64,000 nt of DNA from a virus (taxonomy: Duplodnaviria > Caudoviricetes), in the IMG/VR virus record IMGVR_UViG_3300027804_001810, positions 1-64,000 of that record; one strand, 5' to 3'. Numbering within the stretch: the first letter of the stretch is position 1; every line of letters starts with the position of its first letter. This document shows positions 1 through 64,000 of this stretch, in pieces. The translations under genes and the position numbers were made by a program. Below the pieces are notes generated by a model. That model was not told the DNA's origin and ran no database searches. It saw only the letters and a program-made list of their open reading frames with translations.

Positions 1-80
1 ACAGAGAGTTCATCATTCTTATCCCATCCAAGTTGTTCAAGGGCAATAGCAAACTGCCCAAGCATACCACCAGTTGTCAT
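1..80 (-). CDS. Hypothetical protein, 5' part only ([26 protein letters not shown]...), runs off the window edge
   Basis: Manual translation; ATG at 78-80 overlaps the petF stop (TGATG). Confidence 0.7.
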   Translation of the reverse strand, partial: MTTGGMLGQFAIALEQLGWDKNDELS

Positions 81-370
81 CACAGGTTTTCTTCCTGTTC
101 GGTAAGGATCACACAATCGCTGGTAGGATATGCCACGCAGGTGAGCACCCAACCTTCAGCGATCTGGTCATCATCAAGGAACGATTGCTCCTCATTATCC
201 ACGGTGCCACTGATCAGTTTGCCAGCACAAGCAGAGCAAGCACCTGCTTTACACGAAGAAGGAAGATCAACACCTGCCTCTTCTGCTGCCTCAAGAATGT
301 ATTGGTCTGGGGCACACTGGATAGTGGTTTCGGTGCCGTCAGGGGACTGAAGTGTAACGTTAAATGTCAT
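80..370 (-). CDS. petF: Plant-type [2Fe-2S] ferredoxin
   Basis: CKAGACSAC (CX4CX2C) and VLTCVAYP motifs; likely start MTFNVTL at 370. Confidence 0.97.
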
Positions 371-371
371 T

Positions 372-458
372 TCAATAAGTTTCCGCAACTTTCTCTACAG
401 CATAGCACAGGAGCACAAAAAAGGCAACTGATGTGATGGTGAAAATTGTTTCAGTCAT
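372..458 (-). CDS. Small membrane peptide, 28 aa ([28 protein letters not shown])
   Basis: Manual translation; fills the hli-petF gap and its ATG overlaps the hli stop. Confidence 0.7.
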
Positions 459-652
459 CAGAAGATACCGAAGAAGAAGTTGCCAGTGATAGAATAAGAA
501 ATGATACCAGCAACAAAGCCGACCATTGCCCAGCGTCCATTGGTGCGCTCCTTTACTTGATTGGGTGTGAGCATACCATAGTTCTCATAATACATGGTGG
601 GCTCTTTGGCAAACATGTTCTGTTGCCCATATTCGTTAGTTGTTACAGTCAT
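458..652 (-). CDS. hli: High-light inducible protein
   Basis: ERTNGRWAMVGF chlorophyll-binding motif; cyanophage-type N-terminus NEYGQQNMFAKEP; start at 652. Confidence 0.95.
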   Translation of the reverse strand: MTVTTNEYGQQNMFAKEPTMYYENYGMLTPNQVKERTNGRWAMVGFVAGIISYSITGNFFFGIF

Positions 653-679
653 TGTAATATTGTAAAGAACTATTACAAA

Positions 680-718
680 ATTATATAGCAAAAATAAAGG
701 GGCGTCAAGCCCCTTTAT
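680..718 (-). promoter_or_regulatory. sigma70 promoter TTGACG-N17-TATAAT whose -35 lies in the loop of the terminator ending the glycan cluster
   Basis: -35 at 703-708, -10 at 680-685; 10-bp stem ATAAAGGGGC/GCCCCTTTAT followed by a T-run. Confidence 0.8.
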
Positions 719-749
719 CAAAATATCCTAACAATTTAAGTATAAATGC

Positions 750-1550
750 TTACTGTTCTGTAGTGCTAATGCGATTTAGATAAGGATCATAGTCCATTAA
801 TTCTGATATGTGCATTTGACATCCTTGGTTCTCCCAGAAATTCATCAATGCATTATGACTACCTCTATGATAGATATCAATGTGTTCTGGGTGAATAGCA
901 GATCCTAAATCAAGACGATATAAAAGTAAAGGAATCGAATAAGTTTTACCAGATCCAAAGATGGTATCCTCTGAAACTGCTCTGGGTTTTACTCCAGTGT
1001 CAAGTTTAAACTTATCTCCACGAACATGATTTTTCATAATCTTTGCTGCATGGTGGCGAGTAATCAAATATGCTGCAGCAGAAAAATCATTAATAAAGTA
1101 ATGATGAAGACGAACGTGAATATTACCAGTACAGATAGTAGTTAGTTGCACACAATCCCAATCATGAGGCAACTTTGCTACAAAATCTTTCCAAGTAAAA
1201 TTCCAGAACTTAACGGTTTCTAGAGCAACATCATCTTCAAAAATAAGAACATAATCGTCGGTCATGTTCTCATAAAAATGTTTGATTGCTTTCAAGTGAG
1301 ACATACAGCAACCAATCTCATTGGTTGACATATTATCTGGAGCACGTCCACTTAAACTCTCACATACATCATCAGTTCTACCATCAAACCCAGCAATTCT
1401 AGTATGATTATCAACTTCCCAATATTTAAATTGCTGCTCCATATACTCATACCGATGAGTATCATTATCAAGGTTTAACCACAAAATAGGTGGTAAACCA
1501 TTTAATTTAAAACAAGATTTGTTTTTATCAAGTGTCAAATTACTGTCCAT
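750..1550 (-). CDS. Glycosyltransferase, GT25 family
   Basis: WLNLD...R, EIGCCMSHLKA and LIFEDD motifs. Confidence 0.8.
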   Translation of the reverse strand: MDSNLTLDKNKSCFKLNGLPPILWLNLDNDTHRYEYMEQQFKYWEVDNHTRIAGFDGRTDDVCESLSGRAPDNMSTNEIGCCMSHLKAIKHFYENMTDDYVLIFEDDVALETVKFWNFTWKDFVAKLPHDWDCVQLTTICTGNIHVRLHHYFINDFSAAAYLITRHHAAKIMKNHVRGDKFKLDTGVKPRAVSEDTIFGSGKTYSIPLLLYRLDLGSAIHPEHIDIYHRGSHNALMNFWENQGCQMHISELMDYDPYLNRISTTEQ

Positions 1551-2398
1551 GATTCTGGAATTAAATCTTTAGTGTTATGTTGACTGTATGCTGGACCGAA
1601 CCACATTTTTGGTGCGATTACTTTTTTATTTGGATTCTTTTGCAACCATGCACCCCACCAAGAAAGGGAGCTATTAGCAATAATAGCATGGGAGCATAAA
1701 GACATAATGCATAGATCCACATAAGGAACTAATGCACCATCGTCGTATTTATCCTCTGGTTCAGAGAACATAAAACGATCTGGTTTAAAGATATCTTGTT
1801 CTTTACACCAATCAATCGAATCAGAAAATACCAGCACTGGCATATCTTCTGGGAAGTTCTTCAGTGCCTCTTCATAATACTCAAGCGGTTGAACGGGATG
1901 TTGATCTGAACAATTTACATATGCCCACTTAAATCCACGCTTGTCAGCAAGATTCGGATCACCTCTACGAACATGTAGGAATGCTACTTCTTGACCTTCA
2001 AACTGACTCATGAATTCTTTACAAGGATCGAGCCATTCAGACCTAAAAGTATAGTCCTCTCTAATTTCACTTTCAACATGTTTGAAATATTTTTCAGTTT
2101 GGAAAAATCCATTCAAACTTACATGATCTGGACAGAGAGTAAACAGTTCTTCATCAAAATGAAACTGTCTTTCTTGAACAAGTGGAGCGTTCCCATTATT
2201 CAAAAATTGAACATTATCAACATTTGACATTTCAAATGCTTCAAATAGACCATAGTTATCAATTTGAAAATCAGGTCTATTGGCGGGGGGAATACAGTAT
2301 TCAACCCCAAGTTTTCTAGCGATACCTTTGGTCGAAGCATGTTGGAACATTTGATTTCCCAACCGCCCCATAGTACCAATGTGATTAAATCCAATCAT
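1535..2398 (-). CDS. GT11 alpha-1,2-fucosyltransferase-like protein
   Basis: GRLGNQMFQ, LHVRRGD, IIANSSLSWWGAWL. Confidence 0.9.
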   Translation of the reverse strand: MIGFNHIGTMGRLGNQMFQHASTKGIARKLGVEYCIPPANRPDFQIDNYGLFEAFEMSNVDNVQFLNNGNAPLVQERQFHFDEELFTLCPDHVSLNGFFQTEKYFKHVESEIREDYTFRSEWLDPCKEFMSQFEGQEVAFLHVRRGDPNLADKRGFKWAYVNCSDQHPVQPLEYYEEALKNFPEDMPVLVFSDSIDWCKEQDIFKPDRFMFSEPEDKYDDGALVPYVDLCIMSLCSHAIIANSSLSWWGAWLQKNPNKKVIAPKMWFGPAYSQHNTKDLIPESWTVI

Positions 2399-3239
2399 GT
2401 TTCATTTCCTCAAATACTTTTGCAATTCCTTGATCAAGTGGAGTCTTGGGCATCCACCACCCAGTAATATAAGTGTCTGCTTCATTTCGCTTATCCATTT
2501 GAACACTATCTTTAGCGATACCAGGTTTAATTTTCACATCATATTTACCAATTAGATTAAACTGACCCTGAATCATTTCAGCAACAGATTTAATTGAATC
2601 ATTTCTAAATGAAGTAATATGCAATGGATCTGTTGGTTTGAAGTTATCATAACAGTTCATTACTGTTTCCAAACCTTCGCAGCAATCTTCCGCGTAAAGG
2701 AACTGCCTTTCTTCAGTTCCATCCGTAAGCATTTCAAACTCACCTTCTTCAAATCCCTTGCGAATAAGATCAGTAATCACATGAGATTTTTCAGCATCTT
2801 TTTCTACACCATAAACATTCCAAAACTTAACAGTTAATCCACCTAGAGTTTGAGTGTAAAGTTCTCCCACCCTTTTCAATACACCATAAGGAGAATGACT
2901 CATATTGCTCATTTGAGATGAGGCAAATACAAATGGTTTACGATATTCAGAAAGATACTGAAATACATTCGCCATAAGACGGATGTTATTATTAATAAAG
3001 TCATAGGTGTGCTGATACTTTTTCAGATACCTAGATCCACCTACATCAAATGCAAGGAAAAATACAAAGTCTGCAAGACGAATATCATGCATTAATTTGC
3101 TATTCGGAATTTTAGTGAGGTCTTCTTCCTCACCATTTACAATATCAAACTCCGAAACTTCATGACCTTTCTCACGAAGATATTCTGTCAGATAAGCACC
3201 GATCTGACCACTAGATCCAAGAATTAATATTTTTTTCAT
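2385..3239 (-). CDS. NAD-dependent epimerase/dehydratase (extended SDR)
   Basis: GSSGQIG Rossmann motif, YGVLK (YxxxK), RQFLYAEDC. Confidence 0.9.
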   Translation of the reverse strand: MKKILILGSSGQIGAYLTEYLREKGHEVSEFDIVNGEEEDLTKIPNSKLMHDIRLADFVFFLAFDVGGSRYLKKYQHTYDFINNNIRLMANVFQYLSEYRKPFVFASSQMSNMSHSPYGVLKRVGELYTQTLGGLTVKFWNVYGVEKDAEKSHVITDLIRKGFEEGEFEMLTDGTEERQFLYAEDCCEGLETVMNCYDNFKPTDPLHITSFRNDSIKSVAEMIQGQFNLIGKYDVKIKPGIAKDSVQMDKRNEADTYITGWWMPKTPLDQGIAKVFEEMKHDWI

Positions 3240-4045
3240 TTTAATATTTGCATTCTACGGTTTTTAACATAGTCCTGATTTTCATAATACCGCACTAATT
3301 GTGTTTTGTCAAATGTCTTGATTGTATTCCAGAGAGACCAGTTGTTGTTAAAATTTGGATTACTGAACCAAGAATTATATGTTCTACCGTGTTCCAAATG
3401 ATAAACATAATTATCAACTCTAGCAATACGTCTCCCAAGACAACTCATTCGATAATAAAACTCATCATCTTCACAACCCCAAGAAACAAAGTTTTCATTC
3501 ATCATGTAAGAATCAATATAAGTTTGACGATCAATAAATTGCGTCCAACCAATCGTTGAATTTGATAAGGTCTTATTTTTATCCAATACACTAGTATCTA
3601 GTTGACTTATAAAGGTCTCAAAAATTTCACTATTATATTCTGCTTTCCATTGATAAACTCCACACCCATAAGGGTAGACAACATCAGCTTGCCCTTTATC
3701 AATTAATTCATATGCCTCATGATAAGATGAAATTGGTAAAATGCAATCAGCATCATAGTTAGCGACAATTTTTGTATCGGCAGCAAGAATTAAATCATTT
3801 AAAACTTTACTCTTGCAAAAAAGATTATCATTAGTTTGCTCAAAAATATAGTCTAGATTAGAAGTATCGACATGCTTTTTAATTTCAGGTAAAGCTCTGA
3901 ATTTAAATGTTGCATGTGAAGAAACTTCTTTTACAAGAACTTTAGCAGGTATATGTTTTAACAAATAAGAAACAGAAGATATAATATTTCTTAATCTATC
4001 TTCTGTTTCAATTCTTGTTGGGATGATAAATGTTAAATCCATCAT
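3236..4045 (-). CDS. Glycosyltransferase with GT7 (galactosyltransferase)-like C-terminus
   Basis: NYDADCILP (DxD), NENFVSWGCEDDEF, YHLEH. Confidence 0.8.
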   Translation of the reverse strand: MMDLTFIIPTRIETEDRLRNIISSVSYLLKHIPAKVLVKEVSSHATFKFRALPEIKKHVDTSNLDYIFEQTNDNLFCKSKVLNDLILAADTKIVANYDADCILPISSYHEAYELIDKGQADVVYPYGCGVYQWKAEYNSEIFETFISQLDTSVLDKNKTLSNSTIGWTQFIDRQTYIDSYMMNENFVSWGCEDDEFYYRMSCLGRRIARVDNYVYHLEHGRTYNSWFSNPNFNNNWSLWNTIKTFDKTQLVRYYENQDYVKNRRMQILK

Positions 4046-4971
4046 AGTTCATTTTCAGAAGCAGTATATTCCTTATCAATAAACTCCTCTGGAAGATGCC
4101 CTCTAATCCATCCGTCAGGATACAAATCTTTCAGGTCTCTATAACAATCATGTTGATCCGTAAAGAAAGGACCAAAATAAGGATGTTGATAAACGGTTGA
4201 ATACTTTTTATTTTTCTGCAACCAAGATCCCCACCAACCATAGGTACTATTTGGGAAAATAGATCCATTACACAAACTCATAAGGCACAGATCAATCCAA
4301 GGAGATAGACTATATTCCATCTTCCCTCTACCGTTCCAAACCGCTTGAGTTGAATATTCTCTCTGCTCTGATATAAAAAATCTATCTTGTTTGAATAGTT
4401 TTTGTTCCTGAACCCAGTCTAACTTATCGGTTAAAACAAGAACGGGAACATCATCCGAAAAATTTTCCTTCAACATTTTTTCATACCACTCAATTCCAGC
4501 TACAGGATATTGATGAGGTCTTCCAGTAGCGTCTGCCCTTCTTACATGTAGGAAAATAATATTATCATCGAATTGTGATATAAACTCTTTGCATGGTTCA
4601 TAGATATCATCAACGAATTCAAAGTCTTCTCGAATTTCTTTTTCAATATGTTTGAAGTACTTTTCAGATTGTCTAAATCCTTCAAGATTTATATTGTCTG
4701 GACAATTTTCAAAAAGTTCTTCATCAAAATCATGGCATGGTTCATCACGTGTTGGAAAATTTTCTGGGACAAATCCAATATTATTCTCTTTCACGTGGGG
4801 AAGTTTAAATCCATCCATTAAAATGTATTCTGCCATTTGATAGGTCTGCCTATTTCTTGGTGGAATACACCAGTCATATCCATATTTTGCTGCAATACCC
4901 CTCAATGAGGCATATTGAAACATTTGGTTTGCCAGTCTACCATTTATACCAAGTCTATTGTATCCGATCAT
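4042..4971 (-). CDS. Second GT11 fucosyltransferase-like protein
   Basis: GRLANQMFQ, LHVRRAD, NSTYGWWGSWL. Confidence 0.88.
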   Translation of the reverse strand: MIGYNRLGINGRLANQMFQYASLRGIAAKYGYDWCIPPRNRQTYQMAEYILMDGFKLPHVKENNIGFVPENFPTRDEPCHDFDEELFENCPDNINLEGFRQSEKYFKHIEKEIREDFEFVDDIYEPCKEFISQFDDNIIFLHVRRADATGRPHQYPVAGIEWYEKMLKENFSDDVPVLVLTDKLDWVQEQKLFKQDRFFISEQREYSTQAVWNGRGKMEYSLSPWIDLCLMSLCNGSIFPNSTYGWWGSWLQKNKKYSTVYQHPYFGPFFTDQHDCYRDLKDLYPDGWIRGHLPEEFIDKEYTASENEL

Positions 4972-6020
4972 TTATTCAATACATCCAAAATTTTAATAAT
5001 TTGCTTTTTAGATCCAATTGTTATTCTAACACAATTCTCTAAATTTTCAAAAGAACTCCTATCTCTAATTAATATTTTGTTCTCTTTCATTTTATTTAAC
5101 ACAGTTTTAGAATCAGGAGTTTTAACAAGAACAAAGTTAGCAGAACTATCTACTGCTTTATATTGATTAGGAAGATTATCCATAAAAAACTTTTTGGCAT
5201 CATTCATTTCGGAAATACAAAATTCCAAGTAATCTAAATCATTTAAACAAGCGACACCGCAAAGTTGTGCAAGAGCATTTACAGACTTACCGTTTCTAAA
5301 CTTTTTAAGATGTACAAGTAGATCTGGGTGAGCAATAATATATCCCAAGCGAAGAGCTGCAAGACCAAATGCTTTTGAAAAAGTTCTGGTCACAATTATA
5401 TTTTTATTTGATAGAACTAAATGACAGCAAGACTGTTTAGCAAATTCATAATAAGCTTCATCAACTACAAATAAAACATTTGGCAAACTCTTAACAAGAT
5501 TTTCAATCTCTTTAATTTCTAATAACTTTCCTGTTGGGTTATTTGGATTTACAAGATAAACAACATCAGCATACTTACAATGATCAAAATCATATCGATG
5601 TTTACCCAGAGGATCTTCAATTTGGACTCGTTCATAGTTATCAGTATTTGTAGTGATAAAAGTATCAACTTGAGTATAAGAGGGTTGATAAGATAAAACT
5701 TGCGTATCGTTATCAACAAAAACTGTAAAGATATCTCTTAAGGCATCATCTGATCCATTATAAACTTCAATAAAATCTTCAGATACAGAAGTATATCTAG
5801 AAAGATTTTCCTTTAATTTTGAAGTTGTAACATCTGGATATCTTTCATAACGATAGAATCTTTTGACAACATCAAAAACTTTATTTGATGGTGGAAACTC
5901 AGATTCATTCCAATCAAAACATTCCCACTCGGAAGAAAGATTTCTTCTTCCACCAACATTGTATTCTTCAAGTTGTTTAATAGATTCTCTAACTTTAATC
6001 ATTATGAAAGAACTCCCCAA
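4968..6020 (-). CDS. HisC/CobD-like class I/II PLP enzyme
   Basis: NPNNPTG, VDEAYYEF, RTFSKAFGLAALRLGY with the PLP lysine. Confidence 0.88.
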   Translation of the reverse strand: MGSSFIMIKVRESIKQLEEYNVGGRRNLSSEWECFDWNESEFPPSNKVFDVVKRFYRYERYPDVTTSKLKENLSRYTSVSEDFIEVYNGSDDALRDIFTVFVDNDTQVLSYQPSYTQVDTFITTNTDNYERVQIEDPLGKHRYDFDHCKYADVVYLVNPNNPTGKLLEIKEIENLVKSLPNVLFVVDEAYYEFAKQSCCHLVLSNKNIIVTRTFSKAFGLAALRLGYIIAHPDLLVHLKKFRNGKSVNALAQLCGVACLNDLDYLEFCISEMNDAKKFFMDNLPNQYKAVDSSANFVLVKTPDSKTVLNKMKENKILIRDRSSFENLENCVRITIGSKKQIIKILDVLNK

Positions 6021-7228
6021 AAATCAATGAATACTTTATTAGATGTATCAAGAGATGCAAATACCTTATTAGGATGCATAATAATAATTACGTCAGACTT
6101 ATCTACACATTGCTGTGCAGAATCACATTTAATTACAAAATCCAATAGACCATTCAAGTTATCATATGTTTGTGGAAGTTCATCATAAACAAAAACCCCA
6201 ACTCCTTTACCTGTAAGTTTTTCAATCAACTTAACTGAAGGCGATCCTATAGTAACTGGAGATGCTGGTTTAAAAGATACCCCAAGAATACCAACATTTT
6301 TGTATCCACTACATTTCCTCAACAAATCCTCATGAAGACTTTCATTTACTTCGTCAGCAAATTTCAAATGCTTTGCTTCTTTACCTCTGTTCTCTGCAAA
6401 TTTAATAAAGGCAGAAGTATCTCTTGGGAAACACGTACCACCATAAGGAGTCCCATAACCAAAGAAGTATGGTGAAATTCTTTTATCCAAACCTATAGTT
6501 TCAGTAATGTTATGGACATTTACATTGTCCATACCATCACAAAGTTGACCTAGGAAATTTGCAAATGTAATCTTATTAACAATAAATGCATTCAAAGCGA
6601 CCTTGGCAATCTCTGCCTCTTCTAATGATAGAATTTTTTTAGGTGCATTATTAGTGTGAAACTTGGACCAAATGGTTTGTGTCTGAGAAATATCCAGACT
6701 GTTGTTGGATCCAATCAAGAAAAATTCTGGATTCAAAAAGTCTTTAATGACATTACCAAGTTTTACAAAATCTGGAACATATGAAAATCCAAATCCTTGA
6801 CCATATTTTCTACCAGAAATCTTTTCCACCAAATGAATCAATTTATTAATTGTTCCAGGAAGAACCGTTGATGAAAGAACAATCAAATGATAGTCTTTTT
6901 TACTTCTTTTTAAATTAACAGATAAATCTGTAAGAGCAGACTCAACAAACTCTGCAGAGTATCCACTATCTCCAAGTTGAGTATTCACTAGAATGATTGA
7001 TGCTTCTGTTTCTTCTACAGCTCTGGCATATGAATCTGTAAATCCAATAAAGTTTTCATGAGGAAATATATCAGACAATCCTGGTTCATAAAAAGGAAGT
7101 TCTTGATTGTTTAACTTCTCAAGAATGTATTCATTTTTATCTACACCCAGGATTTTATTTCCACTCTTTGCCAAACAGCAAGCAAGAGGTAATCCTAGTT
7201 TTCCAAGTCCAATAAAACTAACATTCAT
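6002..7228 (-). CDS. UDP-glucose/GDP-mannose dehydrogenase family protein
   Basis: GLGKLG, YGGTCFPRD catalytic Cys, GVSFKP. Confidence 0.92.
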   Translation of the reverse strand: MNVSFIGLGKLGLPLACCLAKSGNKILGVDKNEYILEKLNNQELPFYEPGLSDIFPHENFIGFTDSYARAVEETEASIILVNTQLGDSGYSAEFVESALTDLSVNLKRSKKDYHLIVLSSTVLPGTINKLIHLVEKISGRKYGQGFGFSYVPDFVKLGNVIKDFLNPEFFLIGSNNSLDISQTQTIWSKFHTNNAPKKILSLEEAEIAKVALNAFIVNKITFANFLGQLCDGMDNVNVHNITETIGLDKRISPYFFGYGTPYGGTCFPRDTSAFIKFAENRGKEAKHLKFADEVNESLHEDLLRKCSGYKNVGILGVSFKPASPVTIGSPSVKLIEKLTGKGVGVFVYDELPQTYDNLNGLLDFVIKCDSAQQCVDKSDVIIIMHPNKVFASLDTSNKVFIDFWGVLS

Positions 7229-8574
7229 ACCTTAACCTCATTAATGATGCTTCTAATTTTGTTTGTTTTTAGATCTCTTTTTATTTCATCAACTTCATTG
7301 ATTGTATAATTCATTTCACCCAGGCGAGAAGATAGTCCTTTTATTATATCACTTTTTATATCATCACCGCAATCAGAATTCTGAACATAGTTAAAAACAA
7401 TATCTTTCTCGGATTTCTGAATAATCTGAAACATTTTAATCGCTGGCATTTTTTTATCAATCCAACTATAAAAATTAACACCAGGTAATCTTGACCCACT
7501 AGCAGAAACTAAAATATCACTGCTTCGTCCATTAATTTCTTTAACTACACCATTCTCTAAAATAAAAGTATCCTCTGTCTGATAACGAATGAATGGCATG
7601 TAGTAGTTTAAAAAACCAGTGGCAATCAATCCAAAAGTTCCATCTCCATTATCATAAAATTCATCCACACCATACTCATAATTTTGTTTATAATCTCTAG
7701 ATTCTTCAGTCTGATGCATGAAGGATACCTTTTCCATTTGACCATAATGACCACATGGAACAATACCCAAACTTTCAACTACTTTATCATACCATTGATT
7801 CAACATTTTTTCTGATGTCACGTGAATCTTTTTTACATTGTTTAAATGTAAATTATTTTCTTCACATAAACAGGCAAGAATGTAAGCAGACGATGGATAC
7901 GTGCATATTGTTTGGTAATTGCCAGAATTAATCTTATTAATATACAGTTTAATTGTTTGAGAATTCAAATGATAAGCAGACATGTATAAACGTTTGAGTT
8001 CATGATCGTAATACCACAGAGGTGAATCACTATCTTTTGGAACATAACGCCTCAACCAAACACTAGGAGTATCATACAATTTAGCACCTTGTTCAAGGTA
8101 TGCTCTCATGTTAAAGGCAGCCTCTTTTTTAAGGGTATCATCATCCACAAAAAATTCTAGTTTATCGCCACTAGATCCACTTGTTGTGATTGGATATGCT
8201 CGATCAAGTTTTCTATTATCAGCAATTAGACGATCACGATTTTCAATAATAATTCTTTTAGTTAAGACTGGAAAATTTTTTAAGTCTTCAACTGTTTTAA
8301 AATCTCTTGGATCCCATTTGTTTTCAATAAAAATATCCCTATAATATGGAACATTATCATAACAATATGATAACAAAGATTTTAGTTCCAACAACTGATA
8401 AGATTTTTTTTCTTCTTCATTCCATTTGGAACTATGAAGCAAAAAATCAAGTGTTTCCCTATATACTTTCCCATACCTTTTGTGAAAAGGTACAAGATTG
8501 TAATAGGACCACTTGATAAAGTTGGGTGATTTTTTGACGATCCTATTTACACTTCCCATTAAAAAAATCCTCAC
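7225..8574 (-). CDS. CapK / phenylacetate-CoA ligase-like adenylate-forming enzyme
   Basis: TTSGSSG P-loop, HYGQME, RYQTED, GRSSD. Confidence 0.85.
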   Translation of the reverse strand: MRIFLMGSVNRIVKKSPNFIKWSYYNLVPFHKRYGKVYRETLDFLLHSSKWNEEEKKSYQLLELKSLLSYCYDNVPYYRDIFIENKWDPRDFKTVEDLKNFPVLTKRIIIENRDRLIADNRKLDRAYPITTSGSSGDKLEFFVDDDTLKKEAAFNMRAYLEQGAKLYDTPSVWLRRYVPKDSDSPLWYYDHELKRLYMSAYHLNSQTIKLYINKINSGNYQTICTYPSSAYILACLCEENNLHLNNVKKIHVTSEKMLNQWYDKVVESLGIVPCGHYGQMEKVSFMHQTEESRDYKQNYEYGVDEFYDNGDGTFGLIATGFLNYYMPFIRYQTEDTFILENGVVKEINGRSSDILVSASGSRLPGVNFYSWIDKKMPAIKMFQIIQKSEKDIVFNYVQNSDCGDDIKSDIIKGLSSRLGEMNYTINEVDEIKRDLKTNKIRSIINEVKV

Positions 8575-8866
8575 TATTTACTGCTTTGTCATCAATATAA
8601 TAATCTGCCGCATATTTTACACCAGTTCTTAATGTATTGAACTTAAGTCCCCAAGAACGAAGTTGATCAAAAGTTTTTTCATAGTGATTAATTTTTGAAC
8701 TACAACCTCTGGCAGTTTCAATAATAATTGTATGACCTTCTTCCCAAAGTTGATTTACTTTTTCAATCCTATCATGGTAAGGAGTAGCTTCAAAATATTT
8801 CCAGTTTCCATTATCATCCTTTTTTACATCACAAAGAGTATGATCTAGATCAAAAACATAAATCAT
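8543..8866 (-). CDS. Small HAD-family phosphatase (capsule-biosynthesis type)
   Basis: FDLDHTL, TARG, YIDDKA. Confidence 0.85.
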   Translation of the reverse strand: MIYVFDLDHTLCDVKKDDNGNWKYFEATPYHDRIEKVNQLWEEGHTIIIETARGCSSKINHYEKTFDQLRSWGLKFNTLRTGVKYAADYYIDDKAVNSEDFFNGKCK

Positions 8867-9702
8867 TTGCCAAACTTTTCCTTCAAATAATTTTCCCAGA
8901 TATAATCTTCAAGAACTTCCATTTTTTTAGCTCTCTCCAGATTATCTTTAATTGCGTCCATTTTGCTATAATATAACTCATCAGAAATATAAAATTCATC
9001 GGAGATCGTTATAATCCCATCCATATTAAAGTGCTCACCAATAGTGGGATCGCCCAAGTAAATAGGAATCGTTCCTGTAGCAAAACAATCAAGAATCTTC
9101 TCTGTAAAGTATCCTGGAACTTCGCAGTTCTCCATTGCAATTGAGAACATATAATCACAAAGTCCTTCTTCTTTCCAATCAATCCATTTAAAACCATTTC
9201 CAAAATGATCTACTTGATCTCTGAACTTCTCAACATATTCCAATCTTTTCTTATGACCCTCACACATTACTTTGTTTGAAGTAATCATAGAAATCATTTT
9301 AGACTTCTCATAAATTTTTGGTTCACGAATCCAAAATCCTTGGGCAGGAACCCACTTAAACTGAGGGCTCAACTTTAGTAGTTCTTTTTCAAAGACAAAA
9401 ATATATTCAAACTTTTCCAGGAATGCATCCAAGTTATCTCTCAAGAATTGAAACAGATCTGGAACAATAGGTTTCGATTCCAAAAACCAAGCATATTTGA
9501 TTTCATCGGAATCATCATTAAATGCTTCTGGAATTCTACGGTCTGTATAAAACTTCGCTACACCACTACCATCAGTAACCCACTCAAGGTATTTCGATTC
9601 TTTTGCATGGACAGAATATCCTTTGTTTGGAATCGGCAGTCTACCTCCATCCAAATGCGAAAAGGTACTGTCCACTAAGTTAAACTTTACTCTTTCAGTC
9701 AC
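8863..9702 (-). CDS. GT10 fucosyltransferase-like protein
   Basis: YMFSIAMEN...GYFTEKILDCFATGTIPIYLG. Confidence 0.8.
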   Translation of the reverse strand: MTERVKFNLVDSTFSHLDGGRLPIPNKGYSVHAKESKYLEWVTDGSGVAKFYTDRRIPEAFNDDSDEIKYAWFLESKPIVPDLFQFLRDNLDAFLEKFEYIFVFEKELLKLSPQFKWVPAQGFWIREPKIYEKSKMISMITSNKVMCEGHKKRLEYVEKFRDQVDHFGNGFKWIDWKEEGLCDYMFSIAMENCEVPGYFTEKILDCFATGTIPIYLGDPTIGEHFNMDGIITISDEFYISDELYYSKMDAIKDNLERAKKMEVLEDYIWENYLKEKFGK

Positions 9703-9704
9703 GA

Positions 9705-10061
9705 TTAATCTCCTGGAATAATTCTAATACTATCTTCATCAAAATGTTGGGTTGAAAATTCAAATAACTCCGTATCTTCCAAAGCATACATTTGATGTCT
9801 TAAACCTCTGTAAATATGGAAGCGATCTCCTTTTCTCAATATTTTCTTATTAGCAGCATCTAAATCATCTTCATCACTATATCTAAGTATAAGTTTCCCA
9901 GATTGAATATAAAATGTTTCATCTTTAAGCACATGATAGTGCCAAGAACATTTTTTCCCCTTTACAATATAAAGAAGTTTGCCACAATATTCTTTACTGT
10001 TAACTATCCATTTTTCAAATCCCCATCCTTTGGGAACAAATTTAATCGGAGAAGAACTCAT
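9705..10061 (-). CDS. Cupin (sugar-phosphate isomerase-like)
   Basis: PKGWGFE, SWHYHVLKDETFY, RHQMY; likely start MSSSPIK at 10061. Confidence 0.82.
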   Translation of the reverse strand: MSSSPIKFVPKGWGFEKWIVNSKEYCGKLLYIVKGKKCSWHYHVLKDETFYIQSGKLILRYSDEDDLDAANKKILRKGDRFHIYRGLRHQMYALEDTELFEFSTQHFDEDSIRIIPGD

Positions 10062-10380
10062 TGGCGTTAATTCCTTTGTCGTCGATATAATAATCGCCAG
10101 ATGGTTTGCCAAGAATTAATTTATGATACTTACATCCCCATTCATTTAATTGGTTAACAGTAAGTTCATAGAATGTTCTTTTTGCCAGGTCAGCACGATC
10201 GCCATACCTACCCATACCTCTAGCGGTAAGATAAATGATTTGGTGTCCTTCATCATACAATTTATTTATTTTGTTAATTCGATCTGGTTTTGGAATACTT
10301 GTATGGTAATCACAGTCTTCCCTACACTCTGGTTTATCACAGATCGTTCCATCAATATCAATTACATATTTCATAAACAT
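10042..10380 (-). CDS. Small HAD-family phosphatase, paralog of 8543-8866
   Basis: IDIDGTI, TARG, GKP, YIDDKG. Confidence 0.87.
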   Translation of the reverse strand: MFMKYVIDIDGTICDKPECREDCDYHTSIPKPDRINKINKLYDEGHQIIYLTARGMGRYGDRADLAKRTFYELTVNQLNEWGCKYHKLILGKPSGDYYIDDKGINANEFFSD

Positions 10381-11107
10381 CTTGTTCAGTTAATACATAA
10401 GTCCCAAAATTTTGAACAGCAATTGATGCTGCTTTATTAGCATAAGGTATTGCTTCCTCTATTCTACCATACTTAAGATAAAAGTAAACCAAAGCAGAAA
10501 GAAATGTATCTCCTGCTCCAACCACATCAAATACATTTACCCTACTACCTGGATAATGAACACCATCAAATTCTGCACCATTTGATCCTTTGGTGATAAT
10601 TAAATTATCGTTTTTACTTTTAAGGCGTTTAGATTCATCCTCATTAATTTTTATATAACAATTTGATTCTGGCAGATCTGTTTTTTTACTATCTACAAAT
10701 ACTGGGCAGCGGGATGTAAAAACAATTTGAAATAACCTTTCTTTTGTAATAAATCCTTTGTCATAATCGGAAATTACAATCGCATCAAAATCTTCTTTTG
10801 GAAGATCATAACTCATCGGTTTTACTAAATTTTCAGTATCAACTCTTAAGATTTGATGGTTATACTTTTCATCAATATATCTGGTCTTAATAATTTTTTC
10901 ATCATTTGTAAGAATGTAAACTTCCATACCGAAAGATTTAAGATTTTCTCTTACATTCCAAGCCATTCCATGTCGCACTTCTTTCCTCTGATATTTGAGA
11001 ATGGGGACAGGTGCTTCTGGATTTAACCTTTCACAAATTCCATAGACATACTCGTCTATGCAACTATCTCCGATCAATAATACTTTGTATTGTTTTTGTT
11101 GTTGCAT
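10358..11107 (-). CDS. HldE/RfaE kinase domain (PfkB family, heptose-7-phosphate kinase-like)
   Basis: IGDSCIDEY, PEAPVP, DVVGAGDTF. Confidence 0.9.
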   Translation of the reverse strand: MQQQKQYKVLLIGDSCIDEYVYGICERLNPEAPVPILKYQRKEVRHGMAWNVRENLKSFGMEVYILTNDEKIIKTRYIDEKYNHQILRVDTENLVKPMSYDLPKEDFDAIVISDYDKGFITKERLFQIVFTSRCPVFVDSKKTDLPESNCYIKINEDESKRLKSKNDNLIITKGSNGAEFDGVHYPGSRVNVFDVVGAGDTFLSALVYFYLKYGRIEEAIPYANKAASIAVQNFGTYVLTEQDVYEICN

Positions 11108-11462
11108 AATCGCCTATTCGATCAAAGAATATAAGTTTTGATGCATAGTAAGATCCTATTACAGATTTATCTTTCCAATCAGATCCTACAACCATTATAT
11201 CAGGTTTGAATGATTTTATCATCTGCTCCAGTTCATAATCACTTGAAAAAATATCCACAGTATTAACTGCCTTTAAATTTTCTAGAAAAAATTTTCTTTC
11301 TTCTTGATTATGTATTGGTCTTGTGGGACCTTTCTTTTCTCTAACTCTATCATCACTATCAATCCCAACCAACAAAAAGTCTCCTAAACTTTTTGCGTAG
11401 TTTAGGAGTTCTAAATGACCTCGGTGAAGAATATCAAATGTTCCGTTTACAAAAATATTCAT
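11064..11462 (-). CDS. HldE/RfaE domain II nucleotidyltransferase
   Basis: NGTFDILHRGH (HxGH), KGPTRPI, GSDW. Confidence 0.9.
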   Translation of the reverse strand: MNIFVNGTFDILHRGHLELLNYAKSLGDFLLVGIDSDDRVREKKGPTRPIHNQEERKFFLENLKAVNTVDIFSSDYELEQMIKSFKPDIMVVGSDWKDKSVIGSYYASKLIFFDRIGDYATTKTIQSIIDRR

Positions 11463-12279
11463 AACAATCCTTAATTCCCTTTTCTATACCTTCATACTTT
11501 ATTGGTAGATTATTTGGAGCACCACAATAAGAAAACTCATTATAAGTTCCATGTTTAGAAATAACAACTTTATGATCACTTACATTATTAATCATATCAG
11601 CAATTTCACTTAAATAATATTTTTTATCATAAACACAGTTTATATCTCGACAATCAAACTCTTCAACTAAATTTAAAAAATGACTGATAATCTTGTAAAG
11701 ATCGTTGGCATAGATAAAATCTATCTTTCTATCTTTTGTTATCTCTATAGATTTTTTATTAATGTAGTTATTGATATTGGTATTGAAGAATCTTGTTGGT
11801 TCTTCATATGGACCAAAGCATCCAAAAATGCGAAGATTGATAGCATACGGATGTTGCAAAACTCTTTTTGCAATACAGTATTTTGAAAACCCATATGGAT
11901 CTACAGGAATAATTTGACCAAAATGTTTTGGCGATGGTTCTTCTACAGGTGCTGGACGACCATATGAAGCGCCACTGTCTAAATTAATAAACATATTAGA
12001 TTTACTAATATGTTTAAAAATATTTTCAAAAATTTGCATGTTGGTATAGAAAACTTCTGGTCCGTCTTCTATATCCCTACGACCCCCTTTAATTGCCCCA
12101 TGAATAATAGCGTGATATGTCTGACCTTCAAATAAAGAATCAACTTCACTTTGAACATCCAATCTAACTTCTCTTGAAGATGGTTTAACAACTTCCCATC
12201 CTTCCGATTCTAAAAGAGGGATAATTTGCTTACCAAGAAATCCATTGGCACCTGTAAAAAGAATTTTATTCTTTGTCAT
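11434..12279 (-). CDS. NAD(P)-dependent NDP-sugar reductase/epimerase (Fcl-like SDR)
   Basis: TGANGFLG, YGFSK; has DSGASY where Fcl has SSCIY (no epimerase Cys). Confidence 0.85.
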   Translation of the reverse strand: MTKNKILFTGANGFLGKQIIPLLESEGWEVVKPSSREVRLDVQSEVDSLFEGQTYHAIIHGAIKGGRRDIEDGPEVFYTNMQIFENIFKHISKSNMFINLDSGASYGRPAPVEEPSPKHFGQIIPVDPYGFSKYCIAKRVLQHPYAINLRIFGCFGPYEEPTRFFNTNINNYINKKSIEITKDRKIDFIYANDLYKIISHFLNLVEEFDCRDINCVYDKKYYLSEIADMINNVSDHKVVISKHGTYNEFSYCGAPNNLPIKYEGIEKGIKDCYEYFCKRNI

Positions 12280-13132
12280 ACTTCCAACTAGAATCACTCA
12301 GTAGTTTTTCAAGCTCATCATCTTTAATTTCGTAAAAGTTTTCAGAAGAGGGGAATTGAAGTTCACGAACTTCATTCACATAGTCCGTAAGGGCAGATTG
12401 AATAAGTTGCCCTGCTTCACAATAACGCTTTACAAATTTAGATTTAAATTCCCAGAACAATCCAATCAAGTCGTGCATAATTACAAGTTGTCCATCAACC
12501 TTATCGCCAGCACCAATTCCATAAACAGGAATCTCCAAAGACTCTGCAATCATTGCAGCAGACTCCCTAGGCATTGCTTCAAGTAAAAGGAAAGAGCATC
12601 CAGCGTCTTGAAGACGAAGTGCCTGGTCAAGAATCACTTTTGCCTGATCTGCAGTTTTTCCTTGAACCCTATACCCTCCCAATTTAGCACGAGTATGTGG
12701 TGTTAATCCAAGATGACTCATGACCATGATTCCAGCATCGCAGATTGCTTTAATACGTTCAACCATGCACCCTTCAACCTTTACAGCATCCATTCCTGCC
12801 TGAATAAATGCCCCAGCATTTGTCACCGCATCTTCATTAGAAATTTGATATGACATATATGGCAAATCCCCCACAGTAAATGCGCGATTTACTCCACGAG
12901 ATACTGCTCTAGCAGAACGAAGCATATCATCCATGGTCACTGGAATGGTTGTCTTGTATCCCAAGGTAGTCATACCAAGAGAATCTCCAACCAAAACCCA
13001 ATCAACTCCAGCATTATCTGCCATAAGAGCTTGAGGATAATCGTAAGCAGTGACTCCAACGGTCTTTATTTTATTTTGTTTTTGTTTCTGCAACTTTAAA
13101 ATAGTTACTTTATCTTTATTATCTGCAGGCAT
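12266..13132 (-). CDS. panB: Ketopantoate hydroxymethyltransferase (PanB) homolog
   Basis: TAYDY, VGDSLGM, GDLPYMSY, VKVEG, HLGLTP, LLLEA, GIGAG, DGQ. Confidence 0.95.
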   Translation of the reverse strand: MPADNKDKVTILKLQKQKQNKIKTVGVTAYDYPQALMADNAGVDWVLVGDSLGMTTLGYKTTIPVTMDDMLRSARAVSRGVNRAFTVGDLPYMSYQISNEDAVTNAGAFIQAGMDAVKVEGCMVERIKAICDAGIMVMSHLGLTPHTRAKLGGYRVQGKTADQAKVILDQALRLQDAGCSFLLLEAMPRESAAMIAESLEIPVYGIGAGDKVDGQLVIMHDLIGLFWEFKSKFVKRYCEAGQLIQSALTDYVNEVRELQFPSSENFYEIKDDELEKLLSDSSWKYDKE

Positions 13133-13133
13133 A

Positions 13134-14819
13134 TCAGTCTAGGGGGTTAACTATCATATTACCATAGAATTCGTCTCTAGGCAAGAATGGGTACATATCT
13201 TCAAGTGGTTTTGCTGTTATTGATCCATCATCGTTTTTCTTACCCATCAAAGTAGGAATAACTTCTTGCCATTTTTCACACATAACTTCACATATCACAG
13301 GACCATTATAATTCAACGTGTATGTAATTGCGTCTTCCAAATTATTAGAATCTGCATAAACATATTCAATGCCAAAACTTTCTACTACCTTACAAATATT
13401 TGGGATGGAAACTCCACTTTCGGCATCGGTTCCTATTTCTCTACCTTCAAAAAACTTTTTCTGCGTTGTTCGGATTGAAAGATATCCTTCATTATTCCAA
13501 ACAAATAGTTTAACTGGTAGATTATAATGAACTATAGTTTGAAGTTCTTGCAAATTCATCATGAAAGAACCATCACCAGTCACACCAATTACATCACTCT
13601 TTTTAGCAAAAGCAGCGCCAATGCAAGCAGGAATAGTAAATCCCATTTCAGCTTGAGCACTGGAAGTAATATATCTTTGATTGTCTACAATATCTGTAGC
13701 TTGTGAGCAAACATAATATGCAGATCCAGCGTCGGAAATAACAACATCATCAAATCTCTTTAACTTATTAAGTACATGAGTGAAGTAATAAAGATCTACT
13801 TTTTCTGATGGATTTTCAGTTGGACAAATAGGCCACTTTCCTCTCCAACGTAAACAGGTTTCATTCCATTTAGTTCTCTGTCTAGAAAAAATGTTTTTCT
13901 GCAAAAAGTCTTTTGCATCAGAATGAATAAATCTATCAATTTTAACAGTATCTTTTGAATGTTCATCCTTATCAACATCCACCACTATTACTTTTGCTTC
14001 TCTAGCAAAAGTGGAATAATCATATCCAGTAACTGGCACAGGTAATCTACAACCAATTACAAGAAGAAGATCACAGTTTTGCATGGCAAAATTGCCAGCA
14101 CGAGTTCCTTTAATTCCAACTCTACCTACAAAATTTGAATCATTAGAATGAATTAAATCCACACCATTATAAGATGTCACAACTGGAATATTTGTTTTAC
14201 TTATGAATGCTCTAAATGCATTTTTAGCATTAGAACAGTTAATACCATTTCCAGCTAAAATTAATGGTCTTTCTGAATTTTCAATTTCATGTTCCAAATC
14301 AAAACAAGATGCCCCTTGGACATCCATGGGAACATCAATCCACACTGGACCAGGACGACAAGTTGTGGCATGATAAATTGCCTCCCTCATAATATCACCA
14401 ATGTCTTCTGGATCGTGAACAACTGCAGAATACTTAGTAATTGGTTTCACAATGTCAATAATATTAGCTTCCTGAACACCAAGATTTCTAACTCCAGCAG
14501 GAGCCATATGAGAACGATTTACATTACCAGAAACAAATATTACTGGAACACTATCTTGCCAAGCATCAAGAAGACCTGTAATTGCATTTGTTCCACCACA
14601 ACCTGTTGTTAAGCAAACAGCACTTATACTATTTGTATACTTTGAATACGCAACCGCACCCATTGCACAAGACTGCTCATGATGATTGCATATTGGTTTA
14701 ATTTTTCCGTGAGCAGCAATAGCATCATTAAGATACATTGCCCCACCGCCAGTCACAAGAAAAATGTGTTCACATCCTTCTTTATAAATCTGATCGATAA
14801 TATAATCTGCTACTCTCAT
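13134..14819 (-). CDS. ThDP-dependent enzyme of the acetolactate synthase family, probably YerE-like
   Basis: HHEQ, TTGCGGTNAITG, GDGSFMMNLQEL...NNEGY; no AHAS regulatory subunit nearby; sugar-cluster context. Confidence 0.9.
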   Translation of the reverse strand: MRVADYIIDQIYKEGCEHIFLVTGGGAMYLNDAIAAHGKIKPICNHHEQSCAMGAVAYSKYTNSISAVCLTTGCGGTNAITGLLDAWQDSVPVIFVSGNVNRSHMAPAGVRNLGVQEANIIDIVKPITKYSAVVHDPEDIGDIMREAIYHATTCRPGPVWIDVPMDVQGASCFDLEHEIENSERPLILAGNGINCSNAKNAFRAFISKTNIPVVTSYNGVDLIHSNDSNFVGRVGIKGTRAGNFAMQNCDLLLVIGCRLPVPVTGYDYSTFAREAKVIVVDVDKDEHSKDTVKIDRFIHSDAKDFLQKNIFSRQRTKWNETCLRWRGKWPICPTENPSEKVDLYYFTHVLNKLKRFDDVVISDAGSAYYVCSQATDIVDNQRYITSSAQAEMGFTIPACIGAAFAKKSDVIGVTGDGSFMMNLQELQTIVHYNLPVKLFVWNNEGYLSIRTTQKKFFEGREIGTDAESGVSIPNICKVVESFGIEYVYADSNNLEDAITYTLNYNGPVICEVMCEKWQEVIPTLMGKKNDDGSITAKPLEDMYPFLPRDEFYGNMIVNPLD

Positions 14820-16096
14820 TTTTCAAAAGTAGAAGTAATTTTCCCAATGTAATCAATCATTTCTTCAGTGATAGTAGGAGAACAACCAACAAAGAATACA
14901 AGATCAAGAACCTTACATGCATTAGGATAGTTCTTATAATAATCTAAATGGCTATATCCAGGGTGCATTAAAATATTTCCAGCAAAATAATTTCTTGTTT
15001 GAATTTTATTTGATTCCAAATGATGAGTAAGTTTATTTTTTGTTTGCTTACTATCGCAAATAATGGGAACTCCAAACCAACTCGTCTCCGCTTTAGGCAG
15101 TTCGTTAACACTCCTAACTCCAGGAATCTTTTCAAAATGTTCTTGGATAAGAACTTTATTCTTTCTACGCAATTGATGAATTTCATCCTGCTTATCAAGT
15201 TGAACAGATCCTATCGCTCCCTGAAAATCCATGGGCTTAAGATTATAACCCATTTGCGTGTAGACATACTTATGATCGATAATGCCATCATAACGATCAA
15301 TCCAGTTATCAAATCTTTTACCACAAACTCCGCAAGAAAGGAGGTTCTGAGACCCTACACAATAACAGTCTCTACCCCACCAAGCAAGACTACGGGCAAT
15401 ATTAATCAACTCACAGTCATCAGTAGAAATCATTCCACCTTCTCCAGTACAAATATGATGTGCTGGATAGAATGAACATGATGCTGCAATCGCATGATCA
15501 GTCAGATACTTACCATCCCACTTACTGCCAAGACTATCACAGTTATCAGCAATTAAATGGATCTTATAACGATCGCAAATATCAAGAATAATATCAATGT
15601 CATAAGGATTTCCCAGAACTGGTGAAGAAAATATTCCTCTGGTTTTAGTAGAGATCTTATCTTCAATCTCACTAATGTCCCAATTCAAATCTGTAAAATC
15701 AATATCAACAAAAACTGGTTTCAATCCATTTTGAACAATGGGAGCAATAGTAGTTGGAAATCCCACACAAGATACAATAATTTCATCACCATCTTCCCAC
15801 CCAAATCTTTTTTTAAGGGCAGCAATCATGACAAGATTGGCAGAACTACCAGAGTTCACCATTAAAGAATTTTGCTTATTAAATCGTTTGGAGAATTTTT
15901 TCTCAAACTTACTAACTTCCTCACCAGAAGCTAACCATTTCCCCTGAAGAAAGGATTTAAAAATAGATTCCAGTTCCCTATTATCCCAATAAGGTCCCGA
16001 ATAATAAACTGAAGACTCTCCAGGAATAAATTTACCACTATTAGCAAGATATGGAGGAGATACATCTTGTAAAAGTTTTTCAATTACACTATCCAT
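14816..16096 (-). CDS. rfbH: RfbH/DdhC (E1) NDP-4-keto-6-deoxyglucose 3-dehydratase
   Basis: SFYPAHH (His in place of the PLP Lys), WGRDCYC...CGKRF...DHKY Fe-S signature, GYNLK. Confidence 0.92.
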   Translation of the reverse strand: MDSVIEKLLQDVSPPYLANSGKFIPGESSVYYSGPYWDNRELESIFKSFLQGKWLASGEEVSKFEKKFSKRFNKQNSLMVNSGSSANLVMIAALKKRFGWEDGDEIIVSCVGFPTTIAPIVQNGLKPVFVDIDFTDLNWDISEIEDKISTKTRGIFSSPVLGNPYDIDIILDICDRYKIHLIADNCDSLGSKWDGKYLTDHAIAASCSFYPAHHICTGEGGMISTDDCELINIARSLAWWGRDCYCVGSQNLLSCGVCGKRFDNWIDRYDGIIDHKYVYTQMGYNLKPMDFQGAIGSVQLDKQDEIHQLRRKNKVLIQEHFEKIPGVRSVNELPKAETSWFGVPIICDSKQTKNKLTHHLESNKIQTRNYFAGNILMHPGYSHLDYYKNYPNACKVLDLVFFVGCSPTITEEMIDYIGKITSTFEK

Positions 16097-16949
16097 TAGT
16101 AACCTCATTCAGATAATCATTAACTTCAGTTGATACGACAGTTGACAACCAATTTCTAAACCCACCACAACGTTTGTTTATTTCTGCTGCCAGTCCTCCA
16201 CCAGCTTGGTGTAATACTTTTAGGCACATAGGTTCGCCATTAACTGGATCATCAAGGTACAGTCTACCATCTTTTAAGTAAATTTGCGACCAACTTTCCC
16301 AATGATTATTGGGATCATTGCCCCAACAGCTGGAAAGACCATATGAAACTCCAGATCCCATACAATCTATAACTTTAGAATTATATTTTTTCCAGTGAAA
16401 TAATTGATTTAGAGTATCATTTTCATCACCAACACCATAAGCAGAAGGATCAACCTCTGCTCTAATACGAATTGCTTCTTGATTTAGATTGTGCCAATCA
16501 TACCAAAATTCCTTTCGATTAACTCCAACGAGACCAGCATTAATAAACTTTTGTACTGGTATTGGATTACCATTTCCAAAAGGTTCCAAGTGGGGAATAG
16601 TAATTCCATTATGAGATCCTGCTTTATTAAAGCTGTTATTATTTCTTACACCTAGAACATCTGCTTCACTATTAAAAAGTTCATCCATTGGACCAACTAC
16701 AACAGCATCGGCGTCCAAATGAATTACCATGTCATAATCTTCAACAAAAGGAAGACAAGTTGGAGCCATCATCCAAATAGGTTTCATCCATGGATATTGA
16801 GCATAAACCTCATTAGTCATTTTAGTATCAAAAATGACATGCTCAACATCTGGATGAAAATATTTTATAGAATTTGTTAATTTCTCTACGCCAAGAATCT
16901 CAGCATAATCATCAGTACACCAAGTAGAGATAAGAATTTTCTTAGACAT
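16089..16949 (-). CDS. Putative GT-A glycosyltransferase (GT8-like)
   Basis: IHLDADAVVVG, FINAGLV, DENDTLN. Confidence 0.7.
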   Translation of the reverse strand: MSKKILISTWCTDDYAEILGVEKLTNSIKYFHPDVEHVIFDTKMTNEVYAQYPWMKPIWMMAPTCLPFVEDYDMVIHLDADAVVVGPMDELFNSEADVLGVRNNNSFNKAGSHNGITIPHLEPFGNGNPIPVQKFINAGLVGVNRKEFWYDWHNLNQEAIRIRAEVDPSAYGVGDENDTLNQLFHWKKYNSKVIDCMGSGVSYGLSSCWGNDPNNHWESWSQIYLKDGRLYLDDPVNGEPMCLKVLHQAGGGLAAEINKRCGGFRNWLSTVVSTEVNDYLNEVTNG

Positions 16950-17587
16950 TATTCAACAATTCCAACAAGAAGTTTTTCTGCCTCGTCTGAGATATCTTTA
17001 TTAACTGGGAAAAGGATAATAAATCCCTGCTTATTATATGATTTAATCACATAATGTGTTTCTTCAAATAGTTCATCAATGAACTCAATCCCATCAGCAC
17101 CATATTTTAATCTGTCTCTCCAATTGCCATCTTCAAAAGGACCGTCTTCATAAATTCTGAGATCGTCAATAACAAAAACATCATTAGAAACATCTCTGCT
17201 ATTTACAATGATTTCCAATTCACTCTGCAATGGAAGCCTCTTGCTCAGATCAGGTTCATCACCATAAGATGCCATTCCAAAATCTGCACCAGGAAAATGA
17301 GCATCCATCCAAAACAAAGTATTTCCAGATAATTCTGGAAGAATTTGTGGGAGAACATCAGAAGACTGCCCCAAATGCCAATTCACACCTTTCAGATAAG
17401 AAAGAGAAACTTTATTTTTCTTATAAATTTCTTCGATAATTTCGATCGTATGAATATTTACTTCAGAATTAATTCCATAAACAGACCTAACGACCTCTGC
17501 TGCGCCAGTGCCAGTCTCAACAAAATTTTCAATGTTATAAAACTCTAGCAAATTCTTAACATGAACTGCTTCATTTAATTGACCCAT
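16949..17587 (-). CDS. Class I SAM methyltransferase-like protein
   Basis: FVETGTG, FWMDAH, VIDDLR. Confidence 0.55.
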   Translation of the reverse strand: MGQLNEAVHVKNLLEFYNIENFVETGTGAAEVVRSVYGINSEVNIHTIEIIEEIYKKNKVSLSYLKGVNWHLGQSSDVLPQILPELSGNTLFWMDAHFPGADFGMASYGDEPDLSKRLPLQSELEIIVNSRDVSNDVFVIDDLRIYEDGPFEDGNWRDRLKYGADGIEFIDELFEETHYVIKSYNKQGFIILFPVNKDISDEAEKLLVGIVE

Positions 17588-18078
17588 TAGATTTTTTCTC
17601 CAACTACAATAAAGGAATGATTTAAATCTCTTTGACTACTAAAGATATTAGTATACCCGTTTTCTTTCATAAAATCAACTACCATTTCAGGTAAGAACGC
17701 ATGTAAGTGTTTTCTGTTATTCCAAGGTCTCCAATATTTTTGATCATAATGTGGTAGGTATAAAAACAAGGTGCCACCACTACGAATTTTTTCAGTCCAA
17801 TACAAAAGAGTTCCAGCCCAATCAGGAACATGCTCTAAACAATGACTGGAAAAAATATAGTCAACTTGATTATCAGGAAGATTATTAGCATCCCAAGGAT
17901 CATCAAAATCAAGATCTATAGGGATTGAACCTGGATAAGACCAATCAACTTTCATACACCCAATATCATATCCCTTACCCATACAAAAGTATTGTGCAAA
18001 TGGAATTGCAAACTGGGATGCATTGCCTATGGTTTGAAAGTGAGGATATTTTTCACCTCTATATTCTACTACTTGCAT
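17587..18078 (-). CDS. Class I SAM-dependent methyltransferase
   Basis: YDIGC, DYIFSSHCLEHV, GGTLFLYLP. Confidence 0.85.
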   Translation of the reverse strand: MQVVEYRGEKYPHFQTIGNASQFAIPFAQYFCMGKGYDIGCMKVDWSYPGSIPIDLDFDDPWDANNLPDNQVDYIFSSHCLEHVPDWAGTLLYWTEKIRSGGTLFLYLPHYDQKYWRPWNNRKHLHAFLPEMVVDFMKENGYTNIFSSQRDLNHSFIVVGEKI

Positions 18079-18776
18079 AACATTACGTGAGGTTTATTAA
18101 ACAGATAATCAATTTGTTCTTTATTTTTTTCATCATGAGCATAAATGACATACTCATCATAAGAAGTATCAATAACTTCAATAATATAATTAATAGATGT
18201 ATTGATTGTATGAATTTTTTTTGCCTTTTCTAGAACTTTAATCCAATCGAACAATGTAAATCCATCGATAATTTTCAATTCAACTACAGGAAGATCAAAC
18301 TGTTCTGGACTAAACAATTTACTATCACGGATATCAGTATTATAAAGATTGTTTATGAAAACGAATTCAGAGTCATCCTTTAGATTAAGTACATTATAGT
18401 ACAAATCATTTTCTTTATCAAGGTCTCGTTCAAATTTAAAATACTCACGCCAATCTTCATATTCCATATCGAGCATAGAATATTTGGATCTCATAGTTTT
18501 ACCATCATTATGAGTTAGATCAGCAGTCGCAATACTAATGAACGCTACATTTTCTTCAATAACATATCCACCAAATTGATCGTAGACATCTTTACCAAGA
18601 AAATCATCATCTAAACTAGGAAAGTCAATATCTTTAATGTAATTACCAATCCAAGTAATGTCTGGTCTGAGTGGCCAAATAACTTGATATCCTTTAGATA
18701 GCATTACTCTGGCAATTTTCTGACAAAAAAATACATCGCCAATACCAGCGGGTTGTTTAATTATACAAGGTTTCAT
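18069..18776 (-). CDS. Hypothetical glycan-related protein (GT9-like N-terminus)
   Basis: QPAGIGDVFF resembles the GT9 N-terminal motif; context. Confidence 0.5.
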   Translation of the reverse strand: MKPCIIKQPAGIGDVFFCQKIARVMLSKGYQVIWPLRPDITWIGNYIKDIDFPSLDDDFLGKDVYDQFGGYVIEENVAFISIATADLTHNDGKTMRSKYSMLDMEYEDWREYFKFERDLDKENDLYYNVLNLKDDSEFVFINNLYNTDIRDSKLFSPEQFDLPVVELKIIDGFTLFDWIKVLEKAKKIHTINTSINYIIEVIDTSYDEYVIYAHDEKNKEQIDYLFNKPHVMLCK

Positions 18777-19147
18777 TACTGATATTGAGGAAGTATTTTT
18801 TGTTCGTTTATTTGACTGTTGGTATACTTATTAATTTTTGATTTCACATGAAACCTTTCATCATTGTTATAGTAAACGTCTCTAGCAAGTTGAATAAAAG
18901 TCTCATCAAATTGCTTGTTCTTTTCACATAAACGAATACTATCTTCAGTATCCCAAATCTTTTGATTAACTGCTTGAAGTTCGTCAATCATTTCTTGAGG
19001 AACATCTAGACTTTCAACAATTGGAACAAGATACTCAAGTTCTTTTAGAATTTGTTGGGTCTTTGCCTCACTATCAGAATTTTCTAATTTAATTTTAAGA
19101 ATGGTAAGTTTATCAACAATCTCACCATTAGCTACTTCGATTTTCAT
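18776..19147 (-). CDS. DUF6165-like coiled-coil protein
   Basis: GEIVDKLTILKIK, IWDTED, NDERF. Confidence 0.7.
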   Translation of the reverse strand: MKIEVANGEIVDKLTILKIKLENSDSEAKTQQILKELEYLVPIVESLDVPQEMIDELQAVNQKIWDTEDSIRLCEKNKQFDETFIQLARDVYYNNDERFHVKSKINKYTNSQINEQKILPQYQ

Positions 19148-19162
19148 TTGATTAAATGTAAA

Positions 19163-19945
19163 TTACTTCCATTTGTTCCAGGGATATACATCCCAATTGT
19201 CCTTAAGATAACCTTCACCATAAAGAACATTACCAGCATTCCCATCCTGAAATGGAGTATGTTGTCTATCTCTACGAACAAAAAGAGAATCACCCTGCCC
19301 CTCATTTTTATATTGGGGGGACATTTCAGTAAGATCAAATCCCTTCTCATCCAACCATTCAACAATTTGCTGATGTGCAGCACCAGCACCATGACGATCA
19401 TCAAATGTTGTTTCAAGATCGACCACATTAATATGATCAAGATACTTTTCAAATCCCATCAACACATCAAGTTCAGCACCTTCAACATCAATGTTCAAAA
19501 AATCATATTCATTCATGTCAATGTTATTCTCCTCAATTATTGTTGAGAGAGTTTTTGTTTTAACTTTAATTGAATGAACTTTACCCCACTCTGGTTTGCC
19601 TGGATAAAAACTAGATCCTAACCCATGAGGACATATCCAGAAGTCTTTTTCAACACCATCTTCCTTATAGGTAAATTCATTGAAAATTTTAAACCCCCAT
19701 TTATCAGCAACAGGTTTTGCCATGTGCTGATAAATATCTGGATTTGCTTCTATACCAATAACCTTGTTGCCAAATAATTTAGTATAACAACCATACTCAA
19801 TAAAGTCATACAACCCTACATGTATAACCCCTTTTGGTTGAATATTAATTCTTTCAAAAATACCAACCCATTCCCGCATTTCGGGATCCCAAACTGCGCT
19901 TCCAGTTTCTTTATTCCATGAAGCATATGGACCAAGCATACTCAT
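19163..19945 (-). CDS. FkbM-family methyltransferase
   Basis: VIHVG, IEANP, LNIDVEGAELDVLMG. Confidence 0.88.
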   Translation of the reverse strand: MSMLGPYASWNKETGSAVWDPEMREWVGIFERINIQPKGVIHVGLYDFIEYGCYTKLFGNKVIGIEANPDIYQHMAKPVADKWGFKIFNEFTYKEDGVEKDFWICPHGLGSSFYPGKPEWGKVHSIKVKTKTLSTIIEENNIDMNEYDFLNIDVEGAELDVLMGFEKYLDHINVVDLETTFDDRHGAGAAHQQIVEWLDEKGFDLTEMSPQYKNEGQGDSLFVRRDRQHTPFQDGNAGNVLYGEGYLKDNWDVYPWNKWK

Positions 19946-19956
19946 AACAATACTCC

Positions 19957-21780
19957 TTAAGGCACAATTAGATCTAGTTGTCTCACATCAAATTCTGATG
20001 TCTTAATATCTATATGATTTTTAGTGAAGGGAGTTTCGTGCAGATGTGCGTTCTGATATCCAGCTCTGGTTGGATCTGGCATACTAGGATCAGATCCATC
20101 AGTACCAGCAAACACCATAAGTTTTAAACAACCAAGATATTTAAACAGATCAAAAATACCACATGCTTGACCAATGATAACCATGTTCTTATGTCTAACA
20201 ATATAGTCCATTAGATCTTGCAATTCATATTTGTTTAGAGGTTCAGTTCCATCAAAAGTTTTTTGATTTTTAAACACACCAGTTTTATTAGTCATATTAA
20301 CAAAAACTCTATAACCCTTCTCTTTCATCTTATCAACAACACTTTGCCAGAAAGTATCTTCCATTTGCCAACTATCACCTCTTTCTGGAAATAAAATACA
20401 GGTCTTTTCCTCAATATCTTTTTTTGCCTTTAGGTCATAGTCATATGCCTTTTGAAGGACTCCAGTATTTTGAATGTTGCTACAAAAATCCCAATAATTA
20501 AATGGCATGTGCGCCACTTTAAGTTTGCCATAACGATGAGCTTCTGCCATACAACGTGAATCTTGAGGGAAGAATCCATTACAAGACATCATGATTTCAT
20601 TTTGATCAAATGGATATCCTGTATTATTCCATATATCTCCATCAGGATACACAACAACTTCCAGACACTTGTGAGGATATGGGGTATAATTATCTAGAAC
20701 AAATTTAATTCCATTAAAAACTCTCTTTTGGCAAAGAATCTTATAAGGAACAGGTGAACGAGATTCTAAAAACATAGTAGCTGCAGTAGCATCTCCCATG
20801 CCCCAAGCCATTAGATACCAATTTTCTTTTTCGAAAATTGATCGATCAATGTTCGCAACTTCTTCTTTTGTTATCTCTCTAACATGTACTGACATTGGTT
20901 TTAAAATCTCCTCTAATTTTAGAAATGTTTCTGTTGTTGTTTGCGTATGATAATTAGTTGCATTATATAATGTGCGATTATAAAAACACTCTAAATCAGA
21001 AACATGAACATTATCTTTTGTTTGGCAAATAAGAATTTTATCCTCATCCAAAACATTTCTGTTTTGCATTGATATTGCCTGAAAAGCGCCAGAATTCTTA
21101 GCTACAATTATATCACAAAAAAGACTAAAATATGCGTTATGAATAATGTCAGACTCATGATTTCCAAAAATATTTGGAGTATGAATTACATTATTGTTTA
21201 ATGGATTAGTACCTTCATTGTTTGTATAGTAAAAATCATATTCTGGAAGTAAACCAGCAATCCTATCAATTTTGGGTATCCAGTCTTCATTATCAGTTTG
21301 CCCAGATCTTCCTTTAATATTCACAAAAAGAACTTTTTTACGTGAATTATTTTTAAGGATATCAATTGAATTTAGAGAATGTTTATCTAAAATTGATTCA
21401 AAATCAAAATTCAATCCAAGATCGTCAGGAATTTTTATATCAAAATTATTTTTTTCAAAAACATACTTCCAGAAATATTTTTGATTGGATACCATATCAT
21501 ATGGATATAGAATCTTAAGAGCTTCTGCACCATCAACATATAAATGATGATAAGATCGATCCCCAAACCAAGTAGGGATATTAATATCCCCACATAAAGT
21601 ATTGGTTGGATTTAAATTTGGTACTGTCTTTAAAAATATTTCTGGAATAATAGTTCCATCTCCACCACGAACATATTGATAATATTCATTGTCTGGATAT
21701 TTTTCTATTAATAGATTAAGAAATGGAATCGTTAAAATAAAATCACCAAGATGACCTTCAGTATAAAAACATACTTTCAT
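19957..21780 (-). CDS. Large two-domain hypothetical protein, possibly a fused GT-B/GT9-like transferase
   Basis: Two halves starting EGHLGDF and WGMGDAT, each GT9-like; context. Confidence 0.5.
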   Translation of the reverse strand: MKVCFYTEGHLGDFILTIPFLNLLIEKYPDNEYYQYVRGGDGTIIPEIFLKTVPNLNPTNTLCGDINIPTWFGDRSYHHLYVDGAEALKILYPYDMVSNQKYFWKYVFEKNNFDIKIPDDLGLNFDFESILDKHSLNSIDILKNNSRKKVLFVNIKGRSGQTDNEDWIPKIDRIAGLLPEYDFYYTNNEGTNPLNNNVIHTPNIFGNHESDIIHNAYFSLFCDIIVAKNSGAFQAISMQNRNVLDEDKILICQTKDNVHVSDLECFYNRTLYNATNYHTQTTTETFLKLEEILKPMSVHVREITKEEVANIDRSIFEKENWYLMAWGMGDATAATMFLESRSPVPYKILCQKRVFNGIKFVLDNYTPYPHKCLEVVVYPDGDIWNNTGYPFDQNEIMMSCNGFFPQDSRCMAEAHRYGKLKVAHMPFNYWDFCSNIQNTGVLQKAYDYDLKAKKDIEEKTCILFPERGDSWQMEDTFWQSVVDKMKEKGYRVFVNMTNKTGVFKNQKTFDGTEPLNKYELQDLMDYIVRHKNMVIIGQACGIFDLFKYLGCLKLMVFAGTDGSDPSMPDPTRAGYQNAHLHETPFTKNHIDIKTSEFDVRQLDLIVP

Positions 21781-21781
21781 A

Positions 21782-22870
21782 TCAAACAGGATGATACATT
21801 ACAGTATCCTTATAGACTTGAGCGTTAATCCACTCATATGTTTTACGAATTCCTTCTTCAAGAGTTTGAGAATAATCCCAACCTAGTTTCTCACGAATAA
21901 GATCGTTGTTTGAATTACGACCACGAACTCCAAGAGGACCATTAATGTGCTTCTTAGTGATTTCTTTTCCTGCAACTTTAGCAGCAGTATCTGCAAGAGT
22001 ATTAATCGTAACCATTTCTTCAGATCCAATATTAACAGGACCGATAAACTCAGATTCCATTAAACGTCGAGTCGCTTCAATACATTCATCAATGTAAAGG
22101 AATGAACGTGTTTGCTCACCATCACCCCAGATTTCAACTTCACCACCACCAGGAGGAAGTTCAGCAACCTTACGACACATAGCAGCAGGAGACTTTTCTC
22201 TGCCGCCAGTCCAAGTGCCTTCTGGACCAAAAATATTGTGGTAGCGAGCAATTCTTACAGGAATTTTGTGATTTCGGTTGTAAGCGAGGAACATACGCTC
22301 AGAGAACAACTTCTCCCAACCATATTCAGAATCAGGTCCAGCAGGATAAGCATCGCTCTCTTTTAGTCCTGGATTGTTTACATCCATCTGTGCATACTCT
22401 GGATACATGCAAGCAGAAGAAGAATAGAAGATTTGAGTTTTATTTTGATCTTTAAGTTGATTCAGTTCTTTTTGACATTCAAGAACATTCAGATTAATTT
22501 GAATAGAATTGTGCATAATTTCTGCATCATTCTCACCACTGAAAACAAATCCAGCACCACCCATATCAGCAGCGAACTGATAAATCTCATCAAAAGGTTC
22601 TACAAATTTATCAATAACTGAATGATAATAATTTCCCTGATATCCAGCAAAACGAACACAGCGTTTAACAGTATCAAGATCTCTCAAATCACCTTGAATG
22701 AATTCATCTGCTGCCGTTTCAGAATATTCGGGGCGTTTAAGATCTACACCACGCACCCAATATCCTTCGCTTTTAAGTCTACGCACCATATGACTTCCGA
22801 TAAAGCCACCAGCGCCACACACAAGAGCAGTTTTTTGTCTTGTTGTCATATTAGTTAACCTCTGTTGCAA
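21782..22870 (-). CDS. GDP-mannose 3,5-epimerase (GME)-like protein
   Basis: GAGGFIG, AADMGG, SSACMYP, YGWEK, REKSPAAMCRK. Confidence 0.88.
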   Translation of the reverse strand: MQQRLTNMTTRQKTALVCGAGGFIGSHMVRRLKSEGYWVRGVDLKRPEYSETAADEFIQGDLRDLDTVKRCVRFAGYQGNYYHSVIDKFVEPFDEIYQFAADMGGAGFVFSGENDAEIMHNSIQINLNVLECQKELNQLKDQNKTQIFYSSSACMYPEYAQMDVNNPGLKESDAYPAGPDSEYGWEKLFSERMFLAYNRNHKIPVRIARYHNIFGPEGTWTGGREKSPAAMCRKVAELPPGGGEVEIWGDGEQTRSFLYIDECIEATRRLMESEFIGPVNIGSEEMVTINTLADTAAKVAGKEITKKHINGPLGVRGRNSNNDLIREKLGWDYSQTLEEGIRKTYEWINAQVYKDTVMYHPV

Positions 22871-22885
22871 ATTAATCTATGTATA

Positions 22886-24043
22886 TTATACACCCATAAG
22901 GGTAATAAGTCTATTGATCTGGCGCTTCGTCACAAACTGACTGTTGCCAACATATAGTCCATTGTTATGAAGAATAGAAACATTTGAAACTTCTTTATTA
23001 GTGCAAAGTTTATACTTCTTAAACGCAGGATGTAAAAGTAGATTCCCACTAATAATAGGACGATACTCGATGCCATTCGACTTTAATTTTTCTTTAAGTT
23101 CTGCACATGCAGATTGACTTTTAGAAATAATTGGGAAAGAAAAGCTACTATTACCTTTTTGATATTCAGGAATCAAATAGTCTTCGGATTTATAAATTTC
23201 ATCCCACCAGTATTTAAAGTTTTCTCTACGAATACTAATATTTTTATCTAACTTTTTGATTTGAGATAATCCAAGGACAGCGCAGACTTCATGATTCCTA
23301 AAATTATACCCATCCGTCATAAACAAAAATGCAGGATCAATATTAGGATTTTGTTTTCTGTAAACTTCAAAAACTTCTTTAGATGCTTCACGCGCCATAC
23401 CATGACTACGCTTCATACGCATTAGTTCATAAAGTTCAGTATTGTTTGTGCAAACAACACCACCTTCAATCGTTGTAATATGATGCCCAAAATAAAAGCT
23501 AAAGGTAGATCCAATAGAATCAACTCCACGCTTTTTCCCATTACGATCTTCAACTCCATGAGATTCGCAAACATCTTCTAGGATAAGAGCATTTGGAAAA
23601 ATCTCACGAACTTTTTCTACATTTGAAGAAAGACCAATCAAATGAGTGATAAAAACTGCCTTAATATCTGGATGTTGAGTTGCAATATATTTTAACTCAT
23701 CAATATCAAAAGAAAAATTCTTTAAGTTAATATCACAAAAAATTGGTTTCAATCCAGCCTGAATGATAGGGGCAACATTAGTCATCCAAGTAGTGGCAGG
23801 AACTAATACCTTATCATTGTTCTTCAACTTATAAAGTTCCTTTACTGCAGAAACTAAAAGTGAATTTGCAGTAGATCCACTAGAAACGTAGAGAGAGTGT
23901 TTAACACCTAACCACTCCGACCATTCCTTCTCAAATTGACGAACCTTTGGTCCGTTAGTTAACCTGCTACTTGTCAAAATAAAAGCAGCCATTTTAATAC
24001 GATCACTTAAGGTAATCGTATCTTTCATTAAAGGCCAATACAT
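22886..24043 (-). CDS. colD: ColD-like GDP-4-keto-6-deoxymannose 3-dehydratase (DegT family, His-type)
   Basis: FSFYFGHHITTIEGG with His at the PLP-Lys position; no Fe-S Cys cluster; next to gmd. Confidence 0.75.
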   Translation of the reverse strand: MYWPLMKDTITLSDRIKMAAFILTSSRLTNGPKVRQFEKEWSEWLGVKHSLYVSSGSTANSLLVSAVKELYKLKNNDKVLVPATTWMTNVAPIIQAGLKPIFCDINLKNFSFDIDELKYIATQHPDIKAVFITHLIGLSSNVEKVREIFPNALILEDVCESHGVEDRNGKKRGVDSIGSTFSFYFGHHITTIEGGVVCTNNTELYELMRMKRSHGMAREASKEVFEVYRKQNPNIDPAFLFMTDGYNFRNHEVCAVLGLSQIKKLDKNISIRRENFKYWWDEIYKSEDYLIPEYQKGNSSFSFPIISKSQSACAELKEKLKSNGIEYRPIISGNLLLHPAFKKYKLCTNKEVSNVSILHNNGLYVGNSQFVTKRQINRLITLMGV

Positions 24044-24060
24044 TTAAGTTCCTCCAAACA

Positions 24061-25068
24061 TCAAAATTTTATCTCATTGAGACACATATCTCTCACCAGT
24101 TCATCAAATGAAATCTTTGGCTCCCAACCAAGTTTATTTCTAGCTTTAGATGAATCACCAACAAGAGTATCAACTTCAGAAGGTCTGAAGTACTTATCAC
24201 TTACACGAATTACAACCTGATCGCTATTAGTATCGATACCAATCTCATCAAGACCTTCACCTTCCCACACAATATTCATGCCAAAGTATGGGGCACATTT
24301 TTCAACAAATTCACGAACAGAATGTTGCTCTTCAGTTGCGATTACATAATCATCAGGTTCATCTTGCTGAAGCATTAACCACATTGCCTCAACAAAATCC
24401 TTTGCATGTCCCCAATCACGCTTTGCATTCAGATTTCCTAGAGGTAGATACTCAAGCAAACCAGATTTAACTTTGGATAATCCAATTGAAATCTTACGTG
24501 TTACAAAAGTTTCTCCACGACGAGGAGATTCATGGTTGAAAAGAATTCCAGAACTAGCATGAATCCCCATGGATTCCCTATAGTTTTTTGTAATCCAGTG
24601 CCCATAAAGTTTTGCCACACCATAAGGTGAGCGAGGATAAAATGGTGTCGTTTCTCTCTGAGGAATTTCCTGAACCATACCAAACATCTCAGAAGTAGAC
24701 GCTTGATAGAAGCGCACATTCTTATCCATTCCAAGAATACAAAGACTATGGAGAATACGAACAGCACCTAGGGCATCTACTTCTGCAGTATAAGCAGGCA
24801 TTTGAAAAGACACTTTTACATGACTTTGTGCTGCAAGATTATAAATCTCTGTTGGTTCAACTTCCTGAACTACATGAAGAATATTTGTAGAATCTGTTAG
24901 ATCAGCATGATGAAGAATCACATCTTGAGACAAATGATCAATTCTAGTATTGTTAATTGTTGAACTCCTTCTTATAGTCCCATGGACTTCATATCCCTTT
25001 TGAAGGAGGAGTTCAGCAAGATAAGATCCGTCTTGCCCAGTTATTCCAGTTATTAAAGCTCTTTTCAT
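24061..25068 (-). CDS. gmd: GDP-mannose 4,6-dehydratase
   Basis: [30 protein letters not shown]. Confidence 0.97.
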
Positions 25069-25114
25069 ATAGAATGATTACTATAGGTATTAATTGTACC
25101 ACATTTATACTTGT

Positions 25115-25981
25115 TTAGTCAATAGCAATTGATTTCAAATACTTTCCATATCCACTTTTTGCAAAAGTATCAGCGAGTTCTAAAAGTTGATCCTTTGTAA
25201 TCCACTTTTTTCTATATGCAATTTCTTCTGGGCATGATATTTTTTTACCTTGAATTTTTTCAACTGTTGAAATAAAATTCGATGCCATCAGCAGAGAATC
25301 AAAAGTACCAGCATCAATCCATGCCATTCCTCTACAAAGTGGAATTACATTAAGATCATTGTTATTAAGATATATTTTATTCAAATCAGTAATTTCTAAT
25401 TCTCCTCTTGGAGACTCAACGATTTCTTTAGCATAATTAACAACTCTATTATCATAGAAATAAATTCCAACTACCGCCCTGTTTGATTTTGGATCTTTTG
25501 GTTTTTCTTCTATAGAAATAACTTTATTATCCCTATCCGATTCTATAACACCAAATCTATGAGGATCTTGAACTTCGTATGAAAGAATTGTTGCTCCACT
25601 ATTTTCTTGGCACAATTTTAAAACTTTAGTTAATTCATTGCCATACAAAATATTATCACCAAGAATCAAACAAACATTATCATTTCCAATAAATTCTTCC
25701 GCAATTAAGAATGCTTCTGATATACCTTTTGGCTCAAACTGAACATCATAGACAATATGAATTCCCCATTGAGATCCATCACCTAAAAGTTCCATAAACT
25801 GATTGATATATTCTGGGGTAGAGATGATTAAGATCTCTTTGATTCCCGCAAGCATTAAAGTACTAATAGGATAGTAAATAAGAGGTTTATCATATACATT
25901 TAAAAGTTGTTTAGATACAACTAATGAAGATGGATATAATCTTGTTCCTTGACCACCAGCCAATATAATTCCTTTGTACAT
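25115..25981 (-). CDS. rfbA: Glucose-1-phosphate thymidylyltransferase
   Basis: GIILAGGQGTRLYP, SKQLL, LGDN, RGELEITD. Confidence 0.96.
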   Translation of the reverse strand: MYKGIILAGGQGTRLYPSSLVVSKQLLNVYDKPLIYYPISTLMLAGIKEILIISTPEYINQFMELLGDGSQWGIHIVYDVQFEPKGISEAFLIAEEFIGNDNVCLILGDNILYGNELTKVLKLCQENSGATILSYEVQDPHRFGVIESDRDNKVISIEEKPKDPKSNRAVVGIYFYDNRVVNYAKEIVESPRGELEITDLNKIYLNNNDLNVIPLCRGMAWIDAGTFDSLLMASNFISTVEKIQGKKISCPEEIAYRKKWITKDQLLELADTFAKSGYGKYLKSIAID

Positions 25982-26004
25982 ATAATCTGGTAAGTGTATT
26001 TTTA

Positions 26005-26040
26005 ATTATACTAAAAAAGGAGAGTTTATGCAACTCTCCC
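26005..26040 (-). promoter_or_regulatory. Terminator hairpin with overlapping sigma70 promoter (TTGCAT-N17-TATAAT) driving the glycan cluster
   Basis: GGAGAGTT/AACTCTCC stem plus T6; -35 at 26028-26033, -10 at 26005-26010. Confidence 0.75.
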
Positions 26041-26049
26041 ATTAGGTCT

Positions 26050-26192
26050 TTCATGCACGCCACCAATTCTTTGACTGGAAATTGGAAACCAGGCGGGAGA
26101 GAGTCCCATCCGCACCACTTGCTTTTGAGAAAAGCAAGAAAACAATAGGGTCATATTGACTCCACCACTTGGTTTTAGGAAACCAAGAAAAG
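26050..26192 (-). ncRNA. wcaG-like structured RNA: three tandem TTTC-hairpin-TGGYG units
   Basis: Hairpins CTTGGTT/AACCAAG, CTTGCTTTT/AAAAGCAAG, CCAATT/AATTGG each followed by TGGTG; upstream of polysaccharide genes; family name is from recall, not a Rfam search. Confidence 0.6.
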
Positions 26193-26402
26193 TTGGGTTA
26201 ACTTTGATATCTCGGTAATACCAAAGAATGCGATTAAAAATAACACATCCCAAAGTTTGAGTTTGATGGCAAAAGGAATACCGAGCAGTCCCCCGATAAA
26301 CTTGATTGCCAAACCACTTTTAAAATCTCCCCACAACATGATTTGATAACCAAGTAAAAGGAGAAAGTTCCCGATGTATCTCAGGATACTTGTTTTAGAC
26401 AT
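26175..26402 (-). CDS. Small hydrophobic membrane protein
   Basis: 75 aa, 2-3 hydrophobic segments. Confidence 0.7.
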   Translation of the reverse strand: MSKTSILRYIGNFLLLLGYQIMLWGDFKSGLAIKFIGGLLGIPFAIKLKLWDVLFLIAFFGITEISKLTQLFLVS

Positions 26403-26428
26403 AAGGGGTTTGCTCCCGACCAGTGCTG

Positions 26429-26683
26429 TTATAGACCATCCGTGTCTTCTTCATCGCCTCTCACATAACAAGGTACTCTATCTGGATCTAACCATTTCGC
26501 ATACTCAATATCCTCCATTGCAGTAGAACATTGTAAAACATTATCAAAAAGATAAATGTCATTCCAGCGTTTGGTATAGTAATTTTGCTTTTGTAAGCGA
26601 TAATCGGGTTTGCCGTTTATCTCAAGGATACCTGCCTCAACGAAACGGTATCCTTCACGTTCCAGAAGAACTTTGGTTTTCAT
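26429..26683 (-). CDS. Hypothetical protein
   Basis: ORF tightly packed with neighbours. Confidence 0.75.
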   Translation of the reverse strand: MKTKVLLEREGYRFVEAGILEINGKPDYRLQKQNYYTKRWNDIYLFDNVLQCSTAMEDIEYAKWLDPDRVPCYVRGDEEDTDGL

Positions 26684-26895
26684 GCAACCTCAATAGTTTC
26701 AAGATCACTTGCGATATACTCCATAAGCATTTCGTAATCGTCAAGGGGGTCACCAGAAAATACGACACCTTCATTTTCATAAAAGCGACGAACCTTTTTA
26801 TAAAGTTTCGGATTCTTTACATCAAGGTAGATTTCCCCGTTAGCAGCAAGACGAAGAGTGCTAACATCTTTCTTGAATTTTTGGATCAGAGACAT
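26680..26895 (-). CDS. Hypothetical protein (MSLIQKFKKD...)
   Basis: ORF downstream of a consensus promoter; start revised to 26895. Confidence 0.75.
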   Translation of the reverse strand: MSLIQKFKKDVSTLRLAANGEIYLDVKNPKLYKKVRRFYENEGVVFSGDPLDDYEMLMEYIASDLETIEVA

Positions 26896-26917
26896 TGTTT
26901 TGTTTGTTGACCTAGTT

Positions 26918-26946
26918 ATTATAAGTGGTTTAGACTTGTGTGTCAA
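26918..26946 (-). promoter_or_regulatory. Consensus sigma70 promoter TTGACA-N17-TATAAT
   Basis: Exact consensus; preceded by TGGCACAC, as is the promoter at 35612-35640. Confidence 0.85.
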
Positions 26947-26970
26947 GTGTGCCAGTGAAGTAACTGGCAA

Positions 26971-27044
26971 TCGGGGTGAAAGGATTCGAACCTTCGACCT
27001 CCCGCTCCCAAAGCGGATGCGCTACCAAACTGCGCTACACCCCG
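26971..27044 (-). tRNA. tRNA-Pro(TGG)
   Basis: Cloverleaf, GTTCGAATC T-arm, anticodon loop TTTGGGA. Confidence 0.95.
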
Positions 27045-27055
27045 TTATGATAAAT

Positions 27056-27367
27056 TTACTTATCACTAATTGATGCAATCTCGTAAGAACCAGATTCCTC
27101 AATATCTGTTAATTCTACCACAGGTCCATCACCTTTGGCAACCATGTCTTCCAAAAAATATTTTTTCAATTCTCCAATGGACTTTACTACACGCGAATCA
27201 TTCTCAAACTCCACCCACCATCCAAGTTGCTCATCATAATTAGCATCAAATACAGGTTCAATAACCATATGAACTTTATATCCGTGCTTTTTTTCTGCTT
27301 CAAAAATTAAATTTGATATTTCAGATTCTATACCAAGATCTGCACTCAATGCTTCAGGATTTAACAT
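27056..27367 (-). CDS. Acidic hypothetical protein
   Basis: ORF track. Confidence 0.7.
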   Translation of the reverse strand: MLNPEALSADLGIESEISNLIFEAEKKHGYKVHMVIEPVFDANYDEQLGWWVEFENDSRVVKSIGELKKYFLEDMVAKGDGPVVELTDIEESGSYEIASISDK

Positions 27368-27370
27368 ATT

Positions 27371-27496
27371 TCAACTTTGTTTTTTTTCTTTATTATGTAT
27401 AAAAGCAATTCCCATGATTGGAAGAACTATTATACCGAATCCACAAGCTCCTATCCATATTGGACTTGCAGCAAGCACCTCTACCAAGTGAAACAT
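27371..27496 (-). CDS. Small membrane protein, 41 aa (MFHLVEVLAASPIWIGACGFGIIVLPIMGIAFIHNKEKKQS)
   Basis: Manual translation; fills the gap and is coupled to the upstream stop. Confidence 0.7.
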   Translation of the reverse strand: MFHLVEVLAASPIWIGACGFGIIVLPIMGIAFIHNKEKKQS

Positions 27497-27717
27497 TAGT
27501 ACCCCCTCCAAGTCTTAAATTCATAATAAAAATATTGGTCCACTACTCTATCATCTAATGGAGCATTTTCAGTTCTATGTGCCCACACTTCACAGAATTC
27601 TACAATACGGCGATCGTGTAATGAACTATGCCCCCACATTCTTACAAATGCTGATGCTGCGAAATGATATCGCTGTCTAATGTGCGGTTCCGTTTCCTTT
27701 ATACTTCTCGGTATCAT
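27496..27717 (-). CDS. Hypothetical protein
   Basis: GGAGGG RBS before the ATG. Confidence 0.7.
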   Translation of the reverse strand: MIPRSIKETEPHIRQRYHFAASAFVRMWGHSSLHDRRIVEFCEVWAHRTENAPLDDRVVDQYFYYEFKTWRGY

Positions 27718-27799
27718 AATACCCTCCTTTTGTTCCGAAATAAAGAGTTGTTAATATGAAAGGAATTGAAACAAATAAAAGTGCTTTTGCTAATAACAT
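27677..27799 (-). CDS. Small membrane protein, 40 aa (MLLAKALLFVSIPFILTTLYFGTKGGYYDTEKYKGNGTAH)
   Basis: Manual translation; ATG overlaps the PTOX stop. Confidence 0.65.
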   Translation of the reverse strand: MLLAKALLFVSIPFILTTLYFGTKGGYYDTEKYKGNGTAH

Positions 27800-28299
27800 C
27801 AGACCATCTCCATTGCTCTTGAGAGTTCAATATAGTGATTAATTTCATCCACTGCGATTTCACCTATTCTGGCGTCTTCTGGATGATCCCAGAAGTAGTT
27901 TAGATAGGTCTCAGTGGCGTGATACTCAATACCTGCGTTCAGGTGATAAGCAGAGACAGGAGCAATAAAGTAATAACCCACCAGAATCCAATAATAGATG
28001 AGAACCAAGTGATAAGCAATAAAGCGGTCATACCAACGGTCGGCACCACCACGCCTTTCCATTTCGATGAGATGTTCGGTTTCATTGAGTGTTTGTGCAA
28101 AGTGTTCTTTCATTAAGTAGTAGTGTGATAGATCTCTGAGTCCTAGTGATTCTTTGAGATGTAGCACACTTACAAAAGCAAAGTATGGTGCTCTGGCAAT
28201 TGTTTCCAGAACCCAGAATCTTTGTATGGGTAAATCACGATACAGAAAGTCAATGATTGATATCGTGACTAATAGAATTGTACCGTTGATTTTTTTCAT
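27799..28299 (-). CDS. ptox: Plastoquinol terminal oxidase
   Basis: RFWVLETIARAPYF, NETEHL, IEYHATETY, DEINH diiron motifs. Confidence 0.93.
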   Translation of the reverse strand: MKKINGTILLVTISIIDFLYRDLPIQRFWVLETIARAPYFAFVSVLHLKESLGLRDLSHYYLMKEHFAQTLNETEHLIEMERRGGADRWYDRFIAYHLVLIYYWILVGYYFIAPVSAYHLNAGIEYHATETYLNYFWDHPEDARIGEIAVDEINHYIELSRAMEMV

Positions 28300-28511
28300 A
28301 AAAATACACCTGGTTTGTAATCTACTAACTTTTGAATCTCATCCAGAAGTGCTCCATACTCCCTGAATCTTCTATCTCCAGCAATAAAATGCCTTTGTCT
28401 TGTCCAGACTGCATCTGCTAAGAGTTTGAGTTCATATTCTGATAATCCGTTAAATCTTTCCATATCATCCCCTATTGTGGATATGCGTGTGTAAGACCCC
28501 ACCAAATCCAC
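28296..28511 (-). CDS. Hypothetical protein (start possibly at MERFNG)
   Basis: ORF track. Confidence 0.65.
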   Translation of the reverse strand: MDLVGSYTRISTIGDDMERFNGLSEYELKLLADAVWTRQRHFIAGDRRFREYGALLDEIQKLVDYKPGVFL

Positions 28512-28556
28512 AGCCCCATAATTGAACTATAGAGAAGTGTTGTAAAGAAAAGCGTT

Positions 28557-28847
28557 TTAAACATCTTCCTCATCCTCGTAAGTTGAAGGTTCTTCAAATA
28601 ATTCGTCTATCTTCTGCTGTAAAACTCTTTTTTGGAGTTCTTCTAAATCTTCTTCCGTAATTCTAAGCACAAGTAATGGATCTCCTGCCTTAACGTCGTT
28701 CATTTCTGGATGCTTCACTTTTGGACTTTTTGAATATCCGTGATGAGCATTCATAATCATCCAACCTTGTACAAACATTGATATGGCAATCCCTACAAGA
28801 ACAAACCAAGGAACCAAAAAGATTAGTTCAGAGTGATTTTGAGCCAT
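28557..28847 (-). CDS. Hypothetical membrane protein
   Basis: N-terminal TM helix, KHPEM motif, acidic tail. Confidence 0.7.
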   Translation of the reverse strand: MAQNHSELIFLVPWFVLVGIAISMFVQGWMIMNAHHGYSKSPKVKHPEMNDVKAGDPLLVLRITEEDLEELQKRVLQQKIDELFEEPSTYEDEEDV

Positions 28848-29026
28848 GGTAGAAGTGGCGGAATAACTCCAACCAACCTTAAAAGTCCCTCAGCAAATAA
28901 AGCAAGAACCACCCAACCGACGCACATGCTAATGATAGAAGCATTACGGTTGTGTCGTCGTATAGCAGCATCAATCATCTCCTGAACTTCAGAACGAGTT
29001 ACCAATTCTTCTTGTTCGTGCATCAT
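28823..29026 (-). CDS. Hypothetical membrane protein
   Basis: ORF track; C-terminal hydrophobic helix. Confidence 0.7.
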   Translation of the reverse strand: MMHEQEELVTRSEVQEMIDAAIRRHNRNASIISMCVGWVVLALFAEGLLRLVGVIPPLLPWLKITLN

Positions 29027-29172
29027 TTTTCATCACCAAGAAACTTTGCCAGAGGGTCCTTTCTGGTCTTTACAATTTCAACTGATCTTTTGTAGAACAT
29101 ATTGTCTGTATTGCCAGACTGTTCGAAGGTCTCCTTGATCTTCACCCAGTTCTCATAGGTGTGTTGATCCAT
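29023..29172 (-). CDS. Small hypothetical protein, 49 aa (MDQHTYENWVKIKETFEQSG...)
   Basis: Manual translation; stop overlaps the next ATG. Confidence 0.7.
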   Translation of the reverse strand: MDQHTYENWVKIKETFEQSGNTDNMFYKRSVEIVKTRKDPLAKFLGDEK

Positions 29173-29284
29173 AGGGCTTAGGTTGAATACTACTAGTTAT
29201 GCTAGTCAGTAGTTTCAACATGTCAAGTTTGTGTTGATACAAAAATATATATTAAGAAAATCTAAAATCTTGTAATAATTGTAA

Positions 29285-29371
29285 CGGAAGCGACTGGATT
29301 CGAACCAGTGGAGGTCTTACCCTCATTTGTTTTCAAGACAAACGCAATAAACCGGACTCTGCCACGCTTCC
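29285..29371 (-). tRNA. tRNA-Ser(TGA)
   Basis: Long variable arm, anticodon loop CTTGAAA. Confidence 0.93.
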
Positions 29372-29382
29372 AATAAAAGTCC

Positions 29383-29640
29383 TCAACGGACTTCAAAATC
29401 TAAACGTCTAACTTTACGTTGACGCCTTGCTTCCTGAAAGGCAAGGTCTTCACTAGTTAGAACACCAGATTTTGATTTATGACTATAAGAGTTTAGCATA
29501 ACAACAGAAGATAAGTCAACTGCTGAAATCTTATCTCCACGAATGGTTGCCATATTTGGACAACCACAAGTCACAGTTTTCGTAGGATGCCCTTCTAACT
29601 CCTTTCCACAGGAGCGGCATCTGATTCTTAAATTTTCCAT
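29383..29640 (-). CDS. Cys-rich (zinc-ribbon-like) hypothetical protein
   Basis: CRSC...CGC. Confidence 0.75.
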   Translation of the reverse strand: MENLRIRCRSCGKELEGHPTKTVTCGCPNMATIRGDKISAVDLSSVVMLNSYSHKSKSGVLTSEDLAFQEARRQRKVRRLDFEVR

Positions 29641-29656
29641 CTCTATAATAAGTTAA

Positions 29657-30094
29657 TTATTTTTCAGTAAATGAACGAAGCATCCAAACGAACTTACCGT
29701 GTGCTTCATTTAAATCATCAAGAAGGTTAACTGTTCCTCTTGACTTCTGTTCGTCTGCTTCAACAGCAGCATCAGAAAGCATTGTAATTATTTTTTGATG
29801 TCCATCAATCAAGTCACGAATCATTTCCATTTCGGAAATATTAGACTTTGCTTCACCAATGCCAGAAACTTCTACTACTCGGGATAAAGAACTAACTGGT
29901 TTAATTTCCAGGAATCTCATATGCTCAGCAATACGATCAACTTCTTCTTGAAGGGCAAGATACTGCTCACCAAATAAATCGTGAATCTGCTTAAAGTCAG
30001 GTCCAACAATATGCCAGTGATAAACCCAAGTCTTTTGAAAGAGAACAAAAAGACTTGCCTGAGTATCAGAAAGTAATTTATATAACTTTTCCAT
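29657..30094 (-). CDS. dps: Dps/ferritin-like protein
   Basis: YHWHIVGPDFKQIHDLF...VDRIAE...HGKFVWML; TATAAATA late promoter at 30112-30119. Confidence 0.92.
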   Translation of the reverse strand: MEKLYKLLSDTQASLFVLFQKTWVYHWHIVGPDFKQIHDLFGEQYLALQEEVDRIAEHMRFLEIKPVSSLSRVVEVSGIGEAKSNISEMEMIRDLIDGHQKIITMLSDAAVEADEQKSRGTVNLLDDLNEAHGKFVWMLRSFTEK

Positions 30095-30120
30095 TATACC
30101 AGTTTTTTAGGTATTTATAA

Positions 30121-30192
30121 TGGGCGATGACGGATTCGAACCGCCGACCAATTGCGTGTAAAGCAACTGCGCTACCGCTGCGCTAATCGCCC
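30121..30192 (-). tRNA. tRNA-Val(TAC)
   Basis: Cloverleaf, anticodon loop TTTACAC. Confidence 0.94.
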
Positions 30193-30199
30193 AATTAAA

Positions 30200-30364
30200 T
30201 CAATGCTTATCCATAAGATATTCCACAGTATTTGCTACATCATTCATAGCATCCCGTAGATGAGTTTGTTGTCCAGATTCTTGCTTTACGATTGGACGAT
30301 GATCATCAGTCAAGGTCCAACGCCAGAGATTCATATCCTTACAGAACCAAAGATTAATTTTCAT
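30200..30364 (-). CDS. Small hypothetical protein, 54 aa (MKINLWFCKDMNLWRWTLTDD...)
   Basis: Manual translation; overlaps the upstream stop. Confidence 0.7.
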   Translation of the reverse strand: MKINLWFCKDMNLWRWTLTDDHRPIVKQESGQQTHLRDAMNDVANTVEYLMDKH

Positions 30365-30512
30365 TCTTGAAATACTCCAGTTCTATCCATTTAAGAAGGG
30401 TATTATAAGAATAGATTGCTGCTTCATTGCAGTTATTCTTTTGCATGTCTTGGATATAAAATTCAAGTGCCTCAATGACCATTTGGCGGTCCATCTGGGA
30501 AATAAGAGACAT
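30354..30512 (-). CDS. Hypothetical protein (MSLISQMDR...)
   Basis: GGAGG RBS; downstream of a promoter. Confidence 0.7.
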   Translation of the reverse strand: MSLISQMDRQMVIEALEFYIQDMQKNNCNEAAIYSYNTLLKWIELEYFKNEN

Positions 30513-30533
30513 AAACCTCCTAACTCGTTTCTT

Positions 30534-30569
30534 ATAATACATTAAAAAGGGGGTTTTGTCAACCCCCTT
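30534..30569 (-). terminator. pstS terminator with embedded sigma70 promoter TTGACA-N17-TATTAT
   Basis: AAGGGGGTT/AACCCCCTT stem plus T-run; -35 at 30557-30562, -10 at 30534-30539. Confidence 0.8.
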
Positions 30570-30574
30570 ATGTA

Positions 30575-31552
30575 TCACTTCTCACCCATACCGATTTGTT
30601 GGACTTTCAAACGGGCACGATTCAGGACCGAGCCAGCAAGGGGAACATAACCCAGATCATCAGCAATTGACTGTGCCTTGGAACTCAAAGCATAGTTGAT
30701 AGCGTCACGAACTGCCTGTGCCTTACCAGGAGCATAACCACTCTTATAGGCAAGAATCCAGGTCAGAGTGGAGATAGGATAGGCACGGGCACCTGCTGGG
30801 TTGGGATCTTCACCAGCAAGCGTCACAGGGTCCAGTTTGATGCCATTCAGGGCAGCAGCACCAGTCACAGCAGAAGGACCGACAAACTTACCTGCCTTGT
30901 TCTGGAGCACAGCAGCTTGGAGTTTGTTAGCACGGACGAATCCAGTATTCAGATAACCGATACCACCAGGAGTGTTGGAAAGAGTTCCAGCAACACCCTC
31001 ATTACCTTTAGCACCAATACCAGTAGGCCAGTTGATTGACTTACCTACGCCAGCAGTCCAACCACCAAAAGCATCCAGAGAATTAGTGAATGCATAAGTG
31101 GTTCCAGAACCGTCCGAACGATGAACAACCCTGATAGAACCAGCAGCACAACCAACTTGCTTCCAGTCCTTAATACGACCAGCAAAGATATCGACAGTTT
31201 GCTTCTGAGTCAGTTTCAGTTTGCATCCAGGTTTGTTATAAGCAACAGCAATCGTTCCACCCACCATAGGAATCTGAACGACACCACGCTTGACCTTTGC
31301 TGCTTCTTTTGCCTTGATAGGTTCATCAGAAGCACCGAAGTCTACGGTTCCAGCAACGAACTGACGAATGCCAGCACCAGAACCAACGGACTGATAGTTT
31401 ACTTTTTCACCAGTAGCACCAGCATAATCTTGGAACCAACGTTGGTAGATAGGTGCGGGGAAGGTAGCACCAGCGCCATTAATAGCAGGTCCAGCAAATG
31501 CAGCGGCAGGAGCAAGAGCGAGACCAAGTGTAGCAATGTGTTTGAGTTTCAT
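30575..31552 (-). CDS. pstS: Phosphate ABC transporter substrate-binding protein
   Basis: GAGATFPAP, YQSVGSGAG, RSDGSGTT, AYPIST. Confidence 0.97.
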   Translation of the reverse strand: MKLKHIATLGLALAPAAAFAGPAINGAGATFPAPIYQRWFQDYAGATGEKVNYQSVGSGAGIRQFVAGTVDFGASDEPIKAKEAAKVKRGVVQIPMVGGTIAVAYNKPGCKLKLTQKQTVDIFAGRIKDWKQVGCAAGSIRVVHRSDGSGTTYAFTNSLDAFGGWTAGVGKSINWPTGIGAKGNEGVAGTLSNTPGGIGYLNTGFVRANKLQAAVLQNKAGKFVGPSAVTGAAALNGIKLDPVTLAGEDPNPAGARAYPISTLTWILAYKSGYAPGKAQAVRDAINYALSSKAQSIADDLGYVPLAGSVLNRARLKVQQIGMGEK

Positions 31553-31582
31553 GAGAATTAAAAACTTCTTTGTAATTGTACT

Positions 31583-31607
31583 TGATTAAGTTTAAGAAAA
31601 AGTTAAA
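31583..31607 (-). promoter_or_regulatory. Pho-box-like direct repeats TTTAACTT-N3-CTTAAACT upstream of pstS
   Basis: 11-bp period; resembles the cyanobacterial YTTAAYY(T/A) half-site. Confidence 0.6.
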
Positions 31608-31621
31608 TGTTATCAAACACC

Positions 31622-31647
31622 AAAAAAACCTCCCCGAAAGGAGGTTT
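31622..31647 (-). terminator. Intrinsic terminator after the porin gene
   Basis: CCTCCT-TTCG-GGGAGG followed by T7. Confidence 0.85.
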
Positions 31648-31666
31648 AGAGGTATCGTAGATATTA

Positions 31667-33169
31667 TCAGAAACGGAAGGTCGTCTGAATCACACCACCA
31701 TAGTTGTCGGAAGCTTGCTTCAGACCTTGGTTGTTGGACACATAGAAGACCGCAGGAGTCACACTGATAGCATCACTAACTTTATAACGATAGAATGCTT
31801 CCCACATAATTGCCTTCTGATCAGCAGCAAGAGAAGCAGCATTACCAGGAGCACCGATGGCAAAACCAGCAGCATTACCCTTGGCAAACACATCGCTCCA
31901 TTGAAGACCTGCCATCCAAGTTTGTGAATCGGTGGCACCAGTAGGAGTCGTGCGGTTGTTAGACAGACTTACGGTGTTCCAACCATAAGCACCACTCACA
32001 GAAGGAATGATACCCGACTTCTTGGGTTGCCAGTAAGCATTCAGAGCATAACCATTGGAGGTTTGGTTAGCGCCAAGAGCACCAGATCCACCACCGATAG
32101 CATTGAAGTTACGAACACGAGTACCTTCAGTACCATAGCGATAACCGAATGCGATACCGTACTGAGGAGCACGATAACCAACTTGAGCAAGAGTGTTCAG
32201 AGAACCATCTTCATCAAACTGACCTTTGGTAGAATCGTTTCCGTTCTGGGCAACATAGTTCACACCAGCAACGAAACCGCCTTTACCCTTCTTACCAGGT
32301 TGTACCCACTGAGCACCGAAACCAGAACCAGTTGCCTTGTTGTAAACACCAGGAGCACCAGCAACTGAGAAGAAGTCCAGAATATCAGACTTGTATGCAG
32401 TAGGAACCCATGCCATTTCCGTGTTACGAACCAGAGCACCAGCAGTCAGGGTTACACCCTTAGCAAGTCCAGGAAAGCTGTAGTACAGACGATCAAGAGT
32501 AACTTGGTTTGCATAGGTTTCTGCCTTGTCCAGTTTGAACAGAGAAGATGAAGAACCGAAAGGTTGTGAAGAGAAGTTGCCAGAACGCAGACGGGTCTTG
32601 AGTAGATCCTTACCAGTGAAGGAAGTATCAAAACTCAGGCGGAGGTCATAGTTAAAAGCAGTGTTGCCGACGTTGCTGCTGTTAGCAAGACGAGCACCAT
32701 CTACACCACCCAGAACAAAGGTTGCTTCACCTTTCAGTTTGGTGGTAGTGGAGAACTGCTGTGCCTGAAGGGCAGCAGACTGCTTCTCCAGTTTAGCAAC
32801 GCGACCACGAAGAACTTGAAGTTCATTGGCGAACTCATTCGCAAGACGATTGAGTTCATCAGTAACTTCAGTCACACGATCAAGACAAGCATTCAGAAGT
32901 GCTGCTGCTTCAAAACGGGTCATTGCCTTACCACCAAGGTAAGTTCCGTTTTCATAACCAGCAACACAACCATAACGTTCTACGAGGTTGCTGAGTGCCT
33001 GATATGCCCAATCCGTAGGACGGACATCAGACAGTTGTGTGACGCTAGAAACCTGTTCTGTGGAAGTGTATTGGTTGACTGCTGCCATATTAAGATCTGC
33101 GGCATTCGCAGCAACAGGAGCAACCATTCCCAAAGCAACAGGTGCAAGCATCAGTTGTTTGATTTTCAT
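31667..33169 (-). CDS. Cyanobacterial outer-membrane porin (SLH domain plus OprB-type barrel, Som-like)
   Basis: Signal peptide, SDVRPTDWAYQAL SLH motif, QFSTTTKLKGE, terminal TTFRF. Confidence 0.93.
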   Translation of the reverse strand: MKIKQLMLAPVALGMVAPVAANAADLNMAAVNQYTSTEQVSSVTQLSDVRPTDWAYQALSNLVERYGCVAGYENGTYLGGKAMTRFEAAALLNACLDRVTEVTDELNRLANEFANELQVLRGRVAKLEKQSAALQAQQFSTTTKLKGEATFVLGGVDGARLANSSNVGNTAFNYDLRLSFDTSFTGKDLLKTRLRSGNFSSQPFGSSSSLFKLDKAETYANQVTLDRLYYSFPGLAKGVTLTAGALVRNTEMAWVPTAYKSDILDFFSVAGAPGVYNKATGSGFGAQWVQPGKKGKGGFVAGVNYVAQNGNDSTKGQFDEDGSLNTLAQVGYRAPQYGIAFGYRYGTEGTRVRNFNAIGGGSGALGANQTSNGYALNAYWQPKKSGIIPSVSGAYGWNTVSLSNNRTTPTGATDSQTWMAGLQWSDVFAKGNAAGFAIGAPGNAASLAADQKAIMWEAFYRYKVSDAISVTPAVFYVSNNQGLKQASDNYGGVIQTTFRF

Positions 33170-33290
33170 AAAAAGTTTGTTTTAGTACTAAACGGCATTA
33201 TACACCAGGGCATACAAACCCTATGTGTTATGGGTCACATAATTGACGCGAGTAGTTGGGGCGTCTCTTATGCGGTTTTATTTAGAGAGA

Positions 33291-33382
33291 CTTAACCAAT
33301 TCTTAAAAGATGATTAAGTTAACGGTATCATAGCATAACCGTATCAGATGTGTCAATTAAGATACGGTTAAGGTTTTTTAAG
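33291..33382 (-). promoter_or_regulatory. Porin promoter TTGACA-N18-TGnTATGAT flanked by TTAA repeats (Pho-box-like)
   Basis: TTAA at 11-bp period in 33291-33320 and at 10/11-bp spacing upstream of the -35. Confidence 0.55.
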
Positions 33383-33454
33383 AGCGGAGTATCGGAATCG
33401 AACCGACGACATCTAACTTGGAAGGATAGCGTTCTACCGCTGAACTAACTCCGC
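33383..33454 (-). tRNA. tRNA-Gly(TCC)
   Basis: Cloverleaf, anticodon loop CTTCCAA. Confidence 0.93.
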
Positions 33455-33458
33455 AATG

Positions 33459-33508
33459 GTGGGGATTTACCCAGCCTCAGGTTTCCCTTCACAGGCACGG
33501 AACCCCAC
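33459..33508 (-). ncRNA. Putative small RNA with a canonical kink-turn and GAAA tetraloop
   Basis: GCC-UGU-GA-AGG-GAAA-CCU-GA-GGC enclosed by GUGGGG/CCCCAC. Confidence 0.6.
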
Positions 33509-33534
33509 GCACATTCCTTCACACGGACGAAAGA

Positions 33535-33563
33535 AGTATATGACATAACGAGTATTATGTCAA
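33535..33563 (-). promoter_or_regulatory. sigma70 promoter TTGACA-N17-TATACT
   Basis: Near consensus; faces the k-turn RNA and tRNA-Gly. Confidence 0.82.
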
Positions 33564-33564
33564 G

Positions 33565-33637
33565 AGCCCCCGACAAGACTTGAACTTGCGACATCGGCTT
33601 TACAAAAGCCGCGCTCTACCAGCTGAGCTACAAGGGC
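33565..33637 (-). tRNA. tRNA-Thr(TGT)
   Basis: Cloverleaf, anticodon loop TTTGTAA. Confidence 0.93.
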
Positions 33638-33927
33638 AAAACAGAAGGTTTATGATAAGAAGTAAGACCAGCGTGTAATTCTCTATGGCAATTAGCACAA
33701 AGCATATAACACTTGTCTGCTTCTTTTTTCTGTTTTTCTAAAGATTTTGTAGAACCAGAAATTTGAAACTCTTTTGTGTTTTCATTAATGTGATGAAACT
33801 CTAATGCTTCAATACATTTATCATAACCACAAAATTCACACTTCCCGCCTTTATATTCAACAAGAAGTTCTTTTGTTTTTTTTCTCCAATTACCTACATT
33901 TTTCTTTAGTTTTTCTTGGTCTCTCAT
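33628..33927 (-). mobile_element. Free-standing HNH endonuclease gene within the tRNA array
   Basis: CEFCG...LEFHH...LCANCHRELH; TATAAATA late promoter at 33953-33960. Confidence 0.85.
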
Positions 33928-33967
33928 AGTGATTAACTTAATATGTTAATCTTATTTATAAGACCAA

Positions 33968-34040
33968 CTCCCCGAGTAGGGCACGATCCTACAACCTCAG
34001 TGTTAACAGCACTTTGCTCTACCAATTGAGCTATCGGGGA
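33968..34040 (-). tRNA. tRNA-Asn(GTT) with an atypical T-loop
   Basis: Anticodon loop CTGTTAA; T-loop ATCGTGC. Confidence 0.85.
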
Positions 34041-34065
34041 ATATAAGGAAACATAAAGTTTCCAA

Positions 34066-34139
34066 CAGGCACGGAGGGACTTGAACCCCCGACAAACCGA
34101 TTAGAAGTCGGATACTCTATCCATCTGAGTTACGTGCCC
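34066..34139 (-). tRNA. tRNA-Arg(TCT)
   Basis: Cloverleaf, anticodon loop CTTCTAA. Confidence 0.93.
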
Positions 34140-34159
34140 CTGAAGACTTTCTTATTATA

Positions 34160-34564
34160 CTACTGCTTGGGGCAGTCGTCAACCCATACAGCACAGATTC
34201 TCATTTCTCCACCAAGCAGTTTTTGTGCCTCACTGCCGTCTGATGGTTTCTCAACATATCTTGGTTTATAACGCTTATTTGATTCTTCAATGATACGGTC
34301 ATACTCTGGAGTTACTTCATCAATTGCCCGATCAACATCACGCTTGACTCTGCGTTCTACTGCGTGAGGATCTTGTAAAATAAGTTCATTAAGAATACCT
34401 TGTGGAAAATACTTTCTTTGAATCTCATCCAGTAAGTCCCAAAGTCCATTTTCAGATACTCCAGTACATTGTGAGAGTGCTGCGATAATAGTTGATAGTA
34501 CAATACTGACTATTATAAGTTGCTTTTTATCTGGTTTTTTCTTACCAAAATTAAAGTTGATCAT
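34160..34564 (-). CDS. Hypothetical membrane-anchored protein
   Basis: Basic N-terminus, hydrophobic helix, Cys after it. Confidence 0.75.
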   Translation of the reverse strand: MINFNFGKKKPDKKQLIIVSIVLSTIIAALSQCTGVSENGLWDLLDEIQRKYFPQGILNELILQDPHAVERRVKRDVDRAIDEVTPEYDRIIEESNKRYKPRYVEKPSDGSEAQKLLGGEMRICAVWVDDCPKQ

Positions 34565-34589
34565 AAGAGCACAGCACTCTTACTATGTA

Positions 34590-34799
34590 TCACTCCTCAA
34601 CAGATTCTTCAGTAAATTCTGGTTTTGATTCTTCTGCCACTTCTGGTTCAGGAAGTGTTACTCCAATTTGAGTTAAGTATTCAATTGCACCCTGAACTTT
34701 CAAAAGAAGCTCTCTACTTTGAAGCAGTTGCTGTTCAATTGAAGATTTTTGTTGTAAAAGATTTTGGAGATGTTGTTGTTGTTCGGTCATAAGTTTCAA
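34590..34799 (-). CDS. Small Gln/Glu-rich coiled-coil protein
   Basis: ORF; CTAAATA late-type promoter upstream. Confidence 0.7.
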   Translation of the reverse strand: MKLMTEQQQHLQNLLQQKSSIEQQLLQSRELLLKVQGAIEYLTQIGVTLPEPEVAEESKPEFTEESVEE

Positions 34800-34855
34800 T
34801 TAATCTCTTTTATTTAGAAGGGAGAGATATTCACTCTCCCCATTATTCTATTGTA

Positions 34856-35488
34856 TCAAACTTCTACCGTGATCAGACGAGAAGCATAATCATGAGCATA
34901 CGAAGTGCGAGCACCATGATGCCCCCATCCAATCCAACTATACGCATAGTCCATGTAGCGGTTAATTGATTTACCAGGAGTCTTCATACGCTCCTCAATC
35001 TCTTTCCACTGGACTTCATTCGTCAGATAACGAAGTTGCGTGTGAAGATTTGATGGAGAACCACCAAACTTCTTAGCAAAATCACCCAATCCATAATAAC
35101 GATTGGCAGATGTCCATTGAATCAGTCCATAACCACGCCAGCAGTTATGATAACTGGTTCTGCTACCACCTTCGCAAATATTAGGAACAAAAGTTGATTC
35201 TTGTCTAATATTGCCCATGATAGTAGCAAGGGCGTTTCTGTCTTTAATTCCAATGTCCTGAAAATAATTCAGGGCAACATTTTCATTTTCATTACACCCT
35301 TTACAAATAAGCCTTTTTTCTTTTGGCTTTTCGGGAGCAACCTCTTTGGTCGCTGTCGGTGTTTCAAACTCCTTAATAACAGAAAACGGCGCTGGTGGCG
35401 TCGTCAAAGGAGGAAATATCGGCAGTGTTGCCACGTTGGTCGTAACCGATGCCAGAAGAGGCAGGGCTACTGTAAAGAAATTTTGCAC
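34856..35488 (-). CDS. Phage tail-tip lysozyme (Phage_lysozyme2)-like cell-wall hydrolase with signal peptide
   Basis: ATIMGNIRQES...GYGLIQWT; GTG start. Confidence 0.8.
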   Translation of the reverse strand: MQNFFTVALPLLASVTTNVATLPIFPPLTTPPAPFSVIKEFETPTATKEVAPEKPKEKRLICKGCNENENVALNYFQDIGIKDRNALATIMGNIRQESTFVPNICEGGSRTSYHNCWRGYGLIQWTSANRYYGLGDFAKKFGGSPSNLHTQLRYLTNEVQWKEIEERMKTPGKSINRYMDYAYSWIGWGHHGARTSYAHDYASRLITVEV

Positions 35489-35499
35489 TAAACTTAATT

Positions 35500-35607
35500 G
35501 AACTCTACATCCGTATAGGGAAAGCGCACTTCCCTCTTCTCAGAGGGCAGACCCCACGGCTCTAATATCACATCAAATTCTCATGATGTAATCCCTGTTA
35601 TGGGATT
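35500..35607 (-). ncRNA. Highly structured 5' leader (two hairpins plus a three-way junction)
   Basis: AATCCC/GGGATT; ACATCA/TGATGT; CCGTG..GGG/CCC..TACGG enclosing CCCTCT-GAGA-AGAGGG. Confidence 0.5.
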
Positions 35608-35611
35608 TTTC

Positions 35612-35640
35612 ATAATAAGTTAATATTTAGGATTTGTCAA
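35612..35640 (-). promoter_or_regulatory. sigma70 promoter TTGACA-N17-TATTAT with a nested CTAAATA
   Basis: Direct reading. Confidence 0.75.
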
Positions 35641-35697
35641 GTGTGCCAATTGAAAAACTGTCTCGCTAAATACAAATAGTTCATCATCACTAGAACA

Positions 35698-36159
35698 ATG
35701 AAAAGATTAGCACTTATCTTTTCGTTATTCCTTACCACTCCTGCTTTTGCTGGCGAAATCACATCAAAAATCACTGACTCAATTCAATTAAGCGTTCAGG
35801 GTGCAGCGGTTCAAACAGAAAGAGTAGGAGGATCCTACGCTGTCTCTGGCACAAACATTAATGTAACAACTCTTGGAGGAGTTGGTGGAGCGGGTTCTTA
35901 TGCGGTCAACACAAACGGGCAAGCATTTACTTTCTCTGAAACATCAATCACTGCAGATACTGTGGTCACCAATCAGTCGGCAGCTTCTGGAACAATTGCT
36001 TCTCCCAACCTTTATGGCAACTCTACTACTCAGTTAGGTGGAGATAAAGGTTCTCTTGCTGGTACTTTAAGTGGAACTGGCGTCCCTACAGTCACTGCTG
36101 GCGGATCTGGAACGAGTGCAACAGCACAAAGAACCATCGAATTAAGCGTATTCAAGTGA
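35698..36159 (+). CDS. Secreted Gly/Ser/Thr-rich hypothetical protein
   Basis: Signal peptide (PAFA); plus-strand CTAAATA at 35666-35672. Confidence 0.8.
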   Translation: MKRLALIFSLFLTTPAFAGEITSKITDSIQLSVQGAAVQTERVGGSYAVSGTNINVTTLGGVGGAGSYAVNTNGQAFTFSETSITADTVVTNQSAASGTIASPNLYGNSTTQLGGDKGSLAGTLSGTGVPTVTAGGSGTSATAQRTIELSVFK

Positions 36160-36518
36160 GACACATAACTCCCGTTTTGCTGGTAGCAGCGGGATTTATA
36201 TCTCCCTGCTATGCTGGACCAGTCACTCCTAACTTTACGAGTGGCACAATTACTTCTGAGACTAAAACTCGCACTGAAGTGATTGAAGTTATCAAACAAA
36301 TAGAATATACCACTGGGACATCTTATACAGTCACTGGTACTAACATCAACATCCCTGGAACACCTGCTCCAGGAGCGAACTATACGATCATCAATCAAGG
36401 TGCTCCGTTCCAGTTTAGTGAGACTTATCTGACTCCTGGAATTGCGAAAGAAACATGGATAGATCGCAAAACGGTAGAAGAATCTACCACAAATTCTATA
36501 TCTGTCTTTACACAATAA
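36156..36518 (+). CDS. Secreted Thr-rich hypothetical protein
   Basis: Signal peptide; GTGA overlap with the upstream gene. Confidence 0.78.
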   Translation: MRHITPVLLVAAGFISPCYAGPVTPNFTSGTITSETKTRTEVIEVIKQIEYTTGTSYTVTGTNINIPGTPAPGANYTIINQGAPFQFSETYLTPGIAKETWIDRKTVEESTTNSISVFTQ

Positions 36519-37042
36519 TCGGTTTAGCGTCTCCTGTATTTGCAGAAGCACCATCTAATACGAATATTGCAGGACCCTCGGCATCTGCGACTGGCAATGT
36601 AACCAATCAGGCAGTACAGGTGCTTCAGGGTCCTTTTGCTGTGAATACTTATGGTGGTGGTGTTTCATGTCAAGGTCCAACATTAAACGTTCAGACTTTT
36701 GGATACAATAGTTTATCTGGTAGCACTGACCCAACTTCATATCAACAAAATTCTCTAAACACTGGTTTGTCGGCAGGTTTCTCTATTCCTCTTGATGGTT
36801 CATTTCAAGAACTTTGTAAGACAAGAGTTCGTACAGAGATTACAAGACAACAAGCAGAAGCAGATAAAGCAAGATTAGATTTTGAATTAGTCAGGCTATT
36901 GAAGTGTGGTGAAGCAATGAAGAATGGAATTTCATTTCACCCAGAGAGTCCTTATGCAAAAATCTGTGCTGATGTTGTTGTGAAGTATCCAAGAGTACAG
37001 GATGTAGCAAATGGAAATCAAACCAATCCAAATAAGAAGTGA
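36455..37042 (+). CDS. Secreted Cys-containing hypothetical protein
   Basis: SPVFA signal cleavage, four Cys in the mature part, C-terminal coiled coil. Confidence 0.75.
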   Translation: MDRSQNGRRIYHKFYICLYTIIGLASPVFAEAPSNTNIAGPSASATGNVTNQAVQVLQGPFAVNTYGGGVSCQGPTLNVQTFGYNSLSGSTDPTSYQQNSLNTGLSAGFSIPLDGSFQELCKTRVRTEITRQQAEADKARLDFELVRLLKCGEAMKNGISFHPESPYAKICADVVVKYPRVQDVANGNQTNPNKK

Positions 37043-37685
37043 ACCCCCACCTATCATTCCAACGATAGAACCTCCTGTAACTCGCAGAACAGGTAGAACT
37101 ATTATACCTGAAATTGATATGCCCATCATTCATATGCCAGATACAACTATTAAGTATCCCGTGATTGATGTACCGACTCAAGAAGAGTTTGATGCTGCTG
37201 TCAGAGCAGAGCAGAGAAAACAACAGGAAGAGAAAGAAGAAAAGACAAGAGGACTTCCTGATGCTCAACCAGTTTTACCACAGGTTCAAGTTCCTCAAGA
37301 ATCTGTACAAGACAAAATAATCAAAGAAACTAATACCACAAACACTAATTTAGGAGTGCCCGTCATTGAAGTACCAATCGTCGGGGAAGTTCCCATCCCA
37401 CCTAAAGAACAAGTTATTCTTGCTGGCACCACTGCTACTGCTTCTGTCGCTGCGGCTCTTGTTGGCAAATCTTTGGTGGAATGGATGGTAAATAAAATGA
37501 AACCGATTGTTCAACAGATATTTGTAAGGGGCAAGAAACTCTTAAGTAGAGACCTTACCCCTTATGAACTTCAGATATTCTTTGCGTTTGAGAAAAGTCA
37601 ATCTCTCAAGAAAGTCAATAAGTTGCTGAAAAAAGAACAGAAGAATCAAAAGAAAGAACAATACAAAAGATTTCACTCAAAGTGA
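37011..37685 (+). CDS. Pro-rich membrane-associated hypothetical protein
   Basis: Pro-rich N-terminus, hydrophobic helix, Lys-rich tail. Confidence 0.75.
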   Translation: MEIKPIQIRSEPPPIIPTIEPPVTRRTGRTIIPEIDMPIIHMPDTTIKYPVIDVPTQEEFDAAVRAEQRKQQEEKEEKTRGLPDAQPVLPQVQVPQESVQDKIIKETNTTNTNLGVPVIEVPIVGEVPIPPKEQVILAGTTATASVAAALVGKSLVEWMVNKMKPIVQQIFVRGKKLLSRDLTPYELQIFFAFEKSQSLKKVNKLLKKEQKNQKKEQYKRFHSK

Positions 37686-38099
37686 TTACTTCTTACGCTT
37701 CGCATCCAGTTCAGCAAAGTTCTTGACCTTTGTTCCACCATCATAATTCCAAGCATAACCTTCAGCAATCATTTGATTATTCAATGAGGTCTCTTGCCCA
37801 TTAATAAACAAATGCCCGATGATTCTTCCATACTTCTCTGTACTGTCTGGAAGTTCGGTCTTGATAATAATATCTTTAGCACCTTCAAGTTTTTTTTTCA
37901 ACCATTCTTTTGATTCAAGACCCATTGCCTTCTCTTTGAGATCCGTTGTTCTACTTTCGGGAGTATCAACCCCAGCAAGGCGAATTCTTTTTTCTAAACT
38001 TATAGAAAACCCCAAATCAATATCAGCATCAATCGTATCACCATCAACAACTTTATGAATCTCACGAATTCTGTAAATATATGGATCTTTATTTTCCAT
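37686..38099 (-). CDS. Thermonuclease (SNase-like)
   Basis: VVDGDTI, IRLAGVDTPE, KYGR. Confidence 0.9.
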   Translation of the reverse strand: MENKDPYIYRIREIHKVVDGDTIDADIDLGFSISLEKRIRLAGVDTPESRTTDLKEKAMGLESKEWLKKKLEGAKDIIIKTELPDSTEKYGRIIGHLFINGQETSLNNQMIAEGYAWNYDGGTKVKNFAELDAKRKK

Positions 38100-38311
38100 C
38101 AGAAAGGTAATTTAAACTTCTCTGTATTTATCTTGGGGATAGGAAGTTTCTCAAATGCCTTGTTGACTTGTTTCTCTACAACAGCACCGACGAACTCTTC
38201 TGGGTTGTCCAGAATCTTTTGTGCTTTTTGATAAGTTACATAAGCACCATAACAAAGTGCTCCACTCACCGCCAGACTTGCCGCTGATAAAATAAGTGCT
38301 AGGTTCTTCAT
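38099..38311 (-). CDS. Small membrane-anchored hypothetical protein
   Basis: N-terminal TM helix. Confidence 0.7.
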   Translation of the reverse strand: MKNLALILSAASLAVSGALCYGAYVTYQKAQKILDNPEEFVGAVVEKQVNKAFEKLPIPKINTEKFKLPF

Positions 38312-38904
38312 TTCAGTAACTTCTCAATTGCGTTGTAGTAATAAACAGCATTATGGTCTTCTACACCATCAAATCTCTTATCATCAGCATCTTCTAAATG
38401 AATCTCTGGATGAGTATGAACATATCCAGTCAAGAAAGGTGGAGTTTTGGGAACAACATCATCACCGTGAACAAAACGAAGATGCTCTACATTCTTCAGT
38501 CTTTCTTTCAAACCTCTACCACCTGGACGGGGAGAACCAATTGTGATGATTGCTAGGTCTGGTGCGGACTTAAGCATTAAATCAGCAACAACAGTCGCAG
38601 TCGCACCACCAAGAGAGTGTCCCGCAAGAATCAGTTTTCTACCCTTCTCAAGTGACTCAAAGTTTAATACTAGTTCTGTAATCGTTCTGGTAGCATTATC
38701 CTTAAATCCTCTGTGAGTATCTTCACTACGGAATAAGAATTTTAGATTAGTTGCCCAGTCTGATGTTTCGTTGGTTCCCTCAATTGCGAGAATACAATAT
38801 CCAGGAATACTTTTATCTACAATGAAATCATTCTTATCAGCATAAACATCAACACAGTTTTTAACTGCCTTTAGAATGACTTCTGTGGGTAGTGTCGTGT
38901 TCAT
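38308..38904 (-). CDS. Class 3 lipase-like alpha/beta hydrolase
   Basis: AIEGT, GHSLGG, TIGSPR, DVVP, C-terminal DH. Confidence 0.88.
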   Translation of the reverse strand: MNTTLPTEVILKAVKNCVDVYADKNDFIVDKSIPGYCILAIEGTNETSDWATNLKFLFRSEDTHRGFKDNATRTITELVLNFESLEKGRKLILAGHSLGGATATVVADLMLKSAPDLAIITIGSPRPGGRGLKERLKNVEHLRFVHGDDVVPKTPPFLTGYVHTHPEIHLEDADDKRFDGVEDHNAVYYYNAIEKLLK

Positions 38905-39013
38905 CTTTCATCTCCTCGTTTGCTAACCGTAGTATATAGTAAATGATATACGCAACAAAGATAAGTCCTGGACCAAGAATCGCCATCACTCCCCAAGGAA
39001 ATTCTTGAGGCAT
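38861..39013 (-). CDS. Small membrane protein, 50 aa (MPQEFPWGVMAILGPGLIFVAYIIYYILR...)
   Basis: Manual translation; coupled to the upstream stop. Confidence 0.65.
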   Translation of the reverse strand: MPQEFPWGVMAILGPGLIFVAYIIYYILRLANEEMKDEHDTTHRSHSKGS

Positions 39014-39759
39014 TAGAACTTACCTTCTACACAATAATCTGCTTTTTTATTTGGCGTATATTCCTTATGTCCTTCTTGTGGTTTCATCCAACCACATCCA
39101 ATCAACCATTCCATCGTCATCGGAGTGGGTCTTACCTGCTCCCAGAGTGGTCCTTTCGCACACATTTCTAGGTGCTTTGCCGTTTGACCTAACTGTTCTT
39201 CTGCCCAGTTAGCATCTGCTTCCCATGGCACAGCACGACTCTGACCCATACTCTCATAAGATAGTTTAGTCATCTTCATTACCCAAGCAGGAATCTCAGA
39301 ATCTTGATGGACTTGTGCCATAAAGGAAGTTTTAATTCCACCACCCATACAATCCTGAACGACGTGCCATCCTTCGTGTCGAAGTGTTCCCAAAAACTCT
39401 CTAGGATCTTTCAGAAGTTCTTCATTGATGAAAAAACGATTGTATTCTGGTTTGTATAAACCTATCGTTCTTGGTGTAAAGTATCTACTAGGACCAATAT
39501 AAACTGGAACGTTCAGTTTATTAAGTGCTACCAAAATAGATTTAATTTCTGTTCTGAAGTTATCGAACTCTTTGCCAGATAAAAATGCAGAGTCTGGTGT
39601 AAGTTGTTCGACTCCTTGTGTGCATTCTCTGAGTATCATACAACCCATTGCTGCAAGGCTGTATGCTGGAACTGTTGGTTGTTTCTTTTCTATAGAATTA
39701 GCAAATGTTGGAAATGCTAAAGTTAATGATAGACCGAATGCTGTAAGGAGTTTTTTCAT
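39013..39759 (-). CDS. Secreted HExxH metallopeptidase-like hypothetical protein
   Basis: Signal peptide; LRHEGWH; EADA. Confidence 0.65.
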   Translation of the reverse strand: MKKLLTAFGLSLTLAFPTFANSIEKKQPTVPAYSLAAMGCMILRECTQGVEQLTPDSAFLSGKEFDNFRTEIKSILVALNKLNVPVYIGPSRYFTPRTIGLYKPEYNRFFINEELLKDPREFLGTLRHEGWHVVQDCMGGGIKTSFMAQVHQDSEIPAWVMKMTKLSYESMGQSRAVPWEADANWAEEQLGQTAKHLEMCAKGPLWEQVRPTPMTMEWLIGCGWMKPQEGHKEYTPNKKADYCVEGKF

Positions 39760-39950
39760 TCTCGCCCCTCTTGTTTATGAATCCAGACCTTCAAATCTTT
39801 TACATACTTTCTTAATATTTCTGCTTGTGATAAGTGCCAGTCATCTCCCGTTTTAATATGTGCCTTGATGTGTTCGTCAATCGCATCAAGGCACTTTTTA
39901 ATTACAGGATTCCAGGGTTCCCGAATTGGAGTATTCCATTCGCGTGGCAT
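39756..39950 (-). CDS. Hypothetical protein
   Basis: ORF track; GAGG RBS. Confidence 0.72.
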   Translation of the reverse strand: MPREWNTPIREPWNPVIKKCLDAIDEHIKAHIKTGDDWHLSQAEILRKYVKDLKVWIHKQEGRE

Positions 39951-39959
39951 AATACCTCA

Positions 39960-40073
39960 TTATTTTTTCTTACCACCGTTCTTAGCCTTTTTAGCAGTAG
40001 CATTGCCCTGGTTCTGCTTGGATTGTTTTCCTCCAGCAGAACCTTTCTTACCTTTATTAGCAGACTTGGACAT
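39960..40073 (-). CDS. Very basic 37-aa peptide (MSKSANKGKKGSAGGKQSKQNQGNATAKKAKNGGKKK)
   Basis: Manual translation; coupled to the upstream stop. Confidence 0.7.
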   Translation of the reverse strand: MSKSANKGKKGSAGGKQSKQNQGNATAKKAKNGGKKK

Positions 40074-40411
40074 TATGCTCCTGTAGTGCGTGGTTGAACT
40101 TGACCTTCTTCAAGAGCTTCAACTCTTGCTTCAAGAGTTTGTGCTGCTACTTCAGGAGCAGGTGGTTCAGGCGGTGCTTCAACCACTACTTCTTCCCTTT
40201 TAGGTTCTTCTCTTTTTTCTTCTTCATCACCACCTTTCTTCATGGTATTAATACCAAAAGTAGCAGCAGAAGCAGTGAAGACGGTTGCAATGAAAGTTGG
40301 GTCCATCTTCGATAGAGCCCCAGCATAACTTGCGGTAAGAAGAGCAGCAGACCAACTCAGAATAGCAATACGAATTAACATACCAACACGATTTTCTTTG
40401 TGTTTATCCAT
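40073..40411 (-). CDS. Two-TM membrane protein (holin-like topology possible)
   Basis: Two hydrophobic helices, charged tail; late promoter upstream. Confidence 0.65.
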   Translation of the reverse strand: MDKHKENRVGMLIRIAILSWSAALLTASYAGALSKMDPTFIATVFTASAATFGINTMKKGGDEEEKREEPKREEVVVEAPPEPPAPEVAAQTLEARVEALEEGQVQPRTTGA

Positions 40412-40438
40412 CAGTCCGTGTGATGAAGTCTGTCTTAT

Positions 40439-40918
40439 TTAGTTAAAAATGTATTTAATTCCCATCCCAAAACGACCATTTGAGAAATCATCAGCAGCAG
40501 TGATATATTCTCCAAATAATTTCACATCTCTACCACCAGTCTCTCCACCAAGTATTACAATCGGATTATTCATATTTGTTCGGTCTTTATCTAAACCTAA
40601 ATGATGAACAGAAAGTCCTGCATACACATTACTATGCTTTTCAATTGGTAAAAGAAACTTAACACCTGCATGATTAAATCCCAATCCATCATCTTTTTCA
40701 GGAACACTACTTTGATGTTCTACAAATAATCTAACATTCTTATGAATGTCGTGCTGAATACCAAATACACCTATAGGCTCTTTAAGATTAATTTGTTTTT
40801 TAGTTGTAGGTGTTGGACTTGCAGTGAATCCTATGTAAGTTTTAATCGGAGTTACTACACCAATTAATATTGTAGATAAAACTAAGGCAACCGCATTTGC
40901 AGTGATTCCGATTTCCAT
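40439..40918 (-). CDS. Hypothetical protein, possibly a small beta-barrel
   Basis: Alternating hydrophobic strands, C-terminal GIKYIFN. Confidence 0.6.
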   Translation of the reverse strand: MEIGITANAVALVLSTILIGVVTPIKTYIGFTASPTPTTKKQINLKEPIGVFGIQHDIHKNVRLFVEHQSSVPEKDDGLGFNHAGVKFLLPIEKHSNVYAGLSVHHLGLDKDRTNMNNPIVILGGETGGRDVKLFGEYITAADDFSNGRFGMGIKYIFN

Positions 40919-40921
40919 AAA

Positions 40922-42775
40922 TTAGAATCTGAATTTAATTTTGCCAGCAACAGAGTTGTTCGTGACTCCATTATTTAACCCGTGAGACGCTTCAACAATT
41001 AACAATTCTTTATAATCGACAGCAGCAGTAACTCCATAAGAACTATCAGTTCCATAAGCACCTTCTACACTTACACCAAACAGGTTATTTTTCTTACCAC
41101 CAAAACGAGTTTCAAGTTTGAGACCTGCTTCACCAACGTGTGTGGTTTGGTTAAATTCATCAACACTTCTTGCAGACTGAACAGAACCACTTTCATTGTA
41201 AGCATTTCTTTTCACATTTTGAATAGTATAACCAACAAATGGTTTTACTGACTTATGAAGATGCCAGTATAAACGATTAGAAACCCACCACTCATTTCCA
41301 GTCGTAGTGCCTTCGTTATAGAAAACTCCCCCAACATTTCTTCCATATCTATAATTACTATCTGCAATCGCAGCGTTTGTATTCAAAGTAAGAGTGTTAC
41401 CGTGAAGAGTATTGAAAATACCATAATGATTTTTCTTCTGATGTGACTTTGAATCAACACCATCAAGAACTATGTTAACTTGATTATACTGGAATCCAAC
41501 TGTCCAACCTTTCGTAAGGTCCACTTCAATTCCACCACCAAAGATTTTAGAATCAGCAGTATATCCATCAGCATTATAAGATTGAACAAATCTGTTATTT
41601 TCAAATACTCTTACTTTTTCTTTTGTTCTTGATGGTTCGTGATTTAGAAGTCCATTGATACCATCATTGATTCCATCAAGAACTTCTAACTGATCAATGC
41701 GTCCAAAATAATCTCTGGAAGCATATGCAACATTAACAGTTGCAGCACCAGATGTAACTACGGTAGGAGTGCCATCAGTATAGACTTTTGTATAAATTGG
41801 AGTGGTTGTAGTTGTAGTTGTTCTATAAGCATTAACTTTTTGTGTCCCACCATTTTCAGATTTTGTATGCTGAACTGAAGAAACTGCAGAAACATTATAA
41901 GTTCTGGTCTTAACCCAGTCAATTACATTTGTTTGAGTAATAACAGTTGTTCCAGCGTTATCATCTGTTGTGACTGTTGTTATAACTGGTGTCCCATTTG
42001 TTGTGGTGGTAGAACCATCAGACCAAGTTATAACAGTGACTGGCGTTGTTGTGGTCGTAACTGTGGTTGTTGGAATGGTTGTTACTGCACTATCAGTATA
42101 GTGAGTCTCAGTTTGATTACCGTCTGCATCAGTTCCCATCACATGTCTGTGTGGAGTTCCAGACGTAGTTCTTGTTCCATAAGTGGTTGATGTAGTAACA
42201 ATACTATTACCAGGAGCACTAGAAACTTGAGTTGGTGGTGGAGGTGTTCCACCAGTTTCATAAATGTCAAGAATACCGTTTTGGTTAGCATCACCAGAAA
42301 GAGCAGATGCTGAAAGACTAACTGTGCTGGAAAGAATCACATTATCCATAGGCATCCAGTTTACTGTTGGAGCACCTGCAGCATTATAAGTAAACTGATA
42401 ATCACCAGCGGAAAGTCCAGTAAAACTTACACCCTGCCAAGAATATGAAGTTTGAATACTTGGATCATAAGGGACTAATTGAGTTCCATTAGATGTAAAG
42501 TAGTTTGTTCCTGGAATCAAACCACTTGGCATAGTCTGCTGAATCAAAGTCCAGTTGACTGTTGTTGGGGAAAAACTAGTCCCGTTGATACCTTGTAAAG
42601 TTAAAGTACCTTCATTAAAAGTAGTTCCAGGATGCCAGTTACCATACCAGAAGGTAACGGATCCGTTACCTCCACCAACATATCCTATAGAGTTGGTGTG
42701 AGATAATGCTGCTGTTGGCACTCCAAGAAGAAGCGCAGACACTGCAGCCAGCGCCTTTTGCGTGTTGGTAGACAT
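40922..42775 (-). CDS. Autotransporter-like protein with Thr-rich passenger and C-terminal beta-barrel
   Basis: Signal peptide, Thr-rich stalk, amphipathic strands ending KIKFRF. Confidence 0.72.
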   Translation of the reverse strand: MSTNTQKALAAVSALLLGVPTAALSHTNSIGYVGGGNGSVTFWYGNWHPGTTFNEGTLTLQGINGTSFSPTTVNWTLIQQTMPSGLIPGTNYFTSNGTQLVPYDPSIQTSYSWQGVSFTGLSAGDYQFTYNAAGAPTVNWMPMDNVILSSTVSLSASALSGDANQNGILDIYETGGTPPPPTQVSSAPGNSIVTTSTTYGTRTTSGTPHRHVMGTDADGNQTETHYTDSAVTTIPTTTVTTTTTPVTVITWSDGSTTTTNGTPVITTVTTDDNAGTTVITQTNVIDWVKTRTYNVSAVSSVQHTKSENGGTQKVNAYRTTTTTTTPIYTKVYTDGTPTVVTSGAATVNVAYASRDYFGRIDQLEVLDGINDGINGLLNHEPSRTKEKVRVFENNRFVQSYNADGYTADSKIFGGGIEVDLTKGWTVGFQYNQVNIVLDGVDSKSHQKKNHYGIFNTLHGNTLTLNTNAAIADSNYRYGRNVGGVFYNEGTTTGNEWWVSNRLYWHLHKSVKPFVGYTIQNVKRNAYNESGSVQSARSVDEFNQTTHVGEAGLKLETRFGGKKNNLFGVSVEGAYGTDSSYGVTAAVDYKELLIVEASHGLNNGVTNNSVAGKIKFRF

Positions 42776-42884
42776 AAAAATAAGGTAAGTTGGTGTGGTA
42801 GAAAATTCCTATGAACTACCAAACACAACTCACCTTGGTGTGGGTCTGAGCTGCAGTTTCAACTCAATGGTTGAAACTATTTAG

Positions 42885-43550
42885 TTATCCTTTCTTCCAG
42901 GCTTCACCTTCTGCCTTTCTTCTACGAGCAAGACCTGCTTCTACATTAGAACCAGGATTGCGATAGAGATAAAGAGCATCAGGAACTAGGTCCCACTCTT
43001 TATTCTTCAGGCGTTTAGTAATAGTATTAAAGTTAGCACCGTTGTAAAAACCGGCACCAAGATTATAAGCAAAGCTGAGCAGAGCGCCTCTTTTTCCATC
43101 TGACATTTCACTCCAATGTGGAATTTTTCTTAAAGCAGGGAGAAACTCTTTCTTACACTGCTCAATGAGAAGTGAATCTGCTTCTGCCTGTGTGAGAGTA
43201 TCACCAAGTTTAAATGCTGATCCATCCTTCTTGCGGGTAGATCCCCAACCAATTGTGATTGGCAGACCACCAGTTAGAGGATCAGGATATGCCTTCAGAT
43301 GACATCCTTCAAACTCTTTAATTAACTTGATGCCCATTTGTGGAACATCATCACCACCTGTTACTGGAGCTGCGGCAGCAGGGGCTGGCGCAGCACTAGT
43401 CTTTTTTCCTCTATAAATCTCCGCCCAGTCTACATTGTCCTCAAGGAACTTGACGGGTAGATTATCTTCTAACCACTGAACTGCTTTGACGTGGTTGGGG
43501 TTTCTTTCATCATAGAACTGAAAGAAATTGTGTAAGTCAACTCTTGCCAT
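42885..43550 (-). CDS. GH24 lysozyme (endolysin) with an N-terminal accessory domain
   Basis: IKEFEG...AYPDP...TIGWG; SFAYNLG; LARRRKAE. Confidence 0.92.
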   Translation of the reverse strand: MARVDLHNFFQFYDERNPNHVKAVQWLEDNLPVKFLEDNVDWAEIYRGKKTSAAPAPAAAAPVTGGDDVPQMGIKLIKEFEGCHLKAYPDPLTGGLPITIGWGSTRKKDGSAFKLGDTLTQAEADSLLIEQCKKEFLPALRKIPHWSEMSDGKRGALLSFAYNLGAGFYNGANFNTITKRLKNKEWDLVPDALYLYRNPGSNVEAGLARRRKAEGEAWKKG

Positions 43551-43674
43551 TGTTGCCTCCGAAGTATTTTTGATAAAGTTGATTTGCTTCTACGTGTTTA
43601 CCGTGATTCGTCAGATCTTTGATACGTTGTAAGATCTTTCTCTTAAAATTAATCGAAGATTCTTCCCCAGCCAT
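43537..43674 (-). CDS. Small hypothetical protein (start probably MAGEESS)
   Basis: ORF track; links the C39 and lysozyme genes. Confidence 0.55.
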   Translation of the reverse strand: MAGEESSINFKRKILQRIKDLTNHGKHVEANQLYQKYFGGNNGKS

Positions 43675-44320
43675 CGTTGCCTCCTGGACACCAACGGTGC
43701 TTAAGAACTGCTTTGGTGTAGATGGTTTTTTTACCATTCGTCACAGGTCCAGTGTAGTTATCGTTGAGAGAACCATATGGATCATTTACAAAGTATCCTT
43801 TACCATCGGGAGTCTTACCGATTACAACACACATGTGCCCACCAGTAGGTGCAGAAAGAGAACCGCGATGCAGAATACCAATAACGACAGGTTTCCCAGC
43901 ATCAAGACTTTTATCAATATCAGCAAAAGACAGATTGTAACTAAAGTGTGACTTAACTCCATAACCTGCCAAAACTTTTGTTTGGACAGCATGATCCGTC
44001 GTGTCACCAATCGCAAATACTTTCGTGACATATTCATCATCACCTTTGATGCTACCTGGCTTGAGGAAAGCAAGACACATAGCACACGATGAACTGTTAC
44101 AAGTTCTATGTGCATCTCTATAGTTGTCTACTTGATTGAAATAAGGAACTGCGAGAACCTCTGGCGTAGGTGGTTTGGTTCTGAACATTCCAATCCAATC
44201 AGTTTCTGCATCATCCAGAAATTCAGCAGGTAGGTTATCCTCTAACCATTGAACTGCTGCTACATGATTTGAATTCTTTTCGTCGTAAAATTTAAAAAAA
44301 TTGTGAAGGTCTAGTGTCAT
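43649..44320 (-). CDS. Peptidase C39-like protein with an N-terminal accessory domain
   Basis: VPYFNQ, CNSSSCAM, GHMCVVIG, VNDPYG. Confidence 0.88.
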   Translation of the reverse strand: MTLDLHNFFKFYDEKNSNHVAAVQWLEDNLPAEFLDDAETDWIGMFRTKPPTPEVLAVPYFNQVDNYRDAHRTCNSSSCAMCLAFLKPGSIKGDDEYVTKVFAIGDTTDHAVQTKVLAGYGVKSHFSYNLSFADIDKSLDAGKPVVIGILHRGSLSAPTGGHMCVVIGKTPDGKGYFVNDPYGSLNDNYTGPVTNGKKTIYTKAVLKHRWCPGGNDGWGRIFD

Positions 44321-44498
44321 CTTCCTCTCCTATGAACTCTAATGAGAAAATATCATGATCTGGAATTTCGGGATTCAACCATTCACTAAATTCAGATTGA
44401 ATCGCATGGGCATCTTCAATGTTCCTGTCACAGAGAGTATGAATGCGGTCAACTGCCCAATCATGAGTTGTCTGAAGGGTCTCTTCCAAAGTTACCAT
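44292..44498 (-). CDS. Hypothetical protein
   Basis: ORF track. Confidence 0.7.
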   Translation of the reverse strand: MVTLEETLQTTHDWAVDRIHTLCDRNIEDAHAIQSEFSEWLNPEIPDHDIFSLEFIGEEDDTRPSQFF

Positions 44499-44910
44499 AA
44501 TCTTTTCGCATATAGCGTCCTAGAATATTGCTATTATAGTACGCGGGCGAACCATCGTCAAGAGACTCAATCAACACATTATTTAGGAAAAGCTGTTTGG
44601 TTTCTTCGTAGTTGCATTGTCCTTTTGTTTTATGGAGGCTAAGTATTGTTCTGTCGCAGGATGATTTTCCCCAAATGTCAATATCGGATTTGAGTTCAGG
44701 ACAGGAGCCGTAATATCTTTTCCAATCGGACTCTGACTTAACTTTTCTAGATTTTCCTCTTGGTGTGCGGAAAGACCAGAAATACTTTCGACCAATATAA
44801 CTACGACCAGTTTTATTGCAATGAATATGATATACAAAACCAAAATTATCTTGAATATCAGAAGACTCAAAAATTTCCCCATTGAATCTCCAAGGGTTTT
44901 CATAACTCAT
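44461..44910 (-). CDS. GIY-YIG-like endonuclease
   Basis: GFVYHI...YIGRK...YYGS; YYNSNI. Confidence 0.8.
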   Translation of the reverse strand: MSYENPWRFNGEIFESSDIQDNFGFVYHIHCNKTGRSYIGRKYFWSFRTPRGKSRKVKSESDWKRYYGSCPELKSDIDIWGKSSCDRTILSLHKTKGQCNYEETKQLFLNNVLIESLDDGSPAYYNSNILGRYMRKDYGNFGRDPSDNS

Positions 44911-44958
44911 ACTATGAATCTTTATGAGCTATTATTTATCTTCAACCCTAGCAAAGCG

Positions 44959-44998
44959 ATTCTAGCAATAAAAAAGCACCCCTGTCAAGAGGTGCTTT
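44959..44998 (-). terminator. Terminator with TTGACA in the loop (composite promoter, TGnTAGAAT at N18)
   Basis: AAAGCACCTC-TTGACA-GGGGTGCTTT plus T-run. Confidence 0.78.
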
Positions 44999-45017
44999 AA
45001 GTTATGTTAGGATTTTA

Positions 45018-46124
45018 TTATAAAGGCATTCTTGAACCTGGTTTTACTTTCGATCCACTGGGTCTAGCAGGAGGTACTGGAGTAGTTCTCTTTGCGCCGT
45101 ATTTGAGCTCGTCTGCTCTTCTTTGCTCTGGTGTGATAAGAGTATTAGATTGCTCAGAAACAATGTTCTGAATGGTCTCCGAACCCATTTCAAGCATCAC
45201 ATAATGAGCCTCATCTACACTATCTACGTGCCCATTGGCGAGGAGATACTCAAGAACTACATCATAAGCATCCATTCCCTCTCCAAAGGGTTTCTTAGCG
45301 CCCTGATAACCTGGTGCTACTGGAGGTTGTGTTGTCTTTTTAGCGATATCTGCAGTTTGCTTAATTTCAGGTGCGGTTGAAAGTGGTTTAGCAAGTGCTG
45401 GAGTGCTGCTAGAGAATGCTGTTTTTGTTTGATTTGTTAATGGTTTTGATGCAGCAGATGCTCCAGCTCCAGCCATTTTTGCTGATTGAAGTGCTTTTTC
45501 TGGACCAGCACCAGAAGCTCTTGCTGCTTGAGCTGCCTTAAGTTCTGTAGAAGTTGGTGTTCTTCTTTCAAATGAGGTTGAACCAAGAGTTCCAGTTGCT
45601 GGTGGTTTTGGTGCAGAAGGAGCAGCACTACCACCACGAGCAGTATAACGTGCCTTCTCAGCACCTGTAAAGGCACCTGCAGTGAATTTACCAGTAGCCT
45701 TGTCTAACTTACCTTCAACACCACCTTTTTTTGCCAAAACTACTGAAGAAGGAGCTGGTTTTGCAGCTGCAGGTGCAGCAGGTCTTGCGGGAGCACCAGG
45801 AGAAGCAGGTCTTGCAGGAGCGGCAGGTTTTGATACACCAGATTTTTGTCTGGCAGCTTCCCAAGATTTATCAGTTTGAGCACCAGGTTTTGTAAAAAAC
45901 TTTGTTGCACCTGCATTCGCAGCTGTTTGTAAATAATTTGGTTGTTGTTTTGGTGGTTTTTGTCCTGTAAAAACTGGGGATGGAGTATTTCTAATAGCAG
46001 AAAATACATCCATTTTTTCATCAATCTTCTCAACTTCTTCCGAAAGATTTTCTTGTTGAGGAGCACACATTGATGTATATACTTCCATCAATTTACGTGC
46101 TTCACTGGTTGAAAGTTCCGACAT
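45018..46124 (-). CDS. Pro/Ala/Lys-rich late protein, putative internal virion protein
   Basis: TATAAATA at 46152-46159; low-complexity core; helical C-terminal YDVVLEYLL domain. Confidence 0.7.
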   Translation of the reverse strand: MSELSTSEARKLMEVYTSMCAPQQENLSEEVEKIDEKMDVFSAIRNTPSPVFTGQKPPKQQPNYLQTAANAGATKFFTKPGAQTDKSWEAARQKSGVSKPAAPARPASPGAPARPAAPAAAKPAPSSVVLAKKGGVEGKLDKATGKFTAGAFTGAEKARYTARGGSAAPSAPKPPATGTLGSTSFERRTPTSTELKAAQAARASGAGPEKALQSAKMAGAGASAASKPLTNQTKTAFSSSTPALAKPLSTAPEIKQTADIAKKTTQPPVAPGYQGAKKPFGEGMDAYDVVLEYLLANGHVDSVDEAHYVMLEMGSETIQNIVSEQSNTLITPEQRRADELKYGAKRTTPVPPARPSGSKVKPGSRMPL

Positions 46125-46182
46125 TTTTTTCTTTTATTTCTTTTATAATTTTATTTATAAAAAAAGAGGGTCCCGAAGACTC

Positions 46183-46344
46183 TCAATATACATCATTAGA
46201 TTTACCATTCATCCAGATATAAGAATAATCACAATCACCAAACAAGAAATCATCGTATTCGGCTGCCCGTCTATAGGCATTCATTATTTCTTGTTCACAC
46301 CATTCATCATAATTGGAATCCTGAGAAAGTATCTTTGGTAACAT
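46183..46344 (-). CDS. Small hypothetical protein overlapping the nrdB end (MLPKILSQDSNYDEW...)
   Basis: GGAGG RBS; start revised from the track. Confidence 0.6.
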   Translation of the reverse strand: MLPKILSQDSNYDEWCEQEIMNAYRRAAEYDDFLFGDCDYSYIWMNGKSNDVY

Positions 46345-47491
46345 CTTGTTTGATTCCTCCGACAATATACGATTCGACTTCTGTTTCTTGTGGGGCAACT
46401 TGAAGACCCTTAGAACTAATCCAATGCTCAGTCCAAGGAAGTGGATTATTCTTTGCAGAAATATCATAAAGTGGTTTGAGTCCAATTGCTTTCATTCTAC
46501 GGTTCGCAATCCATTCGACATACTGTTGTAGCAATTTGTCATTCAAACCAATCATAGATCCATCCTTGAACAGATACTCTGCCCAAAGTTTTTCCTGATT
46601 CACGGCGTTCTCAAATGTATTATAAACCCACTGCTCTTCTTCTTTAGAGATACGTGCCATTTCTGGATCATCACCCTCCTTCCATTTATTCAGAATGTTC
46701 TGAGTAATAACCAGATGCTGATTTTCATCACGAGCAATCAGTGAGATGATTTTTGCACTTCCTTCCATAAGTTTGAGCTCGCCAAACGCAAAACTACAAG
46801 CGAAGCTGACGTAAAAGCGAATACCTTCAAGAATATTAACGTTTGCAACTGCTCTGAATAGTTTTCTCTTGAGTTCATACCTTGCCTCTTGTGCGTATGG
46901 TACTTGTTCCAAAGCATGGACCCACTCATGAGATGTGCCATAATGCTGAGCACTATTGATAAAATCATTATATGCCTGAGTTACACTCACAGCACGTTCC
47001 ATAATACGATCCTCTTTCAGAATCGTATCGAACACTTCAGATGGGTCTGAATAAACATTCTTGATGATATAAGTGTATGAACGGGAGTGGATCATCTCCA
47101 TAAACTCCCATACCTTCATACACGCTTCCAGTTCAGGGAGAGAACAGTATGGAGCAAATGCCATACCAGGTCCACGACCCTGAACGGAATCCAGCATTAC
47201 CTGATATTTCAGGTTGCTAGTAAAAATATGCTTTTGTTCTGGGCGAAGAGATTGATAATCTCCACGATCTTTCTGTAAGGAGACCTCTTCTGGTCTCCAA
47301 AAATAACCCAGTTGTTGTGTTGTTAGTTTGTCGAAAATTGGATACTTGTAAGAATCATATCTTTGAATTCCTAGTGGTTGTCCAAAAAACATTGGTTGTT
47401 TCTTGGTGTCTACTTCATTGGAGTTAAAAACGGTCATTGACTCGACCACTTGCTTATCCTCCAAACCTGTTTTAAATCTTACAAGACTCAC
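46307..47491 (-). CDS. nrdB: Ribonucleotide reductase class Ia beta subunit
   Basis: FWRPEE, EMIHSRSY, EGIRFY, RDENQH, APQETE; GTG start. Confidence 0.97.
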   Translation of the reverse strand: MSLVRFKTGLEDKQVVESMTVFNSNEVDTKKQPMFFGQPLGIQRYDSYKYPIFDKLTTQQLGYFWRPEEVSLQKDRGDYQSLRPEQKHIFTSNLKYQVMLDSVQGRGPGMAFAPYCSLPELEACMKVWEFMEMIHSRSYTYIIKNVYSDPSEVFDTILKEDRIMERAVSVTQAYNDFINSAQHYGTSHEWVHALEQVPYAQEARYELKRKLFRAVANVNILEGIRFYVSFACSFAFGELKLMEGSAKIISLIARDENQHLVITQNILNKWKEGDDPEMARISKEEEQWVYNTFENAVNQEKLWAEYLFKDGSMIGLNDKLLQQYVEWIANRRMKAIGLKPLYDISAKNNPLPWTEHWISSKGLQVAPQETEVESYIVGGIKQDVTKDTFSGFQL

Positions 47492-47594
47492 AATCTTCCT
47501 CCTCTGTTTAAATTAACTTTTGGAAAAATTCTACACATTCTATTTACCTCCAAAAAATATTTGGGTTTCATAATACATTTCTTCTTCATATTCG

Positions 47595-49892
47595 TCAAAT
47601 TTTACAACTCTCACAATCGTCTTCTTCGGCATTAGAAAGTTCCATAAGAAGTGATTGGAGGTCTTGTTTTTCTTCAACTACTTCATCAGTTTTATGGTCG
47701 TAAGTATTTTGATAATATGCTGTTTTCCAACCATAACGATAGCAAGTCAGAAGGTCCTGTGCCATTACTGAAGTAGGAACTTCATTATCTGGGTAATTTT
47801 CTGGATTATATGACCAGTTTCCAGAAATCGCCTGATCAAAGAACTTTTGCATAACAGCAACAATATGAATATACCCGCGATTGCTAGGCATATCCCACAG
47901 AAGCGTATAATTGTTCTTAAGTGTTTGATACTGGGGAACAATTTGCTTGAGTGGTCCCTTCTTCGACTTCTTAATGGACAAGTATCCGCGAGGTGGTTCG
48001 ATTCCGTTGGTTGCATTTGACACAACGGAACTGCTCTCCGATGGCATCTGTGCGGACAACGTGCTGTTCCGTACTCCGTACTGCTTGACCCGCTCACGAA
48101 GCGATTCCCAATCATACTTAAGTTCGTTAGGTACAATTTCGTCTACATCTCTCTTGTAAGTATCTATAGGGAGAATGCCATTGCCATACTTGGTTCGTTG
48201 TGAATATTCACACGCACCTTTTTCTTTGGCAAGATCAACAGTTGCCTGAATTAGATAATATTGGAATGCTTCAGTAAGATCGTGGACCAGTTTCCAAGCA
48301 CCAGGATCGTCATAATGCTCGCCGTGCTTGGCGAGATAGTGGGCAAGACCAATAAATCCTACCCCAAGCGAACGACGTGCCCTTGTGGCGATTTCTGCTG
48401 CTCTGACGGGGTATCCTTGAAAATCAATGAGTTCATCAAGACTCCTAACAGCAAGATCGCAAAGAACTTCAAGATCTTCGTTATCCCTAATTTTTCCAAC
48501 GTTAATAGCACTAAGAATACAGAGAGCAATTTCACCATCGGGATCATCAATATGCTGAATGGGTTTAGTAGGAAGAGTAATCTCCTGACACAAGTTGCTC
48601 ATCTCAACCTTATCCATAAAGGATGAGTGAGAGTTGCAGTGATCAATGTTCATAATATAAACACGACCAGTTTCTGCACGTTCTTTTAGGAGGTCCAAAA
48701 AGAGTTCTTGAGCAGCGATAGTTTTTCTTGGAATAGACTCATCTCGTTCATAACGAACATACAACTCGTCAAATCCATCAGTACCAAAAGCATCATACAG
48801 ACCAGGAACTGCGTGGGGAGAAAAGAGTGAAACTTCTTCATTGCGGATGAATCGTTCATAGAACAGTTTGGAGATTTGGATACTGTAGTCTAACTTACGA
48901 ACTCGATTATCTTCAGTTCCTTTGTTATTTTTTAATACTAGGATATCCTCTATTTCTTGGTGCCAGATTGGAAAGTGGACAGTTGCTGATCCACCTCTGA
49001 TGCCATTTTGAGTACAGCATCGGACAGTTGCTTCAAACTTTTTGAGGAAAGGGACAACGCCTGTGTGCTGAACTTCTCCGCCTCTGATTTTAGCGTTGAT
49101 GCCCCTGATACGACCTGCGTTGATACCAATTCCTGCTCTTTGAGCAACATAGCGACCAATTGCCATATCAGAGCTGAAGATGCTATCAAGGGTGTCATCA
49201 ACATCAACAAGAACACAACTTGCATATTGGCGAAGTGGGGTTCTAACACCTGCCATGATTGGCGTAGGAATGTTGATTTTGTGCTTGGAGATTGCATCGT
49301 AGTACTTCCTCACGTAATCTAAACGTGTTTCTTTAGGATACTTGGAAAAGATAGTCGCCGCAATCAAAAGATACATAAACTGTGGCGTTTCATAAAGTTC
49401 GCCAGAACTTCTGTCCTGCACGAGGTACTTATCAACGACTTGACGTAGACCTGCGTAAGTAAACAGATAGTCACGACTATGATCAATGAACGACTCAAGT
49501 TTATCAAACTCTTCATCGGTATACAGGGTAAGAATTTCTGGGTCATAGACGCCTCTACCAACGGCACGAAGCACGTGCTGCTTGACCGTAGGGCATTCGT
49601 GCATACGACCAAACAACTGCTTGCGGAGAGCGAACAGAAGCAGGCGAGCAGCGACGAACTGATAGTTGGGGTGATCCAGATCAATCAGGTCAGAAGCAGA
49701 ACGAATCAGAATCTCCTGAATCTCTGCGGTGGTGATGCCATCATAGAATTGAATGCCTGACTGCATCTCTACCTGAGATGCTGATACACCTGCTAGGTCT
49801 TTGCAGGCTTCTTCCACCATAACGTGGAGTTTATTTAGATCAAGGGGTTCAGTTTTACCATTTCTCTTAACGACTTTCGTTCCGTTGCTCAT
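47595..49892 (-). CDS. nrdA: Ribonucleotide reductase class Ia alpha subunit
   Basis: ATP cone, SNLCQE, MPSESSS, C-terminal CESC. Confidence 0.98.
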   Translation of the reverse strand: MSNGTKVVKRNGKTEPLDLNKLHVMVEEACKDLAGVSASQVEMQSGIQFYDGITTAEIQEILIRSASDLIDLDHPNYQFVAARLLLFALRKQLFGRMHECPTVKQHVLRAVGRGVYDPEILTLYTDEEFDKLESFIDHSRDYLFTYAGLRQVVDKYLVQDRSSGELYETPQFMYLLIAATIFSKYPKETRLDYVRKYYDAISKHKINIPTPIMAGVRTPLRQYASCVLVDVDDTLDSIFSSDMAIGRYVAQRAGIGINAGRIRGINAKIRGGEVQHTGVVPFLKKFEATVRCCTQNGIRGGSATVHFPIWHQEIEDILVLKNNKGTEDNRVRKLDYSIQISKLFYERFIRNEEVSLFSPHAVPGLYDAFGTDGFDELYVRYERDESIPRKTIAAQELFLDLLKERAETGRVYIMNIDHCNSHSSFMDKVEMSNLCQEITLPTKPIQHIDDPDGEIALCILSAINVGKIRDNEDLEVLCDLAVRSLDELIDFQGYPVRAAEIATRARRSLGVGFIGLAHYLAKHGEHYDDPGAWKLVHDLTEAFQYYLIQATVDLAKEKGACEYSQRTKYGNGILPIDTYKRDVDEIVPNELKYDWESLRERVKQYGVRNSTLSAQMPSESSSVVSNATNGIEPPRGYLSIKKSKKGPLKQIVPQYQTLKNNYTLLWDMPSNRGYIHIVAVMQKFFDQAISGNWSYNPENYPDNEVPTSVMAQDLLTCYRYGWKTAYYQNTYDHKTDEVVEEKQDLQSLLMELSNAEEDDCESCKI

Positions 49893-50860
49893 ATTTTCTT
49901 CCAGTTGTTAAACTTAATTTTTGCTTCTAGACCTGTGTATGTATTTGATTTTAACACATCCATAACGTTAAGTCCAGCCAAAACCATATCATTAATATCT
50001 TTTTGCTGGATTGATGTTGGCCAAATAATCACCTTGTCTCCTCTGTTGATGGTTTTTGATATTCGGTTGACGATTTCTCGATTACGTGGTTCGTTATCAA
50101 AAACGTAAATATAATCGCTCCAATTAAACGACCCAATATCAACGTCGGACCCACACATAGCAACAGCGTTTTGTACAAACGTGGAGTCGAAGGGTCCTTC
50201 AACAATGTAAATGGGTTCCGAAGAATCCACTTGGTCCAGTCCATAAAGTTTGGGCGAATCATCAGAGAGCATCACGGTAATGTATTTAACAGGGTTAGGA
50301 CCCAGTGCTCTTCCCTGAAACCCAATCAAGTTAGAGTCTGTATCATACATTGGTATAATAATGCGACTCTCATCCCTACCGATAGTGTCAAATGTAAGTT
50401 TTTGAGTGTTCGTCCACTCCTTAAATTTGTCAGCAAAATAAAACTTTTCTGGGTTGAGTTTCCTCTTTTCCAGATATTCTCTAGCGATTGAAACCTCTGA
50501 TGCTTTGGGTAAATCCAGTTTCTTTTTAAAGACTGGTTTCGCAAACTCAAACTTGGGTTCCTCAACCACAAAGTTTCTACCCGTATGCCCTTCTTTAAAC
50601 TTCTCAAGAGTATATTGCTTATGAAGCGTAGGATCTAACTCCTTGAGAAAATTATTGAAGGATAAACTTGCTCCACAGTTATGACACTTAAAGTTCGTGT
50701 TATTCTTGACGGGGTATAAGTATCCTCGTGCCTTTGTTTTGTTACGTTGAGAGTCACCACATATAGGGCAGCGGAAATTGTAGAGATCTGCTTTGACCCT
50801 CTTGAATTTTTGAAGACGCGAAGATACGAGTCCAATATACTTGGAGTCAATCAGATCCAT
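49889..50860 (-). CDS. gp61: DNA primase
   Basis: CPICGDS...CHNC zinc finger, VEGPFDS, FDNEPRN. Confidence 0.96.
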   Translation of the reverse strand: MDLIDSKYIGLVSSRLQKFKRVKADLYNFRCPICGDSQRNKTKARGYLYPVKNNTNFKCHNCGASLSFNNFLKELDPTLHKQYTLEKFKEGHTGRNFVVEEPKFEFAKPVFKKKLDLPKASEVSIAREYLEKRKLNPEKFYFADKFKEWTNTQKLTFDTIGRDESRIIIPMYDTDSNLIGFQGRALGPNPVKYITVMLSDDSPKLYGLDQVDSSEPIYIVEGPFDSTFVQNAVAMCGSDVDIGSFNWSDYIYVFDNEPRNREIVNRISKTINRGDKVIIWPTSIQQKDINDMVLAGLNVMDVLKSNTYTGLEAKIKFNNWKKI

Positions 50861-50873
50861 TATAAAAAGGTTA

Positions 50874-51287
50874 TTACTTCGTGCGTTCTATTGTAGCAGG
50901 AGTTGGCGTAGGGGTCAAGAAAGTTCTAACGACTGGAATGATATTAATAACTATTAAAGCAGAGGCAATAATCGCTCCAAATTGCCATCTAAATTTTTTA
51001 AGTTCTTCTACTACTTTTTCTAAAGTTTCTATTCTTAATACAACTGCTTTATGATCTTCTTTATTTTCTGTCTTTAGATCTTCAATCATTTTAACAAGAA
51101 GTTCATCAGTCTTTATACTTTGCTCAATCCTCTCATCATGCTTTGCAAGAATTGTAGCAATACGTGAATTGCCTTCTGATATTTTATCTACCGCTGCCTC
51201 TAATTTGGCAAGCATTTCGCGGGATAAGTCTTCATAAATGCCGAGTTTAGATTCAAGAACCGCTAATTTTGATTCTTGGGAAAACAT
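50874..51287 (-). CDS. Coiled-coil protein with a C-terminal TM helix
   Basis: Heptad pattern plus hydrophobic tail. Confidence 0.78.
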   Translation of the reverse strand: MFSQESKLAVLESKLGIYEDLSREMLAKLEAAVDKISEGNSRIATILAKHDERIEQSIKTDELLVKMIEDLKTENKEDHKAVVLRIETLEKVVEELKKFRWQFGAIIASALIVINIIPVVRTFLTPTPTPATIERTK

Positions 51288-51288
51288 T

Positions 51289-51561
51289 TTACTTTAGTCC
51301 TTTTCTCCAACGTGTTCTTGCGCCAGGATATGTACCTTTACCGATTATTTGTGGTGCCTTTCTTCTAGTTAATCCCATCACAGAATTTTTTTTATCTTTA
51401 AAGACTGGTGGAGTTTCCGTATTTGGATTGAATCCAAGACCAGCGGTGTTTGCAGAATTTGTTGGCACTGCTGCAGCACCAGCATCTTCTTTCAATTCAC
51501 GAATAATTTGAATTAATTTATCTACCTTATCCATTAAATTTCTTGCAATTGAGAAAGACAC
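51289..51561 (-). CDS. Hypothetical protein
   Basis: ORF track. Confidence 0.72.
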   Translation of the reverse strand: MSFSIARNLMDKVDKLIQIIRELKEDAGAAAVPTNSANTAGLGFNPNTETPPVFKDKKNSVMGLTRRKAPQIIGKGTYPGARTRWRKGLK

Positions 51562-51905
51562 TCATTATCTTCTAGAATATCATGAATTTGAGTTCTAGGA
51601 TATTCCGGAAAACGATTTAAAAATAAAAGAAAACTTTTAATTGATGGCCATAATTCCTTTTCTAAATTATAGAAAAGTAAAGGAACTGCAGCGTCATTAA
51701 AAACATTAAACAGTATAATCAAATGATTTAAAATTAAATGAGTTTTTAATTCACCAGTGTTCTTATATTTTTTCAATAATCTTTTTATATAACGAATTCT
51801 TTTCAAATCAGTTTCAAAATCCTCCATCGTCACCGCTTGAGGATTATCATAGAATTTTATAGCAAATAACATGTAATTGTCTTCATTCAATTCATCAAAT
51901 CTCAT
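51534..51905 (-). CDS. Conserved T4-like phage hypothetical protein
   Basis: LILNHLIILFNVF signature, recognised from recall. Confidence 0.8.
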   Translation of the reverse strand: MRFDELNEDNYMLFAIKFYDNPQAVTMEDFETDLKRIRYIKRLLKKYKNTGELKTHLILNHLIILFNVFNDAAVPLLFYNLEKELWPSIKSFLLFLNRFPEYPRTQIHDILEDNECLSQLQEI

Positions 51906-51912
51906 AAATTAA

Positions 51913-52680
51913 TTATCTTGGTGTAGGATACAGAATGCTATCAACTCCTGTGGAAATTCCAGATCCAGCTACTAAAACTTCACTCTTAACTCTTAGATTT
52001 CCATGAGTATCACGATAGGTTAGAATACCAACCCAACCCTGGTGTGTAAATCCACTATATCCAACAGCGACGGAAGACGTGCTGGTAGAAATACCATAAA
52101 CTTGCTTATCATATCCACCAGTATATCTCTTAAATGTAAGAGTAGCACCAGTAGCAATTCCAGCACCAATGGTTGAGGCTAAGGTTACTTGTGTAGAACT
52201 GACGCTTGAAATTAAAACATCAACACCATTATTTAATAGTGTATCTCCAGCAAGAACATCAACACCGACAGTATTAAGTCTTACAATATTTGTTCCAATT
52301 CCAGAATTTGTAGATGCCGTTCCCGTTACACCAAAATTATTAAGAGTCTGTGCCCTATCAAGTTTATTACTGTATCTGTAGTCAAGAACTGTATACTTAG
52401 GAAGTTCACTAATATAAAAACTTGTTGCAGCGATTGCAGCCCCGCTTAAACCAGCGGTAGATCCGATGGTAAGTTGAGTAGTGCTTGCGATTCCAACAAT
52501 TACAGCATCTCCAAAATATGTTCCACCACTACCTCTAAATCCAAAACGAATAACATCGCCAGTCTTAGCAGCTCCGACATTGCCGAATGTTGTTCCAGTT
52601 CCAGTAACGATTCCAGTTGCATAGTTCAGAGTTACCGTTCCACCTGAACCTTTATTATCATTATTTCCCCAGAGAGACAT
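51913..52680 (-). CDS. Gly/Thr-rich putative structural protein
   Basis: TATAAATA at 52715-52722; HQGWVG...RVKSEVLVA. Confidence 0.72.
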   Translation of the reverse strand: MSLWGNNDNKGSGGTVTLNYATGIVTGTGTTFGNVGAAKTGDVIRFGFRGSGGTYFGDAVIVGIASTTQLTIGSTAGLSGAAIAATSFYISELPKYTVLDYRYSNKLDRAQTLNNFGVTGTASTNSGIGTNIVRLNTVGVDVLAGDTLLNNGVDVLISSVSSTQVTLASTIGAGIATGATLTFKRYTGGYDKQVYGISTSTSSVAVGYSGFTHQGWVGILTYRDTHGNLRVKSEVLVAGSGISTGVDSILYPTPR

Positions 52681-52756
52681 GTGCCTTACCTGTAAATTTC
52701 TTTTATTATATTGATATTTATAAAAAAAGGAGACCTTAAGTTTGGTCTCCTTCTAT

Positions 52757-52942
52757 TTAGTTTCCAGGAGTTAAATCTTTAGCACCCTTATTCTTCAATT
52801 GTCCTTGGACTTGTAAAAGAATGAGTGAAAGAATACCGTTTGATTTTACCTTTGGGTTTGCTCCAAGTGCTTCCGAAACTGCAAAAAGAACAGTTGCGAT
52901 AAGTGCCTGATTTGCTAAACACCAAGCGACTAATGCCGACAT
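52757..52942 (-). CDS. Small membrane protein
   Basis: CATAAATA upstream; hydrophobic. Confidence 0.7.
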   Translation of the reverse strand: MSALVAWCLANQALIATVLFAVSEALGANPKVKSNGILSLILLQVQGQLKNKGAKDLTPGN

Positions 52943-52982
52943 GATGACCTCCGTGTGAAGAGTATCCTCTCCTATTTATGAA

Positions 52983-54587
52983 TCACATTAATGATCCTTT
53001 GCCATGTTTAGCAATAATAGATTGCCTTACAAGGTCTATTGCAGAAGGAGCACTTGATCTTCTTTTTCTCTTGCGTTGAGTTCCTGGTGCAGGTGCAGGT
53101 CTTGCAGGTTTCTGATCCTGATTAGCACTCACACCACCAACTTCTTGTCTTCTATCTCTTGCTCTATCATACTCTTCCTCACCAAGGACTTCACCTTCTG
53201 GTTCATAAGAATTATTTTGCGCCTGCCTCAATTGTTGCATATTTCCACCTGTTGCAAGTGGAAGTGTATTATTCTTTGTTGCATTATCAAGTGCTTTTTT
53301 CACTGGCTTATCAAAAACTCTTTTAGCTATTGCTGGTGCGGCAAGAAGAGCAGCACCTGCGGCAAGTGCTGGGAGCATTTCATCGATTTGCTCACCTTCT
53401 GGTTCATAAGAACACTTAAGACCCATTGCTCTCAATTTGTTTTTGGCAAGATTTACAGCAGTTGGAATTGAACGAGGATCCATTTCATCCTGCTCTTTCT
53501 TTGCTTTTTTATCTGCTTGAGCGACTGTTTCTTCAGCGACTCTTTTTGCTACAGAAGTTGCAATAGCATAAGTCTTGGCAGTTTTACCATACTTTTTTTT
53601 CAAACTTTTAGCAATTTCTTCTTTCTTTGCCGTTTCTGCTGCTGTCAAAGTTTTTTCTTGAATTAACTTATTAAGTTTAATCTCAGCTTCTGAAAGAGGA
53701 TTACCTAGCATATCATAATGAGCGACTTGCATAAATGACGAGGATTTCTTTCCACTACCAGGAACTTCTGGTGCAATTACAACTTTATTTTGCCCCTTCA
53801 TTACATCAATTTTTTTGGTATTCGCATCTGGATTATCTTTTTCAGTATTCACTTCACCAAGAAACTCTTCTTTTTGGGTTCCTCTAGCAGCAATTGCAGC
53901 ACCACGCGCTTTTCTACGATTTAAAAGATACTTATCAGACTTATCCTTATCACCATCATTATCCACATCACCATCTTCTTTTCCTACTGGATCTAAACCT
54001 TTACCTGCCTTTACTCTTGCAGTATTTGCACCCTTTGTTTTTTCTTTTTCAGAATCCAACTTGCGCTCACTCATTTCAACTGAAGCGATATTTGGATTCG
54101 CACGAAGTTCGGCAATCTTTTCACGAGTTGCATCACGCGTATAAGTATTTCCAGTTTTCTTATCAGTTACAATAATATGATAGAGTCTTTCTCCTTGTCT
54201 ATTAACCTTTGAATATGCTTCCTTTAATTCTTTTACTTGCTCCTCAATATTTGGTGTCGATTTCTCTACAAAAACTTTATACAGTGCATTTGCAACACTT
54301 TCTGTTGCCAATTCTGCACCATTATCAAATTCTTCTTTTCTTACAGCAGGTTTAGGAGCTCCCATCAATTTTTTCTTTGCAAGTGCCTTAACTGGACCTG
54401 GAGCGGGAGATTTTGCCAATTGAGCAAGGTATGCTTTGGAAACCTGAGCAGGATTCATGTGGGTTGCACCACTCATGCTTTTTTTAACCTTATACTTCAC
54501 ATCAGAAGCAAGTTGAGATGCTTGCTTTTCAACATCAGTATCACCAGCGGCGTGTCCACGATGAGGTCCACCTGTAATTTTAGCCAT
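52983..54587 (-). CDS. Lys/Glu-rich putative internal head protein
   Basis: CATAAATA at 54619-54626; repeated SYEPEGE motif. Confidence 0.72.
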   Translation of the reverse strand: MAKITGGPHRGHAAGDTDVEKQASQLASDVKYKVKKSMSGATHMNPAQVSKAYLAQLAKSPAPGPVKALAKKKLMGAPKPAVRKEEFDNGAELATESVANALYKVFVEKSTPNIEEQVKELKEAYSKVNRQGERLYHIIVTDKKTGNTYTRDATREKIAELRANPNIASVEMSERKLDSEKEKTKGANTARVKAGKGLDPVGKEDGDVDNDGDKDKSDKYLLNRRKARGAAIAARGTQKEEFLGEVNTEKDNPDANTKKIDVMKGQNKVVIAPEVPGSGKKSSSFMQVAHYDMLGNPLSEAEIKLNKLIQEKTLTAAETAKKEEIAKSLKKKYGKTAKTYAIATSVAKRVAEETVAQADKKAKKEQDEMDPRSIPTAVNLAKNKLRAMGLKCSYEPEGEQIDEMLPALAAGAALLAAPAIAKRVFDKPVKKALDNATKNNTLPLATGGNMQQLRQAQNNSYEPEGEVLGEEEYDRARDRRQEVGGVSANQDQKPARPAPAPGTQRKRKRRSSAPSAIDLVRQSIIAKHGKGSLM

Positions 54588-54601
54588 GGAAATTTTTTAC
54601 T

Positions 54602-55921
54602 TTACTTTTTTCTATACTTATTTATGAATTCTTTTATATTAGAACCTTTATATGCCTTTCCACCTGGTTGAAGATTTTCCTTTCCAGTTCCAATTGCACC
54701 AGGAGTCATGTCAGAAAAATGTCTAAAGGCACCTAAAGTTCCCATGAGAGTATTAGGATGAATCTTATCTCTCATTTTACGATCCATTCTAACTTCAGTG
54801 TATTCAGTTAAATCTTTAATCCAAGATTTAAACATTTGACCAGATTCGGTGACACAAATTAGATAATTGGTGCCTCTACGAATAATACGTCCAACTAATC
54901 CAGTATTTAAATTTTCAACTTTTTCACCCAGTTTAAAGATAGACTCTGTAAGATAATTTTCACGAAGAGTCTGAAAATCAAACTTAGGTGCAATCTGCCA
55001 GATATCCCATCCTTCTTTGACACTCATAGCGCCACGAAGAATGTTAAAAAGTTCTTTTGCTTCTGCTGGTTTAACTTCAGGAGGAAGACCTGAACGGAAA
55101 GTTTTAAAATCTCCTTCTGCTGCAGCAAGTCTCATTCTTGATGCGGACATGCCCTCAACTCCTTGTGCATCAGGATCTCTATCACCAGCAGAGACAACTT
55201 CAATATTATCAAAATTATAAAGTTGTCCATTATATTGACCAGAAAGTTTTTCAAATTCTTTAACTCTATCAGCACCACCTATAATTCTTACACCAGCATA
55301 TCCATTATTATGTGCCATTTTTAAAACATCAAAAATGGTTTTAGTATTAGCATCGTTTACAATATTGCCAGCATGATTTGGATAAAACTTCTGCATATAA
55401 GCAATCTTTGTATCAGGATCAAGAGGATTCTTTTTCTTATCTTGACTTCTTGATGGGAAGATTAAATATTGTCCATCTTTATCTTGAGATGCTGCCTGTG
55501 CTGCAACATCCATTAATTGTTGGTGCCCAATTGTTGGAGGATTAAAACGACCAAAAGCAATAGTAAGAGTTCCTTTTGTTTTGGGAACTGGAAGATATTG
55601 TGCAGGTGGTTGTTCTTGTGCTGCTGCTTGTTGCTCTGGAGCAGGTGGTTGCTCTGCAGGTGCCTGTTGTTGTGGTTGTTGGGCAATTGCAGGATCCTGA
55701 TATCCAGGAGACGCAATTGTTTTTTCCTTTTCAGTTTGTGGTCCGTCTTTTTGTCCTACTTTTTGACGCTTATTATAAAACTTTAATTGTCCACCAACAG
55801 TTTTTGCTACAAACTCTCCTTGCTTATCGTACCATCCACCATGGTTATCTCCAACAAGTCCAAGACGTGCTGCTTGTTGAGATGCTGTTGCTTCTGTTAT
55901 GAACTGGAAAAAACTTTTCAT
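54602..55921 (-). CDS. Cytidylyltransferase-like (HIGH motif) protein
   Basis: FGRFNPPTIGH, GGADR, MSASRMR. Confidence 0.85.
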   Translation of the reverse strand: MKSFFQFITEATASQQAARLGLVGDNHGGWYDKQGEFVAKTVGGQLKFYNKRQKVGQKDGPQTEKEKTIASPGYQDPAIAQQPQQQAPAEQPPAPEQQAAAQEQPPAQYLPVPKTKGTLTIAFGRFNPPTIGHQQLMDVAAQAASQDKDGQYLIFPSRSQDKKKNPLDPDTKIAYMQKFYPNHAGNIVNDANTKTIFDVLKMAHNNGYAGVRIIGGADRVKEFEKLSGQYNGQLYNFDNIEVVSAGDRDPDAQGVEGMSASRMRLAAAEGDFKTFRSGLPPEVKPAEAKELFNILRGAMSVKEGWDIWQIAPKFDFQTLRENYLTESIFKLGEKVENLNTGLVGRIIRRGTNYLICVTESGQMFKSWIKDLTEYTEVRMDRKMRDKIHPNTLMGTLGAFRHFSDMTPGAIGTGKENLQPGGKAYKGSNIKEFINKYRKK

Positions 55922-55974
55922 TATCTACTTTATATTATGTGTATTCTAATACTCTCTTATAATTATTATTTATT

Positions 55975-56898
55975 TCATACGAATCTTGAAATACTCCTTC
56001 CAGCAATTGGTTGTATAATGACTCTAGCACCTTTTATTCCATGGTCGCTACGATCTCCCTTGTAAACGCCTAAAAACACAGGTTCATAACCACCATTTAT
56101 TCTATCGCCATTATTTAACTTATGACCAGAACAAGTTAACTCATAATATCTTCCCCTATTTTGCACATTCAATATTCCTTGCATAGTAACATCCACATTA
56201 TTCTCACCCTTTACACCACCATATCCACTTCCATACACTGCCATTTTTTTCAGATTTTCATCTTGAATTTTTCTACCAACGGTTGTAGCTGCTGGCATTC
56301 CATTAGGAAACATTTCTTTTAAAGTGTTTATAAATGCTTGGGTTTCTGGATGATTATAAATCAAAGGTTCTACTCGTTGAGATGTCCCAGACCATTGTTG
56401 AAATGCTTTTGGTCCATCACCAGCTTTATGAGAAACATGCCCAACATATCCAGAAATTCCTCTAAAATGGAAATCACACTTGGGTGTTCCAGGAGTACTT
56501 TCACATAGACCAACTTGATACGTTGTTGCTCCAACCTTTAGAGGTATAAGTTCAGAACCTAATTTATCAAAGACTGCATTTAATTGCTGGTTTATCCTTA
56601 CAATTTGAGCATCTTCTTGTGCAGTAGTCGCCTGTGTTCTTCCAGAAAATTCAGAATCTTTATATATTTGAGTTAAACTTACATATTGCCCAGAAACAGT
56701 TGGAAGCATTATAGATCTTCCACTCTTAAATCTTTCAAAATGACTAATACTAGTTAATTCTTTTAAGATAGATTTATCTAGTTTTACTTTTGAACCATTT
56801 GATTCCGATAAAATAAAATCCTTACCCGTTCTTATCCTAGTCAAAAAAATATTAAAATTATTTCTTTTTGCAAGTTCACTTGGACTTAGACTGGCCAT
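55975..56898 (-). CDS. Hypothetical protein, possibly a PD-(D/E)XK nuclease
   Basis: TPKCDF...VSHKAG...FQQWSG pattern. Confidence 0.5.
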   Translation of the reverse strand: MASLSPSELAKRNNFNIFLTRIRTGKDFILSESNGSKVKLDKSILKELTSISHFERFKSGRSIMLPTVSGQYVSLTQIYKDSEFSGRTQATTAQEDAQIVRINQQLNAVFDKLGSELIPLKVGATTYQVGLCESTPGTPKCDFHFRGISGYVGHVSHKAGDGPKAFQQWSGTSQRVEPLIYNHPETQAFINTLKEMFPNGMPAATTVGRKIQDENLKKMAVYGSGYGGVKGENNVDVTMQGILNVQNRGRYYELTCSGHKLNNGDRINGGYEPVFLGVYKGDRSDHGIKGARVIIQPIAGRSISRFV

Positions 56899-56917
56899 TT
56901 TTATTTTTATTTAGAAG

Positions 56918-56997
56918 TGCCCAAGAGAGGACTCGAACCTCCACGCCGAAGCACATGATCCTAAGTCATGCGTGTATACCAGTTTCACCACTTGGGC
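56918..56997 (-). tRNA. tRNA-Leu(TAG)
   Basis: Variable arm, anticodon loop CTTAGGA. Confidence 0.93.
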
Positions 56998-56999
56998 AA

Positions 57000-57072
57000 T
57001 GGAGAATAGGGGACTCGAACCCCTCACCCCTGCCGTGCAAAGGCAGTGCTCTACCAAATGAGCTAATTCCCC
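57000..57072 (-). tRNA. tRNA-Ala(TGC)
   Basis: Cloverleaf, G3:U70 pair, anticodon loop TTTGCAC. Confidence 0.95.
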
Positions 57073-57087
57073 AATGAGACCATTATA

Positions 57088-57516
57088 TCACCGAAGTGGC
57101 ATAAGGTCAAATAGTTCTGGATGAAGTTGACCATACTTTCTCATTAATTCGCCTGCTTTTGCATTTGCTTGATTTTCAGTTGGACTTCCAGCATGAGAAC
57201 TTTTACGGTCTAAACCTTTTTCAATATGCTGCTTATAATGAACATATTCATGAGCAAGAGTTCTCAATATATCAATAGGATGACGATTGATAATACTTAA
57301 GTGAATAGTATTATCTTTTGTTATTTCCCCGAATGCTGCAATTCTTTTTGCAAAGTCAGCATCATCTATAAGAATTACTGGAATATCATAAGTAAGACGC
57401 AACTCTCTTTTTAAAAAGACAACGAATCTCTTTAGAATTGCGTCAAACTGAATTTGAGTCGTTGGTCTTCCTTTTCTTTTGCCAAGAAGAGACATATTTT
57501 TTGAAATATTTATCAA
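57088..57516 (-). CDS. HExxH metallopeptidase-like protein
   Basis: TLAHEYVHYKQ...ENQAN. Confidence 0.72.
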   Translation of the reverse strand: MINISKNMSLLGKRKGRPTTQIQFDAILKRFVVFLKRELRLTYDIPVILIDDADFAKRIAAFGEITKDNTIHLSIINRHPIDILRTLAHEYVHYKQHIEKGLDRKSSHAGSPTENQANAKAGELMRKYGQLHPELFDLMPLR

Positions 57517-57698
57517 ACGCCAAGCACGGCACCAATGCTCTCATCAATGTCTTGGATGACTGTACGAATATCAGAGATGCGGGGAGGAACACTTACTTCA
57601 TCATAAGTATATCCTTTTTGTGCTTCAAAAAGGATTTGACGAACTGCAGCGGCAGAACGGGCATCCATTTTAATTGTTACTTTTTTATCTTTAGTCAT
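57513..57698 (-). CDS. Hypothetical protein
   Basis: ORF coupled to mazG. Confidence 0.72.
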   Translation of the reverse strand: MTKDKKVTIKMDARSAAAVRQILFEAQKGYTYDEVSVPPRISDIRTVIQDIDESIGAVLGV

Positions 57699-58111
57699 CG
57701 GTCGTCAGCAGCACGGTTTTCAGAGAAATAAACATCAAAAGCACCTTCAGGATAACGCTTGAGAAGTTTTTGAACATTACGAGCAACTACTTCGTCAAGA
57801 GTTACTTCAAGTGCCATACAAGCCTGGGCAACATACCACATAATGTCACCCAGTTCGATAATCATATGCTCTCGATTATCTTCATTGAAAGGTTTGCCTT
57901 GGAAGATCATTTTCTTTACGATTTCCATAAACTCACCGCCTTCAGCATTGATACCAACAGCAGCAGTCAAGAGACGCTCAATATTGGCGCCCTTCTCATC
58001 AAGGGCAACAAGACGGTCAGACAGAGAAAGAAAGTCTTTGGATGCATCGGAAGTTACAGCATCCACAAACTCGGCATACTTATCAAAATTAACGTGTTTA
58101 GCAGTTTCCAT
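57695..58111 (-). CDS. mazG: MazG-like NTP pyrophosphohydrolase
   Basis: EGGEFMEIVKK, ELGDIMWY, KLLKRYP. Confidence 0.93.
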   Translation of the reverse strand: METAKHVNFDKYAEFVDAVTSDASKDFLSLSDRLVALDEKGANIERLLTAAVGINAEGGEFMEIVKKMIFQGKPFNEDNREHMIIELGDIMWYVAQACMALEVTLDEVVARNVQKLLKRYPEGAFDVYFSENRAADDR

Positions 58112-59490
58112 TAAAATTTAAATCCTTCAAACGACTTTTTAGGTTTCTTGTCTTCGTAATCATTATACTCGTCTTCGTTTCCAGAGTCAAGTATGTCTTT
58201 TTGTGCTGACTGTTCACAATCGTACAGTCTCATTTTAGCACGATCAATACCCACAATGAAACGCTTAAAGATTGTGGGATCATTGTATCTGTTCTTCAAC
58301 TGCTTCACCATAATCTGTCCCAACCCCTCCAACTCTTCAGTGCTAATAAGGGCAAACATAAGATCAGCAGTAGCAGGGAGACCAAAGGACTCACTAGTAT
58401 CAGTAAGTTCAACATCAGAGTTCCCATAACCACTGCGGGTAGTCTGGGTAGCAGAGACAATGGGAACATTGAATTCCACCGCCAAACCGCGAAGTTCTTC
58501 TGCAATTGACTTGATATATGAATAAGAATTGATAGAGCTGTTTGCCTTATGCCTAGAGGAAGCACAAATATTAAGGTAATCAATGAAAATAATATCAGGT
58601 CTAAATGATTTCTTAAGAGCAAGTTCATTGAGAAGTGCCTTGAAATGTCCTGAATGTGCAGAAGCAGTGGGGTATTCTTTGATTACCAAAGAACCTTGTG
58701 TCTTCTTTGCAATACTATTTACTTTCGTTTCAAACATTTGGCGCGGTAAATCAACCAGTTGTTGAATCGGGACATTGAGAAGGTTTGCGTCAATTCTTTC
58801 TGCAATTCGCTCTTCCGCCATTTCAAGAGTGATATAGAGTACATTCCTACCCTGTAACAAGGCGGCGCTAGCCACATGACACATAAACAGTGATTTCCCA
58901 ACACCCGTTCCAGCGAGAGCAATATTGAGAGTCTTGTTAGGTAAACCACCTTTAGTGATTTTGTTGAAATATTCCAGGTCAAACTCGATTTTATCTTCTT
59001 TACGGTGGTAAAATTCATAACGCTCCTCATAATTCTGAAGATAATCGTGTCCGATATTGTTATCAAATGATACTGCTAAAGCATCAGAAAGAATGCTTGG
59101 AATCGCATCACGATTTTTCTTCCCATCATTACCATCAGCAATATGAATTGATTCCATCAAAGCAAGATAAATTGCTCTATCTCGACACCACTTTTCAGTC
59201 GTATCAAGCAACCACTGCTGTTCCACAACACCATTATGAAATCCAGAATTGAGTTCCCGAATCTCTTTAATTTCAGACTCATTAAGGTCTGTGCGATTTT
59301 CTATCTCAATCGCAAGTGCTTCTGTTGTAATTGCTGATCCATATTTAACAATGAACTTAACAATTTCCTCAAATACGACCTTTTCGGATCTTTGCTCAAA
59401 ATAATCTGGTTGTATAAAAGGTATGACTTTTCTGGAGTAATCTTCATTGAATATCAGGTTTCTTAAAATTGTAAGTTCAAGTCGTTCCAT
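58111..59490 (-). CDS. gp41: Replicative DNA helicase
   Basis: AGTGVGKS, IDYLNI, TQTTR, SESFG. Confidence 0.97.
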   Translation of the reverse strand: MERLELTILRNLIFNEDYSRKVIPFIQPDYFEQRSEKVVFEEIVKFIVKYGSAITTEALAIEIENRTDLNESEIKEIRELNSGFHNGVVEQQWLLDTTEKWCRDRAIYLALMESIHIADGNDGKKNRDAIPSILSDALAVSFDNNIGHDYLQNYEERYEFYHRKEDKIEFDLEYFNKITKGGLPNKTLNIALAGTGVGKSLFMCHVASAALLQGRNVLYITLEMAEERIAERIDANLLNVPIQQLVDLPRQMFETKVNSIAKKTQGSLVIKEYPTASAHSGHFKALLNELALKKSFRPDIIFIDYLNICASSRHKANSSINSYSYIKSIAEELRGLAVEFNVPIVSATQTTRSGYGNSDVELTDTSESFGLPATADLMFALISTEELEGLGQIMVKQLKNRYNDPTIFKRFIVGIDRAKMRLYDCEQSAQKDILDSGNEDEYNDYEDKKPKKSFEGFKF

Positions 59491-60068
59491 TACTTATAAT
59501 GCAAATAGGCACTCATAATATACTTTGGACCACTGATAGGAGGTTCCCCCTTATGAGGAAACATCCAAAGTGGAGGAAACATAATTAAAGTTCCCTGTTT
59601 TGGTTGAATTTGAACATCCTTGAAAATAGTTTGACCACCACTTTCAACGTCATTCAAATACCACATAAACGATAAAAATCTACGGGCGGTCCCATAGTCT
59701 ACCACATCTACGTGCGTATCAAACTGATCAACACCGTTTGGTTCGTATTTTTTAATACGAAATTGTTCTAAAGCGTGATCTTCTGGAAATACACGCTTAT
59801 CTACAAACTCATAATACTTATCACGATATTCAAAAATCTTTTTGATGATATGATTATGAACCTGACTAACTTCTGGGGTTAATTCACGATTTTCTGTAAT
59901 ATTAAACTGAGTAAAGTTAGGTTTTCCTTCGTTATCAAGGCGCTCGTGTTGATCAGGAACCTGATCAAATAAACTAATTAAAAAATTACATACATCAGGT
60001 TCAAGAGCATTCTCGTAGATATGAATGAGATCTTGAAGTTCATCCATAGGAGAATTCGCCTTTAGCAA
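59490..60068 (-). CDS. 2OG-Fe(II) oxygenase
   Basis: HVD, YLND, HKG, KY. Confidence 0.9.
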
Positions 60069-61041
60069 TCACATCCAGTTTCTGCATTACTTCTTCAGTA
60101 AAGTATTCTTCTGGATTTGCCAAAATCTGTTTGGCATAAATTTTCTTACCATCCATTTCATAACGCCCCGCAACATTCTTCCAGAGTCCGCCGAGTTCCC
60201 CGAGTTCCAGAAGACCATAATAGCGATCAAGACCACGCTCATCATAAAATAAACGGACTTCAACGTCTTGGTTCTCCTTACTTAAACGCGACTTAGCAGT
60301 CTTTGCCTTGATAATGTTTCCAACGACTTCTGTTCCATCTTTTTCTTTTTTCTTTGAGAGATATATGATAGTAGAAGCGGCATACTTAAGACCACTACCA
60401 CCCCCCATCTCCTTAGTAGGAACATAAGCACCGATGACATCGTAGGTATGGTTGGTTACAATCATTGGAATATTCGCCTGCCCCAACTTAAGGGTAAGCA
60501 TACGGAAAGCACCTTTGACAAGTTGTGATTTGGTCATGTCACGAACCTGCTTATCATTCAGTGCATCAGTAATCTCTTTCTCGGTTGAGAGCATACCCAA
60601 AGAGTCTAATACAAACATACAAGGTTTGCGTTCTCCTTCAGGTTTTTTTAAGTAAATATCTACTGCCTTGAGTGCCTTTCCACGAAACTCTTCAACAGTA
60701 ACAACATTGACAACCACAAGACGAGAAGTATCAATTCCACGTGATTCTAATAGGGATTTGGTAATAGCGGCTTCAGTATCAAAGTAGAGACAATAACCAT
60801 CGGTATTATTGTCAAGGAAATTCTTAACCACAGCGAGAGAAAAGAAAGTCTTTCCAGTACTAGACTCTCCAGCAATAGCAGTAATCTTATTGCCAGATAC
60901 ACCGCCAAATATACTACCTGAAACCAGTGCATTAAAAATGTACGAACCCGTGTCAACATAAGTCTCAGTCTCATCAATATCAGAAGCGAGTTTCGTATAC
61001 TCGCCACCAACTTCTTTTACAATTTCTTTTAGAAAATCCAT
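60040..61041 (-). CDS. uvsX: RecA-like recombinase
   Basis: [23 protein letters not shown]. Confidence 0.96.
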
Positions 61042-61205
61042 CAGCACACCATCCCGTATTCTTCACGAAGTATTTTTTTATAAGGTAAACCTTGTTCTTT
61101 AAGTTCTTTAACCAGTTTCAGTTTATGATACAAAGCGGCATCTCCACCAAAACCAAGTGCCTTTACAATCGTATCCAGTTCGTTATCATTAATAGGCAAG
61201 TCCAT
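61041..61205 (-). CDS. Small hypothetical protein, 54 aa ([21 protein letters not shown]...)
   Basis: Manual translation; coupled to both gp43 and uvsX. Confidence 0.75.
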
Positions 61206-63706
61206 TAAGCAAAAAATAGTTCAAGGTTTACGGTTTTTTCCACGTTCCATCCAATAGAATCAAGGATGGATTTCAGTGGTTCTACAAAACTCTTTTCAAA
61301 TTGTAGTTCATAGTCGATGTATTTGTCAAGACCAAGTTCTTTGGGAAAATCTTGAATAAAAGAAATAATATTTTCTTGAATGATATTTGGTTTTTTTAGA
61401 TAAACAAACTTGATCTTTTCACCATTTGCAATGAGTGAATACTTGTTTGTCAGTTTTTTTTCTTTTATGTAATGATTAAAAAGAAGTGCTCCACGAATAT
61501 GAATGGGAGTTCCTTTGTTGTAAATATCGGAAGATGAATAATACTTACGAACATCAGAAGCAGTTCGTGGAAAAGCAATCTGTTCTGGTGGTAAAGATTT
61601 AAACTCTTCGCGGCACTTATCAATAAAGTTGATCACATCTTCTTCAGTTCCACTCATCATTAGTTTCAGACCATCCTTAATCATCTGACGGCAAGGAGCA
61701 GGAGTAGAAGACTTAACTGCCTCAATGCCCATCATCTTCAGTTTAGGTTCTTCATAACGAACACCTTCGCTATCCCAGACGTTCAGAATGTATCGTTTCT
61801 TGGCAGTCCAGATTCCACGTTCAGCAATGTTCTCACGCTTCATCTGCATCTTCTGGTCATATGCGTTCACATAGGTCGCCAGTTCTTGGTAGCAACCTTC
61901 AATATACTTTTCAAATTCCACCTGACAGACCTTATCAAGGAACGAAACAACGCTTTGAGTAGTTTTCTCTCTTCCCTTGTATACACTTTCAACCAAAGGA
62001 CCCATATTAAGATAGATAGAGTCAGTATCTGAAGCAATAACATAATCCACTCCGTCAGTTTTTAGAATCTTATTGAGATAGGCATTCATCTTGTTCTCAA
62101 TCCAACGGATAGAAACCTGACCAGACAAGGTGATTGCCTCAGCATTTGCTAGTTTGTAGTAACGGAAATACTGATTGCCGATAGCACCATAAGCAGAGTT
62201 AAGTTGAATCTTCCTCGCCATTTGGATGTTGTTGCACCTTGCAATCTCTTTTTCCAACTCTTTCGTCTTTTTCTTTTCATATTCTTGTTTAGCAGCAAGC
62301 ATCTTCTTTTTGTAAATGGTGCGATCTTTGTAGATCTTTTCCATCAGTTCTGGAAGAAATCCACGAACATCCTTGCGGAACATTGCACCGTTCGCGCAAA
62401 CCGCGTAGTCTTTATACAACTCAAAGTTAGTCTGTTGATTGAGAATTTTATCAACAGTTACATTTGGATGCCTCTCTTCCAGAAGAGTTTCTGGCGAGAT
62501 GTTGTATTGCATAATGAGGTGAGGGTATAGCGAGTTGAGGTCAAAAGACACAACCCAGTCATACTTTCCAGGAATAGGTTCCTTAACATACGCACCAGCA
62601 TACTTGGAATCTTTATCAGAACGTTCTTTAGGAGGAATCACAATGTTCCTCTTTTTCAGATAGTTGTAGATGATGGTATCCCACATTCGGACTTGTGAAA
62701 ACACATCTGTATAGTTTGCTTTGGCGTCATATGCCATCGTCAAAGCAAGTTCAATCAGTTTCATCTTGTCTTCCAAACGGTCAACAAGTTCTACGTCGAT
62801 GATGTTATATTCTACAAACTTCTGCCAACCTTTGGTATAAAAGTCTTTGAAAGTATCAAACTCAGAGTGGTCAAGTTTTTTCTGACCAAGTTCTACACTT
62901 GCAATATAATCAAGACGATAAGATTCCTGTGCTTTGTAAGTAAACTTCTTATAAAGATTCAGATAATCAAGTTGACTAATACCACCAACATCATATGAAA
63001 TATGCTTACGACCAGCAATATAAATCTCACTTTCAGTCACAAGACCCCAAGGAGACATGCGCTTCATGAGTTTTTCACCAAGAACACGATCAAGACGGCG
63101 AACCAAATATGGAATATCATACAGTTCAGTATTCCAACCAGTCACAACCTCTGGAGTATTATCCTCAACCATCCACCAATTGATGAAATCCATAAGAAGA
63201 TCACGCTCATTATCAAATGAACGGTAAATTACATTATTCTGCTGATTCTTAAATGGACCCATACCCCAAGTACGAATCTGTTTAGATGAATAGTCCTGAA
63301 TCGTAATCAAGAGAACTTCCTCGGCAGCAGACTCTACATCAGGAAATCCATTCTCTGATGCAACCTCAATATCAAGAGTGGTAACCTTAACTTTACTAAT
63401 GTCAAACTTCAACTCTTCCTCTGGATACATTTCAGAAATGTACTGATAAATGTATTGACTGTTTCCGTAGATCTTAAAGTTTTCTACACCCTCATACTTT
63501 TTAATAAACTCACGACAATCACGAACGGAACCAGGATGAACTGCTTCCACATACTCACCATTTAGAGTCTGATATTTAGTTTTCTTTTGAGAAGGGACAA
63601 AAAGAGTCGGGTTAAACTTCTCACGGGTCATAAAGTGTTTACCATCTTCATAACCACGGACCAAGAAGTGATCCCCGACCATTTGAACGTTTGTATAAAA
63701 GCGCAT
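61205..63706 (-). CDS. gp43: Family B DNA polymerase
   Basis: DIE exonuclease, SFDLNSLYP, KIQLNSAYG, DTDS. Confidence 0.98.
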   Translation of the reverse strand: MRFYTNVQMVGDHFLVRGYEDGKHFMTREKFNPTLFVPSQKKTKYQTLNGEYVEAVHPGSVRDCREFIKKYEGVENFKIYGNSQYIYQYISEMYPEEELKFDISKVKVTTLDIEVASENGFPDVESAAEEVLLITIQDYSSKQIRTWGMGPFKNQQNNVIYRSFDNERDLLMDFINWWMVEDNTPEVVTGWNTELYDIPYLVRRLDRVLGEKLMKRMSPWGLVTESEIYIAGRKHISYDVGGISQLDYLNLYKKFTYKAQESYRLDYIASVELGQKKLDHSEFDTFKDFYTKGWQKFVEYNIIDVELVDRLEDKMKLIELALTMAYDAKANYTDVFSQVRMWDTIIYNYLKKRNIVIPPKERSDKDSKYAGAYVKEPIPGKYDWVVSFDLNSLYPHLIMQYNISPETLLEERHPNVTVDKILNQQTNFELYKDYAVCANGAMFRKDVRGFLPELMEKIYKDRTIYKKKMLAAKQEYEKKKTKELEKEIARCNNIQMARKIQLNSAYGAIGNQYFRYYKLANAEAITLSGQVSIRWIENKMNAYLNKILKTDGVDYVIASDTDSIYLNMGPLVESVYKGREKTTQSVVSFLDKVCQVEFEKYIEGCYQELATYVNAYDQKMQMKRENIAERGIWTAKKRYILNVWDSEGVRYEEPKLKMMGIEAVKSSTPAPCRQMIKDGLKLMMSGTEEDVINFIDKCREEFKSLPPEQIAFPRTASDVRKYYSSSDIYNKGTPIHIRGALLFNHYIKEKKLTNKYSLIANGEKIKFVYLKKPNIIQENIISFIQDFPKELGLDKYIDYELQFEKSFVEPLKSILDSIGWNVEKTVNLELFFA

Positions 63707-63960
63707 TATGCAGTCAATTCAAGATACTTTTCAATAATTTCTTCTTTTGGATCAACAATAGTAAGAATACTATCAGAGTGAATCATCATTTCTCTTTGGT
63801 CCGTTATGTCTGGCCAAGGAGTTAAATTTCCTTCAGCATCAATGCGGAACGGATTAATTAATTTACAATCTGGTTCTCCAAGTTCGGAACCGATTTCGAT
63901 AATTTCAGTAACAATTACGTTATCAACTTTCAGTAAAAGACACTTGACTGTCTTGCTCAT
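63706..63960 (-). CDS. Hypothetical protein
   Basis: ORF coupled to gp43. Confidence 0.78.
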   Translation of the reverse strand: MSKTVKCLLLKVDNVIVTEIIEIGSELGEPDCKLINPFRIDAEGNLTPWPDITDQREMMIHSDSILTIVDPKEEIIEKYLELTA

Positions 63961-64000
63961 TTACTTTCTCCTCATACATTTCTTTAATGGTTTTAATTGG
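63923..64000 (-). CDS. 3' end of a hypothetical protein (...PIKTIKEMYEEKVNEQDSQVSFTES)
   Basis: Manual translation; truncated by the window edge. Confidence 0.55.
   Translation of the reverse strand, partial: PIKTIKEMYEEKVNEQDSQVSFTES

What the first reader, a model, noticed from the sequence alone, without database searches (positions are those of the whole stretch)
11434..16096. Candidate new branched-chain sugar pathway: RfbH(E1) + YerE-like ThDP enzyme + intact PanB + reductase
Seen: four tightly packed or overlapping genes. RfbH has His for Lys and the Fe-S motif. The ThDP enzyme has no AHAS small subunit. PanB keeps its Mg/catalytic motifs (GDS, GDLP, VKVEG, HLGL, LLLEA), yet no panC/panD/panE is in the window. 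The SDR lacks the epimerase Cys. Known: in yersiniose A synthesis E1 makes the 3,6-dideoxy-4-ketosugar, YerE adds an acetyl from pyruvate at C4, and YerF reduces it; PanB hydroxymethylates 2-oxo acids. Inference: PanB makes a hydroxymethylated 2-oxo acid (e.g. 4-hydroxy-2-oxobutanoate or ketopantoate) that the ThDP enzyme transfers to C4, giving a longer or hydroxylated side chain than yersiniose. This would repurpose a CoA-pathway enzyme for glycan building, and automated annotation would miss it by calling panB and ilvB vitamin/BCAA AMGs. I do not know of a described example, but could not search.
Basis: partly seen in the sequence, partly recalled or inferred. Interest (0 to 1): 0.85.

Follow-up and report, generated by a model that had tools for sequence, protein, structure and literature searches.

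The report
Phage PanB feeding a sugar-branching enzyme
An uncultured marine T4-like cyanophage carries a conserved gene cassette that most likely builds a rare carbon-branched deoxy sugar, in which a virus-specific copy of the vitamin-B5 enzyme PanB probably makes the side-chain building block, so 'panB' and 'acetolactate synthase' genes reported from ocean viruses are probably glycan genes.

Summary
Four overlapping minus-strand genes encode an E1/RfbH-type 3-dehydratase (His at the PLP-lysine site, Fe-S cysteines kept), a ThDP enzyme, an intact PanB and an extended SDR. They lie in a ~25 kb glycan island of a T4-like cyanophage contig.

The ThDP enzyme is YerE-like: JanthE 362 bits, AHAS 217. 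The PanB-ThDP pairing is far from chance. Of 80 IMG/VR contigs with this viral PanB, 79 have a YerE-like gene beside it (median gap 5 bp), in two gene orders and three deep ThDP clades. None of the 80 closest prokaryotic YerE-like loci has PanB. Those loci carry HpcH/HpaI, HMGL-type or NeuB-type 2-oxo-acid-forming genes nearby.

This fits the published scheme for acyl-branched sugars (Steitz 2022), with PanB replacing the donor-forming aldolase. Viral PanBs form one clade, at most 48% identical to cyanobacterial PanB. They have replacements at sites invariant in cellular PanBs, so the donor (ketopantoate or a smaller 4-hydroxy-2-oxo acid) is open. The acceptor nucleotide-sugar is also unresolved.

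Verdict: a new variant of a known kind, inferred and not shown biochemically. Earlier notes of this scan report the same pairing on at least eight other genomes.

The parts
16089..16949 (-). GT8-like glycosyltransferase; candidate transferase for the branched sugar
   Evidence: Weak Pfam GT8 match (0.0034). Homologue directly upstream of RfbH in 30 of 31 close IMG/VR loci. The function is inferred.
14816..16108 (-). E1/RfbH-type PMP- and [2Fe-2S]-dependent NDP-4-keto-6-deoxy-sugar 3-dehydratase
   Evidence: NF011936 379 bits against a cutoff of 423. Best PDB hit is Yersinia E1 3bcx, 255 bits. His at the PLP-Lys site and Cys at E1 positions 193, 251, 253 and 261.
13134..14819 (-). YerE-like ThDP-dependent carboligase (sugar C-branching enzyme), annotated by pipelines as acetolactate synthase
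   Evidence: TPP_enzyme N, M and C domains. JanthE 8rph 362 bits, PpYerE 5ahk 224, plant AHAS 217. GDG...NN motif and catalytic Glu present. Sits inside the YerE-like ingroup, separated from AHAS with 100% support.
12266..13132 (-). Viral-clade PanB (ketopantoate hydroxymethyltransferase family); proposed maker of the 4-hydroxy-2-oxo-acid branch donor
   Evidence: PF02548 6e-97 and TIGR00222 above its cutoff. Catalytic residues kept against 1m3u. Belongs to one viral clade apart from cellular PanBs. Clade-specific replacements F87Y, Q142H, V179L, I200Y, V214I. A ThDP gene is adjacent in 79 of 80 viral contigs.
11434..12297 (-). Extended SDR, YerF/ErwF-like candidate reductase of the branch carbonyl
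   Evidence: Pfam Epimerase 3.6e-25. TGANGFLG and PYGFSK motifs. Homologues follow PanB in viral types A to C and flank ThDP in 15 of 80 prokaryotic loci. No PDB sequence hit.
9705..11462 (-). Cupin, HAD phosphatase, HldE-I-like kinase and HldE-II-like nucleotidyltransferase; possible supply of an NDP-(heptose) acceptor
   Evidence: TIGR02198 and TIGR02199 matches below cutoff. Cupin and HAD matches. Present next to the cassette in 19-21 of 31 close loci. The link to the branched sugar is inferred only.
80..388 (-). Plant-type [2Fe-2S] ferredoxin; possible electron donor for the E1-like enzyme in place of E3
   Evidence: PF00111 82 bits at 122-343. No E3-type NAD_binding_1 domain in the contig. 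Speculative: ferredoxin is a common cyanophage gene.

Best explanation
The cassette GT8-like / E1 / YerE-like ThDP enzyme / PanB / SDR makes and installs an acyl-branched deoxy sugar. It follows the logic of the erwiniose and caryophyllose pathways.

Proposed steps:
1. E1, with a ferredoxin-type electron source, converts an NDP-4-keto-6-deoxy sugar into an NDP-3,6-dideoxy-4-keto sugar.
2. PanB enolises a free host 2-oxo acid on Mg2+ and adds a C1 unit from 5,10-methylene-THF. This gives a 4-hydroxy-2-oxo acid. The default is ketopantoate from 2-oxoisovalerate; 4-hydroxy-2-oxobutanoate or its 3-methyl form are alternatives.
3. The YerE-like enzyme decarboxylates this donor on ThDP and adds the acyl anion to C4 of the keto sugar, forming a tertiary alcohol with a 3-hydroxyacyl branch.
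4. The SDR reduces the branch carbonyl.
5. The GT8-like enzyme transfers the sugar to an unknown target (host surface glycan or virion).

What is shown: gene identities, catalytic motifs, conservation, and the exclusive PanB-YerE linkage. What is inferred: every substrate and product.
For: - The ThDP enzyme is YerE-like.
- 47 of 80 prokaryotic relatives sit within 10 kb of an E1 homologue.
- In those loci, neighbouring genes within 6 kb include HpcH/HpaI aldolase (14 loci), HMGL-type aldolase (10) and NeuB-type synthase (20). This matches Steitz 2022, where ErwE refuses pyruvate and uses 4-hydroxy-2-oxo acids made by a cluster aldolase.
- Ketopantoate is a 4-hydroxy-2-oxo acid.
- 79 of 80 viral PanB contigs have an adjacent YerE-like gene, in two gene orders and three deep ThDP clades.
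- PanB is 72-98% identical across these loci, while the ThDP enzymes are 30-95% identical. The PanB tree is not congruent with the ThDP tree. This fits a sugar-independent small-molecule substrate drawn from host metabolism.
- PanB keeps all Mg and catalytic residues.
- No PanC, PanE or IlvN is present in the contig.
- E. coli PanB is known to accept many 2-oxo acids and to act as a class II aldolase (PMC7610986).
Against: - There is no biochemical evidence for any step.
- Ketopantoate has a quaternary carbon next to the carbonyl, which makes it a demanding ThDP donor.
- Viral PanBs replace residues that are invariant in 30 cellular PanBs, including the pocket residue V214. The substrate may therefore not be 2-oxoisovalerate.
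- RfbF, RfbG and E3, the canonical partners of E1, are absent from the contig.
- Clade III loci lack a clear E1 and instead carry RmlC-like and radical-SAM genes. The acceptor there differs, and C-branching is only assumed.
- The contig is 36% complete.
Confidence: 0.6

Rival explanations
1. Yersiniose-like route plus late hydroxymethylation. The YerE-like enzyme adds an acetyl group (or another simple acyl) from pyruvate, as YerE does. PanB then acts on the sugar-bound branch or on a keto sugar, rather than on a free 2-oxo acid.
For: Viral PanBs carry clade-specific replacements at sites invariant in cellular PanBs, including pocket residues (PMC7610986). This is compatible with a new, bulkier substrate. 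YpYerE prefers pyruvate (PMC12247030).
Against: PanB keeps the full constellation that binds Mg2+, the 2-oxo group and the carboxylate, and a branch alpha-hydroxy ketone lacks a carboxylate. PanB is nearly constant across clusters with different ThDP clades and different sugar-tailoring genes, and its tree does not follow theirs. That argues against a sugar-bound substrate. Most replacements are to larger side chains, not smaller.
Confidence: 0.15
2. PanB works as a THF-independent class II aldolase. It condenses a 2-oxo acid with an aldehyde other than a C1 unit, giving a longer hydroxylated donor for the YerE-like enzyme.
For: E. coli PanB does this in vitro with acetaldehyde, lactaldehyde and aldoses (PMC7610986). 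Q142H, F87Y and I200Y are fixed in the viral clade and could reflect a changed electrophile site. The slot is taken by true aldolases in bacterial clusters.
Against: No aldehyde-forming gene (ErwJ-like) is conserved next to the pair. The protein scores above the PanB equivalog cutoff.
Confidence: 0.12
3. Auxiliary metabolic genes. PanB and the ThDP enzyme boost host pantothenate/CoA and branched-chain amino-acid synthesis during infection, and lie in the glycan island by accident.
For: PanB passes the curated PanB thresholds. Pipelines name the ThDP enzyme acetolactate synthase.
Against: The ThDP enzyme is below all AHAS cutoffs and is nearest JanthE and YerE. No IlvN, PanC or PanE is in the contig. 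PanB is invariably fused in synteny to YerE-like genes inside sugar clusters. Viral PanB is only <=48% identical to cyanobacterial PanB, unlike host-derived auxiliary genes.
Confidence: 0.04
4. The ThDP enzyme only decarboxylates the PanB product to a hydroxy-aldehyde or acid. That product then decorates a sugar through an O- or N-linkage, with no C-C branch.
For: Clade III loci lack a clear E1. The island holds an adenylate-forming CapK/PaaK-like enzyme and aminotransferases.
Against: All three PanB-linked ThDP clades are nearest the ketone-accepting YerE/JanthE enzymes. The adenylating enzyme is not part of the conserved cassette. In types A to C an E1 and a YerF-like SDR accompany the pair.
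Confidence: 0.07

Closest known systems
Erwiniose, caryophyllose and gastriose clusters: ErwI/ErwJ-ErwE-ErwF, MMAR_2331/2332, MygI/MyGE/MygF. This is the 'unifying scheme' of Steitz et al. 2022 (PMC9306805).
   Same: An E1-type route to a 3,6-dideoxy-4-keto sugar, a YerE-like ThDP enzyme, an NAD(P)H reductase, and a cluster-encoded Mg-dependent enzyme that makes a 4-hydroxy-2-oxo-acid donor.
   Different: The donor-forming enzyme here is PanB (PF02548, a methylene-THF C1 transfer) instead of an HpcH/HpaI- or BphI-type pyruvate aldolase. The host is a virus, not a bacterium. The CDP-glucose genes are missing from the contig. No sugar structure is known.
Yersiniose A pathway of Yersinia pseudotuberculosis (E1/E3, YerE, YerF)
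   Same: An E1 with His in place of the PLP Lys and an Fe-S cluster, then ThDP-dependent C4 branching, then ketoreduction.
   Different: YerE uses pyruvate and needs no donor-forming enzyme. No E3 is found here. The phage ThDP enzyme is closer to JanthE (362 bits) than to PpYerE (224 bits).
Housekeeping PanB / KPHMT (E. coli 1m3u, M. tuberculosis 1oy0)
   Same: Full-length alignment, all Mg ligands and the catalytic Lys and Glu are kept, and the protein scores above the TIGR00222 cutoff.
   Different: There is no panC, panD or panE context. It belongs to a separate viral clade with 38-48% identity to cellular PanBs. Replacements F87Y, Q142H, V179L, I200Y and V214I fall at sites invariant or nearly so in 30 cellular PanBs.
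JanthE (PDB 8rph), a promiscuous YerE-like carboligase
   Same: It is the best structural-database relative, with the same three-domain ThDP fold and membership of the ketone-accepting subclass.
   Different: JanthE has a CDG motif and no assigned physiological sugar (PMC12247030). The phage enzyme has the canonical GDG and is about 40 residues shorter in the linker after the first domain.

Membership tests
YerE-like ThDP carboligases (decarboxylase superfamily, sugar C-branching subclass) | Three-domain ThDP fold with the GDG-X(24-27)-NN motif and the catalytic Glu | tested here: met
   Pfam N, M and C domains. TGDGSF...WNNEGY and HHEQ. E48 is invariant in 30 relatives.
YerE-like ThDP carboligases (decarboxylase superfamily, sugar C-branching subclass) | Closer to characterised YerE-like enzymes than to AHAS, and no AHAS regulatory subunit | tested here: met
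   JanthE 362 bits, PpYerE 224, AHAS 217. Below all AHAS equivalog cutoffs. The ingroup is split from AHAS with 100% support. No ALS_ss_C in the contig.
YerE-like ThDP carboligases (decarboxylase superfamily, sugar C-branching subclass) | Encoded beside genes that make NDP-4-keto-deoxy sugars | tested here: met
   E1 overlaps its start in the window. 47 of 80 prokaryotic relatives have E1 within 10 kb.
YerE-like ThDP carboligases (decarboxylase superfamily, sugar C-branching subclass) | Catalyses acyl-anion addition to a ketone (4-keto sugar) | not testable with these tools
   Needs an enzyme assay.
PanB / ketopantoate hydroxymethyltransferase (PF02548, TIGR00222) | Profile score above the curated cutoffs, and the catalytic residues Asp45, Asp84, Lys112, Glu114 and Glu181 | tested here: met
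   324 bits in Pfam. 282 bits against a cutoff of 207.6 for TIGR00222. Residues aligned to 1m3u. Invariant across viral and cellular rows.
PanB / ketopantoate hydroxymethyltransferase (PF02548, TIGR00222) | Works in pantothenate synthesis together with PanC, PanD and PanE | tested here: not met
   No PanC or PanE in the 74.8 kb contig. In 49 viral loci analysed for neighbours these are sugar enzymes. By contrast, Salmonella panB lies beside panC, and the panB of the MaAM05 record lies one gene from panC. The contig is only 36% complete.
PanB / ketopantoate hydroxymethyltransferase (PF02548, TIGR00222) | Substrate-pocket residues of cellular PanBs (F87, Q142, I200, V214) | tested here: not met
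   Replaced by Y, H, Y and I in 38-42 of 42 viral PanBs, while 29-30 of 30 cellular PanBs keep them. V214 is an engineered pocket site in E. coli KPHMT.
E1 (CDP-6-deoxy-L-threo-D-glycero-4-hexulose 3-dehydrase; RfbH/DdhC/AscC) | DegT fold with His in place of the PLP Lys, and four Cys for [2Fe-2S] | tested here: met
   Alignment to 3bcx: His220 and Cys193, 251, 253, 261 are all matched. Which Cys are the ligands is from my recollection of the E1 literature.
E1 (CDP-6-deoxy-L-threo-D-glycero-4-hexulose 3-dehydrase; RfbH/DdhC/AscC) | Equivalog score, and the partners RfbF, RfbG (CDP-glucose route) and E3 reductase | tested here: not met
   379 bits against a cutoff of 423. No TIGR02622 or TIGR02623 match above cutoff and no NAD_binding_1 domain in the contig. 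The genome is incomplete, so this is weak evidence.
Acyl-branched sugar gene clusters of the 'unifying scheme' (Steitz 2022) | Deoxy-keto-sugar genes, a YerE-like enzyme, an NAD(P)H reductase and a glycosyltransferase | tested here: met
Acyl-branched sugar gene clusters of the 'unifying scheme' (Steitz 2022) | A pyruvate aldolase (HpcH/HpaI or BphI type) that forms the donor | tested here: not met
   No such gene is in the cassette; PanB takes that place. Aldolases are present in the bacterial relatives.

The most novel reading that the evidence does not exclude
Ocean viruses encode a dedicated route to an undescribed class of monosaccharide: a deoxy sugar with a C4 branch derived from ketopantoate, 4-C-(1,3-dihydroxy-2,2-dimethylpropyl), a neopentyl-type C5 branch. 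One virus-specific PanB lineage acts as a portable donor module that has been combined repeatedly with different YerE-like branching enzymes. On this reading, most 'panB' and 'ilvB' auxiliary metabolic genes counted in marine viromes are glycan genes.
Probability: 0.35. Interest if true: 0.8.

Novelty: new variant of a known kind. Interest (0 to 1): 0.7.

Why it matters
- It would add a folate-dependent C1-transfer enzyme of vitamin B5 synthesis to the enzymes known to supply side chains for branched sugars, and predict a sugar with no described counterpart.
- It would correct a systematic misreading of 'pantothenate' and 'acetolactate synthase' genes in viral metagenomes. The ThDP family alone gave hundreds of clusters in marine data.
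- It shows that phages and other marine viruses assemble complex glycan pathways from exchangeable two-gene modules. This bears on how they alter host surfaces or decorate virions.
- The viral PanB and YerE-like enzymes are also candidate biocatalysts for quaternary and tertiary carbon centres.

Tried and rejected
The neighbourhoods of the 150 representative homologues could not be read; I used the search for related loci instead.
- I looked for ThDP-PanB fusion proteins among long representatives. There were none, only cupin, HAD and methyltransferase fusions.
- The isolate-phage database holds no viral-type PanB and no YerE-like gene in cyanophages. The panB of the 'Microcystis phage MaAM05' record lies near panC and suf genes, so it is not comparable.
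- I searched for viral-type PanB in cellular genomes. Results: 0 of 401 Pseudomonadota at E<=1e-75; 151 cyanobacteria with only ordinary PanBs; and 12 of 301 genomes of a small-genome archaeal phylum with PanB but no ThDP gene within 1.5 kb. An earlier scan note of an archaeal PanB-YerE pair was therefore not reproduced in this sample.
- Krug et al. 2024 (Angew. e202403535; more than 200 YerE-like clusters in silico) is not held. I could not check whether PanB was noted there.
- Full-text searches found no paper linking YerE-like enzymes with PanB in one pathway.
- I did not fold the proteins. Sequence-level matches to solved structures were decisive, and model coordinates cannot be measured here.

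Full report
**Setting**

The window is part of a 74.8 kb IMG/VR virus contig that is 36% complete. Its genes run almost entirely on the minus strand. It has nine scattered tRNA genes and DNA matches to Synechococcus T4-like phages (Kyanoviridae).

Positions 750-25981 form a glycan island. It contains:
- GT25, GT11 (two copies), GT2, GT10 and GT8-like transferases
- a UDP-sugar dehydrogenase, a class I/II aminotransferase and a CapK/PaaK-like adenylating enzyme
- a split HldE
- the four genes of the finding
- methyltransferases
- a GME/Fcl-like SDR, a ColD-like DegT enzyme, Gmd and RmlA

**Observation**

The four ORFs are as described: 11434-12297, 12266-13132, 13134-14819 and 14816-16108. They overlap or are 1 nt apart.

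- **RfbH.** It is nearest Yersinia E1 (3bcx, 255 bits). It has His at the PLP-lysine position and Cys at E1 positions 193, 251, 253 and 261. It scores just under the RfbH equivalog cutoff, 379 against 423.
- **PanB.** It passes the Pfam and TIGR00222 cutoffs. It aligns over its full length with E. coli PanB, with every catalytic motif kept.
- **SDR.** It is an extended SDR with intact TGxxGxxG and YxxxK motifs.
- **Missing partners.** No PanC, PanE, AHAS small subunit, E3, RfbF or RfbG was found in the contig. With a 36%-complete genome, this is weak evidence of absence.

**What the ThDP enzyme is**

- It falls below every AHAS equivalog threshold.
- Its best solved relative is JanthE (8rph, 362 bits). 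8rph is the entry cited in the JanthE engineering paper. PpYerE (5ahk) scores 224 bits and plant AHAS 217.
- A search of 1.84 billion representatives gave 150 relatives at 362 bits or more.
- The 80 closest loci in GTDB species genomes have 36-50% identity and span many phyla. Of these, 47 carry an E1 homologue within 10 kb and 15 carry a homologue of the window's SDR.
- In a tree rooted on three AHAS sequences, the ingroup is split from AHAS with 100% support.

It is therefore a YerE-like sugar-branching enzyme by every sequence and context criterion. Its activity was not tested.

**Is the PanB link real?**

Starting from the ThDP protein, 45 IMG/VR loci were found:
- About 31 share the cassette GT8-like / E1 / ThDP / PanB / SDR, with ThDP 66-86% and PanB 88-98% identical.
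- More distant loci keep ThDP-PanB-SDR, with ThDP 45-50% and PanB 45-74% identical.

Starting from PanB, 80 distinct IMG/VR contigs were found:
- 79 have a ThDP gene next to PanB. The median gap is 5 bp and the maximum 311 bp.
- One locus has PanB and ThDP on opposite strands.
- One contig is cut at its end, so the neighbour cannot be seen.
- The order is ThDP then PanB in most loci and PanB then ThDP in 18.

The partner ThDP enzymes fall into three deep clades, 30-56% identical to the window's enzyme. All three are nearest JanthE and PpYerE.

By contrast, none of the 80 prokaryotic YerE-like loci has PanB within 10 kb. In five of those genomes the ordinary panB lies elsewhere.

**What sits near ThDP in the bacterial loci**

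Clustering the genes within 6 kb of ThDP in the 80 loci, then scanning representatives, gave the following families:
- NeuB-family synthases: 20 loci
- HpcH/HpaI aldolases: 14 loci
- HMGL-type (BphI/DmpG-like) aldolases: 10 loci
- HAD phosphatases: 16 loci

These are enzymes that form 3-deoxy- or 4-hydroxy-2-oxo acids. This matches the experimental work of Steitz et al. 2022 (PMC9306805):
- ErwE does not accept pyruvate.
- ErwE uses 4-hydroxy-2-oxo acids, which the authors propose are supplied by the cluster aldolase ErwI.
- An NAD(P)H reductase follows.
- MMAR_2332 and MyGE were tested with the same kinds of donor and assigned to the same scheme.

PanB's product, ketopantoate, is 4-hydroxy-3,3-dimethyl-2-oxobutanoate, which belongs to the same chemical class. 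E. coli PanB is itself used as a class II aldolase with many 2-oxo acids (PMC7610986). PanB taking the place of the donor-forming enzyme is therefore the most economical reading.

**Evolution of the pair**

- The 42 non-redundant viral PanBs form one clade (SH-aLRT 91), apart from 30 cellular PanBs.
- Among 151 cyanobacterial genomes the best match is 246 bits, with at most 48% identity.
- None of 401 Pseudomonadota genomes had a viral-type PanB at E<=1e-75.
- Inside the viral clade, PanBs that partner ThDP clades I, II and III are intermixed. At least ten label changes are needed on the tree.
- PanB stays 72-98% identical while the ThDP enzymes diverge to 30%.

I read this as one viral PanB lineage that has been recombined with different branching enzymes and different sugar-tailoring sets. 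Clade III loci, for example, carry a B12-radical-SAM enzyme, an RmlC-like epimerase and a radical-SAM/SPASM enzyme, and have no clear E1. That pattern favours a constant small-molecule substrate from host metabolism over a sugar-bound one.

**Which donor?**

Viral PanBs keep all catalytic residues. They replace sites that are invariant or nearly so in the 30 cellular PanBs. In E. coli numbering these are F87Y, Q142H, V179L, I200Y, V214I and a Pro to Ser change near position 227. V214, I202 and I212 are the positions mutated to enlarge the pocket of E. coli KPHMT. The replacements are mostly to larger or more polar side chains.

This may mean a smaller 2-oxo acid (pyruvate or 2-oxobutanoate), or a changed electrophile site. 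It does not decide the question. I give ketopantoate about 35-40%.

**Acceptor**

The canonical CDP-glucose route is not in the contig. There are three candidates:
- GDP-4-keto-6-deoxymannose from Gmd
- a dTDP sugar (RmlA is present but no RmlB)
- an NDP-heptose from the cupin / HAD / HldE-I / HldE-II block, which adjoins the cassette in 19-21 of 31 close loci

A ferredoxin gene lies at the end of the island. It could replace E3, but this is speculation.

**Comparison and novelty**

This works like the erwiniose and caryophyllose pathways. It is a member of that kind in three of four components. The fourth, the aldolase, is replaced by PanB. I found no paper in the held library that links PanB with YerE-like enzymes. 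One relevant in-silico survey, Krug 2024, is not held.

Earlier notes of this scan report the same pairing on at least eight other genomes: marine phages, algal giant viruses, an archaeon and a CPR bacterium. I reached my reading before seeing those notes and did not use them as evidence. A sample of 301 archaeal genomes did not reproduce a cellular pair.

**Verdict**

This is a new variant of a known kind, widespread in marine viral contigs. Every chemical step is still inferred.

Noticed in passing
window 21782-25068 (minus strand): A second C3-deoxygenation set lies in the same island: Gmd (TIGR01472, 524 bits), a ColD-like DegT enzyme, and a GME/Fcl-like SDR. RmlA (25115-25981) is present without an RmlB.
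   Followed up: partly
window 4968-8574 (minus strand): A class I/II aminotransferase, a UDP-sugar 6-dehydrogenase and a CapK/PaaK-like adenylate-forming enzyme sit in a row. This may be an amidated or acylated uronic acid module.
   Followed up: no
window 80-388 and 27799-28299 (minus strand): A plant-type ferredoxin lies directly after the glycan island, and a PTOX/alternative-oxidase homologue lies further on. Both are typical cyanophage auxiliary genes. The ferredoxin could also serve the Fe-S dehydratase.
   Followed up: partly
L151, L153, L172, L198 (IMG/VR loci), around 6400-13400: A third type of PanB-ThDP locus has the reversed order (PanB then ThDP). It is flanked by a B12-binding radical-SAM enzyme, an RmlC-like 3,5-epimerase, a GT47-like protein and a radical-SAM/SPASM enzyme. 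This suggests a differently tailored branched sugar.
   Followed up: partly
L048 11852-12931 and 19 other prokaryotic loci of L046-L125: NeuB-family synthases, often with HAD phosphatases, lie within 6 kb of YerE-like genes in 20 of 80 genomes. This suggests PEP-derived 3-deoxy-2-ulosonic acids as branch donors, a donor source beyond the aldolases described in the literature I read.
   Followed up: no
P0143, P0158, P0170, P0238, P0161, P0221 (protein representatives): Some YerE-like enzymes are fused to an N-terminal cupin-containing extension, a C-terminal HAD hydrolase, or a C-terminal methyltransferase. None is fused to PanB.
   Followed up: partly
L238 (MW495066.1, 'Microcystis phage MaAM05') 8896-18729: The panB of this phage record lies near panC and a full suf operon. 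This looks like cellular DNA or a very different acquisition.
   Followed up: no
window 13134-14819: The window's ThDP enzyme and its close relatives (561-568 aa) lack about 30-40 residues in the linker after the first domain, compared with other YerE-like proteins (about 600 aa).
   Followed up: no
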